Shown here one piece after another: positions 1 to 64,000 of a stretch of 64,000 bases of DNA (position 1 is the stretch's first letter; the number at the start of each line of letters is the position of its first letter). A program made the translations under genes and the position numbers. The notes under the pieces are model-generated. The model did not search any database and had not been told where the DNA came from. It saw nothing but the letters and a program-made list of their open reading frames with translations. Source of the DNA: Candidatus Sungiibacteriota bacterium (GTDB lineage: Bacteria; Patescibacteriota; Minisyncoccia; Sungbacterales; SURF-37); contig JACPMF010000009.1 in the NCBI GenBank assembly GCA_016186145.1, forward strand, positions 17,505 through 81,504, in the 5' to 3' direction.

Positions 1-2
1 GC

Positions 3-308
3 ATGGCTGCTTCCGGCGCGGCACTCCTGCTCACGGCAGGCACAAAAGGGAAACGGTTCGCCTTGCCAAACTCAGAAGTGCTGATTCACCAGGTCATGGC
101 CGGCGGCATCGAAGGGCAGGCGGTTGAAATAGAGATCGCTTCACGGCACATCTTGCGGCTCAAGCAAAAACTGAACGAAATTCTTGCCAAACATACCAAC
201 CAGGCGCTCGCGAAAGTCGAAAAAGACACAGACCGCGACTACTACATGAATGCGGAGGAGGCGAAGAAGTACGGGATAATCGATGAGATAATAAAGAAGA
301 AGAAATGA
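3..308 (+). CDS. clpP: ATP-dependent Clp protease proteolytic subunit, C-terminal fragment (5' end outside window)
   Basis: Translation matches the ClpP C-terminus ([11 protein letters not shown]...GQA.EIEI...ILKHT...[20 protein letters not shown]). Confidence 0.85.
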
Positions 309-526
309 AATTTGTATTTACACGGCATGCCGTAGAACGTTGCTCTGAAAGAAATATAAAATTGAAAGATATAAAATATGCGGTAACGTCGCCTGATAAA
401 TTACGCATTGTAGCCGGAGGCGCGATTGAAGCATCAAAATTGATTCGGCAAAAAGTTTTGATCGTACGCTTCGAAATAAACAAAGAAATAAGGAAAATAA
501 TAACAGCATTTTATGAATCCCGTTAG
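305..526 (+). CDS. DUF4258-like small protein (putative toxin of a DUF4258/DUF2283 pair)
   Basis: 73 aa, [10 protein letters not shown] motif typical of DUF4258; the start overlaps the clpP stop. The TAG stop is supplied by the left terminus of an inserted hairpin element. Confidence 0.45.
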
Positions 527-678
527 AAGTCCTGCCTGTCGGCCTGCCTGCCGGTAGGCAGGCGGGCAGGCGCGATCACTTCTTAAACCATACGGGGTTC
601 ATAAGATATTAAAGGGATTAGAAATTTATTACGCAGACGGCGATCGTTTGATCGCGATCTGCTTCTAACGGGATGAAG
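513..678. mobile_element. MITE-like hairpin element, copy F (termini aTGAAtcccgttagaag ... cttctaacgggATGAAg)
   Basis: 16-17 bp inverted termini flanked by the direct repeat ATGAA. The interior carries the GC palindrome cctgcctgccggtaggcaggcgggcagg. The same termini recur at 19365, 30117 and 52118. Confidence 0.55.
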
Positions 679-894
679 ATTAGATACGATAAAGAGGCCG
701 ATGCGATTTACATTCGCATAAAATCGGCAAAAATAAAAAAAACAGTAAAAATAGAAGCCGATATTTTGGCAGACTTTGATGAAAAGGGAAATACCTGCGG
801 CATAGAGATTCTTAATGCTTCAAAACAGCTCCCAACAAAAGAGCGCAGTGTTGAAATTGGGAAAAGAAAAATGCCTATTCCGGCTTTTGCTTAA
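673..894 (+). CDS. DUF2283-like small protein (putative antitoxin partner)
   Basis: MKIRYDKEADAIYIRI... is the classic DUF2283 N-terminal motif. Its ATG lies in the duplicated target site of element F. Confidence 0.5.
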   Translation: MKIRYDKEADAIYIRIKSAKIKKTVKIEADILADFDEKGNTCGIEILNASKQLPTKERSVEIGKRKMPIPAFA

Positions 895-1080
895 AAGTAA
901 CGCTCGCTACCCTAAAATTTTAAGGGGTTGCTCGCTTTGGCTAGTAAACACAAATATTATAGTATGGTTCTCACGTTTTGCGACGAAAAACTACGACATC
1001 TGATCCCCTTTACAACTTCTTGACATTTTGTTAAAGTAATGACACATAAATAACATTCTTTGACACCAGGAGAAAACTGC

Positions 1081-1353
1081 ATGACCGAATATGGAAAGCG
1101 GAAACTGCTCTGGCTATCTATCTTTTTACTGCTTGTAAGCGTGTTTTTCTGGTTGGAAGAGCGTGGAGCTCCTGGCTGGAAAACTGGCGTGGCCTTTCTA
1201 TCAATGGCTGTTGTTGCTACTATTGATTTTTACCTTGAAAAGAGCAAAGCATTCAGACTTTCCTATGCTGCTTTCTCTCTATTCTTTTTGGGTTATGCAC
1301 TTTTCTATCTATTCTCTTTGCTTTATGCAATCAAAAACTTCCTGGCCAATTAA
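1081..1353 (+). CDS. small integral membrane protein
   Basis: AGGAGA RBS 7 nt before the ATG at 1081. Two or three hydrophobic helices. Followed by a long poly-T tract (1360-1378). Confidence 0.4.
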   Translation: MTEYGKRKLLWLSIFLLLVSVFFWLEERGAPGWKTGVAFLSMAVVATIDFYLEKSKAFRLSYAAFSLFFLGYALFYLFSLLYAIKNFLAN

Positions 1354-1742
1354 GGGCCTTTTTTTTTTTTTTTTTTCTTTATCCGCCAATACTCCGCGTC
1401 TCTGCCGGAACCGGAGCCTTTTTTGGCATTTTTGCGCATTAATTCTGCCGGATATTTCTTTTCGACGTAATCAAGCTTCCTGTTGACAGTGCCCGCCGTA
1501 TCGATATCCAAAAGGACCGCCATCTGGATGGCGTAAATCAAAACATCGGCCAATTCCTTTTTCACCTCATCTACCAACTCTTTGCTTCGCCGTACCTTCT
1601 CCAATTCGAGATTTTCCCATTGGAACAGCTCAAGAAGCTCGGCACCCTCGATCATAATTGATTTCGCCAAATCAGAAGGCCGAAGGTGGTTCCAGCCCCT
1701 TTCTTGAAGAAAGCGTTTAATCCTTTTCTCTAATTTTTCCAT
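1350..1742 (-). CDS. MazG-like nucleotide pyrophosphohydrolase
   Basis: All-alpha MazG signature (EE..EL.E...W.......EL.DVLIY.I..A..L.ID.......K...N..KYP). Confidence 0.6.
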   Translation of the reverse strand: MEKLEKRIKRFLQERGWNHLRPSDLAKSIMIEGAELLELFQWENLELEKVRRSKELVDEVKKELADVLIYAIQMAVLLDIDTAGTVNRKLDYVEKKYPAELMRKNAKKGSGSGRDAEYWRIKKKKKKKGP

Positions 1743-1793
1743 TTTTTATTCGGCCAGTTATTGATTTGTAATTTGGACTTTGTAATTTGGAAT

Positions 1794-2309
1794 TTAGGTT
1801 AAGTACCCCATCTCCTTGAGAACCTTTTCAAAAAGGCCGATTGCTTGCGCGGCGCGGTGCTTGCTGACCGTACGATCCGGAGAGTGGGCGATATCGTTTC
1901 GAACGCGATGCGCCTCCCATAAATCGTCAAGCGAAGAAAGGCGCCCTTTGTCCAAAGTACGCATACGCTCTCCCATTGTTTCACCAACAAGCCCCATTTC
2001 TTTCAAAATACTATCAACGATTGAATCCGCCTGAATAACGGCAAGATTCCAATCGGCAGGATTTTCCGACCCGAGTTTTTTAAGAACCTGCTGCCACGGC
2101 TCTTTCATGGCATTCGGCGCTACGGCTTTATCGCCGGTTTTTGCAAATCGCGGTTTGCTGTAAGGCGAGATCTTCCTCACAATAACAACCATTGCGGCAA
2201 TGAGTCCAAGGGAAACAAGCGCGGAAATAGTCCGCGCCCAAAAGAGAAAGCGGGGCCAGTCATAAACAGTGAAGTATTCAATTATGCGATAGTAAAAATC
2301 GGAAAGCAT
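1794..2309 (-). CDS. membrane-anchored protein with HEPN/DUF4145-like C-terminus
   Basis: N-terminal TM segment. The C-terminal LSSLDDLWEAHRVRNDIAHS fits an Rx4-6H HEPN-like motif. Confidence 0.35.
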   Translation of the reverse strand: MLSDFYYRIIEYFTVYDWPRFLFWARTISALVSLGLIAAMVVIVRKISPYSKPRFAKTGDKAVAPNAMKEPWQQVLKKLGSENPADWNLAVIQADSIVDSILKEMGLVGETMGERMRTLDKGRLSSLDDLWEAHRVRNDIAHSPDRTVSKHRAAQAIGLFEKVLKEMGYLT

Positions 2310-2333
2310 ACTTTAAAACTTTAACCAGTTGAA

Positions 2334-3803
2334 TCAACTCTTCCGGCCCTGCTCAAACGTATATGCCGCTGACAGGATAGTTGTCTCATCAAACCACTTC
2401 CCGATAAACTGCAACCCGACCGGAAGGTTCTTTTCTTCGCGCTCAACCGTTCCGCAGGGAAGGGATAGCGCCGGAATACCGGCCAAATTTACCGCAACCG
2501 TATAGATATCAGCCAGATACATCTGCAACGGGTTTGCCGTTCGCTCCCCAAGGCGAAACGCAGGCGTCGGCGACGTCGGCCCGACAATAATATCAACCGT
2601 TCGAAAAGCGCTCTTAAAGTCCTCTTGGATCAGGCGTCTCACCTGCTGGGCTTTGTTGTAATAAGCGTCATAATAACCCGCAGAAAGCGCATAGGTGCCG
2701 AGCATGATTCTTCGTTTAACTTCTGCGCTAAAACCGTCTGCTCGTGTTTTTGCGTAAACTTCATATAAATTTTCCGCGTCTGTCCGCGATTGAGAGTGTC
2801 CGCATCTGTCCGCGATTGAGAATCCGTATCTTATGCCGTCGAACCTCGCGAGATTAGCAGAAACCTCTGCAGGCATAACCAAATAATAAACCGGGAGAGC
2901 AAGACGCGCATGCGGTAAACTTATTTCCTGAACTTCCGCGCCGAGGCGAGTTAACTCCGCAATGGCCTGATGTATTCGCGCCCCCACATCACCCTCCAAG
3001 CCCTCACCAAAATACTCTTTCGGAACGCCCACTTTTAACCCACGGAGCGACCCTCTTCTGTCTAATACAAACGGTTTCGTCTCGACTGTTGTCGCATCAT
3101 AACGGTCGCGCCCCCGAATTGCTTCGAAAAGAAGCGAAGCATCCTCAACGGTCTTAGTGATCGGGCCAATCTGGTCCAAAGAAGATGCCATAGCAATGAG
3201 GCCGTGCCGCGATACTCCCCCATAGGTTGGCTTTAAGCCGACCACGCCGCAAAAAGAAGCCGGCTGACGGATTGAACCACCCGTATCTGACCCGAGCGCT
3301 GCCAGGGCAAGATCCGCGGCAACCGCAGCCGCGGACCCTCCGGAAGACCCCCCCGGGACTCGTCCCAAATCATACGGGTTTCTGGTCGGCCCAAAAGCTG
3401 AATTCTCGGTAGACGATCCCATTGCAAATTCGTCCAAATTTGTTTTTCCCAAAAATACCGCTCCCGCATGTTTTAATTTTTCTATCACCGTAGCGCTGTA
3501 TGAAGCGATATATGGTTCAAGAATTTTTGACCCGGCCGTTGTCTTTGTTCCGCGAATAAGTATGTTGTCTTTTACCGCAATCGGCATGCCCATCACCGTG
3601 GTATCGATTTCTTCGGCGCCGATTTTTTCATCGATGCCATCCGCCTGTCGCAGCGCCTCTTCTTCAAAAACGTCAAGATAAGCACGAATTTCTTCATTCT
3701 TACCTTTGATATTTTTAAGATAATGCGAAACAACCTCTCGACAGGAGAATTTTTTTGCTTTTAAGCCAGAAACAATTTTTGTGATAGTAAGATTTTCCAC
3801 CAA
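2334..3803 (-). CDS. gatA: Asp-tRNA(Asn)/Glu-tRNA(Gln) amidotransferase subunit A
   Basis: Amidase signature GGSSGGSAAAVAA...GSDTGGSIRQPA and full-length collinearity with GatA. Contains a 17-bp direct repeat (2779-2795 / 2805-2821) that encodes a ~9-aa insertion. Confidence 0.92.
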   Translation of the reverse strand: MVENLTITKIVSGLKAKKFSCREVVSHYLKNIKGKNEEIRAYLDVFEEEALRQADGIDEKIGAEEIDTTVMGMPIAVKDNILIRGTKTTAGSKILEPYIASYSATVIEKLKHAGAVFLGKTNLDEFAMGSSTENSAFGPTRNPYDLGRVPGGSSGGSAAAVAADLALAALGSDTGGSIRQPASFCGVVGLKPTYGGVSRHGLIAMASSLDQIGPITKTVEDASLLFEAIRGRDRYDATTVETKPFVLDRRGSLRGLKVGVPKEYFGEGLEGDVGARIHQAIAELTRLGAEVQEISLPHARLALPVYYLVMPAEVSANLARFDGIRYGFSIADRCGHSQSRTDAENLYEVYAKTRADGFSAEVKRRIMLGTYALSAGYYDAYYNKAQQVRRLIQEDFKSAFRTVDIIVGPTSPTPAFRLGERTANPLQMYLADIYTVAVNLAGIPALSLPCGTVEREEKNLPVGLQFIGKWFDETTILSAAYTFEQGRKS

Positions 3804-3885
3804 AGCTTCATTAACTTATTAGCTTCTTTGACTTAATTAGTTTCCGGCAATCCTAAAAACTAATGCAGCTATAAGCTAAAAGCTT

Positions 3886-4191
3886 TTAAAACACTGACGG
3901 CACCTCAATCCACCCTTTGTCCTTTTTCGGTGCCGCATCAACCAACTCTGCCGGGCTGCCGAAGGGAGCTATTTCCTCGTCCTCTCTCGACCCGTCCTCA
4001 AGCGTAATCAACAAACCCTCTTTAAGGCCACCGGCAAGGGGCAAAATGCCGGAAGTATCAACTTCGCTCAATTGATTAACAAAATCCAAAATTCCGTCGA
4101 GGTCTTTTTCAAACTTTTCAACCTCTCCCTCCGTTAACTCAATACGGGCAAGTTTGGCTATATGTTTTACGTCTTTGGCGTTTATTGACAT
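3886..4191 (-). CDS. gatC: Asp/Glu-tRNA amidotransferase subunit C
   Basis: ~100 aa; the N-terminus (VKHIAKLARIELTEGEVEKF..DL..IL.FV.QL) matches GatC. Sits directly downstream of gatA. Confidence 0.85.
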   Translation of the reverse strand: MSINAKDVKHIAKLARIELTEGEVEKFEKDLDGILDFVNQLSEVDTSGILPLAGGLKEGLLITLEDGSREDEEIAPFGSPAELVDAAPKKDKGWIEVPSVF

Positions 4192-4260
4192 AGGTTAAAA
4201 TATCCATTACTTTTAATATACAGTACTTTAAACTTTAATATATCAAATGAGGAGGGTGTA

Positions 4261-6679
<2,419 letters not shown>

Positions 6680-6713
6680 TTATCCGCATGAAGCGAAGCG
6701 ATCTGCTTCTAAA

Positions 6714-7199
6714 TTATTCTCCCCCACCCCCTCTATAACTCGTAGAAAAAGCCCTCCGCACTGCGAATGTCCCGCCGCCGCAGTCGAATTCGCCGGTCGC
6801 GGCAAGCGTCACGTCATATATCGGCGGATCGGAGCTTACCTCAATTTTGTCGGCGCGAAGCCGATAACAGGCGCCGCTCGGAAGCGTTACCCACCCTGAG
6901 TCATAACAATTTGATCCGGGTCCGGGGAGAGGAAAACAAAAAGGATTTTCTCCCCGATCGTCATAAAGACCTTTTTCGATTGCCTCGTCAGCAGCATAAA
7001 GCGCAACGAAAGAATCGGCAATCTCGCCTGATATGCGAAGTTCCGTAAAGACGACGGTGAAAATGCCGATGGAAATGGAAAGCAACGCGGTAAGAATAAG
7101 GATTACGAGAAGAAGAGTGATACCGCTCGGTGTTGAGAAATTAACTGGGCTACGCCAACTTCTTAGTTTCTTAATTTCTTTATTTCTTAATTTCTTCAT
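6714..7199 (-). CDS. pilus-associated protein with non-canonical pilin-like N-terminal helix
   Basis: Charged leader then PSG|ITLLLVILILTALL hydrophobic helix without the +5 Glu. Last gene of the pilin-like operon. Confidence 0.35.
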   Translation of the reverse strand: MKKLRNKEIKKLRSWRSPVNFSTPSGITLLLVILILTALLSISIGIFTVVFTELRISGEIADSFVALYAADEAIEKGLYDDRGENPFCFPLPGPGSNCYDSGWVTLPSGACYRLRADKIEVSSDPPIYDVTLAATGEFDCGGGTFAVRRAFSTSYRGGGGE

Positions 7200-7201
7200 G
7201 G

Positions 7202-7825
7202 TTATAGGTCGCGCTGACGGGCGGTTACCGTAGTCTGAATCTCGAAATCGGTTTCGAGCCGGACTGTGGAACTCACCGACCGCGCTTCAATCACAATGGT
7301 TACTCGGGGCTGGCCGTCCGAGGGGCCTAATACCTGTCCAACGACATAGAAAAATAATTTGCCAACGGCAACGGCTGACGAAGTCATAGCCGACCCCAGA
7401 CCGCAGTCGCCAATAACGGGACTCTGTCTTTTTATCGCGCCATCCTCAAAACAATACAAAACAGAAGTGCCCTCTTGCCGAGTAAATCTTAACTGGCTGC
7501 AACCGGCCGTCCCGCAGCCACCAACCAAAAAATCGGAACCGGTTCTTATCTCTTTTGCCATAAATTCGAACGTAAAACGAACGTTATCCTGAATATTTTG
7601 AATGTTTGAAGCCTTTACCTGAGCCTGATTGATTGAAAGCATGGCACCGACAGCAATAACAATAACCACGGAAAAAATACCGGTGGAAATGAGCATCTCC
7701 AAAAGCGTAAATCCATGCCCGAATTCTGAATTCTGAATTCTGAATGCTAAACATCGCCGCCTCGTTTTGCGTAAGACGGATAGATTTTTGCAATTATTCA
7801 GCATTTGGCATTTATAATTCAGCAT
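7202..7825 (-). CDS. type IV pilin-like protein (prepilin, G|FTLLEM)
   Basis: Class III signal ...GHG|FTLLEMLISTGIFSVVIV. Start chosen at the ATG with a GGAGAT RBS at 7823-7825. The upstream part of the frame is made of a GAATTCT x3 tandem repeat. Confidence 0.6.
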   Translation of the reverse strand: MLNYKCQMLNNCKNLSVLRKTRRRCLAFRIQNSEFGHGFTLLEMLISTGIFSVVIVIAVGAMLSINQAQVKASNIQNIQDNVRFTFEFMAKEIRTGSDFLVGGCGTAGCSQLRFTRQEGTSVLYCFEDGAIKRQSPVIGDCGLGSAMTSSAVAVGKLFFYVVGQVLGPSDGQPRVTIVIEARSVSSTVRLETDFEIQTTVTARQRDL

Positions 7826-7830
7826 TTTTA

Positions 7831-8328
7831 TTATCTCCAATTATACAATGTCTCCCGCAAAGTCATTTCTCGCGGAACGCCGCCTTCCATCCACGTCACA
7901 TGGCTTACCACAGTTATCTGGTCGGGTCCCGGCTTTGTTATAGAAACTCTTCGAATAAATAGCGTTTCTTCTCCGGTTGTATAATTATAAAGTCCGGTAT
8001 CGCTATCGCGAAGCAGTTTGGCGCTGACGAAAGGAGAAAAGTCGGAAGACAAAATATCAACCTGCCAGTCCCCGATACCAAGCCCAACATCCCATTCCCT
8101 GTCTGCAAGAACATTGTCATCACGAATCTTCCGCACCAGCTCCATTCCCTCTTGGGCAAGATTCGCAGAGACGAGGCGGCTCCGCGCAAACTTCGCGCTG
8201 AAAATCCCGCGGGTGGCAAGCGTAATCGGACCCGCCATAGCAGTCAAAATAACCGCAAGCGCTACAATGGTTTCAAGCAACGTAAACCCTTTTTTTGAAA
8301 TTCCAAATCCTCCCGATGGCAAAGCCAT
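7831..8328 (-). CDS. type IV pilin-like protein (prepilin, KKG|FTLLET)
   Basis: MALPSGGFGISKKG|FTLLETIVALAVIL, GAGGA RBS. The track ORF continues upstream through AT-rich CAAATTC-type repeats that are probably non-coding. Confidence 0.6.
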   Translation of the reverse strand: MALPSGGFGISKKGFTLLETIVALAVILTAMAGPITLATRGIFSAKFARSRLVSANLAQEGMELVRKIRDDNVLADREWDVGLGIGDWQVDILSSDFSPFVSAKLLRDSDTGLYNYTTGEETLFIRRVSITKPGPDQITVVSHVTWMEGGVPREMTLRETLYNWR

Positions 8329-8480
8329 CGAGGATCCTCGATGAAATCGGGACAAATTACAAATTCCAAACAAATTCAAAATTCGAAATCCTAAATTCAA
8401 AACACGTGTTTTGAATTTGGTGTTTTGACCATTAGAATTTGCTTGTGATTTGTGGTTTGTGGTTTGTGGTTTTTCCACGT

Positions 8481-9080
8481 TTATTCAATTGAAATTTGCC
8501 CGGTTATATGGATACGCACTCGACGCATCAACTCACCGCCGGGAGCTTGAACGCCGACGGAGACAAACTGGCCGATTGAATCCGACTCATTATAGAGAGT
8601 CGTTTCGGCGCTCGGCGTAGTGAAAACGATATTAATAGCACCCTGACTCCGTCCACCATCGTCAAAAATGTCAACGATCCGCACCCCTCGGTCAAACCCG
8701 AATTCCTGAATGATAATATCCGAAGCATCATAAATATGGTTCACATTTAAGTCGGCAAAGCTAAAAAAAACTCCGGGAGCGGTAAGGTCTGCGTGAATAC
8801 CCACCGCACGCGGGATAATCGGCCCTTCGGGACCCTCAACCGTTCGAACCGCAAGCGCCTGATTCTGGGTTTGGCGCAAGGCAAGGGCAAAACGCTGCGC
8901 TGATATTTGCGTGCTAATGCTTCCCAGGGTGCTGGGAAAACTAACAAGCACCGCAGAAGAAATCAACGTTATGATGGCAAGCATTATGACAATTTCAACC
9001 ATAGTAAACCCGGTTCGCTCACGCTCAAAGGCAAAAGGCAAAAGGCAAAAGGCAAAATTGTGTTGTTTTGCCTGCGGCAT
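8481..9080 (-). CDS. type IV pilin-like protein (prepilin, RTG|FTMVEI)
   Basis: ERERTG|FTMVEIVIMLAIITLISS. The start is ambiguous (Met at 9080, 9122 or track start 9176). The leader region contains a GGCAAAA x4 tandem repeat. Confidence 0.5.
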   Translation of the reverse strand: MPQAKQHNFAFCLLPFAFERERTGFTMVEIVIMLAIITLISSAVLVSFPSTLGSISTQISAQRFALALRQTQNQALAVRTVEGPEGPIIPRAVGIHADLTAPGVFFSFADLNVNHIYDASDIIIQEFGFDRGVRIVDIFDDGGRSQGAINIVFTTPSAETTLYNESDSIGQFVSVGVQAPGGELMRRVRIHITGQISIE

Positions 9081-9222
9081 ATGGACTTTAACATCCGGCA
9101 CTTTTGAATTTTTATTTGTCATTTTGACTTTTGAGTTTTGAATTCTCGCCTTCCTTATTATACAGTGCCTGACCATAACAAAAAAGCGGCCGATAGAGCC
9201 GCCTGACTCAAAAAGCTGTTTG

Positions 9223-9654
9223 CTACTCGTACTTCACTAGGACCTTATCTCCCCCAGAAACAGGGACATCGAGAATCAGGCGTTCCTCCTGAAAACCATT
9301 GAGGTACCACTTCCATTGCTTCTCGCCGGGACGCACTCCGTCTATATCGGCGATGTCGCCGGTAAGAGTAACCTTCAACGAAAACCCCCCGGCAGCCTGG
9401 GACGCCTGAAGGGCTTCAAACGCCGTTATCGGCGCTAAAATCTTCCCCTCAAAAGCCCGCCTCTTACCGTCACCAAAATCTACCGTAACCCGTACAAATG
9501 AATTTTTTTCTTTAAAAACGGCCGGTATAGTTTGCGAATAAGAAAGGAAATCATTATTAAACGATTCATTTAAAATGAAAATGAAAGCGACCGCTCCCAA
9601 AAAGACGGCAAAAAGGATCGCCCACCGAAAAGAAGATTTTTGAAGAAACTGCAT
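9223..9654 (-). CDS. membrane-anchored hypothetical protein
   Basis: N-terminal signal/TM (WAILFAVFLGAVAFIFIL) followed by a soluble domain. Sits between pilD and the minor pilins. Confidence 0.4.
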   Translation of the reverse strand: MQFLQKSSFRWAILFAVFLGAVAFIFILNESFNNDFLSYSQTIPAVFKEKNSFVRVTVDFGDGKRRAFEGKILAPITAFEALQASQAAGGFSLKVTLTGDIADIDGVRPGEKQWKWYLNGFQEERLILDVPVSGGDKVLVKYE

Positions 9655-9740
9655 GGCAGGGAAACCAAAAATTAGTTCCTCACTCCTTCCATTTTACCGC
9701 CGCAAAAACGGAAAACAATCCCTTTTGTGCACAGGCCCCT

Positions 9741-10571
9741 TCAAATATTCAAATAATTCCATATTAGAGCATCTCCCCACCAAAGCGCCAGAAGCGCTCC
9801 CGCGGCCAGAAACGGCCCGAAGGGAATTTTGCTTTTCATCTTTGCGGCGCCAAAAATAATCAGAGAAACACCGACAACCGCTCCGATCCAAAACGACAGG
9901 AGAAGCGCTACTGCCCCCTTTGCCGCCCCAAGAAAAAGAACAATTGTCGGCGCTAACTCGGCATCTCCGAAACCAAGCGCGCGTCCTTTTGAAAAATAAA
10001 AAATGGCAAAAAAGAAAAAGAAAACAGCAGCAGCCGTCACAATAGTCCATGAAGCATCAGCAAGCGGCTGCCCCAGAAGCCATCCGAAAAAAACTCCCGC
10101 CGCGGAAAGCGCGAAAAACGGAATCATAAGCGCCGGCGCAATAATAAATGTCCGCCAATCGTAAACCGCAATACCGATAAGCAAAAAAACAATAACCAAA
10201 TAAAAAACAAGACCAAACGCAAATGAAACCTCGGTATATGAAGATGATAGGAACGGGGAAAACGGAAAATTTAAAAAAAGAACCTCTTTATAGCGAAGAT
10301 AAGTAAGAAAAAAAGAGCCGGCGGTCAACAATTCGACAATTGGATACCGCCACGAGATTGATTCGTGGCAAGACCGACACTTGCCGCCAAGAACAAGAAA
10401 ACTGAGAACGGGAATTAACTCACTCCATTGAAGGACATGTTTGCAAGAGACGCAGTGCGAACGGCCCCATAAAATCGATTCACTGCTTCCGAGACGGAAA
10501 ACAATAACATTCAAAAAACTGCCGGCGGCAAGACCAAGAAGAATGATGCCCATGGCGAACATGATATCCAT
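9741..10571 (-). CDS. pilD: prepilin peptidase (A24 family)
   Basis: N-terminal CxxC...CxxC zinc motif, multi-TM, GFGDAELA-like catalytic region. Confidence 0.85.
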   Translation of the reverse strand: MDIMFAMGIILLGLAAGSFLNVIVFRLGSSESILWGRSHCVSCKHVLQWSELIPVLSFLVLGGKCRSCHESISWRYPIVELLTAGSFFLTYLRYKEVLFLNFPFSPFLSSSYTEVSFAFGLVFYLVIVFLLIGIAVYDWRTFIIAPALMIPFFALSAAGVFFGWLLGQPLADASWTIVTAAAVFFFFFAIFYFSKGRALGFGDAELAPTIVLFLGAAKGAVALLLSFWIGAVVGVSLIIFGAAKMKSKIPFGPFLAAGALLALWWGDALIWNYLNI

Positions 10572-10749
10572 GATGTTAGTATATTATACCGGAATTTAAA
10601 CGTCGAATCATGAATAATGAATTATGAATACGAAAGAGCCCCGATTTCTAATTCATAATTCATTATTCAACATCTGGATTTCGATAAAAAAATCTCCCAC
10701 CCCGCGAGGTGAGAGATCGCATTAGTTACCAGTAGCCAGCTACCAATAC

Positions 10750-11217
10750 TTACGGCGTCACATCATAGCAGTACCGGCTCGCCACGTCGGTACAGCCGTC
10801 AGCATCAGACCCTTCAATCGTATCGCCGCCGGTGCACGATGAGGTATCCAAATCCCGATCGCTTGCAAGCGGCCCGCCTGTTAAACTCTCTTCCAAGTCA
10901 GCGCCAAGGTGATAACTAGTAGTGCTTAACTGGCAATATCGATATGCTCCGGTCAGCGGATCGGCGGGAACAGCCGGCATGAATGTTGGCGCAAGCGAGC
11001 TTGAGAGCGCGCCGGATGCCGGATATGCCCGGTTTGAATCAAAATAAAGCTCTAAGGCAAGCTGGATTTGCTTAATATCCGCAACTCTTCTGGCATCGCG
11101 CGATTTTCTGCGAGCGCTGTTTAACGAAGCGAGAACAATTGAAGCAAGAACGCCGATAATGGCAATAACGACCAAAAGCTCAATGAGCGTAAACCCCTTT
11201 TTCATTCTTAGGGACAT
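10750..11217 (-). CDS. pilA: type IV major pilin
   Basis: MKKGFTLIELLVVIAIIGVLASIVL is the canonical T4a pilin N-terminus; a Cys pair near the C-terminus. Confidence 0.8.
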   Translation of the reverse strand: MSLRMKKGFTLIELLVVIAIIGVLASIVLASLNSARRKSRDARRVADIKQIQLALELYFDSNRAYPASGALSSSLAPTFMPAVPADPLTGAYRYCQLSTTSYHLGADLEESLTGGPLASDRDLDTSSCTGGDTIEGSDADGCTDVASRYCYDVTP

Positions 11218-11436
11218 AGAATTTTTAAAAAATTTACGGATAAATAAAATTATAAACCTGTTGACCTTAATACCTCCCTAGTATACCCCTGTACAGCAAA
11301 CCAAAGCAAAGAGCCAGTTATCCACACCCGTTCGCTAACGCTCCACCAGCGAATGACGAATCCTTTACGAATTTACGAATAATAACGGGCTCCAATTCGT
11401 ATATTCGCGACTGATTCGCAATTCGTTGATATTTAC

Positions 11437-12645
11437 CTATAAAATGGAGGACAAATTATATAGCGGGAAAAGCACGGCCGCAACAAGAACGCCGACGCCA
11501 AGTCCAAGCATGATGATAAGCGCGGGCTCAATCAAACTCACGAAATTATCGAGCAAATTATCGACATCCCGCTGATAAAACCGTGCCGCGCTCTTCAAAA
11601 TGACATCGAGACGCCCGGATTCTTCGCCTATTTTTATCATCTGGGTAATAATCGGCGGAATATCATTATATCTCTCAAACGCATAGCTGATAGTGCTTCC
11701 GCCACGCACCGAATCCGAAGCCGCCAAAATGATTTTTGCATAGACCCGATTTTGAACAACGTCCGCCGTAATTTGAAGCGCTCTGATAATCGGGATACCG
11801 GCGACAATAAGCGTTGCAAGATTGTCAGTAAGACGTGTTAAATAAATCTTCCGCAAAAGACCCCCGATAAGGGGCAACCGAATTTTTATCGCGTCCCAAA
11901 GATCCCGGCCCCGCTCGGTCAACAAGAACCGCCACAAAAAAACAGCGCCGATCGCGAGAAGAATCAAAAGCCAAATTCCCCATGCCCGGAAAAACGAAGA
12001 GAGACCGATAATTGCACGGGTGTAGATCGGAAGCTCCGTTCCTATCTCTTTAAAAATATCGGAGATGCGCGGAACCACCACGACAAGCATGACAACAATG
12101 ACCCCTACAAAAGCGGAAAAAATGAACGCCGGATAAATAAGCGACGTACGGGCTTTACTGGTCAGGGCATAGGAGCGTTCGAGGTGATCGGCAAGAAAGG
12201 AAAAAACTTCTCCGAGCTTTCCGGACTCTTCTCCTGCCCGCACCATATTGACATAAAATTGACTGAAAATATGGGGATGCCGGGAAAACGCCTGTGAAAG
12301 CGAAGACCCGCCGGACGCGTCCTCCAGAATCTCTCCAATCGCCGTACGGAAAACAATATTCTCGGACTCGCCGGCAAGAGTCTTGAATGCCTGAACCAGC
12401 GGCACCTGCGCCTCGAAAAGCGTAGCCAGCTGACGCGAAAAAATCACTACGTCGCGCTGTGATACATGATCGAAAAATCTTAATTGCTGTTTAAAAATCG
12501 AGGCAGCTCCGGCAGCCGGCTGTATTTCTACAATAATTAAATTGTTTCTCTGGAGAATTTCGGTTGCACCCTCTAAAGAGCGGGCCTCAATAGTGCCGGA
12601 ACGTTCTTCTCCCTCCGGAGTGCGGGCTTGATAGGTAAATTGCAT
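11437..12645 (-). CDS. pilC: type IV pilus inner-membrane platform protein
   Basis: ~400 aa, duplicated GspF/PilC domains, 3 TM regions. Confidence 0.85.
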   Translation of the reverse strand: MQFTYQARTPEGEERSGTIEARSLEGATEILQRNNLIIVEIQPAAGAASIFKQQLRFFDHVSQRDVVIFSRQLATLFEAQVPLVQAFKTLAGESENIVFRTAIGEILEDASGGSSLSQAFSRHPHIFSQFYVNMVRAGEESGKLGEVFSFLADHLERSYALTSKARTSLIYPAFIFSAFVGVIVVMLVVVVPRISDIFKEIGTELPIYTRAIIGLSSFFRAWGIWLLILLAIGAVFLWRFLLTERGRDLWDAIKIRLPLIGGLLRKIYLTRLTDNLATLIVAGIPIIRALQITADVVQNRVYAKIILAASDSVRGGSTISYAFERYNDIPPIITQMIKIGEESGRLDVILKSAARFYQRDVDNLLDNFVSLIEPALIIMLGLGVGVLVAAVLFPLYNLSSIL

Positions 12646-12844
12646 ATGAATTTCCTTTTTGTCTTTATTTCCTCACTGCGAGCTTCTTCTAAAATTTTTC
12701 ATTACGGAGATGCAAATACAAATTAAGGAGCCGGCGAGTAACATAAGAAAAATTTGCTTACTTCAAATTTTTCTTAATGATGTTACGAAGCCGACGACGC
12801 AAATTTGTTTGTATCGGAGTTGAACAAATTTTAGAAGAAGCGAG

Positions 12845-13909
12845 CTACCTTTTCATCAACAAACTTAGCTCCTGCGGATTCAAGGAATAAATAAGAGCCG
12901 TCTCAACCGTTATTTCTCCTCTCCGGACAAGATCGACAAGGGAACGATTCAGTGAAACCATGCCTTCCCCGGAACTCGTCTCAATCACGATATCAATCTC
13001 ATGGGCCTTATTCTCCCTGATAAGGTTTCGTATTGCGGGATTTGCAATCATAACTTCAGCGGCAGGAATAAGCCCGCCGGAGGCTCTCGGCAAGAGCCGC
13101 TGGGAAACGATACCGATAAGAGAGCCCGCGAGCTGAGCGCGAATCTGGTCCTGCTGAGCTGATGGGAACGTATCAATGATACGATCAATGGTCTGCGCGG
13201 CATTGTTGGTATGGAGACTGGAAAGAATAAGGTGCCCGGTTTCTGCCGCGGTCACCGCGGTCGCCATCGTTTCACCGTCTCTCATCTCGCCAACCATAGC
13301 TACATCCACATCTTCTCGGAACATGGAACGAAGCGCCCGATGGAAACTTGCGGTATCAATACCCACTTCCCGTTGGTCAATAATCGATCGATCTGACGCA
13401 AAAAGATACTCAATAGGGTCTTCAACAGTAATAATATGCTCGGATCGGGAATGATTAATATAATCAATGAGCGCAGCAAGAGTTGTCGTCTTTCCATGCC
13501 CCGTCGGCCCTACTACCAAAATAAATCCCTGCTGATGACTTACTAAATCAAGAAGCACCGTCGGAAGATTCAGCTCCTCAACGGTACGGATTGCGGTCGG
13601 AATAAGCCGCATCGCACAGCCGACAAAACCCCGCTGGAGAAAAATGTTCACCCGAAAACGGCCTTTATCTTTATATGCGTAAGAGAAGTCAAGCTCCTTT
13701 TCTCCCAAAAACTTTGCGTGCTGATCTTTGGGGAGCAGCTGAAAAACAAACTCTTGCGCAAGCTCCGGGGTTACGAGTGGAAATTTAACAAGCTCGATAA
13801 GGCCCCCGTCAACTCTCAATGTCGGCCGCCTTCCGACAGCAATATGCAGGTCCGACGCGCCCTGCTTGAATACCGCCTGAATTAATTCATCAAAAAAATC
13901 TTGTTGCAT
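12845..13909 (-). CDS. pilT: twitching-motility retraction ATPase
   Basis: Walker A GPTGHGKTTT, Asp box, His box, ~350 aa as for PilT/PilU. Confidence 0.85.
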   Translation of the reverse strand: MQQDFFDELIQAVFKQGASDLHIAVGRRPTLRVDGGLIELVKFPLVTPELAQEFVFQLLPKDQHAKFLGEKELDFSYAYKDKGRFRVNIFLQRGFVGCAMRLIPTAIRTVEELNLPTVLLDLVSHQQGFILVVGPTGHGKTTTLAALIDYINHSRSEHIITVEDPIEYLFASDRSIIDQREVGIDTASFHRALRSMFREDVDVAMVGEMRDGETMATAVTAAETGHLILSSLHTNNAAQTIDRIIDTFPSAQQDQIRAQLAGSLIGIVSQRLLPRASGGLIPAAEVMIANPAIRNLIRENKAHEIDIVIETSSGEGMVSLNRSLVDLVRRGEITVETALIYSLNPQELSLLMKR

Positions 13910-13913
13910 GGTA

Positions 13914-14036
13914 TATAATGCTAATCTACGAATGAAATGCGAATGCCGCTAATTATTAGCATGACATATTCCAGTACTACGCTCGCCCGCTATTCGCGGC
14001 ATTCGCATATTATTTGCATAATTCGCATTATGCTTA
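13914..14036. promoter_or_regulatory. 123-bp leader/promoter repeat, copy 1 (immediately upstream of pilT)
   Basis: Identical to 16239-16361. Contains the IR gcgaatgccgc...gcggcattcgc and the hairpin gcataattcgcattatgc. Confidence 0.6.
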
Positions 14037-14510
14037 TGGGCTTGCCGTATTCTCTCCTGCCGATTTGCCGGAGACTGAATCGGTCTCGAGCCAATAACGA
14101 ATAATATATGTCGTCCCGTCTGCTGACCGATAACGATACTGATAGTTACCTTGATCCAGCGGATCATGAGGCGTCTGGGCTATGGCATTCTCTCCGGTCA
14201 GTGCGAGAGAAACGGCGTCAGATCCGCTCAACACTACCTCGCTTGCCGCTGTCGGATAGATCCCCCGATTATTCGCATAAAGGGCAAAAGCGTTTTGCAA
14301 GGTTTTTATATGTTGTTCCCGCGTCGCATCCCGCGACTTTGCCCGCGTGCTTTGAAAAAGCACCAACGCCCCTGAAAGGAGCATTCCTGCAATGGCAACT
14401 ACGGTCAAAAGTTCAATGATTGTAAAACCGGAAGGCGGGGATCCAAGAAATTTAAAGCGGTCATTCGCCAATCCTTTTTTCTTACTTTCTTTTCTTCTCA
14501 ATTTCTCCAT
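14034..14510 (-). CDS. type IV pilin-like protein (prepilin, SG|FTIIELL)
   Basis: Long basic leader, then G|FTIIELLTVVAIAGMLL. Confidence 0.6.
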   Translation of the reverse strand: MEKLRRKESKKKGLANDRFKFLGSPPSGFTIIELLTVVAIAGMLLSGALVLFQSTRAKSRDATREQHIKTLQNAFALYANNRGIYPTAASEVVLSGSDAVSLALTGENAIAQTPHDPLDQGNYQYRYRSADGTTYIIRYWLETDSVSGKSAGENTASP

Positions 14511-14515
14511 ATTGA

Positions 14516-16234
14516 TTATACCACTTCCAACAACTCCTTCATCCCCACAACACCTTTCAACGCTTTGTAAAAACCGTCCTGACGGAGCGTAATCATGCCT
14601 TGTTTCTTAGCCTCTTCGGCGAGTTTAAATTCTGTCGGCCCGGAAAGAATAATTTTCTCGAGCTGCGGCGTCATTTCAAGCGCTTCAAAAACGCCTATCC
14701 TCCCCTTGGTCCCCATCGGGCAAAAAGAAGAGACCTCGCCTTCGTAGAGTGGCCCGGTCATGAGCTTTTCAAGCTCGCGGCGAGCGGACTCCGGCATTTC
14801 GGCAAGCTCGTCCCCAATCAGCTCTTTGGCGCGCCCCTCCAATTTAACTTCTTTTTTTGAATCAGGACACAGTGTCCGTACCAGGCGCTGGGCAACCGCC
14901 AAAATAAGCGTTGACGGAATCAAAAACGGTTCCACGCCCAAATCAACCAAGCGCGGGATAACGCCGACGGCGTTATTCGTGTGGAGAGTTGAAAGCACCA
15001 GATGGCCCGTGAGCGCCGCGTGAATCGCAAGCTGAGCAGTTTCCCGATCCCGTATCTCGCCAACCATAATAATATCGGGGTCCTGGCGAAGAATCTGGCG
15101 AAGCCCGGAAGAAAAATCATATCCTATCTCCGGACGCACCTGGGACTGATTTACCCCGGATATATAGTACTCGACCGGATCTTCCAAACTTACGATGTTC
15201 ACACCCTCCTTATTCAAAATGTTAAGAATTGCATAGAGTGTCGATGATTTTCCTGAACCGGTGGGGCCGGTAAGCAGCACCAAACCGAACGGTTTTCGTA
15301 TACTCCGCTCGACAACTTCAAGATTCCGCCCGTCGATACCAAGCTCCGGGAGAGTTTTAATGCCGACCGCCGGATCAAGAATACGAATCGCCGCCTTTTC
15401 ACCGTACTGCGCAGGGAATGTCGCAACGCGAAAGTCAATCTCCCGATCAAGCACCCGCGCATGAAACCTACCGTCTTGCGGAATACGAGTCTCGTCTATT
15501 TTCATATTCGTCATGATTTTGATACGAGAAATGATGGCGCTCTGTACCGCAGAAGGCAACACCAAGGTTGTATGCAAAACGCCGTCAACCCGGAAACGAA
15601 CCCTCACCTGCCGCGGTTCCGGCTCAATATGAATATCAGACGCCTTTCCTTCAACGGCATGACGCAATATAACACCGACCATTTTTGTGATTGGCGCCTC
15701 TTCGGCCATTTTCTCAAGTTCTGCTGCGCGCGGAGGACGACCCACCACATCAACCTCAAGTTCTTTTTCAAATTCGGTCAAAGACCGGGTAACTTCGCCG
15801 CCGAGCGTTTTGTATTCCGTAAGTACGGCCTTAAGATCGCCCGGCGTAATGATGAAAATTTTAAAAGGGATGTTCAGCCGCGTTGCAATAAACTTGAGTG
15901 CCTCTTGCGCATTCACGTCGTCAGGGTTGACCATTCCAATCTCAAGCGACCCGTCCCCGCTTTTCTCAATAGGAATAAACTTGTAAAACTTTGCCGATTC
16001 TTCCGGAATATTCCGCAGAATCTCGAACTCGACTTTTCCTCCCTCGAGGAAACGAGCCGGAATGCCCAAAAGCTCTGATTTTGCCAAAGCGACATCCCGC
16101 TCCGGAATGCCATGCTGATAAAAAATGTCTTCAAGCGGCCGACCGGTTGATTTTGCCTCCCGTCGCATTCCTGAGGCCGCTTCTTGCGTCAAGACCCCTT
16201 TTTGAGCGAGAACATCAGCAATTGATTTAGCCAT
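14516..16234 (-). CDS. pilB: type IV pilus assembly ATPase (GspE family)
   Basis: 572 aa: N1/N2 domains, Walker A GPTGSGKS, Asp/His boxes, tetracysteine motif C..C...C..C. Confidence 0.85.
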   Translation of the reverse strand: MAKSIADVLAQKGVLTQEAASGMRREAKSTGRPLEDIFYQHGIPERDVALAKSELLGIPARFLEGGKVEFEILRNIPEESAKFYKFIPIEKSGDGSLEIGMVNPDDVNAQEALKFIATRLNIPFKIFIITPGDLKAVLTEYKTLGGEVTRSLTEFEKELEVDVVGRPPRAAELEKMAEEAPITKMVGVILRHAVEGKASDIHIEPEPRQVRVRFRVDGVLHTTLVLPSAVQSAIISRIKIMTNMKIDETRIPQDGRFHARVLDREIDFRVATFPAQYGEKAAIRILDPAVGIKTLPELGIDGRNLEVVERSIRKPFGLVLLTGPTGSGKSSTLYAILNILNKEGVNIVSLEDPVEYYISGVNQSQVRPEIGYDFSSGLRQILRQDPDIIMVGEIRDRETAQLAIHAALTGHLVLSTLHTNNAVGVIPRLVDLGVEPFLIPSTLILAVAQRLVRTLCPDSKKEVKLEGRAKELIGDELAEMPESARRELEKLMTGPLYEGEVSSFCPMGTKGRIGVFEALEMTPQLEKIILSGPTEFKLAEEAKKQGMITLRQDGFYKALKGVVGMKELLEVV

Positions 16235-16238
16235 GATG

Positions 16239-16361
16239 TATAATGCTAATCTACGAATGAAATGCGAATGCCGCTAATTATTAGCATGACATATTCCAGT
16301 ACTACGCTCGCCCGCTATTCGCGGCATTCGCATATTATTTGCATAATTCGCATTATGCTTA
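16239..16361. promoter_or_regulatory. 123-bp leader/promoter repeat, copy 2 (immediately upstream of pilB)
   Basis: 100% identical by eye to copy 1 at 13914-14036. Confidence 0.6.
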
Positions 16362-16649
16362 AAACGGCGCGAACGGATTCTTCCGGCCGGGCACCGTGCT
16401 TGTTTTTGTCGAAGTGCCGGTTCCAAACGTCTGAAGAGGACTGAAAAGAGACCGGAAGAATGGATCGGTAAAGATACTCAAGTCCGGCTTAAGAGATTTG
16501 ATCTGCCGATAACGGGAAAGCAGCTCTGACCGGGTCCCCGCAGGCGCCTCAACGGTTTCTGCCTGGGATCCAAAAAAATACTGATAGAGAAAATACCCGG
16601 TAAGAACCAGTGCTACGACCAAAACTATGAGAAAAATTGTTTGCCGCAT
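16359..16649 (-). CDS. small membrane protein (T4P locus)
   Basis: N-terminal TM helix, 96 aa, between the PilO-like gene and pilB. Confidence 0.4.
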   Translation of the reverse strand: MRQTIFLIVLVVALVLTGYFLYQYFFGSQAETVEAPAGTRSELLSRYRQIKSLKPDLSIFTDPFFRSLFSPLQTFGTGTSTKTSTVPGRKNPFAPF

Positions 16650-16835
16650 GCGAATTTTATTTACGAGCTTTAGCGAATAACCATAAAATTCAGCACCCTG
16701 TTAAATAATTTCGCCGGAGGCGAAATTCCTCTGCCTAATAAAATCAGAGATTTTATTAGGCAGAGGATTTAACAGGGTAAAAGTTTGGCAGCTAAATTTT
16801 GTTCGGCTTCGTCTCCAAAATTTAGGCCAAGCCGT
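16650..16835. repeat. composite 3'-UTR repeat, copy A (conserved hairpin + palindromic core ccctgttaaat...atttaacaggg)
   Basis: Flanks ~85% identical to 58246-58303 / 58113-58141; the core palindrome is different but self-complementary. Confidence 0.55.
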
Positions 16836-17390
16836 TTACCTTGAATAGTACGTCGCTGCGTTCAAAGAGAACTCAAGCGGGCCCTCTCTTGCATCTTGCT
16901 GCCTGGTACCGAAAGAAATGTCCGCCACATCAACAATGCGCACCGTTTTTTCAAGATCCCGGAGGAACGCGCCGAATGACTCGTAACTGCCAAGCATCTT
17001 TAACGAGACGTCAACCGGAATTACTTGCCGCTCTGTGGGAAGTTTAAGCTGGGACGTGGTCGGCTTCTCTTGAGAAACAAAATCTATGCTCCGCAAGAAC
17101 ATGCCGTGTCGCTTGGCAAGCGCCTCGATATCTCGGACAAACTGCGCGCTTCCAAGTCCTCGCGGAACCATGGCAGAAAGTTTATTAAGGTCAGTCTGCG
17201 AAATAGAATTATACTGTCCCATCAGTTCGTCTCGAACCCCGGCAATATCCTGCAATTCGTCGTTTAAAGCAGTAAACTCGGCAATCTCGACTTGAAGGTC
17301 CGTCACTTTTTGCCATGCAGGAAAAACGCCGGAAAAAAAGACGACAACAGAGATGAAAAGAAAGATGATGGAGAAAACAAAACGAGTCAT
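16836..17390 (-). CDS. PilO-like pilus assembly protein
   Basis: N-terminal TM, coiled-coil, ~180 aa; position between the PilN-like gene and pilB. Confidence 0.5.
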   Translation of the reverse strand: MTRFVFSIIFLFISVVVFFSGVFPAWQKVTDLQVEIAEFTALNDELQDIAGVRDELMGQYNSISQTDLNKLSAMVPRGLGSAQFVRDIEALAKRHGMFLRSIDFVSQEKPTTSQLKLPTERQVIPVDVSLKMLGSYESFGAFLRDLEKTVRIVDVADISFGTRQQDAREGPLEFSLNAATYYSR

Positions 17391-17434
17391 ATGCCAGTTA
17401 TTAATCGCTAATTATTAGGAACCGGTGTCGGTCT

Positions 17435-18007
17435 TCACCGGGGACGAAGTTTTAACAGACTCGACTTGAAAACGATTGTCAGCTTGAAATTAACAAGGCC
17501 GCCCTCATCAAGCGCTAACCCCCCAAAGTTTACGCTTTCAACCTGAGGATCCGCCTCTAAAAGCGTTATTTGCTCGGCAACATCGCTGTAACTTGCGGCC
17601 TTGGCTAAAAGAGTTACCGTCTTTGGCTGGCTTGCATACTGAAATGTTTGAAAGTAGACTCTCGGATGTGTATCTTTTTCAAGAAGACCGAGAACGTTGG
17701 AACTGAAAACATGATTGGCTAAAATTTCATGCGCCCCGCTCAACCGGCCGAACAGAACAAGCACTTGATTAAGAACATCGGGGCTTAACTCCTGTTCTAA
17801 AACGGCAACCTGTTCCCGCCAGACCGACGCATTGCTTTCAAGGGCCCTGCGATAGAAAAAAAGGCCGCCCCACACAACAAGCGCTGAAATAAAAATGACC
17901 GCGGAGCCGGTAAAAAACCACCCGCCTCCTTGAGAAAGAATACGTGCGCTTTCAGAAAAACGAGCCCGACCAAGTTCTTGTTTTTTGGAAATTAAATCGT
18001 CAGGCAT
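17435..18007 (-). CDS. PilN-like pilus assembly protein
   Basis: Short cytoplasmic N-terminus, single TM, periplasmic domain; downstream of pilM. Confidence 0.5.
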   Translation of the reverse strand: MPDDLISKKQELGRARFSESARILSQGGGWFFTGSAVIFISALVVWGGLFFYRRALESNASVWREQVAVLEQELSPDVLNQVLVLFGRLSGAHEILANHVFSSNVLGLLEKDTHPRVYFQTFQYASQPKTVTLLAKAASYSDVAEQITLLEADPQVESVNFGGLALDEGGLVNFKLTIVFKSSLLKLRPR

Positions 18008-18114
18008 AGATAGAGTTAGAGGCGGATAAATACGGATAGCTACGCGGACCCATGCGGATCCGCATTAATCCGCGTTGTCATCTGCATAAATCCGCTTCTA
18101 TCATCTTTTTATTT

Positions 18115-19221
18115 TTACCGCGAAGTTATTTGTCTCAACGCCAACCCTACGGCAACCGCGAACCCTGGCCCGATATCCCTTAATATCGGCTGCATAAAAG
18201 TCGGATACACAGTCAGCGCAAAAGGGTTCGCCAAAGAAGTTTCAAGCCCTGTCTTTTTCGATACGTAGTCAACAAGTCCCGCCATTGATGCGCCGCCGCC
18301 GGAAATAATTACACGTTCTACTTTCTTGATATTAGCCCGGTTGTACGCCCCTATAACCCGTTCCACTTCGCCAAAAAGCGTATCAACGACAGGGGTAATA
18401 ACGTCCACTATTTCTTTTTCCTCAGGCTTGGTGGAAAGGCCAACTTCTTTTTTCACCACCTCAGCCCGTTCTTCTTCAATAGCCAGCGATCTGGCAAGAA
18501 CAAGCGTAACCTCCCGCGAACCTCTGCCGATATTATTTGCATGCTTGATAATACGGCTATCAGCGATAATTATCGTTGTCGTCTGCGCACCCAAGCTCAC
18601 TATCGCGGTAACACCCTTGTCTCTTCCCAGAAGCGAGCGAGTCAATGCAAAGCTTTCGATTTCAATTGCCTTTATATCAAGGTTCGCCAGTTCGGAAATG
18701 CGTTTATATTTGTTTACTACCTCATTCGGCACGACGGCAAGAAGGACCTTGAGTCTTTTCTGCTGCTCATCTTCCTCGATGATTTCCCAATCCATGGTCA
18801 CTTCGGCCATGGGAATAGGAACATAACGCCTTGCCTCAAACGGCACTGCCGTTCCGACTTCTTCCCGGCTCATCAAGGGAAGATCAATGGCGGTGATGAA
18901 GCTCGAAGTTGCCGGAATACTGATAACCGCCTGCCGGGTAGTTACATTTGATTCGGTAAGAACATCTTTCAGCATGTCGGCAACATCTTGGTCAATAAAG
19001 CGCAAAAAACCTCCGCCGCTTCCGCTTATATGTTTAAAATAATGCGCAGTTTTCAACTCACCGTAAGTCTCAAGAATCGCCCGCTCTTGTTCCTTCCTTA
19101 ATTGTACTACCTTTGCCGCTTCCGAGCCAATATCAATGCCAACATAACTCGGTTTCTCCGGCCGCATACGAAAATCGAACTTCGGAATAGTTATTTTTTT
19201 GAAAAAAGGAATTTCAGTCAC
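18115..19221 (-). CDS. pilM: type IV pilus assembly protein PilM (actin-like ATPase fold)
   Basis: VGIDIGS...; ~370 aa with ASKHA-fold motifs. Confidence 0.75.
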   Translation of the reverse strand: MTEIPFFKKITIPKFDFRMRPEKPSYVGIDIGSEAAKVVQLRKEQERAILETYGELKTAHYFKHISGSGGGFLRFIDQDVADMLKDVLTESNVTTRQAVISIPATSSFITAIDLPLMSREEVGTAVPFEARRYVPIPMAEVTMDWEIIEEDEQQKRLKVLLAVVPNEVVNKYKRISELANLDIKAIEIESFALTRSLLGRDKGVTAIVSLGAQTTTIIIADSRIIKHANNIGRGSREVTLVLARSLAIEEERAEVVKKEVGLSTKPEEKEIVDVITPVVDTLFGEVERVIGAYNRANIKKVERVIISGGGASMAGLVDYVSKKTGLETSLANPFALTVYPTFMQPILRDIGPGFAVAVGLALRQITSR

Positions 19222-19364
19222 CTACAGAGCTAAGAACTAAGCAAAAGGAGCTAAGAAAACACAGCCATTATTCGGGCTTCCTGGTTCTTAGTTCCTCGTT
19301 CTTAATTCAGGGTTGCGGATGCTTACTTAAGTATTATACCATAATTCTGCGATAATTGCGCATA

Positions 19365-19483
19365 AATCCCGTTAGAGATAGGAAATGCCGCAGGCATTTC
19401 CGTTGATTATGATTGGTATAATGGCTTTCAGGCACATAATGCTGTTGGGTGGCCAAATAAAAAGTTTAAATCTCTAACGGGAT
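19365..19483. mobile_element. MITE-like hairpin element, copy D (ATAAAtcccgttagagata ... atctctaacgggATAAAa)
   Basis: Inverted termini with the 5-bp flanking direct repeat ATAAA; the interior holds the sub-hairpin ggaaatgccgcaggcatttcc. Lies between pilM and comF. Confidence 0.55.
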
Positions 19484-19502
19484 AAAAACTGCAAAAACAG
19501 CT

Positions 19503-20210
19503 ATGTGGATAAATCTAACGGAAATAAAGGGTTTTGCGCTTGACCTTGTCTTTCCCAAAACATGCCTCCTTTGCTTACAGGAGAAGGAATTCTTATGTGC
19601 TACGTGCGCAAAAACCCTTACTTTTAGAGAACCGTCGTGTTTCGTCTGCCGGAAACGCGACCTTGAAGGAAAAACTTGCCCTTCCTGCCGTGAAAAGACA
19701 TTGATTCGAAGGTTTTACCGCCCATTTAGCTATAAAGACGAGACGGTAAGAAAGCTAATACACGTCTATAAATACGAACGCGCAAAAGAAATAGCCCGAC
19801 CGCTTGGGGGATTCATAATCAGCGCGATGCAAAAGGCAGGTTTTCCAAGAAAGAAAACCATAACAATCATTCCTATTCCCCTCCACTGGCGGAAGAAACG
19901 CGAACGCGGATTTAACCAAACAGAGCCGCTTGCGGAGATAATCGGCGCCTTCTTCGGACTGCCGGTTCTCTCCGAAACGCTGATCCGCACAAAAAATACC
20001 TCCGCACAGATCGAGATGGAAAACAACTTGCTCCGTCGCCAGAATATAACGGGCGCATTTGCCGTGAAAAATCCAGCCGCGGTTGTGGAAAAAACTATCC
20101 TTCTTATTGACGACGTTATCACGAGCGGGGCAACTGTCGAAGAAGCCGCGGCAACTTTAAAAAAGGCGGGCGCGCGATCAGTATGGCTGGCTGCAATCGC
20201 CGGACGCTAA
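19503..20210 (+). CDS. comFC: ComF-family protein (phosphoribosyltransferase domain)
   Basis: N-terminal 4-Cys zinc ribbon (CLLC...CAKTL...CFVCRK...CPSC), C-terminal PRTase motif LIDDVITSGATV. Confidence 0.8.
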   Translation: MWINLTEIKGFALDLVFPKTCLLCLQEKEFLCATCAKTLTFREPSCFVCRKRDLEGKTCPSCREKTLIRRFYRPFSYKDETVRKLIHVYKYERAKEIARPLGGFIISAMQKAGFPRKKTITIIPIPLHWRKKRERGFNQTEPLAEIIGAFFGLPVLSETLIRTKNTSAQIEMENNLLRRQNITGAFAVKNPAAVVEKTILLIDDVITSGATVEEAAATLKKAGARSVWLAAIAGR

Positions 20211-20269
20211 AAAGACAATTGCATTCGTCCTTCCCTTCTGGTACTTCTAAAAGAAAGAGGTCTTTTAAA

Positions 20270-20830
20270 ATGGAGGCAAAAATGAATAGCCAGAACGCCC
20301 AAGCCGGGGAACCAAACCTTATTGACCCGACAACCGATCAAGACTTCTTCGCCATTGGCCGCGTCTTGCTCTCTCGCTCAACATGCCTAAAAACACAAAC
20401 AGCGGCATTGATTGTCGCCGAAGGAAAAATAGTTTCCTGGGGAGTAAACATGTGCTGCCCGCAAGACCAGATTTACGGCTTGCCGGTATCGGAATGCCCG
20501 CGCATGCAGCAAGAAACAGGAACGTTTTACGAACGCTGCAAACCGATCCATGCCGAGATCGTTGCCGCAATCAATGCGTTCGGCATCAGCCACATCGACC
20601 GGAAAACCCTCTGGCACTTCCCCGGTTTCACCCTAAAACTCATGCACTACGCAGGTTTTTTCAAAAACAAGGAGGCCGTCTTATACCTTCTCGGCCATTA
20701 TTGGGCATGCAGCGAATGCGTCGACTTTCTCAAGCTCATCGGCATTACCGAAATCAAATTTGATAACCTCTCCGGAGGCAAGACGCTGAAAGAATACCAG
20801 GCAAAAGATCTCACGGGAAAGGAGCGATAA
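20270..20830 (+). CDS. dCMP/cytidine-deoxycytidylate deaminase family protein (ComEB-like)
   Basis: H(A)E ... CSEC zinc-binding motifs. Start ambiguous (ATG at 20270, or 20282 with a GGAGG RBS). Confidence 0.7.
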   Translation: MEAKMNSQNAQAGEPNLIDPTTDQDFFAIGRVLLSRSTCLKTQTAALIVAEGKIVSWGVNMCCPQDQIYGLPVSECPRMQQETGTFYERCKPIHAEIVAAINAFGISHIDRKTLWHFPGFTLKLMHYAGFFKNKEAVLYLLGHYWACSECVDFLKLIGITEIKFDNLSGGKTLKEYQAKDLTGKER

Positions 20831-21107
20831 CGGTGAAAAAGTTTTGAAAATGTCCTTCTAATGCTTCAGGAGGAAACCGCAAAATTTTTCAATACCGCCG
20901 CGTAACGGCGGTTTATTTTTGAACGAAACATAAAAAAGGAAGCACAATGGCTTCCTTCTCACTACTTACTCAATATTATGGCGACCGGAATAGAAAAAAG
21001 ATTCCTCATAGGACATTACTAACGCGAAATAAAATTAAATATGGGTTTTGTAAATTTTGTAACGGGGTTCATGCCGCGTGTGGTGACTGATGGAGTTCCG
21101 ATGGGAA

Positions 21108-21551
21108 TTATTTAAAAATCTCGTCTATAGTTTTTCTATTATGCAGCCCCAAAAATGCGGTGCGCCTTTTTAACTCGTCAAACAAAATCCCAAATTTAGA
21201 AAACACGCTCTCACGCCCAAAAATGCGCGGACTAGATGCATTTTCTACGAAAATTATAGGTACTTTAATTTTCATACCGTCCAATTGAATTTTCACCATA
21301 TGACGATATCCCAACATTGATTCTCCCGAAACACCACGAACGATAAACTTTTTACCATTCGCGACATCTATACCCAACGTCTCTGCGTCAGCCGAGGGCA
21401 TAATGCTTGTTGTTGCACCGGAATCTAAATGAAAAACAGTACGCAGGCCGCGCCCGTTCTTTCCTAAAACAAAAAGCTCGGCCGCAGGGAATACCTCTAT
21501 GCGGCCGTCTTCTTGAAGGCGAAGACCATACGCGAAAATGTATTTGCTCAT
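21108..21551 (-). CDS. retropepsin-like aspartic protease (clan AA)
   Basis: Active-site HLDSGATTS; ~147 aa from the Met at 21551. That Met overlaps the upstream stop as ATGA (translational coupling). Confidence 0.65.
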   Translation of the reverse strand: MSKYIFAYGLRLQEDGRIEVFPAAELFVLGKNGRGLRTVFHLDSGATTSIMPSADAETLGIDVANGKKFIVRGVSGESMLGYRHMVKIQLDGMKIKVPIIFVENASSPRIFGRESVFSKFGILFDELKRRTAFLGLHNRKTIDEIFK

Positions 21552-21832
21552 ATCCTGTATACCACGGTTATCCCTTTCGGCACCGAAACAAGCAAAATAT
21601 CCCGCCATGTAGCGCGGGGGAACTTACGCTTAGCCTTTTTCAATACCTCTGTTGTGTCGATACCGGACGCTACGATCTTTCCACCAACAATAGCCACCTG
21701 TTGACCTCCGTACTTTTTAACATTGATTACGGGAGTAATGTCTCGCTTCATATGGCCTATTATACACAACTTACATAAAAAATCAAAACCCCGTAATAAT
21801 TTTACGGGGATAAAATTAATTTCGTGCTCCAC
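21548..21832 (-). CDS. small protein translationally coupled to the aspartic protease
   Basis: 94 aa (or ~67 aa from the internal Met); 4-nt ATGA overlap with the downstream protease gene. Confidence 0.4.
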   Translation of the reverse strand: MEHEINFIPVKLLRGFDFLCKLCIIGHMKRDITPVINVKKYGGQQVAIVGGKIVASGIDTTEVLKKAKRKFPRATWRDILLVSVPKGITVVYRI

Positions 21833-21910
21833 AATTAATCCGCGCCCCGATTGTAATCGGGGCGCGGAATTTTTGCGGACGAAATTAAAAAAGAAAGCGT
21901 GACGGCTTCC

Positions 21911-22225
21911 TTAAAACAATTTATAACAATCCACGGAAAGTGTGCCGATCTTGGGTGGCGTGACAACCTCAAAATGAAAACGTTTGCCGTCTTTGGAAAC
22001 AGACTCGATGATAAAAGAATTACCGTGAAGTTCCTTGAAAAGAACAACCCCATTCGCATCAGTAATTGCCTCGCGCACCACCGTACCGTCTGATAACTCA
22101 ACTAGCACTTTTGCATTCGGCGCGAGCTCGCATATCTTTACGCCTTGTACATAAGCCCACGCATGACCACCCATCACTAAAAAGAAAAGAAAGACGGACA
22201 CGGCCGCAAAAATCGCATTTCTCAT
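21911..22225 (-). CDS. small secreted protein (signal peptide)
   Basis: AAGGAGG RBS 7 nt before the ATG at 22225; N-terminal signal AIFAAVSVFLFFLVMGGHAWA. Confidence 0.45.
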   Translation of the reverse strand: MRNAIFAAVSVFLFFLVMGGHAWAYVQGVKICELAPNAKVLVELSDGTVVREAITDANGVVLFKELHGNSFIIESVSKDGKRFHFEVVTPPKIGTLSVDCYKLF

Positions 22226-22233
22226 GACAGCGA

Positions 22234-22355
22234 CCTCCTTATATCGGAAACTTTCTGCAAAGAACTTTACCTTTCTTAATAGTATCACTCTGGCTGTTTC
22301 CGGTCAATGCTTCAAAAATCAACCTCGCAACCTCTTTCATTTCTTTTTCTTTCAT
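22234..22355. repeat. copy of glyA 3'-terminal ~110 bp (att-like module), copy 3
   Basis: ~97% identical to 25362-25481 (the last ~40 codons of glyA plus the RBS region). Confidence 0.7.
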
Positions 22356-22414
22356 CCCGCCTCATTTCATTTCGCGGTTCAAAATATCATGGGTGCCGAC
22401 GCGGCGAAGAACTA
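22356..22414 (-). pseudogene. RelE/ParE toxin 3' remnant
   Basis: Matches the last ~60 nt of toxin gene 24472-24732 (ttcgcggttcaaaatatcatgggt...); the rest of the gene is deleted. Confidence 0.55.
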
Positions 22415-22636
22415 TTATAATGAAGCAACAAGCGCCCCGCGTCCAGTAAATCGTCGAGATATCTTTTTTAGTTTAATCGCTTCATCGGCTTCCGCTTCTT
22501 TTTTTTGCCATTCAGGAGTCCAAAACCACTTTTCGTCTAAATTAACCCTTACTGACTTTCTCCATTTAGAAAACGCCTCAAATTCTTTATGAGGAATCAA
22601 AACAAACTTTCCTTTTGGAATAGTGATAACAGTCAT
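22415..22636 (-). CDS. putative antitoxin (paralog of 24735-24968)
   Basis: MTVITIPKGKFVLIPHKEFEAF..WRKSVRVNLDE.WFW.PEWQKKEAEADEAIK; ~85% identical to the antitoxin upstream of RelE at 24472. Confidence 0.5.
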   Translation of the reverse strand: MTVITIPKGKFVLIPHKEFEAFSKWRKSVRVNLDEKWFWTPEWQKKEAEADEAIKLKKISRRFTGRGALVASL

Positions 22637-22695
22637 GATTTTAGTATACATATAAACCGATAACAGTCAAATAAAAAAGGAAGCGTGACGGCTTC

Positions 22696-22932
22696 CTAAG
22701 AATAACTTTGATCGCTTTTTACATACTGAATTACGTCGTCGACGTGTTTCCAAAGTCCTATGCTTAACCCAACACCAGTCACCGCTGCGATAGCACTGAA
22801 TCCAAACACGTTATTTTCACTTACTGCGAAAACTGCTAAACTGCCGAACACTAATACAATGACAAATTGTGCTACTGCGGCGAAAACTATTTCCGCCGTA
22901 ATCCTAGCCCTTCTTAACTTTGTACTCACCAT
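22696..22932 (-). CDS. small membrane protein
   Basis: 78 aa, two TM helices; rho-independent terminator (aggaagccgtcacgcttcc + T run) right after the stop. Confidence 0.35.
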   Translation of the reverse strand: MVSTKLRRARITAEIVFAAVAQFVIVLVFGSLAVFAVSENNVFGFSAIAAVTGVGLSIGLWKHVDDVIQYVKSDQSYS

Positions 22933-22951
22933 TTGCCCCTTCCCTTTTTGA

Positions 22952-23281
22952 CTATCTTACCCGCATCCATGAACCGTCTTTCCTGCGGCGATATCTTCGC
23001 TTTTCATTTTGAACTAAAACTTTATCCATCTCCCGATCAGTGTTAACGCCCAAAATCTCAAGAAACCCGAGATCAAACACCATCAGATCAATTAAAGCGT
23101 TAATAACCTTACTGCGGTTTCCTCTCCTATGCGCGGCGGCAAGTTCTCCGAGCTCTTCGACAAGGTGGACAATCTCTTCACGCACACCATTCCGGCTTCT
23201 ACTAACATTAAAACCTTTTGCAACTTTATTTCGGTATATTCTTCGCTGCAGCAACTTAAGATGGCCGCACCCTTTGCTCAT
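22952..23281 (-). CDS. MazG-like small nucleotide pyrophosphohydrolase (tentative)
   Basis: EEIVHLVEELGELAAA...ALIDLMVFDLGFLEILGVNTD.E...V..N.KR pattern resembles the MazG all-alpha NTP-PPase fold. Confidence 0.4.
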   Translation of the reverse strand: MSKGCGHLKLLQRRIYRNKVAKGFNVSRSRNGVREEIVHLVEELGELAAAHRRGNRSKVINALIDLMVFDLGFLEILGVNTDREMDKVLVQNEKRRYRRRKDGSWMRVR

Positions 23282-23411
23282 TAACTAATCCTCCTTATAT
23301 CGTAAATTTCTTGCAAAGAGCTGTCACTTTCTTACTCGTACTATTTTTACTATTTCCTGTCAACGTTTCGTAAATCAACCCTGCAATTTCTTTCATCGCC
23401 TTTTCTTTCAT
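23282..23411. repeat. diverged copy of glyA 3'-terminal module, copy 2
   Basis: Collinear with 25362-25481 at roughly 75% identity (by-eye estimate). Confidence 0.6.
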
Positions 23412-23493
23412 CCCGTTACAAAATTTACATAAGTCATTTACGAAATATAACCATTTTTAGTCTAAAAAAACAAAATTCAATCAAAGATCTTGT
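23411..23493. mobile_element. hairpin element H (tcccgttacaaaatttaca ... tgtaaattttgtaacggga)
   Basis: 19-bp perfect inverted repeat sharing the TCCCGTTA core; a half-copy lies at 21048-21074. Confidence 0.45.
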
Positions 23494-23561
23494 AAATTTT
23501 GTAACGGGATTCGTGCCTAACTGTTGTGGCAACGAACGGCGTCACAATATAAAGCCGGAGG

Positions 23562-23828
23562 TTATTGATAAATGTTGCTCGCACGGCGCAGTACTTCTTT
23601 AATTTCAACAACGCCTGCGCCAGTCCGTATGGAATAAAAGATGCGATAATTACCTACACGCCTCCGCCATAAATCATCTCTCTCGCCAATTTTAGCGATA
23701 TCTCCCAGCCACGGATCGATAACAAAATCGCGAAGCGCGTTTAATATACGTTCGCGATCGCGGATAGGTAGACGTTTGATTTGTTTTTTAACGCGTTTTG
23801 GTATGTGTACGACCCAGCTCATTTTCAA
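23562..23828 (-). CDS. RelE/ParE-family type II toxin
   Basis: ...VGNYRIFYSIRTGAGVVEIKEVLRRAS is a typical RelE/ParE C-terminus; overlaps the upstream antitoxin. Confidence 0.7.
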   Translation of the reverse strand: MKMSWVVHIPKRVKKQIKRLPIRDRERILNALRDFVIDPWLGDIAKIGERDDLWRRRVGNYRIFYSIRTGAGVVEIKEVLRRASNIYQ

Positions 23829-24024
23829 AATCTTCTAAAGTCACATAAGCGCCGTGCACCAGTTCCTTATCGCTTTTTTCAATGGCCCGCGCCTCTTTTT
23901 CGCTCAGTTTTACAACCGAAATAACCTTAGGCCGCCTACGAAGGAGTATTTCGTACTCTTTTCGGGGAATCACAACAAGGTCATCTTTACGAGCTAACTT
24001 TTTTGGAATAGTAATAATAGCCAT
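23788..24024 (-). CDS. putative antitoxin (AbrB/SpoVT-like ITIPKK motif)
   Basis: MAIITIPKKLARKDDLVVIPRKEYEILL; overlaps the RelE-like gene. Confidence 0.5.
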   Translation of the reverse strand: MAIITIPKKLARKDDLVVIPRKEYEILLRRRPKVISVVKLSEKEARAIEKSDKELVHGAYVTLEDFENELGRTHTKTR

Positions 24025-24092
24025 GAATAAAGCATACAAGAAACAACAATATAAAGTCAAACAAAAAAGGAAGCGCGGCGGCCTCCTAATAA

Positions 24093-24338
24093 TCAAAGAT
24101 CTTTTTTAGTATTCAAACCCCTTTTAAAAACCAACATTCCCATAAAAACGGCCCAGACACCTACTAATGTTCCAAAAGTCTGCCAAAGAAACTCACTGGA
24201 GTAAACAGAACCTCTATGCCGTAAAATGTAAATCCCCCCTCCGGACAGAGACATGCCGAAAATCATTAAAAGAAACCAAACAGTCCCCAATAAAAATATA
24301 GTCGTACCACTATAAATTCCGAGCCTCCTCATGGTCAT
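24093..24338 (-). CDS. small membrane protein
   Basis: GGAGGG RBS; two TM helices; 81-83 aa. Confidence 0.4.
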   Translation of the reverse strand: MTMRRLGIYSGTTIFLLGTVWFLLMIFGMSLSGGGIYILRHRGSVYSSEFLWQTFGTLVGVWAVFMGMLVFKRGLNTKKDL

Positions 24339-24344
24339 GGTCAA

Positions 24345-24466
24345 ACCCTCCTATATTGAAAATTTTCTGCAAAGAACTTTAACTCTCATACTCGTAGCAC
24401 GGAGGTTATGCATCGTCAACGCTTGATAAATCAGCCAGCGATTTCTTTCATCTGTTTTTCTTTCAC
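24345..24466. repeat. diverged copy of glyA 3'-terminal module, copy 1
   Basis: Ends conserved with 25362-25481 (ATGAAAGAAA... / ...AGTTAAAGTTCTTTGCAG...ATATAGGAGG); the centre is diverged. Confidence 0.55.
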
Positions 24467-24471
24467 CCGCC

Positions 24472-24732
24472 TCATTTCCTTTCGCGGTTCAAAATATCAT
24501 GGGTACCTGCGCGGCGAAGAATTATCGTTTGGTTATCAAGTTGAAAAGTGAAACGATACCCGCGGCTTATACGCGCATACCAAATCTCTGTGCCGGGAAG
24601 TTTCTTTGCGCGAAGTGAAGAATGCCGAATGTTTTCTAATAAAAATCCGAGCGCCTTGCCAAGCGCTCGTTGAATATTCTGCGGCAAATCTTTATAGTCT
24701 CTTTTAAACGGCCCCGTATAGACAATCTCCAT
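24472..24732 (-). CDS. RelE/ParE-family type II toxin
   Basis: ...YRFTFQLDNQTIILRRAGTHDIL, a typical ParE/RelE fold signature. Confidence 0.7.
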   Translation of the reverse strand: MEIVYTGPFKRDYKDLPQNIQRALGKALGFLLENIRHSSLRAKKLPGTEIWYARISRGYRFTFQLDNQTIILRRAGTHDILNRERK

Positions 24733-24734
24733 TT

Positions 24735-24968
24735 CTATTTACGCTTTAGTGAAGCAACAAGCGCATTGTGTTTAGTAAATCGCCGGGACATTTTTTTTCG
24801 TTTAATCGCTTCATCAGCCTCGGCTTCTTTTTTTTGCCACTCCGGAAACCAAAACCATTGTTCATCCAAATTAACCCGTACTGACTTTCTCCATCTAGAA
24901 AACGCTTCAAATTCTTCGTGAGGAATCAGAACAAATTTCCCTTTTGGAATAGTAATAATTTTATTCAT
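24735..24968 (-). CDS. putative antitoxin (ITIPKGKFVLIPHEEFEAF...)
   Basis: Paralog of 22415-22636; 3 nt upstream of the toxin. Confidence 0.5.
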   Translation of the reverse strand: MNKIITIPKGKFVLIPHEEFEAFSRWRKSVRVNLDEQWFWFPEWQKKEAEADEAIKRKKMSRRFTKHNALVASLKRK

Positions 24969-25035
24969 AGATATTTTATTATACCGAAAATATGAACTAA
25001 AAGTCAAACAAAAAAGGAAGCACGATAACTGCTTC

Positions 25036-25350
25036 CTATGTTTCTGGACAATAAAGTTTTGTTTCTATGCCGTTGAAAAAGCCTGCGCCCTTCCCGACCC
25101 CCGGACCATCTTGATACCAAAATATAATCTCCCAGTAACCCTTGGCGATATTCTCAAATCGGGCCACACCGTTAACAGGTTTTACATCTAAAATCGCGCC
25201 TGTACTCTGGATAGAAATTAGTTCAACCCCGGCATCATCATCTACGCAGACAACCAAGTTGGTCGTAACGAAATACCGATCGTAAACCCCCAGCCCAATC
25301 GCACCAAGAAACGCTGCTATCAAAACCACGAAAACCCACTTCCCCCACAT
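25036..25350 (-). CDS. small secreted protein (signal peptide)
   Basis: AAGGGAGG RBS; MWGKWVFVVLIAAFLGAIGLG signal; first gene after the glyA stop. Confidence 0.45.
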   Translation of the reverse strand: MWGKWVFVVLIAAFLGAIGLGVYDRYFVTTNLVVCVDDDAGVELISIQSTGAILDVKPVNGVARFENIAKGYWEIIFWYQDGPGVGKGAGFFNGIETKLYCPET

Positions 25351-25361
25351 TGTTGCCTCCC

Positions 25362-26603
25362 TTATATATATTTGAAACTCCTGCAAAGAACTTTAACTTT
25401 CTTATTAGTATCACTCTGGCTGTTTCCGGTCAATGCTTCAAAAATCAACCTCGCAACCTCTTTCATTTCTTTTTCTTTCATGCCGCGGGTCGTAATTGAC
25501 GGCGTGCCGATACGAATACCAGAAGGGTCAAAGGGTGAGCGCGCATCATACGGAATAGTGTTGCGATTGACAATAATTCCAACTTGCTCAAGCCGGTCCT
25601 GTGCTTCTCTACCGGAAATACCAAGTTTGGTGACATCAACCAACATCAAGTGGTTGTCGGTTCCGCCGGATATAATTTCCAAACCTAATTCTTGCAGTTC
25701 ATGCGCGAGTATTTTTGCGTTTTTTACAATTTGTCTTCCGTACTTCTTAAACGCGGGCATCATCGCCTCGCCAAGCGCTACGGCAATTGCGGCAGTCTGA
25801 TTATCATGCGGCCCGCCTTGCAGAGCCGGAAAAATTGCTTTATCAATTTCTTTGGCAATATCAACTTTATTGATAGCGGCTATCTTTGACTTTGTATTAA
25901 CAAAAATCATAGCCCCTCTCGGGCCGCGCAAGGTTTTATGCGTCGTAGTGGTTGCCACATCAACATACGGAAATGGTGAAGGGTGCGCGCCAGCCGCAAT
26001 CAAACCGGCAATATGGGCGATATCTGCCATCAAATACGCCCCGACCTCATCGGCTATTTTGCGGAATTTTTTAAAATCAATAATTCGAGAATAAGCCGTC
26101 GCTCCGCAAACGATAATCTTTGGTTTTTCTTTTTGCGCAATTTTTCTGACATCATTATAGTCAACATAGCCATCGCGCCCAACCCCGTATTGCACTGACT
26201 TCCAAAATCTAGCGGTTGCCGAAACTTTCCAACCGTGGGTGAGATGGCCGCCAAAAGGCAAAGACATTCCCATTATTTTTTCACCGTCTTTCAAAAGCGC
26301 GTAATACACGGCAAAGTTTGCGGGTGAACCCGAATACGGCTGGACGTTCACGTGCCAATTTTTACCAAGCCGAAAGACTTTGCGAGCGCGTTCTTGGGCG
26401 AGCAGCTCAATTTCGTCAACAACATTATTTCCCGCATAATATCGTTTCCCGGGATATCCCTCGGAATATTTATTCGTGAGCGGGGAGCCCAGCGCTTCCA
26501 AAACCGCCGCCGAAACGATATTTTCAGAAGGAATCAAATCAAGCGTCCACTGCTGGCGCTTGATTTCGTCGCGGATCAGATTAAAAATTATGCGGTCAGA
26601 CAT
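25362..26603 (-). CDS. glyA: serine hydroxymethyltransferase
   Basis: SENIVSAAVLEALGSPLTNKYSEGYPGKRYY, PLP site ...TTTTHKTLRGPRG; start set at MSDRII by alignment. Confidence 0.92.
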   Translation of the reverse strand: MSDRIIFNLIRDEIKRQQWTLDLIPSENIVSAAVLEALGSPLTNKYSEGYPGKRYYAGNNVVDEIELLAQERARKVFRLGKNWHVNVQPYSGSPANFAVYYALLKDGEKIMGMSLPFGGHLTHGWKVSATARFWKSVQYGVGRDGYVDYNDVRKIAQKEKPKIIVCGATAYSRIIDFKKFRKIADEVGAYLMADIAHIAGLIAAGAHPSPFPYVDVATTTTHKTLRGPRGAMIFVNTKSKIAAINKVDIAKEIDKAIFPALQGGPHDNQTAAIAVALGEAMMPAFKKYGRQIVKNAKILAHELQELGLEIISGGTDNHLMLVDVTKLGISGREAQDRLEQVGIIVNRNTIPYDARSPFDPSGIRIGTPSITTRGMKEKEMKEVARLIFEALTGNSQSDTNKKVKVLCRSFKYI

Positions 26604-26707
26604 TTTCCTTATTTTGCCACTGAAATAAAACAAAGTAAATATTGACGCCAAACAAAACCGCGCTATTATTTATTTAAAATGTTCTTTACCAAATAAAGGA
26701 GGCGGCT

Positions 26708-26932
26708 ATGAGCTTGAAAGTGTATATCGTGGTCTTCAGTGACGGTATCGGTCAAAAGGCCTGCGAAATTGCCGCGCGCGATGAAGCCGAAGCAATAAAG
26801 CTTGTCCGTGAAGATCCCTATTCGGCAGGAGCCAAGGATATTCATGTTTTAGGCGAACTCAAAAACCCAGTAATGCTTCGCTGGTTGCCATACATTCCTT
26901 CAAAATCATGGGTGGAACGCCGCAATGGATAA
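26708..26932 (+). CDS. small hypothetical protein
   Basis: AAAGGAGG RBS; 74 aa; overlaps the start of the HAD hydrolase gene. Confidence 0.45.
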   Translation: MSLKVYIVVFSDGIGQKACEIAARDEAEAIKLVREDPYSAGAKDIHVLGELKNPVMLRWLPYIPSKSWVERRNG

Positions 26933-27707
26933 AACACGAAATGGTTCTTCTCCTATGGTTTTTGTCTTTGACGGCGACGACACGCTATGGATGAACGAAT
27001 GGCAGTACTCCCAAACCTACGCCGACTTTTTCAGCTATCTCTATGCAACACTCGGCGACAGAACGCCAAATTTCCACTATATCCGCGAACGATATTTTCA
27101 AATAGAGGGAGAGCTTTACAAGACATGTGGTGTTCGCCGAGGCAGGGTTGCCGAAGCAATGGCATGCCTTCATAAAGAAATTTGCGCATGGATAGAATGG
27201 CGATGGAACGAGAATTTATACAGGGAAGAAGACGAAGAAGAAATCCGAAAAATCGGCGACCAGCCGTTTGACTACACAAAACTGCGTTGGGTGCCGGGTG
27301 CTGAAAAAACACTACAAACCTTAAAAGCGGCTGGGCATAAACTTTGTTTCCTTTCAAGTTACGACAGTGCGGTTTTCCCGAAACGGGCCGGGTTTCTTTG
27401 GTTATCACGATTTTTCGGCCCTGAAAGAATCCGTACCACTGAATACAGAAAAAATAAAGAAGATTTTATCGCGGTAAGCGGTTGGACACCAAACGATACT
27501 AGTACATACTATGCCGTAGGAAACAGCGAAAGCGATATTCTGCCGGCGCTTGAAATCAACGATACATGGCGAGGCATTTATATACCATATGGATCAACTT
27601 CAAAATTCTTCGCTGCTAGAGATGCTATAAATTTCTTGGCGCAACCAATGGACCATCCGCGCGTTACAACCATTAAATCCATTGCTGAACTCCTTAGTAT
27701 TTTATAA
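26925..27707 (+). CDS. HAD-superfamily hydrolase (phosphatase)
   Basis: Motif I FVFDGDDTLW, motif IV-like GNSESD. Confidence 0.6.
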   Translation: MDKTRNGSSPMVFVFDGDDTLWMNEWQYSQTYADFFSYLYATLGDRTPNFHYIRERYFQIEGELYKTCGVRRGRVAEAMACLHKEICAWIEWRWNENLYREEDEEEIRKIGDQPFDYTKLRWVPGAEKTLQTLKAAGHKLCFLSSYDSAVFPKRAGFLWLSRFFGPERIRTTEYRKNKEDFIAVSGWTPNDTSTYYAVGNSESDILPALEINDTWRGIYIPYGSTSKFFAARDAINFLAQPMDHPRVTTIKSIAELLSIL

Positions 27708-27801
27708 ATCCAAAGACCGTTTGTCACAACGGTCTTTTTAAAAAATTCAAACATAACATTAACTGTCCGATCGGACAGTTAATGTTATGGATTGAAACTT
27801 A

Positions 27802-28431
27802 TCAACTAAGAAGGTCTCTAACGGTTTCTACAAATTCCTTTTTGTGATTAGAATTTTTAACCAAATCCAGTTTGTCGGTATTCACCGAGACGATACGGAA
27901 CTTATACTCCCCCTTGGTCCACTCTTGCTGCAAACGATGAAGGGTTTCTAAATAAATGGGATCCACCTCTGTCTCAAAGCCGCGAGCGCGTTTTTGTATC
28001 CGCTGTTTTAAAACAGGCAGAGAAGCTTCAAGGTTGATGATAAGATCCGGCTTAGGAAGATTTTTTGCAAGAAGAGAATTGAAAAACTTCTGATAAAGAG
28101 AAAACTCTATTTCTGACATCCGCCCGAGAATTTTTTGCGCTTTGGCGTATGTGAAGTTGTCCTGGTATACAAACGAATCCTGAATTACGCTTTGCTCGGC
28201 CAAAAGTGATGCCATGTGTTCAAGCTGCCGAACCCGGTCTTCTAAAAAAAATAGCTGCAAAGAAAAAGCCCACCGCGCCGGGTCTTTATAAAAAAGCGGG
28301 AGGAACGCATTCTCATTAACAGTCTCTTCCAAAACGTGAAATCCGAGCTCCTGCTTCAAAAGATTGCAAGCAGTGGTCTTTCCCGACCCCATAATGCCGG
28401 TTAGGGCAATGAAATAATTTTTTTTCTGCAT
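27802..28431 (-). CDS. deoxynucleoside kinase
   Basis: P-loop IALTGIMGSGKTT, dNK-family length and LID region; lies next to folA/thyA. Confidence 0.7.
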   Translation of the reverse strand: MQKKNYFIALTGIMGSGKTTACNLLKQELGFHVLEETVNENAFLPLFYKDPARWAFSLQLFFLEDRVRQLEHMASLLAEQSVIQDSFVYQDNFTYAKAQKILGRMSEIEFSLYQKFFNSLLAKNLPKPDLIINLEASLPVLKQRIQKRARGFETEVDPIYLETLHRLQQEWTKGEYKFRIVSVNTDKLDLVKNSNHKKEFVETVRDLLS

Positions 28432-28436
28432 GCCAT

Positions 28437-28934
28437 TTAAAAATTATCAGTAGTTCGCCGCAACACAATAAAAGTGTACGGGTAGATATTTTTCTCACCC
28501 GGCCCGTAATTTTCACAAAAAATTTCTTGCCACCCTTTCCTTGAAAACTCCGGAAAGTATGTGTCGCCTTCAAAATCGTGATCTACCAGAGTGAGGTACA
28601 TGCGCGTTGCTCGTGGCAGAAAAAGTTTATAAATCTCTCCGCCGCCTATAACCATTGCTTCTTCATATCCATTGCACTTTTGAAGCGCCTCGTCTACAGA
28701 ATGTACTACTATACACCCTTCTTGCAAGTAACTTTTGTCCCGAGTCAAAATTATATTGACACGTTCGGGTAGCGGCCTGCCGATTGACTCATAAGTTTTC
28801 CGGCCCATGATAATCGGCTTGCCAATGGTGAGTTCACGAAAGCGCTTCATGTCAGCCGACAATTTCCAGAGCATAGTATTGCCCTTTCCGATTACATTAT
28901 TTTTGGCGATGGCGGCGATTAGAGAAATAATCAT
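28437..28934 (-). CDS. folA: dihydrofolate reductase
   Basis: MIISLIAAIAKNNVIGKGN.MLW.L..D...F...T.GKPIIMGRKT.ESIGRPLP.R.NI.LTR. Confidence 0.9.
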   Translation of the reverse strand: MIISLIAAIAKNNVIGKGNTMLWKLSADMKRFRELTIGKPIIMGRKTYESIGRPLPERVNIILTRDKSYLQEGCIVVHSVDEALQKCNGYEEAMVIGGGEIYKLFLPRATRMYLTLVDHDFEGDTYFPEFSRKGWQEIFCENYGPGEKNIYPYTFIVLRRTTDNF

Positions 28935-29108
28935 TTAACCAACAAAATACTAACTTCTAAATCCCTGCCTGCGCGCGACGCGCGGGTAGGCGAAATCCTA
29001 AACAAATTCTAAACCACAAATTTTTAAATCCAAAACATGTTTGGAATTTAGAGTTTGTGAATTGTGATTTGTTTAGGATTTAAAGTTTAGGGCTTATGGT
29101 TTTATAAA

Positions 29109-29930
29109 TTACACTGCCATCGGCGCTTTAATCGCCGGATGCGACTCATAATCAACAAGCTGAATATCGTCCATAGTGAAACTGTCTATATCTTTTACTT
29201 CTGGTTTAAGCCGCAATTTTGACAACGGAAATGTTTCGCGTCCTAATTGCTCTTTAACTTGATCAAAGTGGTTATGGTAAATATGGGAATCGCCAAGTGT
29301 ATGAATAAATTCTCCCGGAGTCAAACCCGCAACTTGCGCGACCATGTGTAAAAGCAAGGAGTAAGAAGCGATATTAAAAGGTACTCCCAAAAACATATCG
29401 CACGAGCGCTGGTACATCTGGAGCGACAGTCTTCCGTCTGCAACATAAAACTGTGAAAAGGCATGGCACGGCGGAAGAGCCATCTGATCAATTTCTCCGG
29501 GATTCCACGCAGTCAAAATAAGACGCCGGTCATGCGGGTCTTTTTTAATTCGCTCTATGACATCTTTGATCTGGTCTATTTCTCTGCCATCCGGGGCTCT
29601 CCATGATCTCCATTGAACGCCGTATATCCTACCGACATCTCCATTAAAACGAGCTTTCGGTTTCCAGTACGGCGCCTCGGCATTTGCATCCCAAATACGC
29701 GCGCCAAGCTCATTTAATTTTTTTACATCGGAACTGCCCTGCAAAAACCACAAAAGCTCGGCCTTAACTGGATTAAAAGCAAGTTTTTTGGTGGTTATCG
29801 CCGGAAAACCATCGCTCATCTTGTACCTCATCTGCATTCCAAAAACCGCTCTGGTCGGAATTCCTGTCCGATTCGGCTTATCAACACCGTTTTCAAGAAT
29901 ATATTTTAGTGAATCGAGGTATTGTTTCAT
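29109..29930 (-). CDS. thyA: thymidylate synthase (ThyA type)
   Basis: MKQYLDSLKYILENG..K.NRTG, catalytic LPPCHAFSQFYV, and Asn in GVPFNIASY (dUMP specificity). Start set at Met57 of the track ORF by alignment. Confidence 0.9.
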   Translation of the reverse strand: MKQYLDSLKYILENGVDKPNRTGIPTRAVFGMQMRYKMSDGFPAITTKKLAFNPVKAELLWFLQGSSDVKKLNELGARIWDANAEAPYWKPKARFNGDVGRIYGVQWRSWRAPDGREIDQIKDVIERIKKDPHDRRLILTAWNPGEIDQMALPPCHAFSQFYVADGRLSLQMYQRSCDMFLGVPFNIASYSLLLHMVAQVAGLTPGEFIHTLGDSHIYHNHFDQVKEQLGRETFPLSKLRLKPEVKDIDSFTMDDIQLVDYESHPAIKAPMAV

Positions 29931-30116
29931 GCGAATTTTATCCCGCAACTTCCGCGACCGAAGGGAGCGCGAGGTTGGCGAGGACCCCGCACCTCCCGAA
30001 CTGCTGACTCGGTAAAATTCAGAGTCAGTATCGCGGAAGTACGGGACCGCGCACTCAAACCTCACTTCGTTCGGGATGGTGCGGTGGTTTACGAGCATTA
30101 GCGAGTAACTATAAAA

Positions 30117-30240
30117 TTCATCCCGTTAGAAGCAGATCGCGATCAAACAGTTGTCTTCTGCGTAGATTTTATTCATTTCTACTATTGTAAGGTATTAGCC
30201 TTTTAAAATTCGGTAGCGATCGCGGCTTCTAACGGGATTC
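30117..30240. mobile_element. MITE-like hairpin element, copy C (ttcatcccgttagaagc ... gcttctaacgggattc)
   Basis: Termini and subterminal gatcgcgatc match copy F in inverse orientation; TGAA/ATGAA duplication at the insertion point, which lies inside another repeat (gggtgctgaa^ttttatag). Confidence 0.55.
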
Positions 30241-30242
30241 AG

Positions 30243-30391
30243 CACCCAGCACATAAATTTACAGTCGTCGTTTAGGGTATTTCAAGGTTATTTCATCAGC
30301 CCCGTGATTAAAATTATCCGACGGATGTAAATTTATGTGCTGGGTGAAGGTTTTGTAACTAAAATTTCATCGCCTGCGGCTCGAAATTTTA
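30243..30391. repeat. composite 3'-UTR repeat, copy C2 (palindromic core cacccagcacataaatttaca...tgtaaatttatgtgctgggtg + conserved hairpin)
   Basis: Same flanks as copies A and B (hairpin ctaaaatttc...gaaattttag, ttacaaaacc); different self-complementary core; directly after the dcd stop. Confidence 0.5.
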
Positions 30392-31069
30392 GACAAAGCC
30401 CTTCACCTCCCAATCTTTATGCATCTGCGGAATCATCATGTGCGGATTCCATGACTTTTTAACTTCTTCTATCTCTTGGGACAACTGATATTTCCCGCCT
30501 TCCCCAACATAATCCGGCGCTGTCTTCAACGGCTCGACTTCATAAAAAACCATCTGGCCGATTCTCCGGCCAACAACAAGCGGTATGGTAAAATATTGAG
30601 AATTATTGGTAACCTCCATAGTCCAGCGATTGAAATAACCGATATCGCCCCATCCGGCATCTTTGCAAACCTCGACAAAATTCCTGCCAAGCGAAGACCG
30701 GGCATACATTTTGCCGACGACCTTATGCCGGCCGCCGATGAATTCGAGCGTGTGAGCAAGGACGGTCTCCCCAGGCCTTAATAAAATCACTTTTTCGTCG
30801 GGTTTAATGTTTTTGAGCCCAACTCCGGTCCGGCTTGACACACCTTCAGCAAGTTCTGCCTGATACGGACCTGACCAAACGCGCTTGGTGGACTCTTCGT
30901 CGTAAAGATTGTGCAAAGTGGCCCCCCCATCAGGATGTTTTTCTTTCCAATACCAATCGCCGAGCGTAACATCATAGCTCGTTGTCTTAAGTTTCCGCCC
31001 GTCAAAAGGATCAACAACTATCGTCCCTCCTTTAATGTGCCGTAAAATTGCGTCGCGAGATAACAACAT
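30389..31069 (-). CDS. dcd: dCTP deaminase family protein
   Basis: MLLSRDAILRHIKGGTIVVDPF...SYDVTLG N-terminus and G.GDIGY...T.E..N core; longer (226 aa) than canonical Dcd. Confidence 0.7.
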   Translation of the reverse strand: MLLSRDAILRHIKGGTIVVDPFDGRKLKTTSYDVTLGDWYWKEKHPDGGATLHNLYDEESTKRVWSGPYQAELAEGVSSRTGVGLKNIKPDEKVILLRPGETVLAHTLEFIGGRHKVVGKMYARSSLGRNFVEVCKDAGWGDIGYFNRWTMEVTNNSQYFTIPLVVGRRIGQMVFYEVEPLKTAPDYVGEGGKYQLSQEIEEVKKSWNPHMMIPQMHKDWEVKGFV

Positions 31070-31189
31070 ACTATTCTACAAAAAAATATGAACCAATATG
31101 AATATACAAATAACAGATTGTATTCATAATACTTGCCCAACCCCATTTATGCAATTAAACGTGTGAATAAAAAAACAGCCTCGTGGCTG

Positions 31190-31390
31190 TCAATGCTTTT
31201 CCCTTCTTTCACCAAGGTAATCTATCAAAACAAACGCTAACGGCCAGTAAAAGAACATGAAGAGAACCGCTGCGACCTTTGCGTAAACTGTTTGATAACC
31301 ATATGCGCAAATGAGCAGTATCAGCCAAAACATCTTATCCTTTAAAACCGCTTTTTTCAATTGAATCCAGTATCTCCCTAACATTTTCAT
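31190..31390 (-). CDS. small membrane protein
   Basis: 66 aa, two TM helices. Confidence 0.3.
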   Translation of the reverse strand: MKMLGRYWIQLKKAVLKDKMFWLILLICAYGYQTVYAKVAAVLFMFFYWPLAFVLIDYLGERREKH

Positions 31391-31443
31391 TACACACGCC
31401 GCCTTTCCTCTTCACTTAGGTTTCAAAGAATGTTACTAACATA

Positions 31444-32070
31444 TCATACCCCCAAAATCTCGTCAAGTTCTTTTTTGGTAATAACGCCGGAACGTAAAAT
31501 TATCGGATTATCGCGTGTGAAATCAACCACCGTCGACGGTCCTTTAGGCAACTCCCCGCCATCGATAATCAGACCTACTACGCTTTCTTTCCCCAACCCG
31601 CCCGCCGCCTCAACAGAGCGCATCGGTTCTCCTCCGGAAATATTTGCTGACGTTTGAACAAGCGGAAAATCCAAGCGCTGAAGAAGTTCCAAAAGAAACT
31701 GGTGATTCGGAATCCTAATACCGATCGTGTCTTTGCCGCCGGTAAGAACCCCCGGCAGCTTTTCTTTATGATGGAACACAACGGTTACCGGACCGGGCCA
31801 GACCTTCTCAAGAAAACGGGCTTTCCGATCGTCGATATAGGCAAATTTCCGTGCGGTCGCAATGTCTTTCACAAAAATCGGAAATGCTTTTTCCGAAACG
31901 CGCTTTTTTATTTTAAAAATTTTCCGGATTGTCTCCGGATTGGTCGCATCGCCATAAATCCCGTAAACCGTATCCGAAGGCCCGATAATGACCCCCCCTT
32001 TTTTTAAAACCTTCTCTGCGGCCGCAAAAACTTCATTTTTAGGCCCATCGTCAAATTTGATGACTTTCAT
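31444..32070 (-). CDS. tsaC: L-threonylcarbamoyladenylate synthase (YrdC/Sua5 family)
   Basis: VYGIYGDATNPETIRKIFKIKKR...PGPVTVVF fits the YrdC fold. Confidence 0.8.
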   Translation of the reverse strand: MKVIKFDDGPKNEVFAAAEKVLKKGGVIIGPSDTVYGIYGDATNPETIRKIFKIKKRVSEKAFPIFVKDIATARKFAYIDDRKARFLEKVWPGPVTVVFHHKEKLPGVLTGGKDTIGIRIPNHQFLLELLQRLDFPLVQTSANISGGEPMRSVEAAGGLGKESVVGLIIDGGELPKGPSTVVDFTRDNPIILRSGVITKKELDEILGV

Positions 32071-32129
32071 ATCAAATCCGCGCAGGTACTATTCTCATAT
32101 TCTTAAGAATATGAGAATAGTACCGTTAC

Positions 32130-33101
32130 TTACAAAAGCCCCGCCAGGACTTTCGCAAGACGCGCAGGATCATGACGAACAAATCCGCTTTTTCTTACAA
32201 AGTCCCCGGTTATCGCAACCGGCTTCTTTTGAAAATTCCCGCCGAGCCCCACGACCTGTTTTCCTTCTCGCGCATATTCTTTCAAGCGTTCCGGTGACGG
32301 TTTTTTCGTATTAATAACAGCAAAATCAAGAACGCCTTTTCCAAGATACTTTTCAATTGCGTCCAGAAAATCGCGGGCAGTAAAATCGGTTGTCTCGCCC
32401 AACTTGGTCATCGTATTCACTACAAACACCTTCGTGCCCTTTGCCTCACGAATCGCGCGGCCAACCCCGCGAACGAGGAGGTTCGGAATAATACTCGTAA
32501 AAAGGTCGCCGGGGCCGAGTATAATCAGATCCGCTTCCCTGATTACAGAAATGGCTTTTGGGTTTCCCGAAGCATGCGGTTTTAAAAAAACCTTTTTTAT
32601 TTTCAGCGACGAATCATGTTTCGGGATATCAATATTCGTCTCGCCTTTAACGATTGCCCCGTCTTCGAGTTCCGCGCGAAGCTCTACATTATCAAGGGTC
32701 ACGGGAATAACCCGACCCTGGACGTTAAGAATCCGGCCCGCTTCTTCAACCGCATCTTCAAAACTTCCCGTGAGACGCTCGAGAGCCGTCAACATAATAT
32801 TGCCAAATGCATGCCCGCGAAAACCGCCTTCACGGAAACGATAATTAAAAAGATCGGACAGCAACTTGTTGTCAGTCCGCGCGAGTGCTACCATCGCCCG
32901 CCGCAAGTCGCCGGGCGGGAGAATTCCAAATTCCTCGCGAAGAACACCGGTTGAACCGCCATCGTCGGCCATAGAAATAACCGCTGAAAGCTCAACAGGA
33001 TACTTTTTGAGGCCGGAGAGAACAGTAAAAACGCCGGTTCCCCCGCCGATCACTACGACCTTCTTGGGATTTTTAATTTTCGATTTGTGGATTCGTCGCA
33101 T
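32130..33101 (-). CDS. YvcK/CofD-like gluconeogenesis factor family protein (UPF0052)
   Basis: VVVIGGGTGVFTVLSGLK...MADDGGSTG signature. Confidence 0.75.
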   Translation of the reverse strand: MRRIHKSKIKNPKKVVVIGGGTGVFTVLSGLKKYPVELSAVISMADDGGSTGVLREEFGILPPGDLRRAMVALARTDNKLLSDLFNYRFREGGFRGHAFGNIMLTALERLTGSFEDAVEEAGRILNVQGRVIPVTLDNVELRAELEDGAIVKGETNIDIPKHDSSLKIKKVFLKPHASGNPKAISVIREADLIILGPGDLFTSIIPNLLVRGVGRAIREAKGTKVFVVNTMTKLGETTDFTARDFLDAIEKYLGKGVLDFAVINTKKPSPERLKEYAREGKQVVGLGGNFQKKPVAITGDFVRKSGFVRHDPARLAKVLAGLL

Positions 33102-33299
33102 TTATTAGCCCGCTATGGAAATACAAAATTTTCGAATTATGAATAAGGAGTTAGGAATAAAAAACACCTTTCGTAGCCATAATCCACAATTCTTGATTCA
33201 TGGTTCTGCTCCTTAATATTACCCCTTTCCACCCTTACTCGTTTGTGCTACATCTGAATAACCTTATTTCAGCCGCACCTTAAAAAGGAGAAACCGACA

Positions 33300-33992
33300 A
33301 TGGAACGGGTACCGAACGCGCGCTGGTGGCAAGTAAAACATGCCTGGCTCTATACCCGATTGCGAATGGAGGGACTCGAGGGTCCGCAATTTGTTGACAA
33401 CATGAATACCTATGTAGATCCCGACGTCCTTATCGGCGCCGGGACGGTTGTGGAGCCAAACGTCTGGATTAAAGGAAACACGGTCATCGGCAAAAATTGC
33501 CGCATCGGTTTTGGATCGGTCATTATTGACTCCGAACTCGAAAACGACGTGGTTATCTGCGGCGCGCGGATTGAACAATGCTATATCTGCCACCACGCAG
33601 AAATCGGATATACCGCCCAGATGAAACGAACCCGCTTCGGCGCGCGTTCAAAAATGGTTCACCGCGGCTACCTCGGAGACGCGACTGTGGGTGAAGGCGT
33701 AAACATCGGCGCAGACGTCACCACCGCGAACTACGATGGCGCGAATAAGCATAAAACCGTGATCGGCGATAACGCTTTTATCGGAACCGGCGTTAACCTT
33801 GTAGCACCCATTGAAATTCCGACAGGCATGATGATCGCATCCGGCTCAACGGTCACAACGAAAGACCCAAAAGAGCCAGGGCGGCTTCTGGTCGCCCGCG
33901 CTCCAGGGCGGCTCTCACAGTCAAAACGGGTGGTAAAAGACGAACGAGGCTGGCTGCTTAAAAATATAGAAGAGGAGGACCAGCTGGAATGA
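33300..33992 (+). CDS. left-handed beta-helix acetyltransferase domain protein (GlmU C-terminal-like)
   Basis: Hexapeptide repeats; NYDGANKHKTVIGDNAFIGTGVNLVAPIEI matches the GlmU acetyltransferase core. No uridyltransferase domain. AAAGGAG RBS. Confidence 0.65.
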   Translation: MERVPNARWWQVKHAWLYTRLRMEGLEGPQFVDNMNTYVDPDVLIGAGTVVEPNVWIKGNTVIGKNCRIGFGSVIIDSELENDVVICGARIEQCYICHHAEIGYTAQMKRTRFGARSKMVHRGYLGDATVGEGVNIGADVTTANYDGANKHKTVIGDNAFIGTGVNLVAPIEIPTGMMIASGSTVTTKDPKEPGRLLVARAPGRLSQSKRVVKDERGWLLKNIEEEDQLE

Positions 33993-34043
33993 GAAGGTTT
34001 TCATCAGCGCTTTTCTCCGTGCAAATCAAATTGAAAAGCCCTA

Positions 34044-34310
34044 CTAGTTAGGGCTCTTTTCTTTTTCTTCCGTAGACGGCGGCATCGCGCGGTATGCCGC
34101 GGCAATTGCTCTCGTTAGGCCGGGACAGGCGGACGAAGCACCACCGCTAGTACAAAGCCGAACAAAATTACGCATTGGCCACGTGCCTTCTTCACCGACG
34201 CCAACATACCATTCGCCGTTGCCGCCCTGAAAAATAATCAATTCGTTTCGATGCTTTTCGTCCCGGTCGTCGGTAAGATACCGCCGCAATTCTTGCATCT
34301 CCGATTCCAT
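34044..34310 (-). CDS. hypothetical protein
   Basis: 88 aa, no recognisable motif. Confidence 0.3.
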   Translation of the reverse strand: MESEMQELRRYLTDDRDEKHRNELIIFQGGNGEWYVGVGEEGTWPMRNFVRLCTSGGASSACPGLTRAIAAAYRAMPPSTEEKEKSPN

Positions 34311-34564
34311 TACAAATAAATAGGCGGATGGTTAATCATTGGGAAGATCAGGAGAACCAAGGCGGTTCCTGCGTGGAAATACGCTAAAAACATGGCCAAC
34401 ACAAGCACAAATGCCGCAAACTCCTCTACAACCTTCCTGACCCCGTAAAGACACTGCATTTTTCTTTCACGGCGATCAGCCAAATCTGTGAGTTTAACAA
34501 GTAAAAGAAGTCCTACCACAAACACTACGGCGTCAACAACGAAAGAAAGGTAAGTTACTTGCAT
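34310..34564 (-). CDS. small membrane protein
   Basis: 84 aa, 2-3 TM helices. Confidence 0.35.
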   Translation of the reverse strand: MQVTYLSFVVDAVVFVVGLLLLVKLTDLADRRERKMQCLYGVRKVVEEFAAFVLVLAMFLAYFHAGTALVLLIFPMINHPPIYL

Positions 34565-34605
34565 CGCTCACCCCCTTCTCTAAATTTAAAGAACGCAAAG
34601 ATATT

Positions 34606-36447
34606 TTATTCTACTGTCACAGATTTAGCAAGATTTCTTGGCTTGTCTACATCGTAACCCCTTAACACTCCGAAGTGATACGCAAAAAGCTGAAGCGGGA
34701 TGACCGCCAAAAGCGGCGTCAGCATTTCAAGAGTTTTTGGGATATAGATTACATCATCGGCAATATCTCGAATTTTCTCGTCTCCCTCGGTAGCAACCGC
34801 AATCACCGGACCCTTGCGGGCCCGCACTTCCTCTATATTTGAAATCATTTTTTCATAAACCGAATCCTGCGGTGCGATAAACACCGACGGCAGATTCTGA
34901 TCAATCATCGCAATCGGCCCATGCTTCAACTCACCGGCACCATACCCTTCGGCGTGAACATAAGAAATTTCTTTCAACTTCAATGCCCCTTCGTACGCGA
35001 CCGGCAAATTGTACTTCCTCCCAAGGTACAAAAAGTTATCATATTTTTGATACTTTACCGCAAGCCGCCGGATAACATCGTTTTGTAAAAGAATTTTTCG
35101 CATGAAATCGGGAATTTTTTTAAGCTCGCCCGCAATCCGCTCACCCGTAACCAAAGACATTTCCCGCTGACGGCCAAGGAGAAGAGTAAACAGGGCAAGT
35201 ATCGCAACCTGCGAAGTAAACGCTTTAGTTGATGCAACCCCGATTTCAGGACCAACATGCTGGTATACGCCGGCGTCAGTATCGCGCGCAATGGTTGAGC
35301 CGACAACATTCACAATACCAAGCGTCGGCACGCCTTTTTCTCTTGCCTCGCGAAGCGCTGCCAACGTATCTGCGGTCTCACCAGACTGCGAAATCGCAAG
35401 CATGATATCGCCTTCGCGGAAAACCGGCTTCCGATAGCGGAACTCCGAAGCAAGGTCAACTTCAACCGGAATACCGGCGTATTCTTCGAGCATGTACTCG
35501 CCGACGCGGCCGGCAAGATATGCCGTGCCGCACCCGGAGATCAAAATACGTTTTGCATTTTTTACCTGTGGGATTACTTCAGCAAGCCCGCCAAGCTTCG
35601 CACGGCCTTCTTCCGGAACCAACCGCCCGCGTATCGAGTTCTCGATGGCATGCGGTTCCTCAAAAATCTCTTTCAGCATGAAATGCGGATACCCTCCTTT
35701 CTGCGCCTCTTCCGGAGACCACTCAACTTTATGAAACTTCTTTTCAAGAAGATTCCTTTTAAGATCAAAAATACGATGGTTTGCCGGAGTCAGCACCGCC
35801 ATTTCGCCGTCATCAAGATAGATGACATCCTTGGTATGCTTTAACACTGCCGAGGCGTCGGAAGCAATAAAATATTCACCCTCGCCGATTCCAATAAGAA
35901 GCGGTGAAAAGTTGCGCGCGGCAATAAGTTTTTCCGGCTCCCTGCGGTCAATAACGGCAAGACCATATGTTCCCCGCACAGTCAGAAGCGAAAGGCGCAC
36001 AGCCTCCGCAATATCGAGCTCTTTGTTTTTGTTTCTAAATTCTTCAATAAGATGAGCAATCGTTTCAGTGTCCGTTTCCGAGCGGAAAACATGGCCCATT
36101 TTTTTTAATTCCCCCTTAAGGTCCTTATAGTTTTCAATAATGCCGTTATGGACAAGCCAGATGTCGCCGGAACAATCCCGATGCGGATGAGCGTTCGTTT
36201 CTGTCACCCCGCCATGAGTAGCCCAACGGGAATGCACAATGCCGGCAGAACCGGCAAATTCCTTACCATGAACTTTTTCTTGCAAAACAGCAACCTTGCC
36301 GACTGCCTTTTCGCTCCTGACGTTGCCGCTTTTCGTAACAACCGCAAAGCCCGCCGAGTCATAACCCCGGTATTCGAGATTTTTTATGCCATCCATCAGA
36401 ATAGGTAGGGCCTTTTGTCTGCCGATGTAACCGACAATTCCACACAT
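34606..36447 (-). CDS. glmS: glutamine--fructose-6-phosphate aminotransferase
   Basis: N-terminal MCGIVGYIG (Ntn Cys), two SIS domains, C-terminal ...KSVTVE. Confidence 0.93.
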   Translation of the reverse strand: MCGIVGYIGRQKALPILMDGIKNLEYRGYDSAGFAVVTKSGNVRSEKAVGKVAVLQEKVHGKEFAGSAGIVHSRWATHGGVTETNAHPHRDCSGDIWLVHNGIIENYKDLKGELKKMGHVFRSETDTETIAHLIEEFRNKNKELDIAEAVRLSLLTVRGTYGLAVIDRREPEKLIAARNFSPLLIGIGEGEYFIASDASAVLKHTKDVIYLDDGEMAVLTPANHRIFDLKRNLLEKKFHKVEWSPEEAQKGGYPHFMLKEIFEEPHAIENSIRGRLVPEEGRAKLGGLAEVIPQVKNAKRILISGCGTAYLAGRVGEYMLEEYAGIPVEVDLASEFRYRKPVFREGDIMLAISQSGETADTLAALREAREKGVPTLGIVNVVGSTIARDTDAGVYQHVGPEIGVASTKAFTSQVAILALFTLLLGRQREMSLVTGERIAGELKKIPDFMRKILLQNDVIRRLAVKYQKYDNFLYLGRKYNLPVAYEGALKLKEISYVHAEGYGAGELKHGPIAMIDQNLPSVFIAPQDSVYEKMISNIEEVRARKGPVIAVATEGDEKIRDIADDVIYIPKTLEMLTPLLAVIPLQLFAYHFGVLRGYDVDKPRNLAKSVTVE

Positions 36448-36902
36448 GGTTTACTTCTTAATACCGGATATGCGGAGATTTGTTTTCAAAATCAGCCCCG
36501 AAAATAATTTGCTTGAAATGTATCCCTTCTCGGTTCTTATTAAAAAACCGCGGTTACCCGCGGACAACACTGTTAAATTTGTACCCCCGTAGTCTTGTAG
36601 GATAAACGATCTTATCTGTAAAAATATTTTTTACCATGGCGTCACCGCCAATTGTACAGGCATCACCCACCCAGCTATCAGCTTCTGCCAACGCGCGTCT
36701 CCTAGTCCTCAATTCCCTATCGCGTACGAAACCAGAGCCATGACCACTAGTATAAACAGCATACCAGCGACCAGTGCAAAAATTTAGAACGCGCCTTAAA
36801 AATTCCATGATTTCCTCCCTTTTGAGAATAAAAGAACTAACTAGAAAATATGTTAACCAAAAATAGCATATATAAGTTTTTTGTCAATTAAAAAACGAGG
36901 CC

Positions 36903-37442
36903 TTAGTCGGCCTCTTTCTTTTTAATATTCGCGGGATTCTTTCTCATCAATACGCAAAACCATCCTTCGGCAACATTTTCATATCTTTGATTTTCAGTGA
37001 AGAACTCAAATCTCACAATACCTTTATCCGGATATTTTTTTGATTCTTTCGTCTCGGTAATATGCAAATAATGCTTAACCCTATCACCCGGACGCACCGG
37101 CAAAATAAATTTTACATACTTCTCGAGAAGGGCTTCAAGAGTTCCATGCCAAAAATCAACGGTGTGGAGCGCGCCAAAAAGCGTGTTCACTACGAGTTCG
37201 CCGTGAACAGCTAACCCGCCGAGAACCGTGGTGGCCGCGAAACTATTATTAAAATGAAGTGGATTGAAATCCCCCGTGGCAAGAGCAAAACGATCTATAT
37301 CGCACCCGTCAATCCAAATCCAAGGCAAAGAATTAAAGCGCATACTTTTGTGGAAATCATCAAAGTATAGCGGCCGTCTAAAAATTTCGTTATTTACTGC
37401 GTCAACCCATCCGATCCTCATGATCCGACCCCAAACTCCCAA
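36903..37442 (-). CDS. MaoC-like (hot-dog fold) dehydratase
   Basis: ATGDFNPLH...GGLAVHG motif. Confidence 0.6.
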   Translation of the reverse strand: MGVWGRIMRIGWVDAVNNEIFRRPLYFDDFHKSMRFNSLPWIWIDGCDIDRFALATGDFNPLHFNNSFAATTVLGGLAVHGELVVNTLFGALHTVDFWHGTLEALLEKYVKFILPVRPGDRVKHYLHITETKESKKYPDKGIVRFEFFTENQRYENVAEGWFCVLMRKNPANIKKKEAD

Positions 37443-37610
37443 AAAGCAGGCTCTTCCTCGTTTCTCTGTCGCCGTTTCAAAAAAGCCGATGCTGCAACAA
37501 ACCCCGCAAGCACCCCAAACAAAAACAACATGCTTTTGTTCACGATATGCCCCCTCCGGTTTTCAACGAACCAGTACTTTTACTATATACTTCGGCAAAA
37601 AGAGATCAAA

Positions 37611-40073
37611 CTACACGACAAAATTAATAAGCTTATTTTTCACAAAAATAACCTTTCTGGGGACACCGGGCACATAGCGCTTTACCGCTTCGTTACTTAA
37701 AGCGGCGGCACGCGCATCTTCTTCGGTAATCCCCGCCCTTACTTCAACTGTTGCGCGCACTTTCCCGTTAACTTGTACAATAAGCGCGAAAAAATCTTCA
37801 GTAAGAAACTTTTTATCAAACTTTGGCCACAAAGAGGTGTGCACGCTTTTTTTATTGCCAAGCGCATACCACAATTCCTCGGTAATGTGCGGCGCGAAGG
37901 GGGCGAGAAGTTTCAGGAAAATTTCTTTTTCTTGGCGTCCGGCGCTGTCACTATGAGCCTCAAATTCATTCAAAAGCACCATCAAGGCGGAGATGGCGGT
38001 ATTGTATTGTAAATTTTCGATGTCTTCGGTAACTTTTTTTATCGTTTGATGCAAGATTTTTTGAGTTTGCGGTTTCGGGTTTTGCGTTTTTTTAGAATTC
38101 AGGGATTTGGTTTTAGAGCCTTGAGCGGCGTAATCATCAACAAACTTCCAAACGCGCTCTAAGAATCTTGTAACTCCCCTAATTCCAGTATCCCGGAAAT
38201 CTCCTCCTTGTTCAAAAGGTCCCAAGAACATTAAATACATCCGCAAAGCATCTGCGCCGTAGGAATGGATATATTCATCAGGGTTCACCACATTGCCGCG
38301 GGATTTGGACATCTTCGCGCCGTCTTTTGTAATGTGGCCATGCGCGCGAAACATCTTGAACGGCTCATCAAAACCAATAATGCCGAAGTCGTAAAAAACC
38401 ATAGTGATAAACCGCGTATAGAGAAGGTGCAATACCGCATGCTCAAATCCGCCCATGTAGCGATCCACCGGCAGCCATTTTTTTACCCTAAGCCTGTCGA
38501 AGGGCTTGCTTTTGTTTCCAACATCGATGTACCGGTAGTAGTACCATGCGGAATCAAGAAACGTATCTGAAACATCGGTCTCTCTCCTTGCCCACTCGCT
38601 GCAACGCGGACATTTTACCCGATAAAACGACTCGACACTCGCAAGCGGAGATTGGCTGGTTCCGGTCGGACGGAATTCTTTAACAAACGGCAGAAGTACC
38701 GGCAGATCTTTTTCAGCAACAGCATACCAGCCGGGCATTTCTTTTTGCTCGCCGCGCCCCGCACGCCGGCATGATTCGCAAAAAATCATCGGGATCGGCG
38801 GCCCCCAATAGCGCTGTCGTGAAATAAGCCAGTCCCGGAGACGGAACTGGGTTTTAAACTTTGCCTTCAAACTTTCGGCAATCATCCGCCGGGCCTCCTG
38901 GCTCTTAAAACCATTCGCCCATCCGGAATTCAAAAGTTTTCCTTCGCCGGTATACGCAGAATGCAAGGGCGCATGCGATTCGCCGTCGTCGGATATGACT
39001 TCGCGAACGGGCAGATTGAATTTTTTTGCAAACTCGAAGTCGCGCTCATCATGGGCCGGAACCGCCATGATCGCACCGGTGCCGACGCCGGAAAGCACAT
39101 AATCCGCCACCCAAACCGGTATCTTTTCGCCGTTTGCGGGATTGACGGCGAAAGATCCCGTAAATACTCCGGTCTTTATCTTCTTTGCGTCCAGCCGTTC
39201 CGCTTCGCTTCTCTTTGCCGCCTCCGCGATATATGCCTCAACTGCATCTTTTCGTTCTTTACCCAAAAACTCCGGTACCAACGGATGCTCCGGCGCAAGA
39301 ACCAGATATGTCGCTCCGAAGACGGTGTCCGCCCTCGTCGTAAACACTTCGATCTGAAGCTTAGAGCCTGAAACTTGAAATTTAACTAATGCTCCCTCTG
39401 ATTTTCCAATCCAGTTCTTTTGAGCAATCTTTACCTTCTCCGACCAGTCAATTTTTTCCAGATTCTTAAGCAGGCGTTCGGCGTAATCCGTTATCTTAAA
39501 AAACCACTGCTCAAGTTCTTTCTTTACCACCGTCGTACCGCACCGCTCGCACTCTCCGGCGATGACTTGCTCGTCGGCAAGAACGGTGAGGCATTGCGGA
39601 CACCAGTTCACCAGGGCTTTTTTGCGATACGCAAGGCCGCGCTTAAACATCCTAATAAAGACCCACTGAGTCCAACGGTAGTATTCGGAATCATATGTTT
39701 CTAGGCGTTCTTTCCAGGCAAAACCGGAGCCAATGCCGGCAATCTGCTTATAAAATCTTTTTTCGGTAATTTTTGAAAGCAGCATCGGGTGTTTGCCGAT
39801 TTTCAACGCATAGTTTTCGGAATGAATTCCAAAACCGTCAAGGCCGATAGGCTGAAAAACATCATACCTCTGCATGCGCTTGAGGCGTCCAAAAATATCG
39901 CATCCCACCATGTCATACATATTGCCGACATGCAGCCCCTCCGCGGACGGGTAAGGAAACATCGTTAGGTTATAAAATGGTTTTTTGGCACGCTTTAAAT
40001 CGGGCTCATAAACCCCTTCTTGCAACCATTTTTTTTGCCATTTCGCCTCAATTTTTTTATGGTTGTATTTCAT
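37611..40073 (-). CDS. leuS: leucine--tRNA ligase
   Basis: 820 aa; class I KMSKS (KMSKSRGN), CP1 editing domain, LeuS-specific N-terminus (P.PS..LHVGN). Confidence 0.93.
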   Translation of the reverse strand: MKYNHKKIEAKWQKKWLQEGVYEPDLKRAKKPFYNLTMFPYPSAEGLHVGNMYDMVGCDIFGRLKRMQRYDVFQPIGLDGFGIHSENYALKIGKHPMLLSKITEKRFYKQIAGIGSGFAWKERLETYDSEYYRWTQWVFIRMFKRGLAYRKKALVNWCPQCLTVLADEQVIAGECERCGTTVVKKELEQWFFKITDYAERLLKNLEKIDWSEKVKIAQKNWIGKSEGALVKFQVSGSKLQIEVFTTRADTVFGATYLVLAPEHPLVPEFLGKERKDAVEAYIAEAAKRSEAERLDAKKIKTGVFTGSFAVNPANGEKIPVWVADYVLSGVGTGAIMAVPAHDERDFEFAKKFNLPVREVISDDGESHAPLHSAYTGEGKLLNSGWANGFKSQEARRMIAESLKAKFKTQFRLRDWLISRQRYWGPPIPMIFCESCRRAGRGEQKEMPGWYAVAEKDLPVLLPFVKEFRPTGTSQSPLASVESFYRVKCPRCSEWARRETDVSDTFLDSAWYYYRYIDVGNKSKPFDRLRVKKWLPVDRYMGGFEHAVLHLLYTRFITMVFYDFGIIGFDEPFKMFRAHGHITKDGAKMSKSRGNVVNPDEYIHSYGADALRMYLMFLGPFEQGGDFRDTGIRGVTRFLERVWKFVDDYAAQGSKTKSLNSKKTQNPKPQTQKILHQTIKKVTEDIENLQYNTAISALMVLLNEFEAHSDSAGRQEKEIFLKLLAPFAPHITEELWYALGNKKSVHTSLWPKFDKKFLTEDFFALIVQVNGKVRATVEVRAGITEEDARAAALSNEAVKRYVPGVPRKVIFVKNKLINFVV

Positions 40074-40273
40074 AAGCGCTCTTCACTATATAAGCATTGG
40101 CCAATTTTTAATTCAAGGCATTTACATGCTTTACTTTTGTCATCTATGTTTGTGCCAAATAAACCCTATAGGATTTATTTAACGGTTTTGGTTGATTGCG
40201 TGATATATGCCTAACACCAATTTGACTTCTTGCTACACTATTTGTATAGTAATGCCGCAGATCATTTATAAAA

Positions 40274-40900
40274 TTGAATAGGGAAGGGAATGGCATGAAC
40301 CCCGGACACGAACTGCCAAGCGATGATGAAGTTTTTGAAAAAGCAAAAACAATAAAGAACCTTCCGAAGGATGCCGCGGAAAAGAGCAATACGGAGGTTA
40401 TAGACTTTTTAAAATCTCTTGCCGAGTTTATCCAGGAAATGCAGCTTTGTACCCAATCAGGCCAAAAAGGGCCGCCTTCACCCCGGCGTTCGATCCAACA
40501 ATTTGTAAGGCGCTGCAAAGAAAAAAAGATTTCCGCATGTATCTTTATAAAAAAGACCTCTCCGGCAACAAAAAAGACGTGGTCAAAGAAAAAACTGGTG
40601 AGTGTTAAGTATGCAATCCTCCGCAATTGGCCGCAGGAAGAAGCATCTCTTCACGTCCACATCACATGCGAGCTATGCGAAGTGTTGATCCGGCATATCG
40701 AGGTTTTGCCGGAATACACCTCTGTTGAGGCCGGAAAAATTGAAATTGAAATCCAAGATTTTCCCGGCGCATGCATGCCGACCCGAAATGAAGCGTCTAA
40801 CCCACTACCAAAGCCAGCGACGCCAAGCGAAGGCAACGTGCTCTCCGAAGCCGAAACACGGCGCTTCCTGGAAAGCATGGGGCTGGAAGACATACTCTAA
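40274..40900 (+). CDS. hypothetical protein
   Basis: Upstream TTGACT-17-TATAGT promoter-like hexamers; 200-208 aa, no recognisable domain. Confidence 0.4.
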   Translation: MNREGNGMNPGHELPSDDEVFEKAKTIKNLPKDAAEKSNTEVIDFLKSLAEFIQEMQLCTQSGQKGPPSPRRSIQQFVRRCKEKKISACIFIKKTSPATKKTWSKKKLVSVKYAILRNWPQEEASLHVHITCELCEVLIRHIEVLPEYTSVEAGKIEIEIQDFPGACMPTRNEASNPLPKPATPSEGNVLSEAETRRFLESMGLEDIL

Positions 40901-40945
40901 CCAGGGCAAAACAACAGTGAACGAATCCCGCGCAAATGCGGGATT

Positions 40946-41863
40946 TTATGTTTTTAAATTTCTGGAGTGGTATTTTTTGTGAATTTCGCGAAGCGCTTTG
41001 TCAGTAACATGCGTGTATATCTGCGTAGTGGTGATTTGCGCGTGCCCCAGAAGCTGCTGGACCGACCGCAAATCCGCTCCGTTTCGTAAAAGGTCGGTCG
41101 CAAACGCATGACGCAAACCGTGCGGCGTAATTTTTTTTGAAATGCCGGCCTGCAGAGCACATTTTTTAACAAGACGTTGAATAGAGCGCGGTGTCAAACG
41201 AAGCTCGGTACTGTTTTTTATTGAAGTTCCTTTTTTAAAATGAACAAACAACGCTTCATCAACATCACCGCGCTTATCGAGGTATTTTTGAAGCGCATCC
41301 CGCGCGCGCTCCGACAAAAACACGATGCGGATTTTATCGCCCTTGCCGCGCACTGAAAATTCATCGCGCTTCAAATTAATCGAGTCGCGACTTAGTTGGG
41401 CGAGTTCGGAAACGCGCAGGCCGGTCGAAAAAAAAAGTTCAAGAAGCGCGCGATCGCGAAGAGCAGTAAGCGTGTCCCCCTTCGGAGCGCCAAGCAATCG
41501 TTCGAGTTCGTCATGTTCGATTACTTCCAATTCACGGCTAGGTGCTTTCCCCAATTCAACTTTTTCCGGCGTTAAACTTTTGATATCGCGCTTGGCAAGA
41601 TACTTCAAAAAACTCCGCAGTGCTATCAAATGATAAAGCTGCGTCTGTTTTTTAAGCGGCTCACCATCGGCTCCACTAATGCGGTTTAGTTTGATGCGAT
41701 AGCTCCGAACCGCTTCTGCCGTAATATCTTGCGGTTTTTCAATGCCGGCAAGCTTTGAGAATCGGCGCAGATAACGGTCATAATTTTCAATGGTTTTCGG
41801 CGAACGATTCTTTTCTATTTCCAAATATTCTAAAAATTGTCTTCGCAATTCTTTTAAGGACAT
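40946..41863 (-). CDS. tyrosine recombinase XerC/XerD family
   Basis: C-terminal HGLRHAFATDLLRNGADLRSVQQLLGH...TQIYTHV (R..H..R..Y catalytic set), N-terminal SAM-like domain. Confidence 0.85.
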   Translation of the reverse strand: MSLKELRRQFLEYLEIEKNRSPKTIENYDRYLRRFSKLAGIEKPQDITAEAVRSYRIKLNRISGADGEPLKKQTQLYHLIALRSFLKYLAKRDIKSLTPEKVELGKAPSRELEVIEHDELERLLGAPKGDTLTALRDRALLELFFSTGLRVSELAQLSRDSINLKRDEFSVRGKGDKIRIVFLSERARDALQKYLDKRGDVDEALFVHFKKGTSIKNSTELRLTPRSIQRLVKKCALQAGISKKITPHGLRHAFATDLLRNGADLRSVQQLLGHAQITTTQIYTHVTDKALREIHKKYHSRNLKT

Positions 41864-42197
41864 TACCTATATGGTATCAGTTTTAGTCGCACAATAAAAT
41901 CCCACTCGCCATTTCAAAATTTTTCCAGCATTCGATTCGGACAAAACATCCTTACGCACTTCGCAATACGAATAAGAAAAATCTGAACTCAACCTCGTCC
42001 CGATTTCAGCGGGACTTGGGATTCAAACAAGCAGATTTTCCTTGTATTGCTTATGCGCTCGTCGTTTTGTAACCCAAATCTCTGTAATGGAAAAATTTTG
42101 GAATGGCTCGCTTAAGTAGACAATATAAAATGAAAAACCCGCTAGGGGTCTTGCGACATAGCGGGTAGACAGTTGGTCTGTCCAGTCCATCTGCACA

Positions 42198-42689
42198 TCA
42201 TCCTTTGAAGTAAGCGACGGCCTCATCGTCCTTGATGCCGTTGGCCATCCGTTTGAAGCGGAGCTTCCACTGGCCGCCTTTGCAAAACCAGCGGGGAGTC
42301 CATTCGATGCCAAACACCACGTTGTCGCCTGGGCCGAACCTCGTGCCGGGGATGTGGTACAGGGAGCCCCAGAAACCGATGAACGAATTGCCTCCGTTCG
42401 GTGCTTGCCGCCAGGATTCCGGGATGGCTTCCTGATATTCGAGTAGCACTCGGTAATTCATATTCAACGGCTTGATGCGTCCCTCATGCGCATGGAGGTA
42501 GAACCACAGGTCCTTGCCCGTTCGCACGAGCGGGTTGGGCCTGCCGTACATCAGTTCCACCTTCTCTACTTCCCAGACAACCTCGCCCTGTCCATCTGCG
42601 AAATGCTCGCAAAGATCCAGGAGCCTGAACATCACGTCCGGAGCAGGGCTGCCTGCGGGGATGATGACACGCCCTTGTAATGTTGTCAC
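42198..42689 (-). CDS. hypothetical protein (GC-rich, likely horizontally acquired)
   Basis: 163 aa ORF with markedly higher GC than its neighbours; no recognised motif. Confidence 0.35.
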   Translation of the reverse strand: MTTLQGRVIIPAGSPAPDVMFRLLDLCEHFADGQGEVVWEVEKVELMYGRPNPLVRTGKDLWFYLHAHEGRIKPLNMNYRVLLEYQEAIPESWRQAPNGGNSFIGFWGSLYHIPGTRFGPGDNVVFGIEWTPRWFCKGGQWKLRFKRMANGIKDDEAVAYFKG

Positions 42690-42852
42690 TAATCTTTCTC
42701 CTTTCTGTCATTTTTGTGATCCTGTTTTTATAATAACAACATGTATATATAAAGTCAATAGCAACGTAGCAACAAAAAATCAGCATCTCTGCTACTTCTT
42801 ATATCAAATCTTTATGAAAAAATTTTCTTTTCCCAAAAATATGTTTTATGAA

Positions 42853-43137
42853 TCAATGATTATTCATTACCCGTTTCTCTACAGCCGAATAAACGACTGA
42901 TCGATGCTGAATCGCAAATATCTTTATTGTTATACCGTCTATCCTAAAAATAATCCTATAATCTCCCACACGGAGTTTACGATAACCTTTAAGCGAACGG
43001 CGAAGCGGCTTTCCGTAAACATCCGGCCCCGTCATGAGTTTCCGCTCAATGACCTGACGTATTTTATCGCGCCAAACCTTCGAGATCTTCGGTATATCGT
43101 CATGCACGACAGACTCGTGATAAAAAACCTTGAACAT
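42853..43137 (-). CDS. RelE/ParE-family type II toxin
   Basis: ...LRVGDYRIIFRIDGITIKIFAIQHRS.VY. Confidence 0.75.
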   Translation of the reverse strand: MFKVFYHESVVHDDIPKISKVWRDKIRQVIERKLMTGPDVYGKPLRRSLKGYRKLRVGDYRIIFRIDGITIKIFAIQHRSVVYSAVEKRVMNNH

Positions 43138-43146
43138 TTTTTATTG

Positions 43147-43386
43147 TTATTTCCAGGCTCTCGTATGGCCAACGAACCGCGACCCTTTTCTATCTCGCTT
43201 TAAGGCGATTTTGTCCCAAGATTGATCCTCTTCCAACTCCAAAGCAATTTCAATAAGTCTCGCCGCTTTTGTTGCTTCGGGGGTTCGGTCCCGCTTAGCA
43301 AGCTTACTCAAGGCCTCTTTTATTTCATCTGGCAATGTAATGTTAATTCTAGTTTTGGTAGTGGTCATATATTTATAGTGTATCAA
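43147..43386 (-). CDS. ribbon-helix-helix antitoxin
   Basis: TRINITLPDEIKEALSKLAKRDRT (RHH N-terminus); 10 nt upstream of the RelE-like gene. Confidence 0.6.
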   Translation of the reverse strand: MIHYKYMTTTKTRINITLPDEIKEALSKLAKRDRTPEATKAARLIEIALELEEDQSWDKIALKRDRKGSRFVGHTRAWK

Positions 43387-43759
43387 AAGTGTATCAGCAA
43401 TGTCAAGGGGGGATAATTAAGTTTCTTAAAGTGTGCAGTATTCTTGAATTAGTCCGAACGCATTTCGCCGCCTGCGGCGGCGAGGAAAGCCCCCAGCCTG
43501 CGTGGCCGAAGCCACTTCGGCGAGGCGAAGGCCCGCGAAAAATCCGAAAGGCGGCGCCTGCCCGCCGACCTGTCCGCCAAAGCTTTAGCGACGGCGGAAG
43601 CCTCGGCGCAGGCGGGGAACCGCACCGACTTGTCCGCCGAAGTTTTAACGAAGGCGAGTGACAATTTCCCGCCGTCGCCCTTTGGGCTATGGCGGACACG
43701 GCAAGTTTTTCTTTGCATTGCACTCCGTAGCTTTAGCGAAGGATGTGGCGGCAAATTCT

Positions 43760-44533
43760 TTAATTCTTAACATACTTTTTCAAAAGACTATGCAATTTTC
43801 TACCCTTATAAATCAGCTCATCACTTTCCAATTTTTTAAGTTCATAAAGAGGCGCAAATTCTTTGTAGAGTTTCGGCATTTTAAGAATTTCTATCAACTC
43901 ATACTTAACCCATTTGTCATAGTCCAGCGGATAAACTTTTTTGGATATGAAAAGGGCCTGCAGAAATTCTTTGGCGGCATCATGGAATCTCTTAAATGCT
44001 TGAAAATACAAACCGCGCTTCACGTACGGTTCAATGTGTTCGATATTATTCACACAATACATTTTTACCTCTTTCAATCTTTTTTTCCTCAACGATTCGT
44101 TGTAGTAAGGAAAGAATTTCTCTTTCGCGCGATCATAGGAATTGCCGCGCTTAAAAACAGGATGGCAATAAACAAAAGAGTGCCCGAGCTCTATTTCAAA
44201 ATCGTCGGGCCCACTTGTCCAAAATCGCTGTTTCGGCTTGGGGTTCAAAGTTCGTATATGCAACCCGATATCGAAAAATCGGCCGGTGTCTTCATTTTTC
44301 TTCAAGCTTTTAATTATAGACGGTCCAACAATATCGAATTCTTTCGAAAGTTCATCAATAGTTGTTTGGTCTTTAACGAAAACGTCAACATCAACGTCAG
44401 CGTCGTGAGAGCCCTTGCCACGCAAAATCGAACCGACCAATGTGATAGCCAAAACAACCTTTTTCTTCTTGAAAAAATCAACCGTCGCCCAAAATGCTTT
44501 TTCGTGCGATTTGCTTGGAAATACAAAGTCCAT
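43760..44533 (-). CDS. minimal nucleotidyltransferase (Pol-beta superfamily) domain protein
   Basis: LVGSILRGKGSHDADVDVDVFV = GS...D.D NTase motif, plus a helical C-terminal domain. AT-rich, unlike the adjacent GC-rich repeats. Confidence 0.55.
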   Translation of the reverse strand: MDFVFPSKSHEKAFWATVDFFKKKKVVLAITLVGSILRGKGSHDADVDVDVFVKDQTTIDELSKEFDIVGPSIIKSLKKNEDTGRFFDIGLHIRTLNPKPKQRFWTSGPDDFEIELGHSFVYCHPVFKRGNSYDRAKEKFFPYYNESLRKKRLKEVKMYCVNNIEHIEPYVKRGLYFQAFKRFHDAAKEFLQALFISKKVYPLDYDKWVKYELIEILKMPKLYKEFAPLYELKKLESDELIYKGRKLHSLLKKYVKN

Positions 44534-44686
44534 AAAAAATTTTCTTCCCGCAAAATTAAAATATGGTTCCCTCCAGAGGCGGGCAGGCGAGCCGACCCGC
44601 TTCGCCGGAGCTTCAGCGAGGCGAGTGTTTTTCTCCGGGTTCTTTTGCGGTTTTTATCGACGTAACGAAACCACAAAATTACACAA

Positions 44687-44757
44687 TGCGGGTAGGCGGA
44701 ATCGAACCGCCATCAGCTGATTGGCAACCAGCTGTTCTACCATTAAACCATACCCGC
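44687..44757 (-). tRNA. tRNA-Gly (GCC)
   Basis: Manual fold: 7-bp acceptor gcgggta/tacccgc, D-arm, anticodon loop ttGCCaa, T-loop ttcgatt. Confidence 0.8.
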
Positions 44758-44766
44758 TTATAAAAT

Positions 44767-44982
44767 TTATACTGCAAATGCAATAACATGCATAACGACA
44801 GCTACAAACACCAAAACTGCTCCAACTAGTTTATGTCTAGTAAAAATAAGCAGAGCCAGACCAAACCCAAAAACAGCATGCGTGACATTGGCAACCGCAA
44901 TATGCTGCTGCCAAAAAGCGTACGCTCGCTCAAAATAAAATCCTACCAATGGTAAATTTTCTAAAAAAGCGTCAAAGGCCAT
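44767..44982 (-). CDS. small membrane protein (uncertain)
   Basis: Track ORF truncated to the internal Met to avoid the tRNA-Phe overlap; two hydrophobic helices. Confidence 0.25.
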   Translation of the reverse strand: MAFDAFLENLPLVGFYFERAYAFWQQHIAVANVTHAVFGFGLALLIFTRHKLVGAVLVFVAVVMHVIAFAV

Positions 44983-44984
44983 AA

Positions 44985-45056
44985 TGCCGAGGGGGAGAAT
45001 CGAACTCCCTACGCTTGCCTCTTCAGGGCAACGCTCTACCAATGAGCTACCTCGGC
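44985..45056 (-). tRNA. tRNA-Phe (GAA)
   Basis: Manual fold: GCCGAGGTAGCTCAtTGGTAGAGC... anticodon loop ctGAAga. Confidence 0.8.
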
Positions 45057-45096
45057 TTTTTATTCAGTTTACAAAAATTTCCCCAAATCGCAACCT

Positions 45097-45591
45097 TCAC
45101 AAATCCGTATGCTCTATACGGTATCCGCCATCGTCCGAAAGCACGCGGACCGTATGAACACTAACGGCTGGGACCTCGCCGAATATAAACCGCTTTGCCA
45201 TTAAATAGTCGCTTGGAATTATCGCCGCCTTTTCTTTTTCTACGTCTTCGGGACCAAACCATTTTATCTCCCCCTCATTTTGTTTAGCCGGCTCTCCAGA
45301 AAGAAATTCAACACCGCACACCCAAATCAAAAAGTGTCCCCCAATCTCGCCGTTTTGTGAATCGCGAAGCACTTCCGAAACAATTCCGCGAAGACCGGCA
45401 AATTTTACATCAACGCCAATTTCTTCCTTTAATTCGCGCTCGATCGCGTCGGCAATATGTTCTCCGTATTCAACCTTGCCGCCGGGAATTGCCCAATAAT
45501 TTTTATATGGCTCTTTATTGCGGCGAATCAAAAGACACTTGCCGTTTTTTAACAGAGACCCGACAACAACGTTCAGTGGATGCTGAAACAT
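45097..45591 (-). CDS. NUDIX hydrolase
   Basis: Nudix box GGKVEYGEHIADAIERELKEEIGV. Confidence 0.8.
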   Translation of the reverse strand: MFQHPLNVVVGSLLKNGKCLLIRRNKEPYKNYWAIPGGKVEYGEHIADAIERELKEEIGVDVKFAGLRGIVSEVLRDSQNGEIGGHFLIWVCGVEFLSGEPAKQNEGEIKWFGPEDVEKEKAAIIPSDYLMAKRFIFGEVPAVSVHTVRVLSDDGGYRIEHTDL

Positions 45592-45605
45592 ATCAGTTTA
45601 AAAAT

Positions 45606-45869
45606 CTATTCTTCTTCGGAATCAACGCCGCCTCCTCCGACAAGACCGTCTTTTACCTCTGACATCTTTTCAAGCGCGTCACCAAGCCGCATATCAAGGT
45701 TAAGAATTCCATCTTTGAGATATTTTAAAATTAATTCTTCGGCGCGTTGGATATGCAGCGCCTCCTGCAGCGTGCCGACTTGATGGTCCATAAACATTTT
45801 ATGGGCTTCTCTAGAAATACTGTCTAAGAAATCAGAATCTCCAGGATTTTTAGGATTTGATTCATTCAT
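45606..45869 (-). CDS. hypothetical protein
   Basis: 87 aa, acidic C-terminus. Confidence 0.3.
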   Translation of the reverse strand: MNESNPKNPGDSDFLDSISREAHKMFMDHQVGTLQEALHIQRAEELILKYLKDGILNLDMRLGDALEKMSEVKDGLVGGGGVDSEEE

Positions 45870-45921
45870 ATTTTTACTGAGAAAACTAAATTATAACAAT
45901 ATTTCAATCTTAAATGTTTAA

Positions 45922-45993
45922 TGGGCGCTGAGGGTATCGAACCCCCGGCCTACTCGGTGTAAACGAGTCGCTCTACCACTGAGCTAAGCGCCC
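45922..45993 (-). tRNA. tRNA-Val (TAC)
   Basis: Manual fold: GGGCGCTTAGCTCAGTGGTAGAGC..., anticodon loop ttTACac. Confidence 0.8.
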
Positions 45994-45997
45994 GGAA

Positions 45998-46192
45998 TTA
46001 TCTTTCAGAACGCCGAGGAACAATAAAAATAGAAATTATATACGCAAAAATGCCGGGCACGACACCGGTCGCAATAACCAGCAAGAGCCAAAGTAAACGC
46101 AAAATCACCGGATCAACGGCGAAATATTCGCCAACACCACCGATGACGCCTGAAAGTACTTTATTGTCCTTACTTTTATATAGACGCCGCAT
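45998..46192 (-). CDS. PspC-domain membrane protein
   Basis: LYKSKDNKVLSGVIGGVGEYFAVDPVILRL.WLLL. Confidence 0.6.
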   Translation of the reverse strand: MRRLYKSKDNKVLSGVIGGVGEYFAVDPVILRLLWLLLVIATGVVPGIFAYIISIFIVPRRSER

Positions 46193-46208
46193 AACAAAAT
46201 AGGCGAGA

Positions 46209-46290
46209 TGGGCGAGGAGGGACTCGAACCCTCAAGCCTTGCGGCATACGGCCCTCAACCGTAAGCGTATTCCAATTCCGCCACTCGCCC
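46209..46290 (-). tRNA. tRNA-Leu (GAG), type II with long variable arm
   Basis: Manual fold: acceptor gggcgag, anticodon loop ttGAGgg, 12-nt variable arm. Confidence 0.75.
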
Positions 46291-46312
46291 GAATTTTTCG
46301 AATCGCCCCTTC

Positions 46313-46696
46313 TTACTCGACACGCGCCGGCTCTTCACCACCGACGACCCGTTCCTGCTTCATTTTCTTTCTTGCCTCCTTTGCGGCCTTGTCCCGAATG
46401 TAATAAAGCTTTGCGCGACGGACTTTGGAGCGCTTTAGTACTTCAATTTTTTGTATCGCCGGGGAATGCAATGAAAAAATCCGCTCAACGCCGACACCCG
46501 CCGCAACCTTCCGAACCGTTATAGTCGATGAAGGCCCTTTTCCATGCTTCCGCGCAATAACAAGCCCCTCAAACGGCTGAATCCTTTTCTTGTCGCCTTC
46601 TTTGACAAGCTGAAAAACCTTGATTACGTCGCCAGGCCGTACATCAGGCATATCGCTCCTCATGACGTTTTTTCGAAACGCGGTTAACGCATCCAT
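46313..46696 (-). CDS. rplS: 50S ribosomal protein L19
   Basis: ...RPGDVIKV...EGDK.RIQ.FEG.VIA...G...T.TVRK...G.GVERIF.LHSP.I..IEV. Confidence 0.9.
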   Translation of the reverse strand: MDALTAFRKNVMRSDMPDVRPGDVIKVFQLVKEGDKKRIQPFEGLVIARKHGKGPSSTITVRKVAAGVGVERIFSLHSPAIQKIEVLKRSKVRRAKLYYIRDKAAKEARKKMKQERVVGGEEPARVE

Positions 46697-46714
46697 GATG
46701 TTTCTCTTACCATA

Positions 46715-47476
46715 TTACCTGTCTTTTCGCAATGACGCTAAAAAACTTTTAAGGTCTTCCGGTAGCGATGCCTCAAATACGAAACGGCGCCCTCCCGGAT
46801 AACTGAAAGAGAGAGACCCTGCATGCAAAAACTGACGGCCCAATTCTCCCGACTTAACCTCTTTTTTCCCATAAAGCCGGTCGCCAACAACCGGATGGTG
46901 CAAAGCGGCAAAATGCACTCGAATCTGATGCATGCGCCCGGTCTTGGGCATTACCTCGACAAGTGTTGCGTTCGAAAAACGTTCAAGAACCTGAAACTCC
47001 GTTACCGCATCTTTCATTTCCCTGCCGTATTTCTCCCGCGTCGTCCGTTTGACACCATTTCCTTTCAATGCCCCAACGGGTAAGTTGATCACTCCTGATT
47101 TTTCTGTGATAACCCCGTGCACTAATGCAATGTATTTTTTTTCGACCTGTCTGGTTTTAAAAAGTTGTTTCAGAATTTCAAAACTTTCCTGATTCCGGGC
47201 GATAACCATAACCCCCGAAGTTTCTTTGTCGAGACGGTGCACGATTCCGGGTCTGTATGGCTCACCCGCCTTCGCCCCCGCTTCGCCAAGGCTACGCCGG
47301 ACGAGCAAGGCTTCGGCGGGTAAATCTCCGACATTTTTTATTTCCGGGAACCTTGCGACCAACCAAGCGGTGAGCGCCTCTTCCGTTTTTATCGAACCGC
47401 CGGCATGTACCGCCAATCCGGCAGGTTTATTGATGACAACAAAATTTTCGCCCTCGTAAATTATAACCGGCTCCAT
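46715..47476 (-). CDS. RluA-family pseudouridine synthase
   Basis: Catalytic HRLDKETSGVMVIARN, S4-less RluA/RluD core. Confidence 0.8.
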   Translation of the reverse strand: MEPVIIYEGENFVVINKPAGLAVHAGGSIKTEEALTAWLVARFPEIKNVGDLPAEALLVRRSLGEAGAKAGEPYRPGIVHRLDKETSGVMVIARNQESFEILKQLFKTRQVEKKYIALVHGVITEKSGVINLPVGALKGNGVKRTTREKYGREMKDAVTEFQVLERFSNATLVEVMPKTGRMHQIRVHFAALHHPVVGDRLYGKKEVKSGELGRQFLHAGSLSFSYPGGRRFVFEASLPEDLKSFLASLRKDR

Positions 47477-47629
47477 GGTTTGGACCTAGTGAGAATCCTC
47501 CTTCGCTAAAGCTTCGGAAGGACACAGTCGAACTCGCGTCTCCACAATGTTCCCATTTTGCCTGCGATCCCGCTAAAAGCGGGAGAGCAGCTACAAATCG
47601 CAATCCCGTAGGATTTTCGGGAACAGCAA

Positions 47630-47700
47630 TGGAGATACCGGGAATCGAACCCGGGCCTCGACAATGCGAATGTCGCGTAATGCCACTTTACTATATCCCC
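47630..47700 (-). tRNA. tRNA-Cys (GCA)
   Basis: Manual fold, anticodon loop ttGCAtt. Flanked by the 11-bp inverted repeat ggattttcggg / cccgaaaatcc that would extend the acceptor stem. Confidence 0.75.
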
Positions 47701-47887
47701 GAAAATCCAGCGGGACGAATGCGGTGTATTTCCCGGGTTTACTACTGCGAGAGCTCGCTTCGCTCGCTTTCTCGTAAAACCCGCGAAAAGCTATTCAAAC
47801 GCTTTTCGCCCACTATACTATAGGCCCGGCGCACCCAACTTACCACATTCTGGGTTATAAAAACCGAGTTGACAACCCCTTCTTGGA

Positions 47888-48400
47888 ATGCTACAAATAT
47901 GCGCGTTCCGGCACTGCCGGAATTTTATGATTATACAAGCATTTACTGGGTTTTTGGCGGCGACGATTATCACCGCCACCCCAACAAGCTCTTCGTACCT
48001 TTCCACCAGAAGCATACCAGACAACCAGAACAGCACCCCATCAGAGATGATCGTAGTCAACGCGGGCTCAATTCTCGGGACAAAACCGCCGAATCCGGAA
48101 ATAACTCCCTTGCGGGTCCGCCTTTATATCACTGCCTACTCCAGCTCTCCTGACGAAACCGACGACACCCCTTTTATAACCGCATCCGGAAAACGCGTGC
48201 GGCACGGAATTGTCGCATCGAATTATCTTCCGCTCGGCGCAAAAATAAAAATCCCAGACATCTTCGGAGAAACGGTGTTTGTCGTTGAGGATCGCATGCA
48301 TCGCCGTTTCAACGACCGTATTGACATCTGGATGCCGACAAAAAGAGACGCTTTGGTATTCGGAAAGAAACTTGCTGAAGTTGAAATTCTGCTGGACTAA
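47888..48400 (+). CDS. 3D-domain protein (MltA/YuiC-like)
   Basis: ...AYSSSPDETDDTPFITASG.RV..GIVA...LPLG.KI.IP...G...FVVEDR. Confidence 0.65.
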   Translation: MLQICAFRHCRNFMIIQAFTGFLAATIITATPTSSSYLSTRSIPDNQNSTPSEMIVVNAGSILGTKPPNPEITPLRVRLYITAYSSSPDETDDTPFITASGKRVRHGIVASNYLPLGAKIKIPDIFGETVFVVEDRMHRRFNDRIDIWMPTKRDALVFGKKLAEVEILLD

Positions 48401-48457
48401 TGTCTGCCGCAAAAACTCCGCCCTTTGGGGCGGAGTTTTGTTTTTCCCGAAAATCAA

Positions 48458-48850
48458 TTAAACCTCTTCGGCAATGCTTTTTAAGCGCTCAATTTTTGCC
48501 TGATCCAATATAAGCTCGCGGGACATAAAATCAATATAATCCGCAAGAATTTCTTTGAAAAGCTGCCTGCTTTTTTCCTGAAGCGCCCCTTTAGAATAGC
48601 GCTTTTTAACGCTTTCCTCGATTTCTTTCACCTTAGGATCTGCCGGATCAAAAAAAACGGAACCCATGTGATCAGCAACCCATCCTTTTTCTTCTTCCGA
48701 AAGGACGCCCTTTACCGCATCAAACAAAGACCGCGCAAGTTTCTTTTTGAAACCCTCCAATGCTATCTGTTTTTCCTCTTCCGTAAAGCCAAGTTCATCA
48801 AAAATTTCAAAAAGAATCCTTTTAAATTTTCCTTTCTCCATATTTTTCAA
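48458..48850 (-). CDS. hypothetical protein
   Basis: 130 aa, charged helical, no motif recognised. Confidence 0.35.
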   Translation of the reverse strand: MKNMEKGKFKRILFEIFDELGFTEEEKQIALEGFKKKLARSLFDAVKGVLSEEEKGWVADHMGSVFFDPADPKVKEIEESVKKRYSKGALQEKSRQLFKEILADYIDFMSRELILDQAKIERLKSIAEEV

Positions 48851-48859
48851 CCTGCTGAG

Positions 48860-49110
48860 CTACGCGGGGGCAAGCCCCCGCGGTTTTTAAGGATGACTCT
48901 GCCCCGCTCAAATTTTGCTTCGTGAGCCAAAGCGAAGCGCTTCGCCAGAAATGCGGAATGCGCCTATTCGGCGCGCGCTTCGCTCTATTCTAAAGTTTTA
49001 ATGTTGATTTAGTAAGGACGGCATTGCAAGGTGAAAGCAAAATTTGAGCGGGGTTAGCCCTCGTGCTCCGCCATTCACCGCGGCGGCAAGCCGCCGCAGT
49101 TTCTGGCGGA
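48860..49110. repeat. complex repeat: 20-bp inverted repeat gccccgctcaaattttgctt ... aagcaaaatttgagcggggt, flanked by two related GC hairpins
   Basis: Perfect 20-bp IR ~110 bp apart; each flank has a GC-rich hairpin (cgcgggggcaagcccccgcg / gcggcggcaagccgccgc) followed by ..ggaYKactctgsc. Confidence 0.5.
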
Positions 49111-49350
49111 CTCTGGCTAAAAGGCATCATCAAAAAGAAAAGCAAAAATGAGCAATGGAAAAGCAAACATCCCGATAAGCATGTTTGACTCCCACCGCTC
49201 GTGGGCAGAAAAGCCTTTCGACCGTCGCTCGCTTGAAGGCGACCTTTCGCTCATATTCATTGAAACTATAACACGAAGAAATGGATAAGATAAGGGGATT
49301 TTAGTAGAAAATTTTGAGAAGCGCCCGCGAAGCATGGTATAATAACGCCA

Positions 49351-50109
49351 ATGGCACTCGAATTTGAACTCAAAAAACTTGGATTTTCCGACAAGGAAGC
49401 GAAAGTCTACCTTGCCCTCCTGGAACTCGGCGCCTCACCGGTACAGCCGGTTTCGGAGAAAGCCGGGGTAAATCGCGCAACAACCTATGTGGTACTGGAA
49501 ACCCTCCGAAGCCGCGGGGCCGCCAGTACTGTCGAGAAAGAAGGCAAAACAATGTTTATCGCGGAAAGCCCGCGCACTCTTTTGCGGCTCTTCCGCGCGC
49601 AGGAGCAGGAATTAAAAGAGAAGCAAGAGGCATTCAAAAAAGTTCTCCCGGAACTTGAAGCGGTCTTCAACATCGCGACCGGAAGGCCAAAAGTAAAATT
49701 CTTTGAGGGGCCCGAGGGAGTCCGGGCAGTCCGAGAAGACATTCTGCAATCGGGAGCAAAAATCCTTTATGACATCTATTCCCTTGAATACGTCAACCAG
49801 ATTATGTCTCTTTTTTCCGAAGAGGAAGTAAATGAATATGTAAAAAGACAACAGGAAGCCGGAATGACCATAAAATCCCTCTATACCAGCGAGACCGGCC
49901 CATCTACCGAATTCAAACTCACCGGCGAGCGCAAATTCTTGCCAAAGGAAAAATTTCCTATTGCTGGCGACATTTTAATCTACGAAGATCGGGTCTCCCT
50001 TACCACGCTTCGCGGCAGAATCATGAGTGTAATCATAGAGAGTAAAGAGATCGCCGACACCATGCGGCTTGTGTTTGATCTTGCTTGGCTTGGCGCTGAC
50101 CATATTTAA
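49351..50109 (+). CDS. TrmB-family transcriptional regulator
   Basis: N-terminal wHTH (EAKVYLALLELGASPVQPVSEKAGVNRATTYVVLETL..RG), TrmB-like C-terminal domain. TATAAT 12 nt before the ATG (near-leaderless). Confidence 0.65.
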   Translation: MALEFELKKLGFSDKEAKVYLALLELGASPVQPVSEKAGVNRATTYVVLETLRSRGAASTVEKEGKTMFIAESPRTLLRLFRAQEQELKEKQEAFKKVLPELEAVFNIATGRPKVKFFEGPEGVRAVREDILQSGAKILYDIYSLEYVNQIMSLFSEEEVNEYVKRQQEAGMTIKSLYTSETGPSTEFKLTGERKFLPKEKFPIAGDILIYEDRVSLTTLRGRIMSVIIESKEIADTMRLVFDLAWLGADHI

Positions 50110-50581
50110 ACTACCAAAGCACTACTAAATAAGTTCGGCCCGGAGCGCAGATTTTCGCGCCCCGGGCCATTTTGCGTTTCTACGAACATATCAGAACCGC
50201 AGACCGCTTCGATCAGAGATTTTTCCAAAAGAACGAACCCAATCTCGAGCATCAAAATCAGCCCTTACTTGGATTCGCCCATCGGACACCTCCTTTCGCT
50301 CTTGATACGACATGCCTAGGGTTCGTAGGTGTAGGGCCGGTCCGCCAAGGTGCAGCGGACCAAGCCCCATCCCTTAGGCATCGCCCACGATCGCCACCCC
50401 CTCTCAAGCCAGAATTATCTCCATTATAGCTGATTGACAACTTCTTGTCAATGTATCTTAACAAAACATCTTTGCTTTGCAGTCACTCGTATCACATACT
50501 GCGCTGACATTTCCTTTTGGCAAAAAATTGGCTTAAAATATCAGTTTTTTGAGCCATGTCCATAGAATTTGTTAAAAGGGC

Positions 50582-50610
50582 TTGACAAAGTTTTTAGATA
50601 GGTATATAAT
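50582..50610 (+). promoter_or_regulatory. consensus sigma70-type promoter (TTGACA - 17 bp - TATAAT)
   Basis: Exact match to both hexamers with a 17-bp spacer: cTTGACAaagtttttagataggtaTATAATtac. Confidence 0.6.
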
Positions 50611-50617
50611 TACTTTA

Positions 50618-51330
50618 TAACAGTACCTTGCCAGGAAATTATTCCTGCCAAGTGGCGTGCGGCTAAAGGATTACAAGCCGAGCCCTTGCGGACATTATGG
50701 AACCCGGGAATAAACAACATTATGTATCCGCCACAGGCGGATCAGTCCCGATCCGTTCCAAGAGTGCCGATTTTAGTCCTTTACTCGCATCATTCTTGGC
50801 AGGAATAGCTTATCACCCGCTCTCTTGAGCCATGGGAACACTAGCCCCGCACCAATTTTGCCTTATCAAACCGTAGGTTTTGTAAGTAAAAAGGAGGGGC
50901 AAAACACTTGAGCGAAGTGCGTGTGCCGGAACCCCGCAGTAGAGTAAGGCTCACTACGGGGCAAGTAGGCACGGATTCTGAAATAAGGGCGACCTGCCCC
51001 GTAGGGAACGCGAAGCGTTATCCTTCGGGGAGCACTTCGCCACAGAGTGGTAATGCAAAATTGGTGCTGGGGTATTTTCAAAATAGGCCCGATTTTAATA
51101 AAGGGCAGGCCCTTCGAGGACCAATGGCTCAAAAGAACGGGTGATTAGTTCAACTTTTAAAGAAAGGGTAGAGGTAACCCCCGATGAAGTTGCGGATAAT
51201 TCGCGGCAAGGAGAAACGGATTCCGATCCGTCTTCCGTTGCCGCCGGTTGGACGCCCGCATAGCACGCCGAAGGGCGCGCGTGGGTATAATCGTTCTGAA
51301 ACGCGGCGCCTGGAACGCGCCGCAAAGGAG
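50618..51330 (+). ncRNA. candidate structured non-coding RNA / very long leader downstream of the consensus promoter
   Basis: No convincing ORF for ~700 nt. Many local and long-range complementarities (e.g. cctgccaag/cttggcagg 140 nt apart; atccgccacaggcggat). Class not recognised. Confidence 0.3.
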
Positions 51331-51337
51331 GGACGTG

Positions 51338-51631
51338 ATGAGTGATCAGAAGGTGGTGATCGAGGTGTTCGCATGTGGCGCCTGTCATGCCGTGAAAGGC
51401 ATGGCGAGCACGATGTTCAACACCACGATCGACGGCCGGCGGCTGATCTTGTGCCGCCGCGACGCGGCGTCGGCGAGGACGAATGGCCTGAAGGTCTTTC
51501 CCCTCTCGGCCACGCTCGCGCGCGACGCGCGACAGGCCGCGGCTCGCGAGGCCTCAAAGGACTTCTGGGCCGACTTCGGTCGCCGAAAGACCGAAAAGGC
51601 CCTGCGGCGACCGGCGATCCGGATCACGTAG
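51338..51631 (+). CDS. hypothetical protein (very GC-rich)
   Basis: AAAGGAGGG RBS 5 nt before the ATG; 97 aa; composition is foreign to the rest of the window. Confidence 0.35.
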   Translation: MSDQKVVIEVFACGACHAVKGMASTMFNTTIDGRRLILCRRDAASARTNGLKVFPLSATLARDARQAAAREASKDFWADFGRRKTEKALRRPAIRIT

Positions 51632-52117
51632 CGCCCGCTCTCGGTTAACGCGGATATCGCGGGCAGGAAACCCGCGGTGGGACGCGAAGCGTCTCCGAGA
51701 GCAAGAGTCCATCCCGCAAACCAGCGGGATTCCCGAGGCGGCCCTGGGTGCGACGTCTCCCAGGCAAACCGAATGCTCTGCCGCCACAGAGCGTACCCGG
51801 GAAACCATTTGCCGCGAATTGGGGCGCGGCATTGGGAAATTGGAGCCGCTGGCGAGGCGGGTAAGCGCGAGGGCATTTCGCCCCGCGACCGAGACCAATG
51901 AAGGATTCTCATCTCCCCTTCACGCAAGAGGATGGCGTGGGCAACGCGTGCCGCCCGCCGCCCCAACCGGGGCCTGCGGAGCGAGTACGGCCAAAGGGGC
52001 GAGCCAGCGGAAAGCCGCGGCCGCCCCATCCTCCGTTCTTCCGAGTTTCTTATTCCAATGTTCTTGAGAACATTGGAATAAAGATTCGGAAGAGCGAAAG
52101 CTCAAAGTTCTTTTGAC

Positions 52118-52243
52118 ATGAATCCCGTTAGAGATATGAAACTTAAATCTTTTTATGCGAAACTAACAGCAATTGTTAGTTCATAAGTTGCCAGATAGTC
52201 AAGATGTGGAAACCTTAGGTTTCCTATCTCTAACGGGATGAAG
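52118..52243. mobile_element. MITE-like hairpin element, copy E (ATGAAtcccgttagagata ... tatctctaacgggATGAAg)
   Basis: Perfect 14-bp termini, ATGAA direct repeat; the right-hand ATGAA supplies the ATG of the ORF at 52238. Confidence 0.55.
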
Positions 52244-52477
52244 AGGGCAAAACCCGTCTTCAGGTTCGTGGGTGAACCACGGCCGGGCGTCCGGGCCCAG
52301 CTCGAGATCGCGCTCGCGGTCCAGTCGTTCTTCTTCTCGGTCACCGAGAAGGGGCTGGATCGAGCGGCAATCGAGCAGGAGCTCGGAAAGGAGCTCTCCG
52401 ACCTCAAGGCGCAGATGCGCGTCCTCGAGGTGGAAGTCTCCGGCCCTGCGTGGTTTGCCGAACTCTTCCGCTCGTAA
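52238..52477 (+). CDS. hypothetical small protein (GC-rich)
   Basis: 79 aa; start codon within the target duplication of element E. Confidence 0.3.
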   Translation: MKRAKPVFRFVGEPRPGVRAQLEIALAVQSFFFSVTEKGLDRAAIEQELGKELSDLKAQMRVLEVEVSGPAWFAELFRS

Positions 52478-53048
52478 GGGGAAGAGGCGGACCTAGTCGG
52501 TGCCTGCGGTGTCCGACGATAAATCCCGCGAAATCGGGATCCGCCTCTGGCGGAAAACAGGCTAGGAGAGCCATAGAAACGACAAAACTCTCCGCTGGTC
52601 GAGTGAATTCTGATTCTCGACCGCTCTCCAAAGTTTTCAAATCATTCTGAAAGTTTTGGTGGGACAAAACTAGAGGCATAAACCCATACAAAGGAGGAAT
52701 CCATGGAATGTTTGATTTGCGGGGACAAACCCCTGCAGCTGCCCTTGCCCAGACTGCGGCCAGCCGTATCGTGAATGCGGCGACTGCGGGCAAGCGTATT
52801 GCGGTTACCCCGACTACGGGTGCAACTGCTAATAAACGGAGGGGGGACATTCCTTTCCGTGAAGCGGACGGCGAGAATATCCGTCCGCTGTTCTTCCGAG
52901 TCCATCTCATCTATTCTCAAATTCTTAAGAATTTGAGAATGAAGATTGGTTCAGAAGAGCAACAGACACTCTTCCAACAAAACGGTTGAAAAACCTCAAA
53001 AGTATAGTATAATAATGACGTCTTTGCGTGAGACGACTTATTAAAATT

Positions 53049-53099
53049 CCCCCCGTAGCTTAACGGATAAAGCAGCGCTCTTCCCCGCCTGCCAAAGTT
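53049..53099 (+). other. tRNA-like 5' half (acceptor + D-arm) upstream of tRNA-Arg
   Basis: ccccccg-ta-gctt-aacggata-aagc resembles the tRNA 5' end. Its 7 nt are perfectly complementary to cgggggg at 53219-53225. Confidence 0.35.
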
Positions 53100-53171
53100 G
53101 CCCCCGTAGTTCAATGGACAGAACAGGGGCGTTCTAAGCCCTTGATGTGGGTTCGATTCCTACCGGGGGCG
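53100..53171 (+). tRNA. tRNA-Arg (TCT)
   Basis: Manual fold: acceptor gcccccg/cgggggc, D-stem gttc/gaac, anticodon loop gtTCTaa, T-arm gtggg-ttcgatt-cctac. Confidence 0.8.
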
Positions 53172-53226
53172 ATGGCAACGGCGCGCAGGTAAGGCGTTGA
53201 TGGGGGTTCGATTCCCTCCGGGGGGA
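53172..53226 (+). other. tRNA-like 3' half (anticodon-stem 3' strand, variable region, T-arm, acceptor 3' strand)
   Basis: ...aggcg-ttgat-ggggg-ttcgatt-ccctc-cgggggg-a; pairs with the 5' half at 53049-53099. Confidence 0.35.
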
Positions 53227-53292
53227 TTTTGATCTAATTAAAATACCGTTGTGTGAATTTTTAAAAACAAAACTAGTGCTTAGTTGCACTAG

Positions 53293-53622
53293 TTAAACCG
53301 CTCCGGGCCAAGGGCCAAGTGGGGTATGATCAATTTTTTCACATTCGGTTCCCGTATTTTGATATAGACAGTAACTGTCCACTACCTCATAAGGGTAAAA
53401 TTTTCTATTGCCATTATCATTAACGACTGAGATTCCATATAGACTTCCCCAACCAGAATAACTTCCGCTTAACTCTTCACCGTTTCTTAAAGCAACTGAT
53501 ATATGTGTAGAGGGAAGGCCAGTAACGAAACCGATCATTATGCCACCAAATACTGCAAGTATTAAGGCGATAGTGCAATATAAACCGGCGTTACTGTTGA
53601 TGAACTTACGGAGCTTGGGCAT
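53293..53622 (-). CDS. membrane-anchored hypothetical protein
   Basis: N-terminal TM helix (LYCTIALILAVFGGIMIGFV), 109 aa. Confidence 0.35.
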   Translation of the reverse strand: MPKLRKFINSNAGLYCTIALILAVFGGIMIGFVTGLPSTHISVALRNGEELSGSYSGWGSLYGISVVNDNGNRKFYPYEVVDSYCLYQNTGTECEKIDHTPLGPWPGAV

Positions 53623-53812
53623 TTCCTACTCCTTATTTGGGGGTAAATTGAATAAAAGAGCAGCGTACTAAAAATAGCAACGTTCAATAATATAGTCAAC
53701 TTGTTTAGAGACAAAAACGGCTTGCGCTCTATAAAGAATAAATACTGGATATATAAATCCCGTCCAACAGGACGGGATCACCGTTTAAAATTTCAAGACG
53801 CTATCAACTAAT

Positions 53813-54838
53813 CTACTTTTTCTGTGAAGAGTAATACTCAATCAACGGGGCAAGTTCGCGAAGCGCGATTTCGCGCCCCATCGCGACTGCTTTTTGGAGG
53901 TCGCCTCGCCGAAAAGAAAGATACTCCAAAGTCTCGGGAAGTCCGCTCGGTTCAATCACAAAAAGATTAATGTCGCCTCTTGCTCTTGCGAACGCAATTT
54001 CATCTTTCTCAATTCTATTGGTCTTCATGCTGTCGCCGGCAGTAATTCTTTTCAAGGCCGTTCGCGGTTTCCACCTGCGCGTATTTCCGCGAATTGTTTC
54101 GTTAGAATGACAGCGAACGATAATGATCGTATTGCACCCGCTCTGGATCGCTTTCTTGACAGGAAGCGGCCGGTCGTAAGCGCCATCAATATATTCGCGG
54201 TATTCGCCGCGATAATTTATTGCCACAGACGGGAATACGCCGGGTATAGCACACGATGCGGCAACGGCAAGAAGCATCTTAACCGGGTCCGCGACAAATT
54301 CCGGATCTCTGTTTGAAAAATACTCAACCTTTGCGTCAGGAACACGGGTGGCTGCCGCGATAAACTCTTTAGGACAAGAAATTAAATCCGGCGCCCAAAT
54401 TTTTCCGATAAGCCGAAGTATCGGTTCCATTTGGTATATTGCCTCGGCAATACTAAGCGAGTGCCCAACACGGCGAACCTCTTCATACTGAAACAACTCC
54501 GACGGTGTTCCAAATGACACCGCACGGGGTAATTTCAAAAAAAGAGAATGGAACCAATTACGTACCACGAGCGGCAACGAACTTACCGCTCGATAGGCTT
54601 CATACCTGAATAAATCCTTCGGGCTTTTAAATGAAAACCACTCTTTGGCTAATTGCCGAGTTGAAAATCTGTTGCTAAAAAAACTTGCAAGGTTGATGGC
54701 GCCGACCGAGACGCCAATCCCAAGATCAACAGGAATATCGTATTCCTCTATAACGTTAAGGGGGCCGATCTGAAAAGCGCCGACAGAGCCGCCCCCGCCG
54801 CATATTACTGCCGTTTTGGTTGGAGGGATGATAACCAT
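53813..54838 (-). CDS. patatin-like phospholipase
   Basis: Oxyanion GGGGSVG, nucleophile elbow GVSVGA (GxSxG), DGA/DGG region downstream. Confidence 0.75.
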   Translation of the reverse strand: MVIIPPTKTAVICGGGGSVGAFQIGPLNVIEEYDIPVDLGIGVSVGAINLASFFSNRFSTRQLAKEWFSFKSPKDLFRYEAYRAVSSLPLVVRNWFHSLFLKLPRAVSFGTPSELFQYEEVRRVGHSLSIAEAIYQMEPILRLIGKIWAPDLISCPKEFIAAATRVPDAKVEYFSNRDPEFVADPVKMLLAVAASCAIPGVFPSVAINYRGEYREYIDGAYDRPLPVKKAIQSGCNTIIIVRCHSNETIRGNTRRWKPRTALKRITAGDSMKTNRIEKDEIAFARARGDINLFVIEPSGLPETLEYLSFRRGDLQKAVAMGREIALRELAPLIEYYSSQKK

Positions 54839-54949
54839 AAGCCACCTCTTTTGTAAATTTTCAAAAAGCTATTAACCTTACAATACCACAAAAACGCAAA
54901 AATGAAAAGGTTTTTCACTGTTGACATAAGTTTGACTATTATAGTATCT

Positions 54950-55124
54950 TGATAAAATCCGTTCCAAAGACAGCGGGCGCCGCGAGGGCGCTTACGCCGA
55001 GGAGACGGGAAAATGAAGTTAAGTATAAGACCGAAATCGCCGAGGAGGAAGTAACTTCGTTTTCTTGATATCCGCGTCACGTCTTTGGTACGGCAATCCT
55101 ATTGCCGTATTTTTATACAAACCT
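54950..55124 (+). promoter_or_regulatory. ribosomal protein L10 leader region (putative autoregulatory element)
   Basis: ~175-nt structured untranslated region before rplJ, with the hairpin ggcaatcctattgcc. The position matches the known L10(L12)4-binding leader; the class is an inference. Confidence 0.4.
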
Positions 55125-55640
55125 ATGTTGACTAAATCACAAAAAGAAAAAATAGTTGACGACCTCGCGAAAAAATTCGCGGAGGAAAAAATCGTCATTT
55201 TCTCGAAAATACACAAGATCCCGCTCCAACGGCTTGACGATTTGAGAAGGAAACTTAAAAAAATCGGCGCGGAACTTAAGATCGCCAAAAAAACCCTGAT
55301 GAAGCGGGCCGTTGAAATAGCCGGGCTCGCCCTCGATCCGAAAAAACTGGAAGGAGAAGTGGGTATAATATTCGGCTACGAAAATCAAGTTGAAACGGCA
55401 AAGATAATACAAAAATTCAAGAAGGAAAATGACACGCTGCAAATACTTGCCGGGCTCTTGGACAAAAAAATTATCTCGGGGGCAGACGTTGTCGCGCTTG
55501 CGAAACTTCCCTCAAGAGAACAGCTTCTCGCGATGCTTGCGGGAACGCTTGTAGCACCTATACGAAACTTATTAAACGTGTTTCAAGGTAATCAAAGAAA
55601 ATTGGTCGTAGTGCTTACAAAAATAAAAGATAAAAAGTAA
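55125..55640 (+). CDS. rplJ: 50S ribosomal protein L10
   Basis: MLTKSQKEKIVDDLAKKF...; followed by rplL. Confidence 0.9.
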   Translation: MLTKSQKEKIVDDLAKKFAEEKIVIFSKIHKIPLQRLDDLRRKLKKIGAELKIAKKTLMKRAVEIAGLALDPKKLEGEVGIIFGYENQVETAKIIQKFKKENDTLQILAGLLDKKIISGADVVALAKLPSREQLLAMLAGTLVAPIRNLLNVFQGNQRKLVVVLTKIKDKK

Positions 55641-55751
55641 ACCCATCAGCGAATTACGAATCCAACGCGAATATACGAATTTATTTCACACGGCGAAACA
55701 CATTCGTACATTCGTAAAAGATTCGTTATTCGTTGATAGGGCTCAGCGAAT

Positions 55752-56126
55752 ATGGATAAAGAAAAAATCTTAGAAGCCGTCGAAAAAATGTCCGTACTTG
55801 AGCTTTCCGAACTCGTAAAAGCGCTTGAGGAAAAATTCGGCGTATCTGCCGCAGTACCAATGATGGCGGGTGCTGCACCGGCAGCGGCAGAAGAGAGTGG
55901 CGCGAAAGAAGAAAAAACATCTTTTGCTGTTGAACTCAAAGATGCTGGCGGGCAAAAAATTCAGGTTATCAAGGCGCTGCGAGAACTTGTCGGCCTCGGC
56001 CTCAAAGAGGCGAAGGATTTGACAGATGCCGCGCCGAAGGTGGTAAAAGATGGAGTTGACAAAGCAACGGCAGAAGAAATGAAGAAGAAACTGGAGGAAG
56101 CAGGCGCGACGGTGGAAATTAAATAG
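55752..56126 (+). CDS. rplL: 50S ribosomal protein L7/L12
   Basis: N-terminal dimerisation helix, Ala/Glu-rich hinge, conserved C-terminal domain ...[10 protein letters not shown]....P..VK......A....[11 protein letters not shown]. Confidence 0.92.
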
Positions 56127-56480
56127 CGCTTCCCGTATGCCGGGATTTTTCAGCTTGCGGTGTAAACTGATACTCGGTATCCATAAAAATTTCCAGACTC
56201 CGATACAAACAAATTTGCGTCGCCCGTTTCACAAAATTTTCGAGAAAATTTGAAGTAAGCAAATTTTCTCTATTTTGTTTCGCGGGCTCCTTAATTTGTA
56301 GTTGTATCTTCGTAATGGAAATTTTTATGGACACCTCGCATATTTTATTCCACCTCCATCAATAAAAAATTCCGGCATACGGCTCGCGCGCCATACACAC
56401 ATACCGCTGCACCGCTATAAATGAATAAAAAGGAAGTGGATAAGAAAAAAGCCGCCCTCGGGCGGCTTTTTAAAATAATC

Positions 56481-57164
56481 TTAACCATATCGTTTTAATA
56501 ATTCCTCTTTGGTCATGGAGCATCTGCTTACGTTTCTGGCCTCGCCCGCGAAGTGTTCTTTTTTCAACTCTTCGGTAATCGGCCCCTCAATAGTAAAACC
56601 CAGTCGTTCCATAAGTTTGGGGTGCTTAGCAACAATCCAAGAGGTTGCGGTAATTTTATCTATATTCTGCAATTCAGGATTTGAAGTAAGTTTATGAGCT
56701 AATTCGCTAAGCCCTTGTCTAATGAGCCCCGGGTCATCTATTTTATCCTGCAAAAGATGAATATGAACCTCGTTTTTATATATCCCATATGCCAACAACC
56801 TGTTCAGTGGAATAAAGCCGCGTTCGATGAAAACTGCACGTATTCTTTCTTCTATCTCTTGTGGTGTAAAGTTTTCGATAACAAAAGCGCGTAACTTTGT
56901 CGCTGCATCGCGGACAAAGTCTTCCGTACTGCGTGTTTGCAATTCCTCAAATATTTTACCCAGTCTTGCTGCTTTTTCTTGAGGCAGGTCAGAAAAAAGG
57001 CGCGATATATCAATAATCAATGCACTAACTTTTTGATCCTGTGGTATGGAGCTCAATAGATTCGCAATTCTTTGTTCGATTGCTTTGGCATTAAAAAACG
57101 AAGTAGCGTTGATTCCTTCTGCTGACGTTGACTTTTCTTGATCTTGTCTTGGCAATCCTTCCAT
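56481..57164 (-). CDS. hypothetical protein
   Basis: 227 aa, no motif recognised. Confidence 0.35.
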   Translation of the reverse strand: MEGLPRQDQEKSTSAEGINATSFFNAKAIEQRIANLLSSIPQDQKVSALIIDISRLFSDLPQEKAARLGKIFEELQTRSTEDFVRDAATKLRAFVIENFTPQEIEERIRAVFIERGFIPLNRLLAYGIYKNEVHIHLLQDKIDDPGLIRQGLSELAHKLTSNPELQNIDKITATSWIVAKHPKLMERLGFTIEGPITEELKKEHFAGEARNVSRCSMTKEELLKRYG

Positions 57165-57173
57165 GGCGGTGTC

Positions 57174-58112
57174 TCATACTTTAAGATATTTTCTTACCGC
57201 AATCGTGCTTGATAGAACACCGAGGCCGATACCGATTGCGGACATAATAAATAGAAATTCAAAAAAGTTTGATGTGAAATATCCAAAAAGGTCTACTTCC
57301 GGGATGAAAAAAGAGATTTTGGGCGAAGCAAGCCAGACAATGGGAAAAAATGCGGTCGAAACAATTGCGCCGGAAAGCGACCCGTGAATAACGCCGGTCA
57401 CCAAAAACGGACCCCGCACAAACCAGTTTGACGCCCCCACAAGCTTCATAATATTAATCTCTTCGCGTGCGGTGTAAATCGCCAAACGAACGGTATTGAA
57501 AGCAACAAGGACCGCGACAAACGAGAGCACAAGCACCAAAACAAGACCGAGCGAACGAACGGTTGAAACAACCGCGGCGAGACGCTCGATTACCGTTGCG
57601 TTCTCAAAGTAATTTATCTTATCAACACTGTCATAGTCTCTCTTCGCCAGAAACTGGGCAACACTTGCAAGCTGATCAGGATTCTGAGCCCTGATATTCA
57701 ACGAAGCGCCCAGCGGGTTTTCCCCCTCAAACTCCGCAAGTGAAGCAATGACTGCCTCGTCGTCTTTATGCCGCTCCGTAAACACGCGGAGCGTCTCTTC
57801 CTGCGAAAGATACGTTACGGTCTTTACCTCTTCAGACGCCGCAAGCTCGTTTTTGATTCTTAAAATATCCTCTTCATCTGCCCCCGGCACAAAATAAAGC
57901 GATATGTCAATTTTATCTTCCAAATCGGCGAGGATTGAACTTGCAACCACCGAAAGCAACAAGAGGCCGCCGATCACAAAAAGCGTCAGCCCGAACATAA
58001 CAATGGTGGCGGTCGACAAGAGGCCATTCCTCCGAAAGCTTAACCATGCGCTTTTGATAACCCTTTTGAGGCTAGTTAGAAACATGCGAATGTTATTTGA
58101 ATTTACGAACAA
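57174..58112 (-). CDS. ftsX: cell-division ABC transporter permease FtsX-like
   Basis: N-terminal TM, large periplasmic loop, C-terminal 3-TM FtsX domain; downstream of ftsE. Confidence 0.8.
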   Translation of the reverse strand: MFVNSNNIRMFLTSLKRVIKSAWLSFRRNGLLSTATIVMFGLTLFVIGGLLLLSVVASSILADLEDKIDISLYFVPGADEEDILRIKNELAASEEVKTVTYLSQEETLRVFTERHKDDEAVIASLAEFEGENPLGASLNIRAQNPDQLASVAQFLAKRDYDSVDKINYFENATVIERLAAVVSTVRSLGLVLVLVLSFVAVLVAFNTVRLAIYTAREEINIMKLVGASNWFVRGPFLVTGVIHGSLSGAIVSTAFFPIVWLASPKISFFIPEVDLFGYFTSNFFEFLFIMSAIGIGLGVLSSTIAVRKYLKV

Positions 58113-58303
58113 CGCGAGTAAATGAAACTATAAAATTGAGCACCCCGTTAGATGCGGAAATATAGTAGTTTTCTGCGCCTGGCAAAGTTATACGCATTAT
58201 ACTTTTTGTAAATTTTTTCATGGTTTGTTCCGCTATCTAACGGGGTAAAGGTTTGGCAACTAAATTTTCTACGCCTGCGGCTTGAAAATTTAGGCCAAGC
58301 CCT
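58113..58303. repeat. composite 3'-UTR repeat, copy B (conserved hairpin + palindromic core ccccgttagatgcgg...ccgctatctaacgggg), inserted between ftsE and ftsX
   Basis: Flanks match copy A (16650-16835) at ~85% identity; the core palindrome differs but is self-complementary. Confidence 0.55.
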
Positions 58304-59038
58304 TTATAAGTGATACATTCCTTTTTCCTCGTCTCGGATAACCCTCCCTTTTTCAAGCGTGATTACTCTTCGTCCCAAATGGTCAACAATGTGTTTATCG
58401 TGCGTCGCAAGAACAACCGTCCTCCCCAACTCATTTATTCTCTCAAGAAGGCGGACAATCTCCCATGTATTCACCGGATCGAGATTGCCGGTTGGTTCGT
58501 CAGCCATAATAACATCCGGTTGGTTCACCAAGGCGCGCGCAATAGCAACGCGCTGGCGCTCCCCGCCGGAGAGCTCGTGCGGAAAGTTATGCATCTTATC
58601 AAGAAGGCCCACTATCTCCAAAACCTCCGGCACGCTTTCGTTGATCTCCTCATCGGGACAACCGGCCGCCTCCAGAGCAAAAGATACGTTTTCGTAAGCG
58701 GTTTTTCCGGGAAGAAGTCGATAGTCTTGAAAAATAGCGCCTATCTTCCTCCTGATCCGCGGAAGTTCGCGCCCGGACAAAGCCGTTATCTCTTCATTGT
58801 CGAGAAAAATCCTTCCTTCGGAGGGCGTATCCTCGGCAATCAAAAGTTTCAACAATGTTGATTTACCGGCGCCGGAGTGACCAACAATGGAAACAAATTC
58901 TTCCGGCTGGATCCTGATAGTAACGCCCAGAAGCGCGGCCGAGACCTCATTATCGGCGCCATGTGAAAATTCAAGCGCTTGTGTCTGCGGCCTGCTCCTC
59001 ACAGGATAAACTTTTGAAACATTATCGAAGAATATCAT
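58304..59038 (-). CDS. ftsE: cell-division ATP-binding protein FtsE
   Basis: Walker [10 protein letters not shown], signature [15 protein letters not shown], Walker [12 protein letters not shown]. Confidence 0.88.
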
Positions 59039-59108
59039 GTAATATCAGCGAACCACGAATCGGTTGTGAATTTAGGAATAATCAATTCGCTCATTCGTAG
59101 CAAATTCG

Positions 59109-60216
59109 CTATTCGTTGATTTCCGCTTCAATAAACTCGTCCAACTCCCCCCCAAGCACCTTATCAACCTGGGATGTCTCGATTCCGGTCCGATGATCTT
59201 TTACCAACTGATATGGGTGAATAACGTAGGAACGGATTTGGCTGCCCCACTCAATCGCGGCAATCTCTCCTTTTAGCTTAGCCGCTTCCTGCTCTTGGGC
59301 TTTTACTTTCGCCCGATAAAGCTTTGCCCGAAGCATCTCAAGCGCGATCTCTCGATTCCGTTCTTGCGACCTCTCCGATTGTACCGCAACCTGGGTGCCG
59401 CTCGGAAGATGCGTAATACGCACGGCGGTTTCCCGTTTTTGCACATTCTGGCCGCCCGGACCGGAAGATCGGAAAAAATCTGTTTTTAATTCATCCGGTT
59501 TCAATTCTACTTCTTCCGGCCTAACCAGTTCAGGCATAACTTCGACCAGCGCAAAAGACGTGTGGCGAAGCGAACGCGCTGAAAATGGAGAAATGCGCAC
59601 CAGCCGATGTACTCCGGTTTCTCTTTTAAGCCAACCGTAACTGTAAGCGCCGCTCATCAACACGGAAACATTTTTAATTCCCCACCCGGCCGGTCCGGAC
59701 ATTTCTCCCCAATGTTCATGCAAAACCTTCGTTTTGAACTTCTTCCGCTCGGCAAATCTCATATACATCCGTAAAAGCATTGCCGCCCAGTCTTCAGCAT
59801 CCTTCCCGCCTGCCCCGGAAAAAATTGAAAGAACCGCATTGCCCGCATCATACGGACCGTTAAAACGCTTTTCTGCCTCAAAAGAGCGCCACTCGCGTTC
59901 GAGAGAAAAAAGCCGCGCGCCTATCTCTTCTTGAAACGAAGAATCTCCGCCCCCGACTTCAAAAAGCTCTTTCAGCGTATCAACTTCCGAGAAAAAACGC
60001 TCGCACTCTCCCGCTTTTCGTTTTAAAACTGCAAGTTCTTCGGATTTTTTTTGCGCGTACTCGCGATTCTTCCAAAAATCCGGCTGCGCCATTTCTCCTT
60101 CAACTTCCGAAATCTGTCTCTTTATTCCGGCAATATCAAAGACGGTCCGCCATATGGCGGACTTTATCTGCTAACGCCGCAATCCGGTCGCGAAGTTCAT
60201 CCATACTTTTTATCAT
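59109..60216 (-). CDS. prfB: peptide chain release factor 2, with programmed +1 frameshift (shift site CTT TGA near 60136-60141)
   Basis: GGQ and SPF motifs. The main frame lacks the N-terminal ~25 aa. A short upstream frame (MIKSMDELRDRIAALADKVRHMADRL-stop) ends at CTTTGAt, and the +1 frame continues in-frame with the main ORF. Confidence 0.8.
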
Positions 60217-60345
60217 AGCAGGAAAATGGTAAATATTCAAGCGTAAATCGTATATATATATTGACGGCGTTGGGCGGAATGTGCTAAATAACTTAAGGTG
60301 GGCGGTTTGCCTTTGCAGTTTATTTCTTTGAAAACCTAAAGGAGG

Positions 60346-61101
60346 ATGAGGATGATGAAAAGGGCTTTTTTTGTCACTATGGGCGCCTTGATCTTAATGC
60401 TTTTCTCCGGAATCTATGTCTTTGACGTTGCGAGTGCCCAGCCGGCTACTTCTGAAAACCAAGAAACGAAGAGCGCAAAAGAATTATTAAAAGAATATTT
60501 ATTTGACAGAACACTGACTTCTGCACAAAAAGACGCGCAATACCTCCTCAGCCTCATTGACAACTCAGATTTCGGGCCTTTTACGGGTATTGGGGTTTTA
60601 CTTTCACAGCCCGGCGACAATGAAGTACCGCAGGCCGTAATCTTGGATGTTTTTATGGATCGCCCGGCAGCCAAAGCCGGTCTTCGGCGAGGCGATGTTA
60701 TTCTTTCAGTCAACGGCAGACCTGTTTCTTCCGCCAAAGAGATGGTAAAAGAGGTCCGCGGAGACAACTCTGTGGGCCGAACCGTTACTCTTGAAGTTGG
60801 CCGAAGAGGCACAAAAGTAACTGTTACAATGACAACCGCTCTCGTCCGCGGGGATCGCCGTCCGGAGGCCGCACGCCTTCGTGAGACGATCGCTAGACAA
60901 AGCGAAATAATTCTTGAGGATATGAAGAATTCTTTCGCTAGGGCGGTCGAGCTTGGCATCGAGCTTAAGGCGGAAGATACACGAGCAAAGATTCTAGTGC
61001 TTGATTTACTCGACGCTTATGATAAATGGTACACGGAAAAAATGGATGCTATCAACAACCTTTACAATCCCGGCCTTACAATCCTTTACAATTCCAAATA
61101 G
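60346..61101 (+). CDS. PDZ-domain periplasmic protein
   Basis: Signal peptide, then PDZ core GIGVLL...AAKAGLRRGDVILSVNGRPV. Confidence 0.6.
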   Translation: MRMMKRAFFVTMGALILMLFSGIYVFDVASAQPATSENQETKSAKELLKEYLFDRTLTSAQKDAQYLLSLIDNSDFGPFTGIGVLLSQPGDNEVPQAVILDVFMDRPAAKAGLRRGDVILSVNGRPVSSAKEMVKEVRGDNSVGRTVTLEVGRRGTKVTVTMTTALVRGDRRPEAARLRETIARQSEIILEDMKNSFARAVELGIELKAEDTRAKILVLDLLDAYDKWYTEKMDAINNLYNPGLTILYNSK

Positions 61102-61148
61102 TGGTTCTTTTTGGTAGGATATCCCGCACTGTTCTCTGGTGCGGTCTT

Positions 61149-62927
61149 TTATTTCAAAAATTTTGTTTTCGCCCCGTTGTGTTCCTCAAGAGTTTTTGAA
61201 AAAATCGTGCGCCCGTCTGGCGCCGAGAGATAGTAAAGATATGAAGACGGTTTAGGAAATATCGCCGCGCGTACCGCCGAAAGTCCGGGGTTCGCAATCG
61301 GACCAGGCGGGAGACCGCGATATTTGTATGTGTTGTAAAGGGAATCAATAGCGAGTTCCTCAAGCGAAACCTTTACCGAACGCTTCCCGGTAACATAAGA
61401 AACCGTTGCATCCACCTGCAACCCGATTCCCAACCCCAGCCGCTTCCATAAAATCCCGGAAACGAGCGCCCTGTCTTCATCGGAAACAACTTCTTTTTCA
61501 ATAAGCGATGCTATGGTTAAAATTTCGTAAAGCGTTTTCTTTTGACGCATAATTTCACCCCGAAGCTCTGGGGTTATTTTTTTATCAAAGTTTTCAAGCA
61601 TTTTTACCACTATCTCTTCTGCGGAAGTACTGCGAAAAATCCGATAGGTATCCGGAAAAAGATATCCTTCCAGATTCGCGCCCGCAGGGCGATCTCCAAG
61701 AAACAGAAACCGGTCAACCATCCTTCCCGGCAGGCTGTTCGCCTCGCGAAATTCACGGGGACTTCCGACAACACCAAAAAAAGCGTCTTTGCTAACAATC
61801 TCTTGCGTTTCAAAATAACCCGCAATATCTTGCAAGTTCCACCCTTCCGGGATTGTGATGGTAACTTCATTTGCAAACCGCTCGCCGGACTGAAGCCGAC
61901 TTGTAATTTCCGGAATCGTCGCGCCCTTTTCAAATTGATATCGCCCGTACTGTAGCATGCCCGCTTTTCCGCTCATCTCCACCCAAACAATAAAAAGCCA
62001 CTCGGAGCGCACAAGCCCGTTCTTTTTAAGCAGTCCGGCGATTTGCCGAATCCCCGCGCCTTCCGGGATTTCAATTTCTACTTTTCGCGCTTTCAGGGTA
62101 ACGGGGGCAAGAGTTACATAAGTAATGAAACTGAAAAACAAACTGATCACAAAAAGAATAATCGGCAAGCGGTAACACCCCTTTGCGGCTTTCTGCAATA
62201 TTTTGCCACCCGGTTCAATAGTCTGAACTATTGAACCAGATGATTCTTTGCTTATGTTTTTATGGTTGGCGACCAGAGGGACGAAAGAAAAACCCGGGAA
62301 CTCTTCTTCTTTCCATTCCGCATCCGACACTTTTGTAAACCTCCAAATTGACCCGCCAATTGGCGCAACTATTTTCCCACCGACCTTCAGCGCATCACGC
62401 CAAAGGGTAGGAATATCTTTGCTTGCAGTCGCACCGGCGATAATTTTGTCAAACGACCCCTCTGCCGGAACCACGGAGGTTGCATCTTCACAAAATATCC
62501 TTGCGCGATCTTCCGAAAAATATTTTTTGAGATTATTTTTTCCAAATTCGCAAAGCTTCTGTATCCGCTCTACGCCCACCACCCGCCCCGATAAACCAAC
62601 AAGTTCTGCAAGGAGCGCCGTAACCCACCCCGATCCTGATCCTATATCTAAAACCTTCTCCCCGAGTCGCGGATCTAAAAGCTCGAGCATGAATGCAACG
62701 GTCAGGGGCTGAGAAATCGTCTGTCCTTCGCCTATCGGCAGGGGATAATTGCCGTATGGCTTGTCTTTATATTCCGGTGAAACAAAATCTTTGCGATCAA
62801 CCGCCTTGAACGCCTCAATAATCCGGGGCGTTTTGAGATAGCCGGAAGAGTTCAGCTCTTCAACAAGTTTTTGCCAGCGCTCGTCCATATCCTTCATCGT
62901 AATTGAAAAATGCGCTGAAGCAAACAA
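61149..62927 (-). CDS. fusion protein: protein-L-isoaspartate O-methyltransferase-like domain + TM + YceG/MltG-like domain
   Basis: N-terminal Pcm SAM-MTase (ISQPLTVAFMLELLD...VLDIGSGSGWVTALLAELV), central TM helix, C-terminal MltG-like region (TIPEGWNLQDIAGYF...). Confidence 0.55.
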   Translation of the reverse strand: MFASAHFSITMKDMDERWQKLVEELNSSGYLKTPRIIEAFKAVDRKDFVSPEYKDKPYGNYPLPIGEGQTISQPLTVAFMLELLDPRLGEKVLDIGSGSGWVTALLAELVGLSGRVVGVERIQKLCEFGKNNLKKYFSEDRARIFCEDATSVVPAEGSFDKIIAGATASKDIPTLWRDALKVGGKIVAPIGGSIWRFTKVSDAEWKEEEFPGFSFVPLVANHKNISKESSGSIVQTIEPGGKILQKAAKGCYRLPIILFVISLFFSFITYVTLAPVTLKARKVEIEIPEGAGIRQIAGLLKKNGLVRSEWLFIVWVEMSGKAGMLQYGRYQFEKGATIPEITSRLQSGERFANEVTITIPEGWNLQDIAGYFETQEIVSKDAFFGVVGSPREFREANSLPGRMVDRFLFLGDRPAGANLEGYLFPDTYRIFRSTSAEEIVVKMLENFDKKITPELRGEIMRQKKTLYEILTIASLIEKEVVSDEDRALVSGILWKRLGLGIGLQVDATVSYVTGKRSVKVSLEELAIDSLYNTYKYRGLPPGPIANPGLSAVRAAIFPKPSSYLYYLSAPDGRTIFSKTLEEHNGAKTKFLK

Positions 62928-62959
62928 AAACGCCCCAAGGAAGGGGGCGCAAGTAGGTT

Positions 62960-63886
62960 TTACTTATTCTCCAACGATTTGAGCTGCTCTACACCGAGTC
63001 CGCTAATAAATTCATTGAGGATAACAAGGTTATCAATGCGAGGCTTCGACCGCTTGGCGCCATAGAACGCGCTCTCGGTCATGAAAATCCGCCCCTTCCT
63101 CGAAAGAATGCGCAGAAACCCGACGCCCTGATCAACAACCTTCATCTTATGACGCTCGAAGTTCGAGCCGTGCTTAATCGTACCGATTTGCTGGACCACG
63201 CACTGACCGAACGCCATGTCCCATTCTTCTACGTTTTCAGAAACATGGAAGTTTCCGCCTATTGCCACCTGACAACCCTGAAGTTTTGCGTAAGCCAGCA
63301 TTTGTTGAGGTCGAATAGAGGTTGTTAGAGTGCGAGACATGTGCGGATGCTGTACTGAAACCTTAAGGCCGGACGACAAAGTGAAAATTTCCTGCCGGTT
63401 AACCTTTTCCTCCACGACATCTCCGACCGAAGCGTGAGAGAAGCCGCACTTGGCAAGATGCCTCTCAATATTTTCCGTAAGAAACTGGACAAGCGTCATG
63501 TGAAAAAGCTCTAGTGGTTCATTTCCGAGTTCGGCCTCCCACAGATCGTGGTTACCAAGAATGTAGTAAAAGATAATCAGCGCTGAAGTAACCATATCAT
63601 GTAATTCGTTTTTATTTGGTTTCCTCTTGCCGTGCTTTTTAAGCAATCCGCCAAAGCGCTCGACGAAGACCTTGAACATGACGGTGCCAACAAGATGGGC
63701 GGCAAACTTTTCCTGAACCGAGTTGTTCATACCGGCAATAATTTCGCCCTTCTTCATCAAATCATGCTTCAAGCCCTCTTTTGTGTCTCCCGCATCCACC
63801 AGAACAGTGGCGCCGCGCTTCAAAATGATTTCGGGAAGTTCATTAACAAAAAAATCATAGTCGGTCTCGACAGAGCCGGCGTGCAA
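62960..63886 (-). CDS. calcineurin-like metallophosphoesterase
   Basis: GNHD motif (ILGNHDLWE) plus other phosphoesterase motif positions; the N-terminus may extend toward the window edge. Confidence 0.55.
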   Translation of the reverse strand: MHAGSVETDYDFFVNELPEIILKRGATVLVDAGDTKEGLKHDLMKKGEIIAGMNNSVQEKFAAHLVGTVMFKVFVERFGGLLKKHGKRKPNKNELHDMVTSALIIFYYILGNHDLWEAELGNEPLELFHMTLVQFLTENIERHLAKCGFSHASVGDVVEEKVNRQEIFTLSSGLKVSVQHPHMSRTLTTSIRPQQMLAYAKLQGCQVAIGGNFHVSENVEEWDMAFGQCVVQQIGTIKHGSNFERHKMKVVDQGVGFLRILSRKGRIFMTESAFYGAKRSKPRIDNLVILNEFISGLGVEQLKSLENK

Positions 63887-64000
63887 GCAGGCAAACGAAA
63901 CAATGCGGTCTTCCGCCCAAGGTCCGGAACCAAGCGAGTATTTCAGATTGTTTTGAATCCAGTGCGGATCGAAGAAATACTTTTTGCCGGGCTTCTGAAC

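Follow-up and report, generated by a model that had tools for sequence, protein, structure and literature searches.

Accretion arrays at the 3′ ends of genes are known for integrative elements, such as the CIMEs that accrete with ICESt1/ICESt3 at the 3′ end of fda in Streptococcus thermophilus. Chromosomal integrons are arrays of ~1-kb promoterless or self-contained cassettes, whose toxin–antitoxin (TA) cassettes are considered to have a stabilising role. Tycheposon arrays are found at tRNA genes (bioRxiv 10.1101/2020.12.28.424599), and the dif (pdif) modules of Acinetobacter plasmids are small, integrase-less units, often with TA genes, which are thought to be moved in trans by host Xer recombinases (PMC6449649, PMC13141974). 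Displacement arrays have also been reported for Rhs and CDI loci (Jackson et al. 2009; Poole et al. 2011; both cited in PMC5361080), and for T6SS and Rhs arrays the proposed model is one of sequential displacement through homology-facilitated illegitimate recombination (Kirchberger et al. 2017, PMC5361080). The statement in an earlier note on this DNA, that nothing similar had been described, was therefore overstated.

The array analysed here lies 3′ of the housekeeping gene glyA of an uncultured member of the Sungbacteria (CPR), in a stretch of 64,000 nucleotides (the window). It consists of four ~1-kb units, each opening with a copy of the last 40 codons of glyA, and most of them ending with a TA pair; all features of the array described below are on the minus strand. 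The glyA gene (serine hydroxymethyltransferase; 25362..26651, Pfam SHMT E = 2e-167) probably starts at the ATG of MSDR..., 16 codons into the ORF. The fourfold presence of its 3′ end, claimed in the earlier note, was confirmed by repeat search and alignment: further copies of its last ~120 nt lie at 24345-24466, ~23289-23416 and ~22233-22360, with successive starts 1014, 1056 and 1056 nt apart. Module copy 1 (Y1, 25362..25486) is the functional glyA 3′ end with its stop codon, and the RBS of the next gene (25356-25360) is just 3′ of it. Copy 2 (Y2, 24345..24466) is an L112-like glyA end, frameshifted by a 1-nt deletion, and its junction reads toxin stop TGA-G-GCGGG-TGAAAG. Copies 3 (Y3, about 23289..23411/23416, with its RBS) and 4 (Y4, about 22233/22234..22360) are intact 38-codon ORFs (MKEKAMKEIAGLIYETLTGNSKNSTSKKVTALCKKFTI and MKEKEMKEVARLIFEALTGNSQSDTIKKGKVLCRKFPI), and every copy ends with a stop codon that overlaps a GGAGG RBS. 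The glyA frame, with the 1-nt deletion in copy 2, and the position of the stop are kept, which shows that the modules are derived from glyA and are not leaders of a paralogous gene family.

Copies 1 and 4 are identical over their first ~76 nt and diverge afterwards, and the ~97% identity given earlier for the distal copy holds for the first 106 nt of this pair, dropping to 91% over the full ~120-nt module; the remaining pairs share 68-76% over the same length. Copy 2 matches the authentic glyA end of lineage L112 at 82.6% identity, and the other copies in the window at only 68-73%. The host glyA appears, from these alignments, to be a hybrid whose breakpoint lies close to 25481, near the module start: its body is L112-like as far as this point (~83%, versus 71% to L051), whereas the attached end is more similar to that of L051 (79%, versus 73% to L112), with 40/42 versus 35/42 matches in the first 42 nt.

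Three features escaped the earlier note. About 45 nt of extra upstream glyA sequence (X3, about 23514..23560), comprising the decayed codons PSGIRIGTPS..TTRGM, precede copy 3; X3 begins directly after a toxin stop codon and has the same left boundary as in L150. A fifth glyA fragment (X5, 21068..21108) encodes IPIGTPSVTTRGM and ends at GGCATGAA. Finally, a 99-nt inverted-repeat element lies between X3 and copy 3 (23411..23509, with inverted ends TCCCGTTACAAAATTTACA), inserted at TGAA and flanked by the repeats CGAA/TGAA, and a truncated left end of the same element (CCCCGTTACAAAATTTACA...) is present at 21031..21067. The palindrome seen at two junctions is a dispersed MITE that duplicated 4 bp of its target, and its interpretation as attP arms was rejected.

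The units, their hairpins, the RelE/ParE TA pairs and a toxin remnant are all located where the earlier note had placed them. In unit A, the cargo gene (25036..25350) encodes a protein of 104 aa that carries a membrane anchor at its N terminus and matched no family. It is followed by a terminator, formed by the hairpin AGGAAGC..GCTTCCT and a T-run (25015..25037), by a TA promoter (TTGACT-18-TATAAT, 25007-24978), and by genes for a 77-aa antitoxin (24735..24968, from the gene call in an identical Logan contig) and an 86-aa RelE-family toxin (24472..24732). The toxin has sub-threshold matches to ParE (Pfam) and RelE/StbE (NCBIfam), and its family profile matches RelE3 of PDB 3bpq (E = 1.7e-4). 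Unit B contains an ORF for an 81-aa protein with two transmembrane segments (24093..24338), a hairpin/terminator (24068..24087) and then a TA promoter, a 78-aa antitoxin (23788..24024, Logan contig gene call), homologs of which come after glyA in L001, and an 86-aa ParE/RelE toxin (about 23562..23822/23828; Pfam ParE_toxin 27.6 bits, cutoff 23). Unit C has two cargo genes, for a 109-aa MazG/PRA-PH-like NTP pyrophosphohydrolase (22952..23281; Pfam PF01503, 26.1 bits) and a 78-aa membrane protein (ORF 22696..22932); a MazG-like ORF likewise follows an orphan glyA end in L150. After the hairpin/terminator (22678..22697) and the TA promoter come an antitoxin (22415..22651) paralogous to that of unit A (85% nt identity over 212 nt, 81% aa identity to 24735-25007) and a 60-nt remnant that corresponds to the 3′ end of a toxin gene of the unit A type (22356..22414), with 22345-22415 being 86% identical to 24455-24525. 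In unit D, an ORF for a 104-aa secreted protein (21911..22225) and a hairpin/terminator (21891..21912) are followed, where the TA pair would be, by a DUF5678 gene (21548-21832) and a retropepsin-like aspartyl protease gene (21108-21551/21608; the pair spanning 21108..21832). Pfam confirms the protease proposed for this distal segment, and the same pair is also found near glyA in the Sungbacteria MAG L151.

Further along, at 20932..21022, a small membrane ORF survives as a remnant together with a hairpin; this segment is homologous to the gene that directly follows glyA in L112 (77% over 92 nt to L112 636-727). The hairpin AAAAAAGGAAGC-N6-GCTTCC (GGAAGC-N6-GCTTCC) occurs five times in the array; of two matches with 3 mismatches each, one lies on the strand opposite the 20932-20955 copy and the other, at 57093, is the sole one outside the array, with 0.27 matches expected by chance. 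These 18-nt hairpins with T-runs look like intrinsic terminators.

The units are the iterated form of a locus layout common to this CPR clade, in which glyA is followed by a variable set of one to a few small genes for secreted or membrane proteins, a conserved terminator hairpin, a promoter with a RelE/ParE TA pair, and folD. Most relatives have one unit (as in L001, L040, L049, L051, L122-125, L127 and L134), and the A-type toxin family adjoins glyA or folD in most lineages, all but one of those looked up. We rejected the TA pair and hairpin as element-specific cargo, since they are resident at the glyA-folD locus in many CPR genomes. The prediction that the number of cassettes should vary was borne out, with 1 to 4 copies among relatives, while the predicted empty site, glyA followed by comEB, was seen in no relative examined: of the close relatives inspected on the downstream side, most have folD as the next gene behind glyA or its units, and L150 has folP there. 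folD is absent from the window. Extra glyA-end copies are present in four other lineages, from independent assemblies (L112, L122-124, L150 and L151), the second comprising three separate assemblies. The three units of L151 derive from the glyA end of that lineage itself, which is a different one; in them, an 84-nt hairpin and promoter segment is 97.6% identical between units, with differing cargo between the segments, and a 100-nt segment of toxin end and module is 91% identical. A unit of glyA end and MazG is common to the window and L150, with permuted neighbourhoods. The glyA gene has been listed among those transferred exclusively between Patescibacteria (PMC12455944).

On balance, we consider it probable, though by no means firmly so, that the array is a recombination hotspot with sequential displacement of the glyA 3′ end, not a dedicated mobile-cassette system. 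Of the earlier interpretation, the glyA-derived repeats, the copy-number variation and the serial displacement are retained, and the site-specific mobility of the cassettes is not. Serial acquisition, with older ends pushed downstream, is supported by the L112-like copy 2 and by the host glyA, whose nearest relative changes where the module begins. In such a process, DNA would be taken up from related cells with the same locus layout, and natural transformation is plausible, given that type IV pilus and com genes adjoin the array. The incoming DNA could pair wherever sequence is conserved, in the 3′ end of glyA, the hairpin and promoter, and the TA genes, with one side resolved by homologous recombination and the other occasionally joined illegitimately at a short microhomology, so that a foreign block of glyA end, gene, hairpin and TA would land ahead of the resident glyA end. 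The latter would be pushed downstream as a non-coding copy, still giving an RBS, and possibly a promoter, to the gene behind it, and repeated rounds would produce an array. Since the linkers are repeated, gene conversion and exchange of the RecA type between them may later shuffle units and homogenise copies, as suggested by the ~76-nt tract of copies 1 and 4, the mosaic segments of L151 and the permuted MazG unit, and would be accompanied by MITE insertion and decay. The array is possibly stabilised by its TA pairs, as intact pairs would penalise deletions between direct repeats.

The positions of the junctions with upstream DNA, which differ between lineages, speak for the hotspot. They fall at at least five different positions in glyA: at Pro-Ser-Gly codons (B|C in the window, and L150), at Ile-Arg codons (the distal fragment), at Arg-Gly-Met (A|B and C|D in the window, and L112), at the TTGACA of Leu-Thr codons (L122) and in the last 8 codons (L151). 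With arrays known in only about five lineages, this spread rests on few cases. At least one junction sits at a microhomology, that of L122, where TTGAC is common to the -35 box of the TA promoter and the glyA Leu-Thr codons. Three observations stand against the hotspot. Homologs of the cargo genes, and with them donor loci, were not found in the other glyA loci sampled. The units are strikingly regular, ~1 kb each, and the glyA-derived segment starts at Pro-Ser-Gly after the stops of two toxin families (B3|X3 in the window, A-type|X in L150). This shared start looks like a defined cassette end, and the only explanation we can offer is circular permutation via exchange at another linker.

The regular units and the shared start favour site-specific mini-cassettes, which we regard as unlikely: small circular units would use the glyA 3′ end as attP at a fixed glyA site, moved in trans by a Xer-type or other recombinase, and would resemble dif modules, CIMEs or cargo-only remnants of tycheposons. 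The foreign origin of module copies also fits, as does the presence of a Xer-type recombinase in the window (40946-41863). The latter, proposed earlier to act in trans, is the sole one found, but is of an ordinary housekeeping type; a scan of 30 further large ORFs across the window revealed no integrase or transposase, and no integrase-bearing relative was present among ~150 loci. Three junctions begin at GG(G/C)ATGAAAG (A|B, C|D and L112); however, they share the same upstream toxin and an age equal to the lineage split, the toxin–module junction being as diverged between the window and L112 (81.7%, 24857-24417 versus L112 887-1361) as glyA itself (81.3%), and were counted as one event. An attP acting at one site is not supported by the differing junction positions, and the crossover core that was sought, an 11-N(5-8)-11 inverted repeat, occurs in no module copy. 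The junction palindromes being MITEs, the TA pair and hairpin being resident, and the internal identity tract of copies 1 and 4, which is not expected from crossover at the module 5′ edge, also argue against mini-cassettes.

A wholly internal origin, in which a single ancestral unit was duplicated in tandem and its copies diverged without foreign DNA, is less probable still. It would account for the nearly constant spacing, the near-identical boundary segments of neighbouring L151 units and the common TA type of units A and C, but the cargo genes of different units are unrelated, the TA pairs of units A and B belong to different subfamilies, copy 2 is closer to the glyA end of another lineage than to that of its host, and identity along the units is mosaic, not uniform. 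An assembly artefact, with alleles of co-occurring strains concatenated through the shared glyA-end repeat, is very improbable: the window is from a metagenome-assembled genome and Logan contigs break at the ~76-nt exact repeat, but this is shorter than typical reads, the independent Logan contig L120 is 100% identical to the window from copy 1 across units A and B as far as copy 3, another contig (L121) covers the A|B junction, and arrays occur in the four other lineages, including three independent L122-type assemblies.

Compared with known systems, the glyA array shares with chromosomal integrons ~1-kb cassettes with TA genes, but no IntI was found (the score of the sole Xer-type recombinase falls short of the integron-integrase cutoff), nor was an attI, and the hairpins look like terminators, with no attC sites. 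Like the glyA units, pdif modules are small, integrase-less, often TA-bearing and arranged in arrays; they are, however, bounded by 28-bp XerC-6-XerD sites in alternating orientation, none of which is in or beside the glyA-end copies. CIMEs and tycheposons also form tandem units bounded by direct repeats of a gene 3′ end, with newer units pushing older ones outward and some units lacking an integrase, but they have a defined att core and integrase-bearing relatives, neither of which was found here, where the junctions vary. The Rhs, CDI and T6SS arrays have in common with the glyA array a conserved 5′ part of the gene as recombination anchor, an incoming module that replaces the 3′ end and drives the old one, with its partner gene, downstream, a string of orphan 3′ fragments with small genes after each, and a proposed mechanism of homologous and homology-facilitated illegitimate recombination. 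In contrast to these, the anchor of the glyA array is the gene of a housekeeping metabolic enzyme and not that of a polymorphic toxin, what is replaced is a conserved C-terminal helix region without toxin function, the place of the immunity genes is taken by type II TA pairs and small envelope proteins, and the host belongs to the CPR.

In this uncultured Sungbacteria (Patescibacteria/CPR) genome, the glyA gene (26651-25362, minus strand; SHMT, E=2e-167), whose best relatives are found in CPR MAGs, is followed by three further copies of a glyA 3' end, each of ~120 nt (copies 2, 3 and 4, at 24345-24466, 23289-23416 and 22233-22360), which delimit four units, A to D, with A nearest to glyA. Every glyA-end copy, including the one attached to the gene, leads into the same order of features: a GGAGG ribosome-binding site with one or two small genes, a hairpin (AGGAAGC-N6-GCTTCCT and a T-run), a promoter match graded as good (TTGACT, a spacer of 16-18 nt and a TATAAT-like box), and a two-gene pair. 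Of the small genes, that of unit A encodes a protein with a membrane anchor, that of unit B a two-helix membrane protein, those of unit C a MazG-like enzyme and a membrane protein, and that of unit D a secreted protein. The pair consists of an antitoxin and a RelE/ParE toxin in units A and B, an antitoxin and a 60-nt toxin remnant in unit C, and DUF5678 with a retropepsin-like protease in unit D. An earlier note had described the hairpin, the toxin-antitoxin pairs and the toxin remnant, all of which we find in place, and its coordinates all hold. It had also derived the repeats from glyA, which a reading-frame check bears out: the four copies keep the glyA register and stop position, with different genes behind each, and the 38-codon reading frame is intact in copies 3 and 4 and carries a 1-nt deletion in copy 2.

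Two more glyA fragments, both in the same frame and with the same stop position and again followed by different genes, had escaped that note. The first, X3, adds ~45 nt of decayed glyA (codons PSGIRIG...TTRGM) before copy 3, and begins right behind the stop codon of toxin B. The second, X5 (IPIGTPSVTTRGM, 21068-21108), is a fifth glyA fragment located behind the protease gene, where it abuts a truncated copy of a transposable element (see below). Further on, just ahead of the distal hairpin, ~90 nt (21022-20932) remain of a small membrane gene, the one found immediately after glyA in L112, the closest relative. The distal side of the array is rearranged, since folD is absent from the 64-kb window. 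Searched at thresholds up to E<=0.05, the cargo genes of the units had no homologs in the other glyA loci retrieved. An exact look-up of the protease gene for strain variants returned none on record, and look-ups with the toxin returned 100%-identical Logan fragments only. The DUF5678 gene is preceded by two strong hairpins (21789-21868, minus strand): TCCGCGCCCCGATT..AATCGGGGCGCGGA, whose perfect stem is GC-rich and 13 bp long, and CCCCGTAAAATTATTACGGGG. Together they reach 31.4 bits against the 49.5 required for the Rfam family anti-hemB, a sub-threshold hit in a scan of 20000-27000 that gave no match at gathering score.

The copies are of foreign origin. The authentic glyA end of L112 matches copy 2 at 82.6% identity, compared with 68-73% between copy 2 and the other copies in the window, whereas copies 1 and 4 are closest to the glyA end of another relative, L051 (84% and 82%, respectively). 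Upstream of the module start the window glyA is ~83% identical to L112 and ~71% to L051, while its attached end is 79% identical to L051 and 73% to L112 (40/42 versus 35/42 in the first 42 nt). The nearest relative thus switches at the module start, and the present glyA appears to be a hybrid, with copy 2, the phylogenetic match of its body, lying one unit downstream. The block from antitoxin A through toxin A and the junction to copy 2 is 81.7% identical to L112 over 475 nt, and the glyA 3' region 81.3% over 235 nt; because both have diverged to the same extent, the A|B junction is older than the split between the window and L112. Copies 1 and 4 share an identical tract of ~76 nt and diverge beyond it, a pattern that fits inter-copy gene conversion and not a crossover at the module edge.

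The units repeat, several times over, a locus layout that is conserved among relatives. In those with 57-83% identical SHMT, glyA is followed by up to three unrelated small ORFs (none in some), a hairpin with a conserved stem and variable loop, a toxin-antitoxin pair and folD. This layout is seen with a membrane ORF in L051, with small ORFs in L122-125, L127 and L134, and with the hairpin and a B-type pair directly after glyA in L001, while L040 and L049 have ORF(s), hairpin and folD. Homologs of toxin A adjoin glyA or folD in nine of ten look-ups, the exception lying between dprA and topA. We therefore consider the pair and the hairpin resident features of the operon, and not element-specific cargo, which does not support the suggestion of the earlier note that the pair travels as cassette cargo. 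RelE-family pairs occur inside the glyA-folD operon of many Patescibacteria lineages (L122-L134, L148, L149, L151), with start or stop codons that sometimes overlap glyA or folD; a conserved toxin-antitoxin pair in a one-carbon metabolism operon is unusual. Scans of GTDB and JGI with glyA gave no relative closer than ~83-89%, a distance over which downstream synteny is not conserved, and no true empty site could be shown in them. The window glyA itself sits within a thymidylate-cycle cluster (26925-30098 and 30389-31069: HAD hydrolase, deoxynucleoside kinase, DHFR, thyA and dCTP deaminase), and comEB (dCMP deaminase) flanks the array on its other side, where folD is the usual neighbour in relatives.

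Toxin A (24472-24732) is identical to the NCBI protein HYW90_02865, and its family profile matches RelE3 (E=1.7e-4) and RelE (E=0.012) in the PDB; toxin B (23562-23822) scores above the Pfam ParE_toxin threshold. The toxin and antitoxin genes overlap or abut, behind the TTGACT-N16-18-TATAAT-like promoter match, and by similarity and operon layout the pairs are predicted to be type II RelE/ParE systems.

Second glyA ends are present in four other lineages, and in none of the 38 species representatives found with glyA. L112 carries glyA, an ORF of 36 aa, the hairpin, a toxin-antitoxin pair, a palindrome and a second copy, at which the contig ends. In L122, L123 and L124, three independent assemblies, a shorter second copy starts exactly at TTGACA behind the hairpin T-run. 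L150 has a glyA end, an ORF, the hairpin and an A-type pair, then a full, uninterrupted glyA end of 56 codons, which is L008-like, followed by a MazG-like gene, a B-type pair and folP. In the Sungbacteria MAG L151 the glyA C-terminus is different and longer, and its last 8 codons plus leader form the building block of three units, whose boundary segments are near-identical around different cargo (84 nt at 97.6% and 100 nt at 91%). A protein search with the short module peptide (38-41 aa) for orphan copies gave no candidates. Between cassettes of L122 there is also an insert of ~240 nt (3590-3830) with the motif tcgtcattctgagcgaagcgaagaatc, resembling a dispersed repeat or a structured element.

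Taking the window together with L112, L122, L150 and L151, at least five distinct positions in glyA serve as unit boundaries, which share no identical att core; integration at a single site, as proposed in the earlier note, is therefore not supported. The junction lies at the Pro-Ser-Gly codons at the window B|C boundary and in L150, behind two different toxin families, and at the Ile-Arg codons in X5, behind the protease gene. It lies at the Arg-Gly-Met codons at window A|B and C|D and in L112, behind the same toxin (one old event). In L122 the junction is at the TTGACA of Leu-Thr, behind the hairpin T-run, where TTGAC is shared with the -35 box of the toxin-antitoxin promoter, and in L151 it is at the last 8 codons, behind a toxin and 37 nt. 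A scan of the four module regions for inverted repeats of the form 11-N(5-8)-11, allowing up to three mismatches, gave 0 matches, where 1.8 per 220 nt would be expected. There is no integrase in the array, and the sole tyrosine recombinase found in the window, ~15 kb away, is of Xer type, above cutoff for XerA only and far short of the integron-integrase cutoff (131.8 versus 265 bits). No transposase or integrase was found among 30 further large ORFs of the window, all of them core genes (for the type IV pilus, the thymidylate cycle, a tRNA synthetase and the like), and no integrase with glyA-end repeats among ~150 glyA or toxin loci. A motif search in viral contigs gave seven exact matches, none in a related context and about as many as expected by chance.

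The varied junction positions, the lack of an inverted-repeat core, the Xer type of the sole tyrosine recombinase and the absence of a transposase or integrase lead us to favour sequential displacement of the glyA 3' end. Foreign DNA with the same locus layout, presumably taken up by transformation, would pair through the conserved linkers; one side would be fixed by homologous recombination and the other would occasionally be joined illegitimately, after which the repeated linkers could undergo homologous shuffling and conversion. Such a mechanism was put forward to explain the orphan arrays of T6SS and Rhs loci (PMC5361080), and GlyA has been named as one of the genes whose exchange is confined to Patescibacteria (PMC12455944).

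A dedicated site-specific system acting at the glyA end seems unlikely to us, although the Pro-Ser-Gly boundary, which follows one toxin family in the window and another in L150, does have the look of a defined cassette end. A circle of glyA end, MazG gene and B-type pair that re-entered through the hairpin/promoter linker would also give the window order, B-type pair followed by glyA end and MazG gene; we offer this as an argument and not as a demonstration. More specifically, and to our mind quite improbably, CPR bacteria could possess a cassette-capture process anchored in the glyA 3' end, integrase-less or with a recombinase supplied in trans, in which units from Pro-Ser-Gly or Arg-Gly-Met to the toxin stop codon move as circles and are kept by toxin-antitoxin addiction. 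If true, integrons or dif modules would thereby have a functional counterpart in CPR bacteria, which to our knowledge otherwise seem to be without such platforms. An assembly artefact is unlikely, because arrays occur in independent assemblies and Logan contigs identical (100%) to the window run across units A and B.

The B|C junction also contains a 99-nt element between X3 and copy 3, missed by the earlier note, with inverted ends that are perfect over 19-20 nt. It belongs to a family of elements of ~100-165 nt, represented in the 64 kb by five full copies and a truncated one, with terminal inverted repeats TCCCGTTA(G/C)A and a 4-bp target duplication, T(G/A)AA, often with (G)CATGAA as left flank. 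Being dispersed, non-coding and bounded by inverted repeats and target-site duplications, the copies qualify as a MITE family. The full copies lie at 515-677 and 52120-52242 (plus strand, flanked by TGAA), 19364-19486 (plus, TAAA), 30240-30117 (minus, TGAA) and, in the array, 23512-23407 (minus, CGAA/TGAA, one mismatch), and the truncated one at 21031-21070 (minus). The flanking repeat is target duplication and not part of the element, because TAAA stands on both sides of the 19364-19486 copy. The copies are intergenic, for instance upstream of thyA and between pilM and comF, and no transposase for the family was found within the window. A palindromic attP, suggested by the attL/attR appearance with perfect inverted arms of X-GGCATGAA-CCCGTTACAAAATTTACA and TGTAAATTTTGTAACGGG-ATGAA-Y (in longer form X-GGCATGAA-CCCGTTAC... 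and ...GTAACGGG-ATGAA-Y), was ruled out because these termini and 4-bp duplications bound dispersed elements elsewhere in the window. The palindrome thus represents the insertion of a small, non-coding transposable element into a displaced glyA end, and is uninformative on how the units arrived. L112 carries a 36-nt palindrome at the matching spot. The ends of a second inverted-repeat element (CCCAGCACATAAATTTACA - 58 nt - TGTAAATTTATGTGCTGGG, 30244-30339), which adjoins the MITE upstream of thyA, resemble this palindrome at the L112 toxin|module junction (TCCCACACATAAC..).

Other repeats were observed in the window. A 72-nt intergenic repeat occurs in three copies (16767-16838, 30334-30405 and 58235-58306; 68-83% identical), one of which overlaps the inverted-repeat element near thyA. 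A direct repeat of 130 nt, 98% identical (13907-14036 and 16232-16361), lies upstream of two T2SSE genes, of 354 aa (12845-13909) and 572 aa (pilB-like, 14516-16234), and may be a duplicated leader or promoter. Two adjacent 35-nt repeats at 53135-53224 contain GGTTCGATTCC, which is tRNA T-arm-like, and are probably two neighbouring tRNA genes.

At the end of every glyA-end copy stand a stop codon and a GGAGG, the latter serving the gene behind it. The Leu-Thr codons are TTGACA in several genomes, with TATAAT-like codons 17 nt on (TTGACA-17-TATAAT in L122; TATAAA in L049 and L051). These boxes survive in decayed copies: copy 2 of L122 opens with TTGACA, and copy 3 of L151, which contains stop codons, yet keeps TTGACA-18-TATAAG and AAAGTTCTTTGCA. 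A consensus scan for TTGACN-17-TANNAT at the Leu-Thr codons flagged copy 4 only in the window, and the total of promoter-like matches in the region is no higher than in shuffled controls. Retention of the boxes in decayed copies makes the glyA 3' end a plausible candidate promoter for the next gene. The glyA 3' end also acts as the translation-start region of whichever gene follows, and possibly as its promoter.

CPR bacteria (Patescibacteria) have tiny genomes with few recognisable mobile elements. The glyA array is a genuine feature of their genomes, shared by several lineages and not remarked on before. Under sequential displacement it would represent a recurrent route of gene gain, in at least five lineages, by which foreign DNA enters beside an essential gene of one-carbon metabolism and replaces the last 40-55 glyA codons, leaving behind the old end and its downstream genes. 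The RelE-family pair has long resided in the glyA-folD operon of many CPR lineages and could stabilise the array. A dedicated recombination mechanism, if it existed, would make this a new cassette platform; without one, the locus is a clear case of homology-anchored illegitimate acquisition outside toxin loci.

Accretion of CIME-type or other integrative elements would be expected to show an identical att core and a cognate integrase, and neither was found for the glyA array. Each dif (pdif) module is flanked by 28-bp XerC-spacer-XerD sites, of which there are none at the glyA-end modules. Integron arrays are defined by IntI, attI and attC sites (at least 55 nt, with R''/L''/L'/R' boxes), a description that the glyA array does not answer to; its cassette-end hairpins, unlike attC, have stems of 6-8 bp and loops of 6-7 nt, followed by T-runs. 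The closest resemblance is to the displacement arrays of Rhs, CDI and T6SS loci, with which it shares in-register orphan 3' fragments, each with its own downstream gene(s) and derived from the alleles of other lineages. In contrast to those loci, the main gene encodes SHMT and not a polymorphic toxin with a variable C-terminal domain and an immunity gene, the replaced part is the conserved SHMT C-terminus, and the companions are RelE/ParE toxin-antitoxin pairs. We would therefore class the array with sequential 3'-end displacement and accretion, the anchor here being a housekeeping gene and the toxin-antitoxin pairs being resident.

Follow-up and report, generated by a model that had tools for sequence, protein, structure and literature searches.

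Hairpins punctuate polycistronic mRNAs at the RNase III sites of phage T7 and in the REP/BIME elements of enterobacteria. The attC sites of integrons carry the core sequences RYYYAAC / GTTRRRY. Clusters of attC sites lacking an integrase are termed CALINs, and very small genomes are generally without integrons (Cury et al. 2016, PMC4889954).

The stretch of DNA analyzed here (the window, 64,000 nt of a Candidatus Sungiibacteriota bacterium, GCA_016186145.1 JACPMF010000009.1:17505-81504) contains a chromosomal locus that, judged from its sequence, has not been described before and is conserved in relatives of the host, a CPR bacterium. The locus occurs in Candidatus Sungbacteria and related Parcubacteria. 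In order, it comprises a TrmB-type regulator gene, two back-to-back promoters, a predicted short RNA with two tiny ORFs, a leader and a series of small GC-rich genes separated by recurring hairpins (Table 1). The gene for the TrmBL2-like DNA-binding protein and the two back-to-back consensus sigma-70 promoters form the fixed core: the genes upstream of TrmB differ between orthologous loci, whose promoter pair is kept. Searches of the locus against Rfam, Pfam, PHROGs and PADLOC gave no match apart from the TrmB-like gene. We consider the chances slightly better than even that the locus is a regulated, strongly transcribed small-gene array under RNA-level control.

Table 1. Features of the locus, in positions of the window.
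Feature	Position	Strand	Basis
TrmB/TrmBL2-like winged-helix regulator gene, 252 aa	49351..50109	+	Pfam PF01978, fold match
Predicted ~290-nt transcript, without long ORF, intrinsic terminator at end (stem 50169-50136)	50128..50417	-	promoter/terminator scan
Mini-ORF 2: AAAGGAGG - 6 nt - ATG GGC GAA TCC AAG TAA = MGESK-stop	50265..50282	-	conserved
Mini-ORF 1: GGGGGTG - 6 nt - GTG GGC GAT GCC TAA = (M)GDA-stop	50374..50388	-	conserved with Shine-Dalgarno
Sigma-70 promoter TTGACA-17-TATAAT, firing leftwards	50423..50451	-	perfect match; promoter scan, conserved
Inverted repeat TGTCAA-N6-TTAACA, candidate operator	50446..50463		spans minus-promoter -35
Inverted repeat TGTTAA-N6-TTGACA, candidate operator	50570..50587		spans plus-promoter -35
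Sigma-70 promoter TTGACA-17-TATAAT	50582..50610	+	perfect match; promoter scan, conserved
Leader part A: conserved structured 5' leader	50617..50841	+	hairpin I1 with sub-hairpins + I2 5' arm
MITE-A: 233-nt insertion, 27-bp terminal inverted repeats (I3)	50842..51074		empty site in relatives
Leader part B: I2 3' arm + ORF1 ribosome-binding region	51075..51183	+	pairing comparison
ORF1: 53-aa basic protein, core IPIRLP..R.HST[PE]KGARGY[SN]R	51184..51345	+	conserved homologues
ORF2: 97-aa protein, overlaps ORF1 by 8 nt	51338..51631	+	homologues, codon bias
GC-rich (68%) conserved non-coding segment	51632..52030	+	comparison with L005
Hairpin H copy 1, base GTTCTTCCGAG / TTCGGAAGAGC, tail GAAAGCTCAAAGTTCTTT	52035..52096	+	tip = palindrome 52050-52081
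MITE-B: 118-nt AT-rich insertion, terminal inverted repeats ATCCCGTTAGAGAT	52122..52239		second copy in window
ORF3: 79-aa protein	52238..52477	+	homologue in L018
Conserved intergenic RNA element ending in hairpin P (CCAAAGTTTTC...GAAAGTTTTGG)	52494..52666	+	nhmmer, covariation
Cys-rich small ORF (MECLICGDK / PCSCPCPDCGQPYRECGDCGQAYCGYPDYGCNC-stop), split by 1-nt frameshift at C-run 52730-52733	52703..52833	+	read from sequence
Hairpin H copy 2	52887..52961	+	tip = palindrome 52913-52940
tRNA-Arg(TCT)	53099-53172		tRNA search

The product of the first gene matches PF01978 with E = 3.6e-15 (56 bits against a cut-off of 25.6), and the profile of its family matches PDB TrmB 3qph (E = 2e-6) and TrmBL2 5bqt. 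Its AF2 model (pLDDT 90.7) was matched by Foldseek to TrmBL2 5bpd over the full length (E = 1.7e-13), to TrmB 3qph (1e-9) and to the TrmB sugar-binding domain 2f5t (7e-5). The N-terminal winged helix-turn-helix and the full-length wHTH/coiled coil/PLD-like architecture of the model place the protein in the TrmB family. An HxK motif is not visible in the sequence of the PLD-like C-terminal domain, and PADLOC returned weak HTH-level matches only for this protein.

Promoters were scored for a -35 TTGACA and a -10 TATAAT at a spacing of 16-18 nt. Only two 12/12 matches occur in the 64 kb, one per strand, against an expectation of 0.03-0.04. The rightward one is the textbook promoter already recognized when the DNA was read from its letters alone (hereafter the sequence-only reading); its minus-strand twin, together with the predicted ORF-poor RNA, had been overlooked. 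All orthologous loci fetched with 58-86% TrmB identity have the pair downstream of the TrmB-like gene, and one locus at 41% identity lacks it. In every orthologous locus the promoters match the consensus at 11-12 of the 12 positions, the minus-promoter position included (12/12 or 11/12), and the inter-promoter distance is constant at 185-197 nt. The inverted repeats over the -35 boxes are candidate operators, and most of the 10 loci listed have TGTYAA-N6-TTGACA at each of the two promoters (imperfectly in L003; loci and contigs of relatives carry L numbers). The TrmB-like regulator may bind these repeats over both -35 boxes, and would then switch the two promoters together.

The left promoter would make an RNA of about 290 nt with no long ORF and an intrinsic terminator at its end, a layout that is repeated in all orthologous loci; within it lie mini-ORFs of the form MGD-x-stop and MGE-...-stop. 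Outside the mini-ORFs the predicted transcript retains only 62% nucleotide identity to L005, and it has no Rfam match. Mini-ORF 1 is conserved with its Shine-Dalgarno as MGD[ASG]-stop in 9 lineages (MGDGW-stop in L019); its codons differ only synonymously (GAT/GAC, GGC/GGT/GGA), ATG and GTG both serve as start, and each of the three stop codons is used. Mini-ORF 2 is found in 8 lineages, where 0-9 residues separate MGE from the stop, the Shine-Dalgarno is strong, and GAA varies with GAG. Since the mini-ORFs are strongly initiated and are the sole conserved features of the RNA, they are probably translated.

The right promoter would produce a long mRNA beginning with a conserved, highly structured leader of about 335 nt, enlarged in the window genome by an apparently tolerated insertion of 233 nt in a hairpin loop. 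The region 50612-51340 folds far beyond its shuffles (MFE -303.5 kcal/mol, z = -10.5) and holds the nested long-range helices I1, I2, I3 and I8, which bears out the long-range complementary segments of the sequence-only reading. No other segment of the locus is as well conserved as the leader: part A is 92.6% identical to L005 at the nucleotide level, lacks codon periodicity and is also alignable to L008, and the TrmB gene is 80.6% identical to L005, its differences falling on third codon positions in 111 of 147 cases. The stem of hairpin I2 (21 pairs) is 95% paired across 3 sequences, with 3 compensatory pairs, and 91.8% of the cells of the leader without its insertion are paired in the same number of sequences. 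A comparison of only 3 sequences gave 9 double changes in the leader, versus 3.3 +/- 1.4 after shuffling and 0-4 in slid controls; L008 does not preserve the outer stem of I1. Known RNA families were sought with Rfam: only tRNAs reach the gathering threshold over the whole window, the interval 50000-53400 yields just hairpin-to-miRNA noise at E <= 10, and 11 related loci yield tRNAs only, so that no family matched the leader. Riboswitches, OLE, GOLLD, ROOL, HEARO, group I/II introns, 6S, tmRNA and RNase P were thus rejected as candidates, being below their gathering thresholds.

MITE-A, the insertion, sits in the apical loop of hairpin I2. It has the marks of a MITE, namely terminal inverted repeats, no ORF, an empty orthologous site (in both L005 and L008) and a copy elsewhere, the last being a shorter element of ~160 nt with MITE-A termini in L008 (3388-3547). 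It is single-copy in the window, with TA read on both flanks. The ~700 nt of ORF-free structured RNA described in the sequence-only reading therefore does not hold as a unit; it resolves into the two leader parts, an insertion missing from relatives and a gene, ORF1. The ORF-free stretch accordingly stops at 51183, not at 51330 or just before 51338.

ORF1 (annotated HYW90_03055; homologues P0132-P0143) shows 73-90% amino acid identity in L005, L008 and L018, and has no Pfam or NCBIfam family. Homologues of ORF2 are present in L003, L005, L008, L018, L026 and L027 (also P0123-P0131), and its codon-position bias is 25/24/43. Its AF2 model (pLDDT 83) has zinc-ribbon-like beta-hairpins and a long helix, with no significant fold match in the PDB. 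Sequence comparison indicates that both genes are under purifying selection, and they are predicted to be translationally coupled. The predicted mRNA would continue from this coupled pair to ORF3 and the Cys-rich peptide, further small GC-rich genes. ORF3 shares 37% identity over 79 aa with L018 4342-4584 (E = 1e-12) and has no family matches; Cys-rich small ORFs analogous to that of the window occur in L003 (5707) and L027 (~1092). The small ORFs gave no matches to the PADLOC models of anti-phage defence. GC-rich ORFs earlier thought spurious are thus real for ORF1, ORF2 and ORF3, all of which have homologues, while the block does include a conserved non-coding segment. This segment (51632-52030) shares near-identical blocks with L005, with 7 of 9 indels not multiples of 3 and no periodicity (25/18/15). 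Its predicted fold receives no support from the two-sequence comparison and equals shifted controls: 2 pairs are kept after a double change, and after a single change 6 are kept and 15 broken. No homologue was found beyond L005, and the segment could be a decayed gene. A second copy of MITE-B, the other insertion, lies at 19365-19485 (minus strand), the dinucleotides GA and TT flanking the two copies. As read from the sequence, excising MITE-B plus one GA restores ATGAAGAGG, the ORF3 start as in L018. No parent transposase was found for MITE-A or MITE-B.

The two perfect palindromes of the sequence-only reading exist (15 + 2 + 15 and 14 + 14), lie 8 nt to the right of where they had been placed, and each is the tip of one copy of H, a hairpin motif that recurs. 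Over the window and 7 relatives there are 17 copies of H, all in these arrays and always downstream of the plus promoter wherever the contig includes it. Its base is conserved (arms GCTCTTCCGAG / CTCRGAAGAGC), and the tips are unrelated in sequence yet always paired. The second element, ending in hairpin P, is matched by nhmmer in L022 (E = 4e-20) and L003 (1e-12), with partial copies in L018, L026 and L027. In P, 7 pairs are compensatory and one G.U is invariant on the plus strand, on which the element folds better (-161 versus -136 kcal/mol, summed). An RNA role is less secure for H, because a C.A mismatch recurs on its plus strand (in 7 of 14 copies counted by eye) and the energy bias towards this strand is weak (-430 versus -404). 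Both modules may act on RNA, through processing, 3'-end protection or translational control. In relatives, H and P mark where one interchangeable gene module gives way to the next, and similarity between relatives breaks off exactly behind the 3' arm of the hairpin; being repeated, they would therefore also serve as swap points for gene modules between lineages.

These junctions are open to another explanation, which we regard as unlikely: an integron-like platform without IntI, whose twin promoters would express mobile cassettes, each consisting of one or more small ORFs and, on their 3' side, a hairpin H or P. The cassettes, drawn from a GC-rich pool common to CPR lineages, would be inserted and excised by site-specific recombination that acts at the hairpin on folded DNA. 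As in integron arrays and CALINs (PMC4889954), a strong promoter stands upstream of small, mostly unknown, apparently promoterless ORFs, and the units end in an imperfect palindrome with conserved ends, a variable centre and a single orientation throughout. A given unit of an ORF plus a 3' palindrome occurs in some relatives and is missing from others, and the junctions fall at the palindrome's 3' edge. Where L014 shows H(a)-85aa-H(b), L022 shows only one H(a), which continues directly into the H(b) flank; the similarity of the two stops exactly after the H 3' arm, with the crossover between GAAGAGCG and AAAT. In L022, two identical H copies of 44 nt also enclose a segment of 1.2 kb, and in L018 two identical P copies enclose a 160-aa ORF. 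Among L018, L026 and L027, homology stops right after the P 3' arm, and in L026 and L027 the P hairpin contains the stop codon of ORF2. L014 and L022 share 94% identity in the downstream block and 73% in TrmB plus leader, so the high identity of some blocks could reflect recent exchange instead of constraint. The composition of the array differs from that of the host in every lineage, and public assemblies often end within the locus (many contigs).

Against cassettes, ordinary homologous recombination between repeats of 40-80 nt with 88-100% identity would give the same junctions. No IntI-type recombinase was found beside the array, among neighbours within ~8 kb; the sole tyrosine recombinase (PF00589) of the window, at 40946-41863, is Xer-like and 8 kb off. 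Inspection of the H and P arms and edges for attC features (boxes and extrahelical bases as in PMC4889954) revealed no R-box core sequences. Two unrelated hairpin families would demand two specificities, the invariant G.U and plus-strand bias of P point to RNA, and integrons are generally missing from very small genomes (PMC4889954). A CPR-specific integron-like gene-cassette system built from other parts, with a TrmBL2-like platform and GC-rich mini-cassettes exchanged at the hairpin edge, is unlikely. If it were true, cassettes would be captured, excised and exchanged between lineages by a putative recombinase, and the divergent RNA with its two minigenes would belong to the control circuit as a conserved, translated component.

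Still less probable is a free-standing large ncRNA, in which the leader (50617-51183), perhaps with 51632-52030, would be processed to a stable trans-acting RNA and the ORFs would be incidental. The strong conservation of the leader, its very low folding energy and some compensatory pairs would fit such an RNA, which, having no Rfam family match, would represent a novel class. Transcription from the L015 plus promoter would run for only ~270 nt, to a terminator-like hairpin, after which comes an unrelated gene with its own -10-like sequence. In the window, however, there is no terminator between leader and ORF1, and ORF1 and ORF2 are under purifying selection. Moreover, the leaders of the L011/L014/L022/L019 group and of L018 have no detectable sequence similarity to the window leader, and there is therefore no single conserved RNA across these promoter-sharing loci. 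Of the three guesses of the sequence-only reading, a large ncRNA with cargo nevertheless came closest: a promoter, a conserved structured non-coding leader and then small genes are present, but the leader spans only ~335 nt without its insertion and would be the 5' part of a small-protein mRNA.

The composition of the locus had suggested an island of foreign DNA, such as a plasmid, an integrative element or a degraded prophage, that landed recently beside a tRNA, a view now largely refuted and very improbable. GC peaks at 0.65-0.69 over 51250-52000, against a background of ~0.46 (the genome has 46% GC and is not AT-rich, as had been thought), and is thus 15-20 points above the genome. The island is real but patchy: ORF1, ORF2 and the non-coding block have 60-68% GC, ORF3 63% and 52478-52833 51-59%, with interruptions at hairpin H1 (39%) and MITE-B (36%). 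The TrmB-like gene and the tRNA were correctly identified as its flanks; duplicated tRNA halves at the right edge and the two MITE-like insertions would also suit an island. Nevertheless, the block accompanies the TrmB-like gene, not the tRNA, in relatives whose other neighbours differ, and in the sole relative assembled through the whole array (L022-L024) the array end adjoins a gene for an HU-type DNA-binding protein, with no tRNA. The ORF1-ORF2 module has 56-68% GC in every lineage, whereas the TrmB gene spans 36-49%; the composition therefore travels with the module. No integrase and no PHROGs or PADLOC matches were found in the locus, the neighbours within ~8 kb are housekeeping genes, and a search of viral contigs for relatives of H, P and ORF1 turned up none. 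An assembly chimera joining GC-rich DNA of another organism into the contig, to which the abrupt change in composition and the many contigs ending here might point, is the least credible explanation and is contradicted at the left edge and at the GC rise, since Logan contigs from two other runs (L001, L002) are identical to the window over 49048-51012, L005 (a related strain from a different sample) keeps the order of the window from TrmB across the GC rise as far as 52078, and L008, L018 and L003 have the same GC-rich genes downstream of the same promoters.

Under our preferred reading, a regulated small-gene array, the locus resembles several known systems in part. The regulator shares its full-length fold (winged helix, coiled coil and PLD-like domain) with TrmB and TrmBL2 of Thermococcales (PDB 3qph, 5bqt) and equals TrmBL2 in size; however, it is bacterial (CPR), and its candidate target is a consensus sigma-70 promoter pair instead of archaeal sugar-metabolism promoters. 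Like phage lambda bar and the axe-txe minigene (PMC2490762, PMC8708949), the mini-ORFs have few codons, a strong Shine-Dalgarno and a short transcript. Unlike these, there are two of them, with conserved Met-Gly-Asp and Met-Gly-Glu starts, on a predicted stand-alone terminated RNA conserved across lineages, with no downstream gene for regulation in cis. The insertions at 50842-51074 and 52122-52239 resemble MITEs in their terminal inverted repeats, lack of ORFs, copies elsewhere and, for one, absence at the orthologous site, but the copy numbers seen here are very low (1-2) and the target-site duplications short and uncertain. In contrast to integrons, the platform gene is a TrmB-type regulator without IntI, H and P are unrelated families without attC R/L boxes, P appears constrained as RNA, and the host belongs to the CPR and has a tiny genome. 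As with the T7 RNase III sites and REP/BIME, the cistrons of a unit predicted to be strongly transcribed are separated by conserved stem-loops, which plausibly act in processing or 3'-end protection and whose copies can be recombination substrates. In contrast to these elements, no RAYT-type transposase was seen, and H and P are not dispersed genome-wide: the two H and one P of the 64 kb are all confined to this one locus.

The block downstream of the TrmB-like gene is a conserved, previously undescribed locus. Its best-supported reading is a regulator-controlled, strongly transcribed array of small genes with RNA-level control elements, and a more novel, less likely reading is a new kind of cassette system. 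Handles of the L001-L028 type denote related public contigs or loci fetched for comparison, among them the close relatives L005 and L008. Nothing relevant was found in the literature on structured RNAs of candidate phyla radiation (CPR) bacteria or on integrons in Patescibacteria.

Features of the locus and of the remaining window (positions in the window; strand where reported)
Feature	Position	Strand	Description
TrmB-like gene	49351-50109	+	
Minus-strand RNA (predicted)	~50417 to 50128	-	
Minus-strand promoter	50451-50423	-	TTGACA-17-TATAAT
Mini-ORF 1 (putative)		-	in minus-strand RNA; Shine-Dalgarno, then (A/G)TG GGN GAY NNN + stop = MGD[ASG]*
Mini-ORF 2 (putative)		-	in minus-strand RNA; AAAGGAG(G), then (A/G)TG GGN GAR, 0-9 more codons, stop = MGE(0-9 aa)*
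Plus-strand promoter	50582-50610	+	
MITE-A (putative MITE-like insertion)	50842-51074		in leader
ORF1	51184-51345		53 aa, very basic; = HYW90_03055
ORF2	51338-51631		overlaps ORF1 by 8 nt; identical to hypothetical protein HYW90_03060 (Candidatus Sungbacteria metagenome-assembled genome)
Conserved non-coding segment (or decayed gene)	51632-52030		
Palindromic tips of two H copies	52050-52081; 52913-52940		
MITE-B (MITE-like)	52122-52239		AT-rich, ~118 nt; 14-15-bp terminal inverted repeats ATCCCGTTAGAGAT; inside ORF3 start region
MITE-B, second copy	19365-19485	-	
ORF3	52238-52477		homologue in L018
Conserved element closed by P	52494-52666		173 nt
Cys-rich peptide gene	52703-52833		13 Cys in 42 residues; split by one extra C (+1 frameshift) in CCCC run 52730-52733
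Additional promoter	52986-53013		11/12 (TTGAAA-16-TATAAT); directly 3' of H2, upstream of nested tRNAs
Nested tRNAs	53049-53227		complete inner tRNA-Arg(TCT) at 53099-53172
Small-gene cluster	22415-25007	-	near-identical paralogues at 22415-22651 and 24735-25007

A promoter scan confirmed the exact consensus match on the plus strand, and identified a second exact match on the minus strand that had been overlooked when the sequence alone was read. These two are the only 12/12 matches in the whole window, where 0.03-0.04 would be expected. Orthologous loci were fetched with the TrmB-like protein (86, 80, 70, 69, 67, 64, 59 and 58% identity, and one at 41%). The genes upstream of TrmB vary by locus, and include RuvC/YebC, a PMT glycosyltransferase, GyrA, a serine recombinase or a pentose-phosphate operon. 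A divergent promoter pair (11-12 of 12 matches) is located 3' of TrmB in all fetched loci down to 58% TrmB identity, and is absent from the locus at 41%. The distance from -10 to -10 is 185-197 nt in all loci carrying the pair, and in most of them each -35 TTGACA forms the right half of an inverted repeat, TGTYAA-N6-TTGACA. The structural model of the TrmB-like protein (pLDDT 90.7) matches archaeal TrmBL2 and TrmB over its full length. On the basis of this match, together with the conserved promoter pair and repeats, we infer that the protein probably regulates both promoters.

The RNA predicted to start at the minus-strand promoter ends in a clear intrinsic terminator, as detected by a terminator scan. 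Its overall conservation is poor (62% to L005), and its sole conserved parts are two short blocks, kept in most lineages examined, which correspond to the mini-ORFs. A consensus fold revealed nothing conserved outside these two blocks. Variation within them is restricted to synonymous positions, and the stops TAA, TAG and TGA are all in use, a pattern that argues for translation of the putative frames rather than for an RNA motif. A curious regularity is that codon 3 encodes Asp in one mini-ORF and Glu in the other.

Downstream of the plus-strand promoter, the structured sequence that had been noted by eye was borne out: 50612-51340 folds with an MFE of -303.5 kcal/mol (z = -10.5 versus shuffles). 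The reverse strand is almost equally stable (z = -8.7), because long near-perfect helices dominate the structure. In the alignment to L005, window positions 50371-50841 correspond to 1740-2213 and positions 51074-52078 to 2214-3188; since the two blocks are contiguous in L005, the intervening ~50842-51073 is missing from that relative, and it is also missing from L008. Bounded by a 27-bp inverted repeat (I3), the piece sits in hairpin I2, at its apical loop; a shorter element sharing its termini was found elsewhere in the L008 lineage. We call the piece a MITE-like insertion, MITE-A.

Without MITE-A the leader measures ~335 nt. Its part A, at 92.6% identity to L005, lacks codon periodicity; for the TrmB gene the identity is 80.6%, and 111 of the 147 differences there fall at third codon positions. 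The consensus fold of three leader sequences contains 82 pairs, with 91.8% of cells paired, and shows nine double-sided pair changes, versus 3.3 +/- 1.4 in shuffles and 0-4 in slid controls (three sequences only). The best-supported stem is the 21-bp I2, and the outer I1 stem is lost in L008. This comparison is supportive of a leader structure, but thin. The leaders of L011, L014, L022, L019 and L018 are of similar length and GC-rich, with no detectable sequence similarity to that of the window. Rfam, proposed earlier as a check on a large non-coding RNA, returned only tRNAs in the window (gathering and E <= 10 thresholds) and in 11 related loci (gathering), and no family matched the leader region or the leaders of the related loci. 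In L003, a Saccharibacteria-labelled contig, the leader is interrupted by an N-gap with poly-G, poly-C and poly-T runs at its edges, and the sequence at 4990-5130 is unreliable.

The sequence-only reading had regarded 50618-51330 as free of ORFs. This holds for the leader, in which the ORF at 50697-50828 fails coding tests and was rejected as a gene (the L008 frame stops after 12 codons, and amino-acid identity to L005 is 76%, below the nucleotide identity of 93%), but not for the part that carries the conserved ORF1. The reported GC-rich block was likewise upheld over 51250-52000 (GC 0.65-0.69), but is patchy farther right; the window is 46% GC throughout. The ORF1-ORF2 module has 56-68% GC in seven lineages, versus 36-49% for the TrmB gene in the five lineages having both on one contig, and the compositional anomaly is thus a property of the module and not of this genome. 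The segment following ORF2 consists of near-identical blocks relative to L005, with nine indels (seven not multiples of three) and no periodicity. Therefore either neither of its strands is coding or it is a decayed gene, and it is labelled here simply as conserved non-coding; its predicted fold gained no support from comparison with L005. A 214-aa minus-strand ORF (51385-52029) was rejected as a gene, because it is crossed by frame-breaking indels versus L005.

In terms of small genes, homologues were found for ORF1, ORF2 and ORF3, but the suggested search of the GC-rich ORFs yielded no known family: none of the small ORFs matched Pfam, NCBIfam, PHROGs or PADLOC. ORF1 is 73-90% identical in L005, L008 and L018, and is a member of a small family whose core is HST[PE]KGARGY[SN]R; a metagenome_contigs scan with its alignment gave no locus beyond a contig already in the set. 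A distant ORF1-like protein of 51 aa (core HSTKKGARGYSR) is encoded at 6906-7061 of L028, a contig without this locus, between two CBS-domain genes on one side and HSP20 and GYD genes on the other, which hints that the family could be stress-related. ORF2 has homologues in six loci and in a family of 93-131-aa proteins. This family was collected by exhaustive search, in which two giant repetitive proteins also matched and were set aside; a word-indexed search with ORF2 alone returned only itself. The ORF2 model predicts a zinc-ribbon-like beta-hairpin domain and a long helix, and Foldseek detected no significant structural neighbour in the PDB (weak, non-significant resemblances were to zinc-ribbon ribosomal proteins, the UPF1 CH domain and the Lsr2 dimerisation domain). 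The frameshift in the Cys-rich gene may reflect a sequencing error, a pseudogene or programmed frameshifting. Small Cys-rich ORFs resembling it occur in L003 (5707) and L027 (~1092). The MITE-B copies are flanked by the dinucleotides TT/TT and GA/GA, and taking out MITE-B plus one GA brings ATGAAGAGG back to the position immediately behind the H1 tail, as at the start of ORF3 in L018.

Two hairpin motifs recur between the genes. The two perfect palindromes described earlier are present, although 8 nt from where they had been placed, and form the tips of two copies of motif H. The base stem of H (GCTCTTCCGAG...CTCRGAAGAGCG) is followed by AAAT...CGCTC. In total, 17 copies occur in the window and seven relatives, all 3' of the plus-strand promoter wherever the contig includes it. 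Their tips are unrelated in sequence between copies, yet always paired; strand bias is only weak, and a C.A mismatch recurs. Motif P comprises GTCGAG..CTCGAC, then CCCACCAAAGNTTTC...GAAAGTTTTGGTGGG. The element that it closes in the window matches L022 at E = 4e-20, though the TrmB of L022 is just 58% identical. A function of P as RNA is indicated by seven compensatory pairs, a G.U that is invariant on the plus strand, and the more favourable folding energy of that strand.

The modules behind the promoter are mosaic. L014 and L022 share 73% identity over TrmB plus leader and 94% over a downstream 800-nt block; L014 carries H(a)-85-aa gene-H(b), while in L022 H(a) is fused directly to the sequence 3' of H(b), the switch point falling immediately after GAAGAGCG. 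L022 also has an additional 1.2 kb between two identical H copies. L018, L026 and L027 have ORF1-ORF2-P in common at 82-88% and diverge totally right after P, and in L018 a 160-aa gene is flanked by two identical P copies. Since the breakpoints in both sets fall at hairpins, H and P mark the joints of interchangeable modules, and the mosaic is explained most simply by homologous recombination between repeated regulatory hairpins. Less probably, a dedicated integron-like mechanism produces the exchange, but no integrase lies next to the array and inspection of the H and P sequences showed no attC-type sites. A single case bears on the cassette hypothesis: in L019 the immediate upstream neighbour of the TrmB-like gene, divergently oriented, is a large serine recombinase with Resolvase, Recombinase and Zn_ribbon_recom domains (1179-2411, minus strand).

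A prophage or tRNA-targeted island, suggested earlier by the adjacent tRNA, is unsupported: scans of viral contigs with H, P and ORF1 gave no hit, no PHROGs families were found, and the surrounding genes are housekeeping (upstream, pseudouridine synthase, ribosomal protein L19, a NUDIX protein and tRNAs; downstream, a patatin-like gene, L10, L7/L12, FtsX, an FtsE-like ABC ATPase and a release factor). An assembly chimera, also proposed, is an unlikely artefact, because the left edge is reproduced by independent contigs and the GC rise lies within a stretch that is collinear in a related strain.

Many independent public assemblies stop inside the locus (L001, L002, L005-L010, L016, L017, L026 and L027), breaking off in MITE-A, in part A of the leader or in an H palindrome, and most close TrmB homologues are on 1-5-kb contigs. 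These frequent contig ends suggest repeats or strain-level heterogeneity.

At the right edge of the locus, a tRNA is nested inside another. The outer tRNA is divided by a ~110-nt insert containing the inner one: its 5' half comprises the acceptor CCCCCCG, the D arm and the anticodon stem, and its 3' half the anticodon stem, the T arm and CGGGGGG-A. The insert arms (GCCTGCCA / TGGCAACGGC) pair, lengthening the outer anticodon stem. Identity between the outer and inner halves is 76-86%. ARAGORN recognises a tRNA in the joined outer halves, with an anticodon that varies with the join chosen (Arg-TCT, Gly-TCC and others). Possible readings of the arrangement are a split tRNA, one bearing an intron, a pseudogene that has been disrupted, or an artefact of assembly. 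The terminator scan showed none on the plus strand from the array to the additional promoter, so read-through from the array into the tRNAs is possible.

Elsewhere in the window, the ORF-poor 22.4-25.0 kb was rejected as non-coding DNA. It is an ordinary cluster resembling toxin-antitoxin pairs (by eye, RelE/ParE-like proteins of 86-88 aa with partners of ~80-100 aa), which lacks ORFs >= 120 aa because its genes are small.

Very few regulatory RNAs or mobile-gene systems have been characterised in CPR bacteria, whose genomes are tiny. The present locus holds the two strongest-looking promoters in 64 kb, both conserved across Sungbacteria-like lineages, with at least three RNA elements not in Rfam (leader, H and P), two small-protein families not in Pfam, and an unusual RNA whose sole conserved parts are two reading frames of 4-7 codons. 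Behind the promoter, close relatives carry different gene modules, and the breakpoints coincide exactly with hairpins. Even conservatively read, the locus offers targets for covariance models and metatranscriptomes in CPR genomes; if a dedicated mechanism is at work, ultra-small genomes would have a novel means of maintaining a pool of variable, highly expressed genes.

Follow-up and report, generated by a model that had tools for sequence, protein, structure and literature searches.

What does it mean when a transfer RNA gene lies inside a second gene for the same isoacceptor? The question is raised by a locus of a Candidatus Sungiibacteriota bacterium, from which a stretch of 64,000 nucleotides was analysed (referred to here as the window), with a gene content typical of CPR that includes type IV pilus genes, LigA, ThyA, DHFR, LeuRS and L10/L12. 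The initial annotation of this stretch described a canonical tRNA-Arg(TCT) bracketed by two tRNA-like ends, and offered three readings of it: a tRNA gene interrupted in its anticodon region by a tRNA-containing insert, a scar of duplication or recombination, or the attachment-site remnant of whatever deposited a nearby GC-rich block. The analysis presented here finds one gene enclosed exactly within another, and the nested layout is one that points to an undescribed kind of insertion, which disrupts a tRNA gene and at the same time brings a substitute for it.

The nested tRNA-Arg locus

The inner tRNA-Arg(TCT) is recovered by ARAGORN and by Rfam, as it had first been described, scoring 63.9 bits in RF00005 against a gathering score of 29. 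It is 72 nt long including discriminator G, CCA is not encoded, and it covers positions 1-71 of an nhmmer tRNA-Arg profile built from 132 fetched tRNA-Arg genes, with a score of 68.8 bits.

The outer sequences had been said to resemble tRNA-Arg, and both are matched by the same profile, the first up to position 35 and the second from position 36 onwards (Table 1). They therefore abut without overlap or gap, and represent a single tRNA-Arg gene cut between anticodon nucleotides 35 and 36. The split lies at 53083/53190 (CTTC/TAA) with no nucleotide lost and none duplicated, so that the in silico junction reads ...GCGCUCUUC joined to UAAGGCGU... and the joined anticodon loop is CTTCTAA (C32 T33 T34 C35 / T36 A37 A38). 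No clean cloverleaf had at first been obtained from these halves, but breaking the gene at 35/36 yields one. Once 53084-53189 is removed, ARAGORN calls the outer gene as tRNA-Arg(tct), and the spliced sequence scores 61.9 bits against the Arg profile, on which genuine tRNA-Arg genes reach a median of 65.3 (25th percentile 59.1). All 21 of its 21 stem pairs are formed (18 Watson-Crick and 3 G.U, with 0 mismatches), and canonical T8, G18 G19, T33 and TTC are retained.

Table 1. Features of the nested locus in the window, and points at which outer tRNA genes are interrupted
Feature	Position	Strand	Remarks
Promoter, sigma-70-like	52986..53013	+	TTGAAA, 16-nt spacer, TATAAT; 11/12 match
Outer tRNA-Arg(TCT), 5' part	53049..53083	+	53050-53083 matches profile positions 2-35, E=4.3e-5
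Insert, 5' flank CCCGCCTGCCAAAGTT	53084..53099	+	GC-rich; pairs with 3' flank
Inner tRNA-Arg(TCT), canonical	53100..53171	+	ARAGORN; Rfam RF00005
Insert, 3' flank ATGGCAACGGCGCGCAGG	53172..53189	+	Pairs with 5' flank; G53189-C53084 pair
Outer tRNA-Arg(TCT), 3' part	53190..53226	+	53190-53224 matches profile positions 36-70, E=3.8e-4
Insertion point, window	35/36		Anticodon
Insertion point, L008 and L210	37/38		
Insertion point, L147, L181 and L189	21/22		D loop
Insertion point, L060			D loop, 2 nt ahead of D-stem 3' strand
Insertion point, L051	23/24		D stem

The 5' part is composed of the CCCCCCG acceptor strand (53049-55), T8 A9, the D arm GCTT-AACGGATA-AAGC (53058-73), A26, the anticodon-stem strand GCGCT and the loop nucleotides C32 T33 T34 C35. 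The 3' part, a direct repeat (D1) with 86% identity to the inner copy, begins with T36 A37 A38 and continues through GGCGT, a variable TGAT, the T arm GGGGG-TTCGATT-CCCTC (53202-18) and the acceptor strand CGGGGGG (53219-25) to A73 (53226). The 7/7 pairing of the acceptor strands, the D arm, the T arm and the discriminator a had all been read correctly at the outset. Two further pairings proposed to bridge the halves do exist, but they are alternative registers of GC-rich repeats, and the anticodon stem supported by homology is GCGCT (53075-79) with GGCGT (53193-97), which has a G.T at each end; the inner tRNA likewise has G27.T43.

As encoded, the outer gene is reported neither by ARAGORN (default or -i) nor by Rfam, and ARAGORN with intron options and lowered thresholds gave just spurious low-score calls in its place. 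Brute-force in silico splicing scored by ARAGORN was uninformative, since a tRNA was called in 682 of 1102 junction combinations, and was replaced by the nhmmer profile coordinates. At a permissive threshold, Rfam searches of 52800-53500 and 50000-53100 gave, besides tRNA, weak matches far under gathering scores, and these are mostly microRNA-like hairpins.

The insert between the outer halves amounts to 106 nt (53084-53189), of which a 16-nt flank, the 72-nt tRNA and an 18-nt flank make up the whole. The flanks pair with each other at 11/16 positions from their ends inward, the outermost pair lying exactly at the insert boundaries. The minimum free energy structure predicted by RNAfold for 53049-53226 (178 nt, -82.9 kcal/mol, z=-2.76) has the nested architecture, with outer acceptor, D, anticodon and T helices, a flank-flank helix, and the inner acceptor and anticodon arms. 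The sigma-70-like promoter, the sole plus-strand site found in 52850-53400, is located ~36 nt upstream of the outer tRNA 5' end. It would give a single transcript containing outer half, inner tRNA and outer half, and because it stands before the outer 5' end the inner tRNA would be transcribed through the outer half.

Recurrence, flanking repeats and fate of the outer copies

The nested layout is found at no fewer than 14 other loci besides the window (at least 14; loci are given here by L numbers). The search patterns were centred on tRNA-Arg, which makes locus counts lower bounds and leaves the spectrum of tRNA types under-sampled. A metagenome scan for tRNA-Arg 5' ends produced at least 120 loci, mostly ordinary tRNA-Arg genes, with nested anatomy in at least five (L008, L036, L051, L060 and L095), and L060 additionally carries a nested Ala. 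A genome scan gave mostly chance matches in GC-rich genomes together with at least four real cassettes, each of them nested: L147 and L189 (both Patescibacteria), L181 (a MAG) and L210 (Candidatus Magasanikiibacteriota), L181 and L189 being orthologous loci. Nested Val genes occur at L362, L364 and L365, and a repeat scan of viral contigs returned chance matches in GC-rich phages and no cassette. Among the matches listed, all genome-derived nested loci with a named phylum belong to CPR/Patescibacteria, the cases coming from Patescibacteria and Magasanikiibacteriota with the window representing Sungbacteria, and the nested tRNAs are of the types Arg (CCT, CCG), Ala, Val, Cys, Leu and Pro. Truncated tRNA-Arg 5' parts were also seen, at L043, L050 and L110.

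Insertion points lie in D, anticodon or T loops, with one (L051) in the D stem. Wherever it can be read among the matches listed, the outer anticodon is the same as the inner: TCT/TCT in the window, CCG/CCG in L008, GCA/GCA for Cys in L095, and CCT/CCT in eight loci (L051, L060, L147, L181, L189, L210, L036 and L095), and the outer gene surrounding the nested Ala of L060 retains the G3.U70 alanine identity pair. All cassettes among the matches listed are within a cognate tRNA gene and none is in ordinary spacer. Target-site duplications are absent, as the outer profile coordinates abut both in the window (2-35/36-70) and at other loci (1-23/24-73, 2-21/22-74 and 2-37/38-74). No syntenic relative that could provide an orthologous empty site emerged when every fetched locus was searched by tblastn with the window proteins; the neighbouring patatin gene has its nearest homologue at 47% identity, on contigs that are non-syntenic yet hold a nested Val case.

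The flanks fall into two groups. GC-type flanks are found at L051, L060, L008, L147, L181, L189 and L210, and these seven loci share the order CCTGCCCGCC(ATGGCC), a 3- or 4-nt linker, tRNA-Arg, 2-3 nt, and a 3' repeat ending GCAGGCG(G/C)G. The 3' repeat GGCGATGGCAGGCGGG is present in 6/7 loci with at most one change, while L008 has a shorter 5' repeat and the 3' repeat GATAGCAGCAGGCGGG. At L051, L060, L147, L181, L189 and L210 the 16-mers CCTGCCCGCCATGGCC and GGCGATGGCAGGCGGG are identical or have one difference, and the cargo tRNAs of these six loci differ by up to ~30%. The two 16-mers pair at 14/16 positions (13 Watson-Crick and 1 G.T), with conserved C/A and G/G mismatches. Terminal inverted repeats are in this way conserved among copies at different sites and in different genomes, as is characteristic of MITE-like or other palindromic mobile insertions. 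The repeats vary less than the tRNAs they enclose, which fits equally a sequence-specific recognition and an RNA-processing role, and near-invariant repeats of 16 nt predict a sequence-specific enzyme, be it a recombinase or an RNA-processing enzyme.

The window flanks are a diverged version of these repeats. The 5' flank is related to the CCTGCCCGCC... repeat of the other nested loci and has CC.GCC.GCC in common with the consensus, and the 3' flank shares GATGGCA..GGCG..GG with GGCGATGGCAGGCGGG. The idea that the window flanks are the consensus repeats reversed was dropped because the arm CCTGCCCGCCTGCC of a GC hairpin at 543-572 has both versions. The second group consists of perfect inverted repeats that are AT-richer and specific to each locus, 9-15 nt long and mostly starting CCCC or CCCG, which are found at L036 and L095 (Arg, T loop), L095 (Cys, Leu), L121 (Pro) and L362/L364/L365 (Val); the repeat of the nested Ala at L060 is 7 nt (CCCGTAC/GTGCGGG).

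Comparison of inner with outer copies bears on where each came from. In the window they are just 75% identical, and each is nearer to uninterrupted tRNA-Arg(TCT) genes of other organisms (outer to L089, 87%; inner to L023, 88%), which speaks against the duplication scar that had been suggested. The inner copies of L060, L147 and L181 are 90-94% mutually identical, with inner and own outer copies at L060 and L147 sharing 79-82%, and the outer genes of L060, L147 and L210 have A7-T66 in common where their inners have G7-C66. L210 and L181 are exceptions, with inner and own outer copies 89-90% identical, a likeness that requires gene conversion or another origin.

The outer copies span a range from intact, in the window, to badly decayed. 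When the stems of nine inner-outer pairs are pooled, inner copies have 167 Watson-Crick pairs, 13 G.U and 9 mismatches, and outer copies 151, 22 and 16 (Watson-Crick versus rest, p=0.034); the outer excess of G.U is about equal to that of mismatches, as expected with unselected transitions. When the orthologues L181 and L189 are compared, the inner tRNA differs at 0/72 nt and the repeats and linkers are identical, and the outer 3' part differs at 3/51 nt, with an acceptor pair disrupted by one of these changes. At L008, L036, L095, L121 and the nested Ala of L060, the outer genes are truncated or have lost arms, are mismatched, or have unrestorable loops or extra hairpins that hold no tRNA. 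L363 is identical to L362 over >600 nt of flank but lacks 96 nt holding the tRNA-Val and the inner parts of the repeats, which leaves CCCC/GGGG of the repeats in the outer anticodon loop; the L362/L363 locus is polymorphic for the tRNA-bearing part.

Origin of the arrangement

The explanation towards which we lean, and which we hold to be somewhat probable, is that a palindrome-bounded tRNA cassette was inserted in a resident cognate gene, the inner tRNA being the working copy and the outer gene a young relic. A 106-nt cassette would have entered the resident tRNA-Arg(TCT) within its anticodon, between nucleotides 35 and 36, and would thereby have destroyed it, the insertion being tolerated because the cassette supplies a working copy of the same isoacceptor. 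The resident promoter would drive one precursor in which, as the predicted fold suggests, the flanks pair into a stalk and leave the inner tRNA to fold independently; RNase P and 3'-end processing enzymes would free this tRNA, and the outer halves would then be mere leader and trailer. At the DNA level the step would be an insertion, with target duplication and transposase not seen. The window copy is best explained as a diverged member of a CPR cassette family, and its insertion would be young, since the outer gene is still perfect. That the window outer gene is without any defect is also an observation that counts against reading it as a relic.

Untargeted transposition followed by selection does not easily account for sites that, in the small sample of matches listed, are all cognate. 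The repeats could also be what an enzyme recognises when it transfers the cassette to cognate tRNA genes in particular. No autonomous partner encoding a transposase or recombinase was seen in the window or the fetched loci, and the ~50 ORFs of the 64-kb window include no transposase, reverse transcriptase or other mobility gene, the sole mobility candidate being a gene for an Xer-like recombinase at 40946-41863, 11 kb from the locus.

The genome is colonised by short palindromic elements, six of which, 99-156 nt long and with ends TCCCGTTAGA...TCTAACGGGA, are present in the window. This motif has 15 matches, a number reached by no shuffle, against 3.25 expected, and the same end motif is carried by the repeats that surround the nested Val (L362) and Pro (L121). 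The interiors of the six elements are unrelated, they mostly have 4-nt flanking direct repeats, and no tRNA remnants were found in them. One of them contains the GC hairpin at 543-572, CCTGCCTGCC-GGTA-GGCAGGCGGGCAGG, which holds no tRNA and is of the same repeat type as the cassette flanks, and comparable hairpins occur in the outer genes of L008 and L121. Some relatives of the window's palindromic elements carry tRNAs.

If the cassette explanation is true, CPR bacteria hold tiny selfish or semi-selfish cassettes inside essential single-copy tRNA genes, tolerated through a replacement copy, and such cassettes are a route for horizontal tRNA gene replacement in reduced genomes. There is also a consequence for annotation, as standard tRNA finders silently miss the outer genes, whose halves can be mistaken for spacer or att sites.

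The leading alternative is a true tRNA-containing intron, with a functional outer gene and thus two tRNA-Arg(UCU) from one gene, which we regard as rather unlikely. The embedded tRNA would serve as the 'splicing device' through excision by RNase P and RNase Z, a step that we likewise doubt, and it is no more than a tentative suggestion that the flank helix would align the outer halves while a nuclease removes what is left of the flanks and an RNA ligase seals the ends. The window locus lends itself to this reading, given an exact insertion from which a perfect cloverleaf is restored (21/21 pairs and all the canonical nucleotides noted above) and a flank helix whose outermost pair coincides with the exon boundaries. 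Beyond the window, it gains from insertion points that lie in loops except at L051 (D stem, between 23 and 24), from the absence of target duplication, from the extreme conservation of the repeats and from compensated acceptor pairs retained in several outer genes. The comparative data nevertheless lean against an intron, because outer copies at other loci decay: stems, loops and whole arms have been lost, anticodon loops cannot be restored (L008, L036, L095 Cys/Leu, L121, L060-Ala and L362), and outer stems are richer than inner ones in G.U and mismatches to a nearly equal extent, as without selection. Exon ends vary among loci while the repeats stay constant, the helix lies entirely within the insert with no bulge-helix-bulge motif, neither a splicing endonuclease nor an RNA ligase is encoded among the ~50 ORFs of the 64-kb window, and the shared anticodon of embedded tRNA and host is left unexplained. 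We know of no protein-dependent tRNA splicing in bacteria. Of the structure first proposed, a tRNA gene interrupted in its anticodon region by a tRNA-containing insert, the anatomy holds (106 nt, at 35/36) and the intron nature finds no support. Were the intron reading true, protein-dependent tRNA splicing, or a natural split tRNA, would exist in Bacteria; if outer genes continue to be matured, Bacteria would have a first non-self-splicing tRNA intron or split-tRNA system, with implications for the long-standing question of how disrupted tRNA genes came into being.

A local rearrangement without any mobile element, in which the resident gene or a tandem paralogue gave rise on the spot to the nested copy and divergence followed, is distinctly unlikely, as is the particular route of repair by fold-back or template switching at inverted repeats of the tRNA itself. 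It would account for inner and outer copies that are paralogous with an anticodon always shared, for the AT-rich inverted repeats that vary by locus, and for L210, L181 and L036, where the inner copy is 87-90% identical to its own outer and has lineage-specific oddities in common with it. The window pair, at 75% with each copy nearer tRNAs of other organisms, does not fit, and nor do the A7-T66 outers and G7-C66 inners of L060, L147 and L210, or identical 16-nt repeats at differing insertion points across CPR lineages; moreover, the order of 5' half, whole gene and 3' half is not produced by simple duplication.

We consider it very improbable that the halves are an attachment-site remnant, perhaps of an element that deposited the GC-rich, gene-poor block at 50110-53000, or a scar of recombination between tandem tRNAs. 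Williams is said to have described, in 2002, the anticodon and T loops as crossover sublocations of tRNA-targeting integrases, which would suit this reading, as would the position of the block 150 nt upstream and the truncated tRNA-Arg 5' parts at L043, L050 and L110. What is found at the locus is otherwise: identical direct repeats of a tRNA part are absent, the halves being 75-86% identical to the inner copy, and they are complementary parts that sum to exactly one gene, with no 3' part duplicated. No integrase adjoins the 106-nt insert (the nearest candidate being the Xer-like gene), the block sits upstream of the tRNA promoter, no match links the flanks of 53084-53189 with the termini of the 50110-53000 block or with those of an integrase-bearing element, and the nested anatomy recurs without such a block at L147, L181 and L210. 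The link to the block suggested at the outset thus finds no support.

Chance resemblance or an assembly chimera is scarcely credible, for although the outer gene escapes standard tRNA finders and an independent Logan contig of the same organism stops at 53191, both halves are significant by profile E-value and abut exactly, the repeats shared by inner and outer genes are too short to mislead an assembler, and the same architecture occurs with different sequences in independent NCBI, JGI and ENA assemblies. Logan contigs of this organism derive from runs SRR12113420 and SRR12113424. The Logan break is uninformative, as the Logan contigs of the region are all just 2-3 kb, and for the same reason it was set aside as a hint of polymorphism.

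Comparison with known systems

Bacterial tRNA genes are known to be interrupted in their anticodon loops by group I introns, which occur in cyanobacterial tRNA-Leu and tRNA-fMet, alpha-proteobacterial tRNA-Arg(CCU) and Azoarcus tRNA-Ile. The window locus is similar in being a bacterial tRNA gene, of a type (Arg) included among these, with its interruption in the anticodon loop, but the group I core is absent. The catalytic core (P3-P9) of such introns requires at least ~200 nt, and a group I intron was rejected for an insert of 106 nt, 72 of them tRNA, with no Rfam intron match at E up to 10.

Archaeal tRNA genes contain bulge-helix-bulge introns at non-canonical positions, which transpose between tRNAs in Thermoproteales (PMC10714607), and split and tri-split tRNAs are described in Nanoarchaeum and Caldivirga (PMC10714607, citing Fujishima 2009, 2010). 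Like these disrupted genes, the nested loci are broken at variable positions that include the D, anticodon and T regions, have GC-rich complementary sequences beside the break that could hold the halves together, and seem to behave in the manner of mobile elements. Unlike them, they are bacterial, and the insert is a whole tRNA with the same anticodon. Their outer copies decay elsewhere, a splicing endonuclease was not seen, and the junction has no bulge-helix-bulge: by inspection, the two staggered 3-nt bulges and the 4-bp exon-intron helix are missing. An archaeal-type reading was rejected, as nothing but the two insert flanks takes part in the helix.

Islands and prophages with tyrosine integrases target tRNA genes and restore them, recombining at the 3' end or within the anticodon or T loop. 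The nested loci resemble these integrative elements in that insertion into a tRNA gene is tolerated through a carried replacement tRNA sequence and that anticodon and T loops are favoured. They differ in that the window insert is 106 nt without an integrase and brings a complete tRNA rather than a 3' part, that both old halves remain without the identical direct repeats or integrase-encoding element of an att site, and that D-loop insertions occur too.

A further comparison is with short palindromic insertions, which include MITEs, REP/REPIN, Rickettsia palindromic elements and mitochondrial GC clusters, and with the intervening sequences of rRNA, as in 23S, which are extended helices set into a loop and taken out of the RNA by RNase III with no religation. 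The cassettes share with them a length of ~100 nt, terminal inverted repeats forming a long hairpin, a location in structured-RNA genes, and many copies with conserved ends. In the window, RNAfold predicts a helix between the flanks. The cassette is set apart from palindromic elements by a cargo predicted to be a functional tRNA and, among the matches listed, by its occurrence solely in the cognate gene, and no target duplication accompanies it, in contrast to the 4-nt direct repeats of the window's cargo-less palindromic elements. We found no account, in full-text literature, of one tRNA lying within another or of palindromic elements that carry tRNAs. We take the arrangement to be a palindromic insertion with an essential gene as cargo, and there is a modest chance that it is categorically new; if the cassette explanation is true, it is unlike self-splicing introns, inteins, and the integrative elements that rebuild a tRNA 3' end alone.

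Presence, absence and possible rearrangement of tRNA cassettes

A presence/absence polymorphism at a nested tRNA, that is, a complete tRNA gene lying inside a split outer one, is seen between two of the other fetched loci, L362 and L363, which come from different assemblies. Their contigs are identical except for a tRNA-Val(GAC) cassette, consisting of the inner tRNA with its flanking repeats, which lies inside another tRNA in L362 and is absent from L363. The tRNA-less allele retains CCCC|GGGG of the repeats, and this remainder resembles an excision footprint or the product of a hairpin deletion.

A single 7.5-kb contig from the CPR (L095) holds three nested tRNAs (Arg, Cys and Leu, at 1760-2110 and 3560-4060), and its outer genes additionally contain several perfect hairpins that enclose no tRNA; the outer tRNA-Arg, for instance, has three of them in its variable region. 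In L210 a tandem duplication (3982-4090) covers a segment that runs from the 3' end of a tRNA through the 3' repeat into the first part of the outer 3' half. Downstream of the nested gene, L060 contains an orphan tRNA 3' end (about 7610-7700, minus strand), with GGCGATGGCAGG after it. The duplication in L210 and the orphan end in L060 suggest frequent rearrangement at the cassette repeats.

Features of the window and the polymorphic cassette of L362
Feature	Position	Strand	Remarks
Polymorphic tRNA-Val(GAC) cassette	L362, about 3230-3440	minus	
Palindromic elements (six)	518-673, 19367-19482, 23411-23509, 30121-30237, 52123-52238, 58143-58245		ends TCCCGTTAGA...TCTAACGGGA
GC hairpin without tRNA	543-572		CCTGCCTGCC-GGTA-GGCAGGCGGGCAGG; inside palindromic element 518-673
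Xer-like tyrosine recombinase	40946-41863	minus	Phage_integrase and SAM-like N-terminal domains
Second promoter	50451-50423	minus	12/12 matches; directed opposite to promoter 50582-50610
Candidate large structured RNA	50582-51160	+	promoter and ~540 nt of deeply nested long-range pairings
Small hairpin TCCGCC-NNN-GGCGGA	50727-50741, 52540-52554		
GC-rich stretch	51150-52030, 52240-52900		between TrmB-like gene (49351-50109) and tRNA promoter
Small ORFs of GC-rich stretch	51338-51631, 52238-52477		first with good ribosome-binding site
Long, nearly perfect hairpins (two)	52030-52100, 52880-52975		common 5' arm ..GTTCTTCCGAGT (direct repeat D3)

Palindromic elements and hairpins shared with nested-tRNA loci

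The six palindromic elements of the window are 99-156 nt in size, and their end motif has 15 matches where chance would give 3.25. The elements fold as long hairpins but have interiors unrelated to one another, and most are flanked by 4-nt direct repeats (TGAA, TAAA, TTCA). All six are located in spacers, five of them with a start codon within ~30 nt. The same end motif is found in the repeats around the nested tRNA-Val of L362 and a nested tRNA-Pro (L121). The repeat motif of the GC hairpin at 543-572 is that of the tRNA-cassette flanks, and similar hairpins occur in the decayed outer tRNAs of L008 (in the T loop) and L121.

The small hairpin TCCGCC-NNN-GGCGGA is also present in L004, L008, L022, L033, L036, L051, L060, L181, L189 and L210, which belong to the type of locus where nested tRNAs occur, whereas ~350 further loci that were fetched lack it. 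Its position in L181 and L189 is within the D loop of the outer tRNA. The two long hairpins could represent terminators or a further palindromic element, and a 30-nt match to the first of them lies ~100 nt upstream of the tRNA-Arg(TCT) of L033.

The region upstream of the tRNA promoter

A perfect sigma-70 promoter (TTGACA, 17 nt, TATAAT) at 50582-50610 precedes the ~540-nt folded stretch. The predicted fold of this region has an energy of -222.8 kcal/mol (z=-7.9), which none of 100 shuffled sequences equalled, and neither an ORF nor an Rfam match was found in it, making it a candidate large structured RNA. The adjoining GC-rich stretch reaches 62% GC against ~46% for the genome, and a Pfam search with its two small ORFs gave no match. 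Since only 59 nt separate the end of a TrmB-like gene from the downstream nested tRNA-Arg in L210, the 2.9-kb block of the window may be an insertion.

Recombinase genes and truncated tRNA-Arg genes

Homologues of the Xer-like recombinase (53-59% identity) lie within ~0.1-1 kb of tRNA-Arg genes in four loci (L082, L106, L027 and L079), a proximity that may reflect either conserved gene order or some connection with rearrangements of tRNA genes. Three further loci (L043, L050 and L110) contain 5' parts of tRNA-Arg that end at or just past the anticodon loop, followed in L043 by a recombinase-like ORF, and in L030 a 191-nt tandem duplication comprises the upstream region and the first 26 nt of a tRNA-Arg(CCT). 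The pieces in these last four loci look like ordinary att-type or duplication remnants, separate from the nested cassettes.
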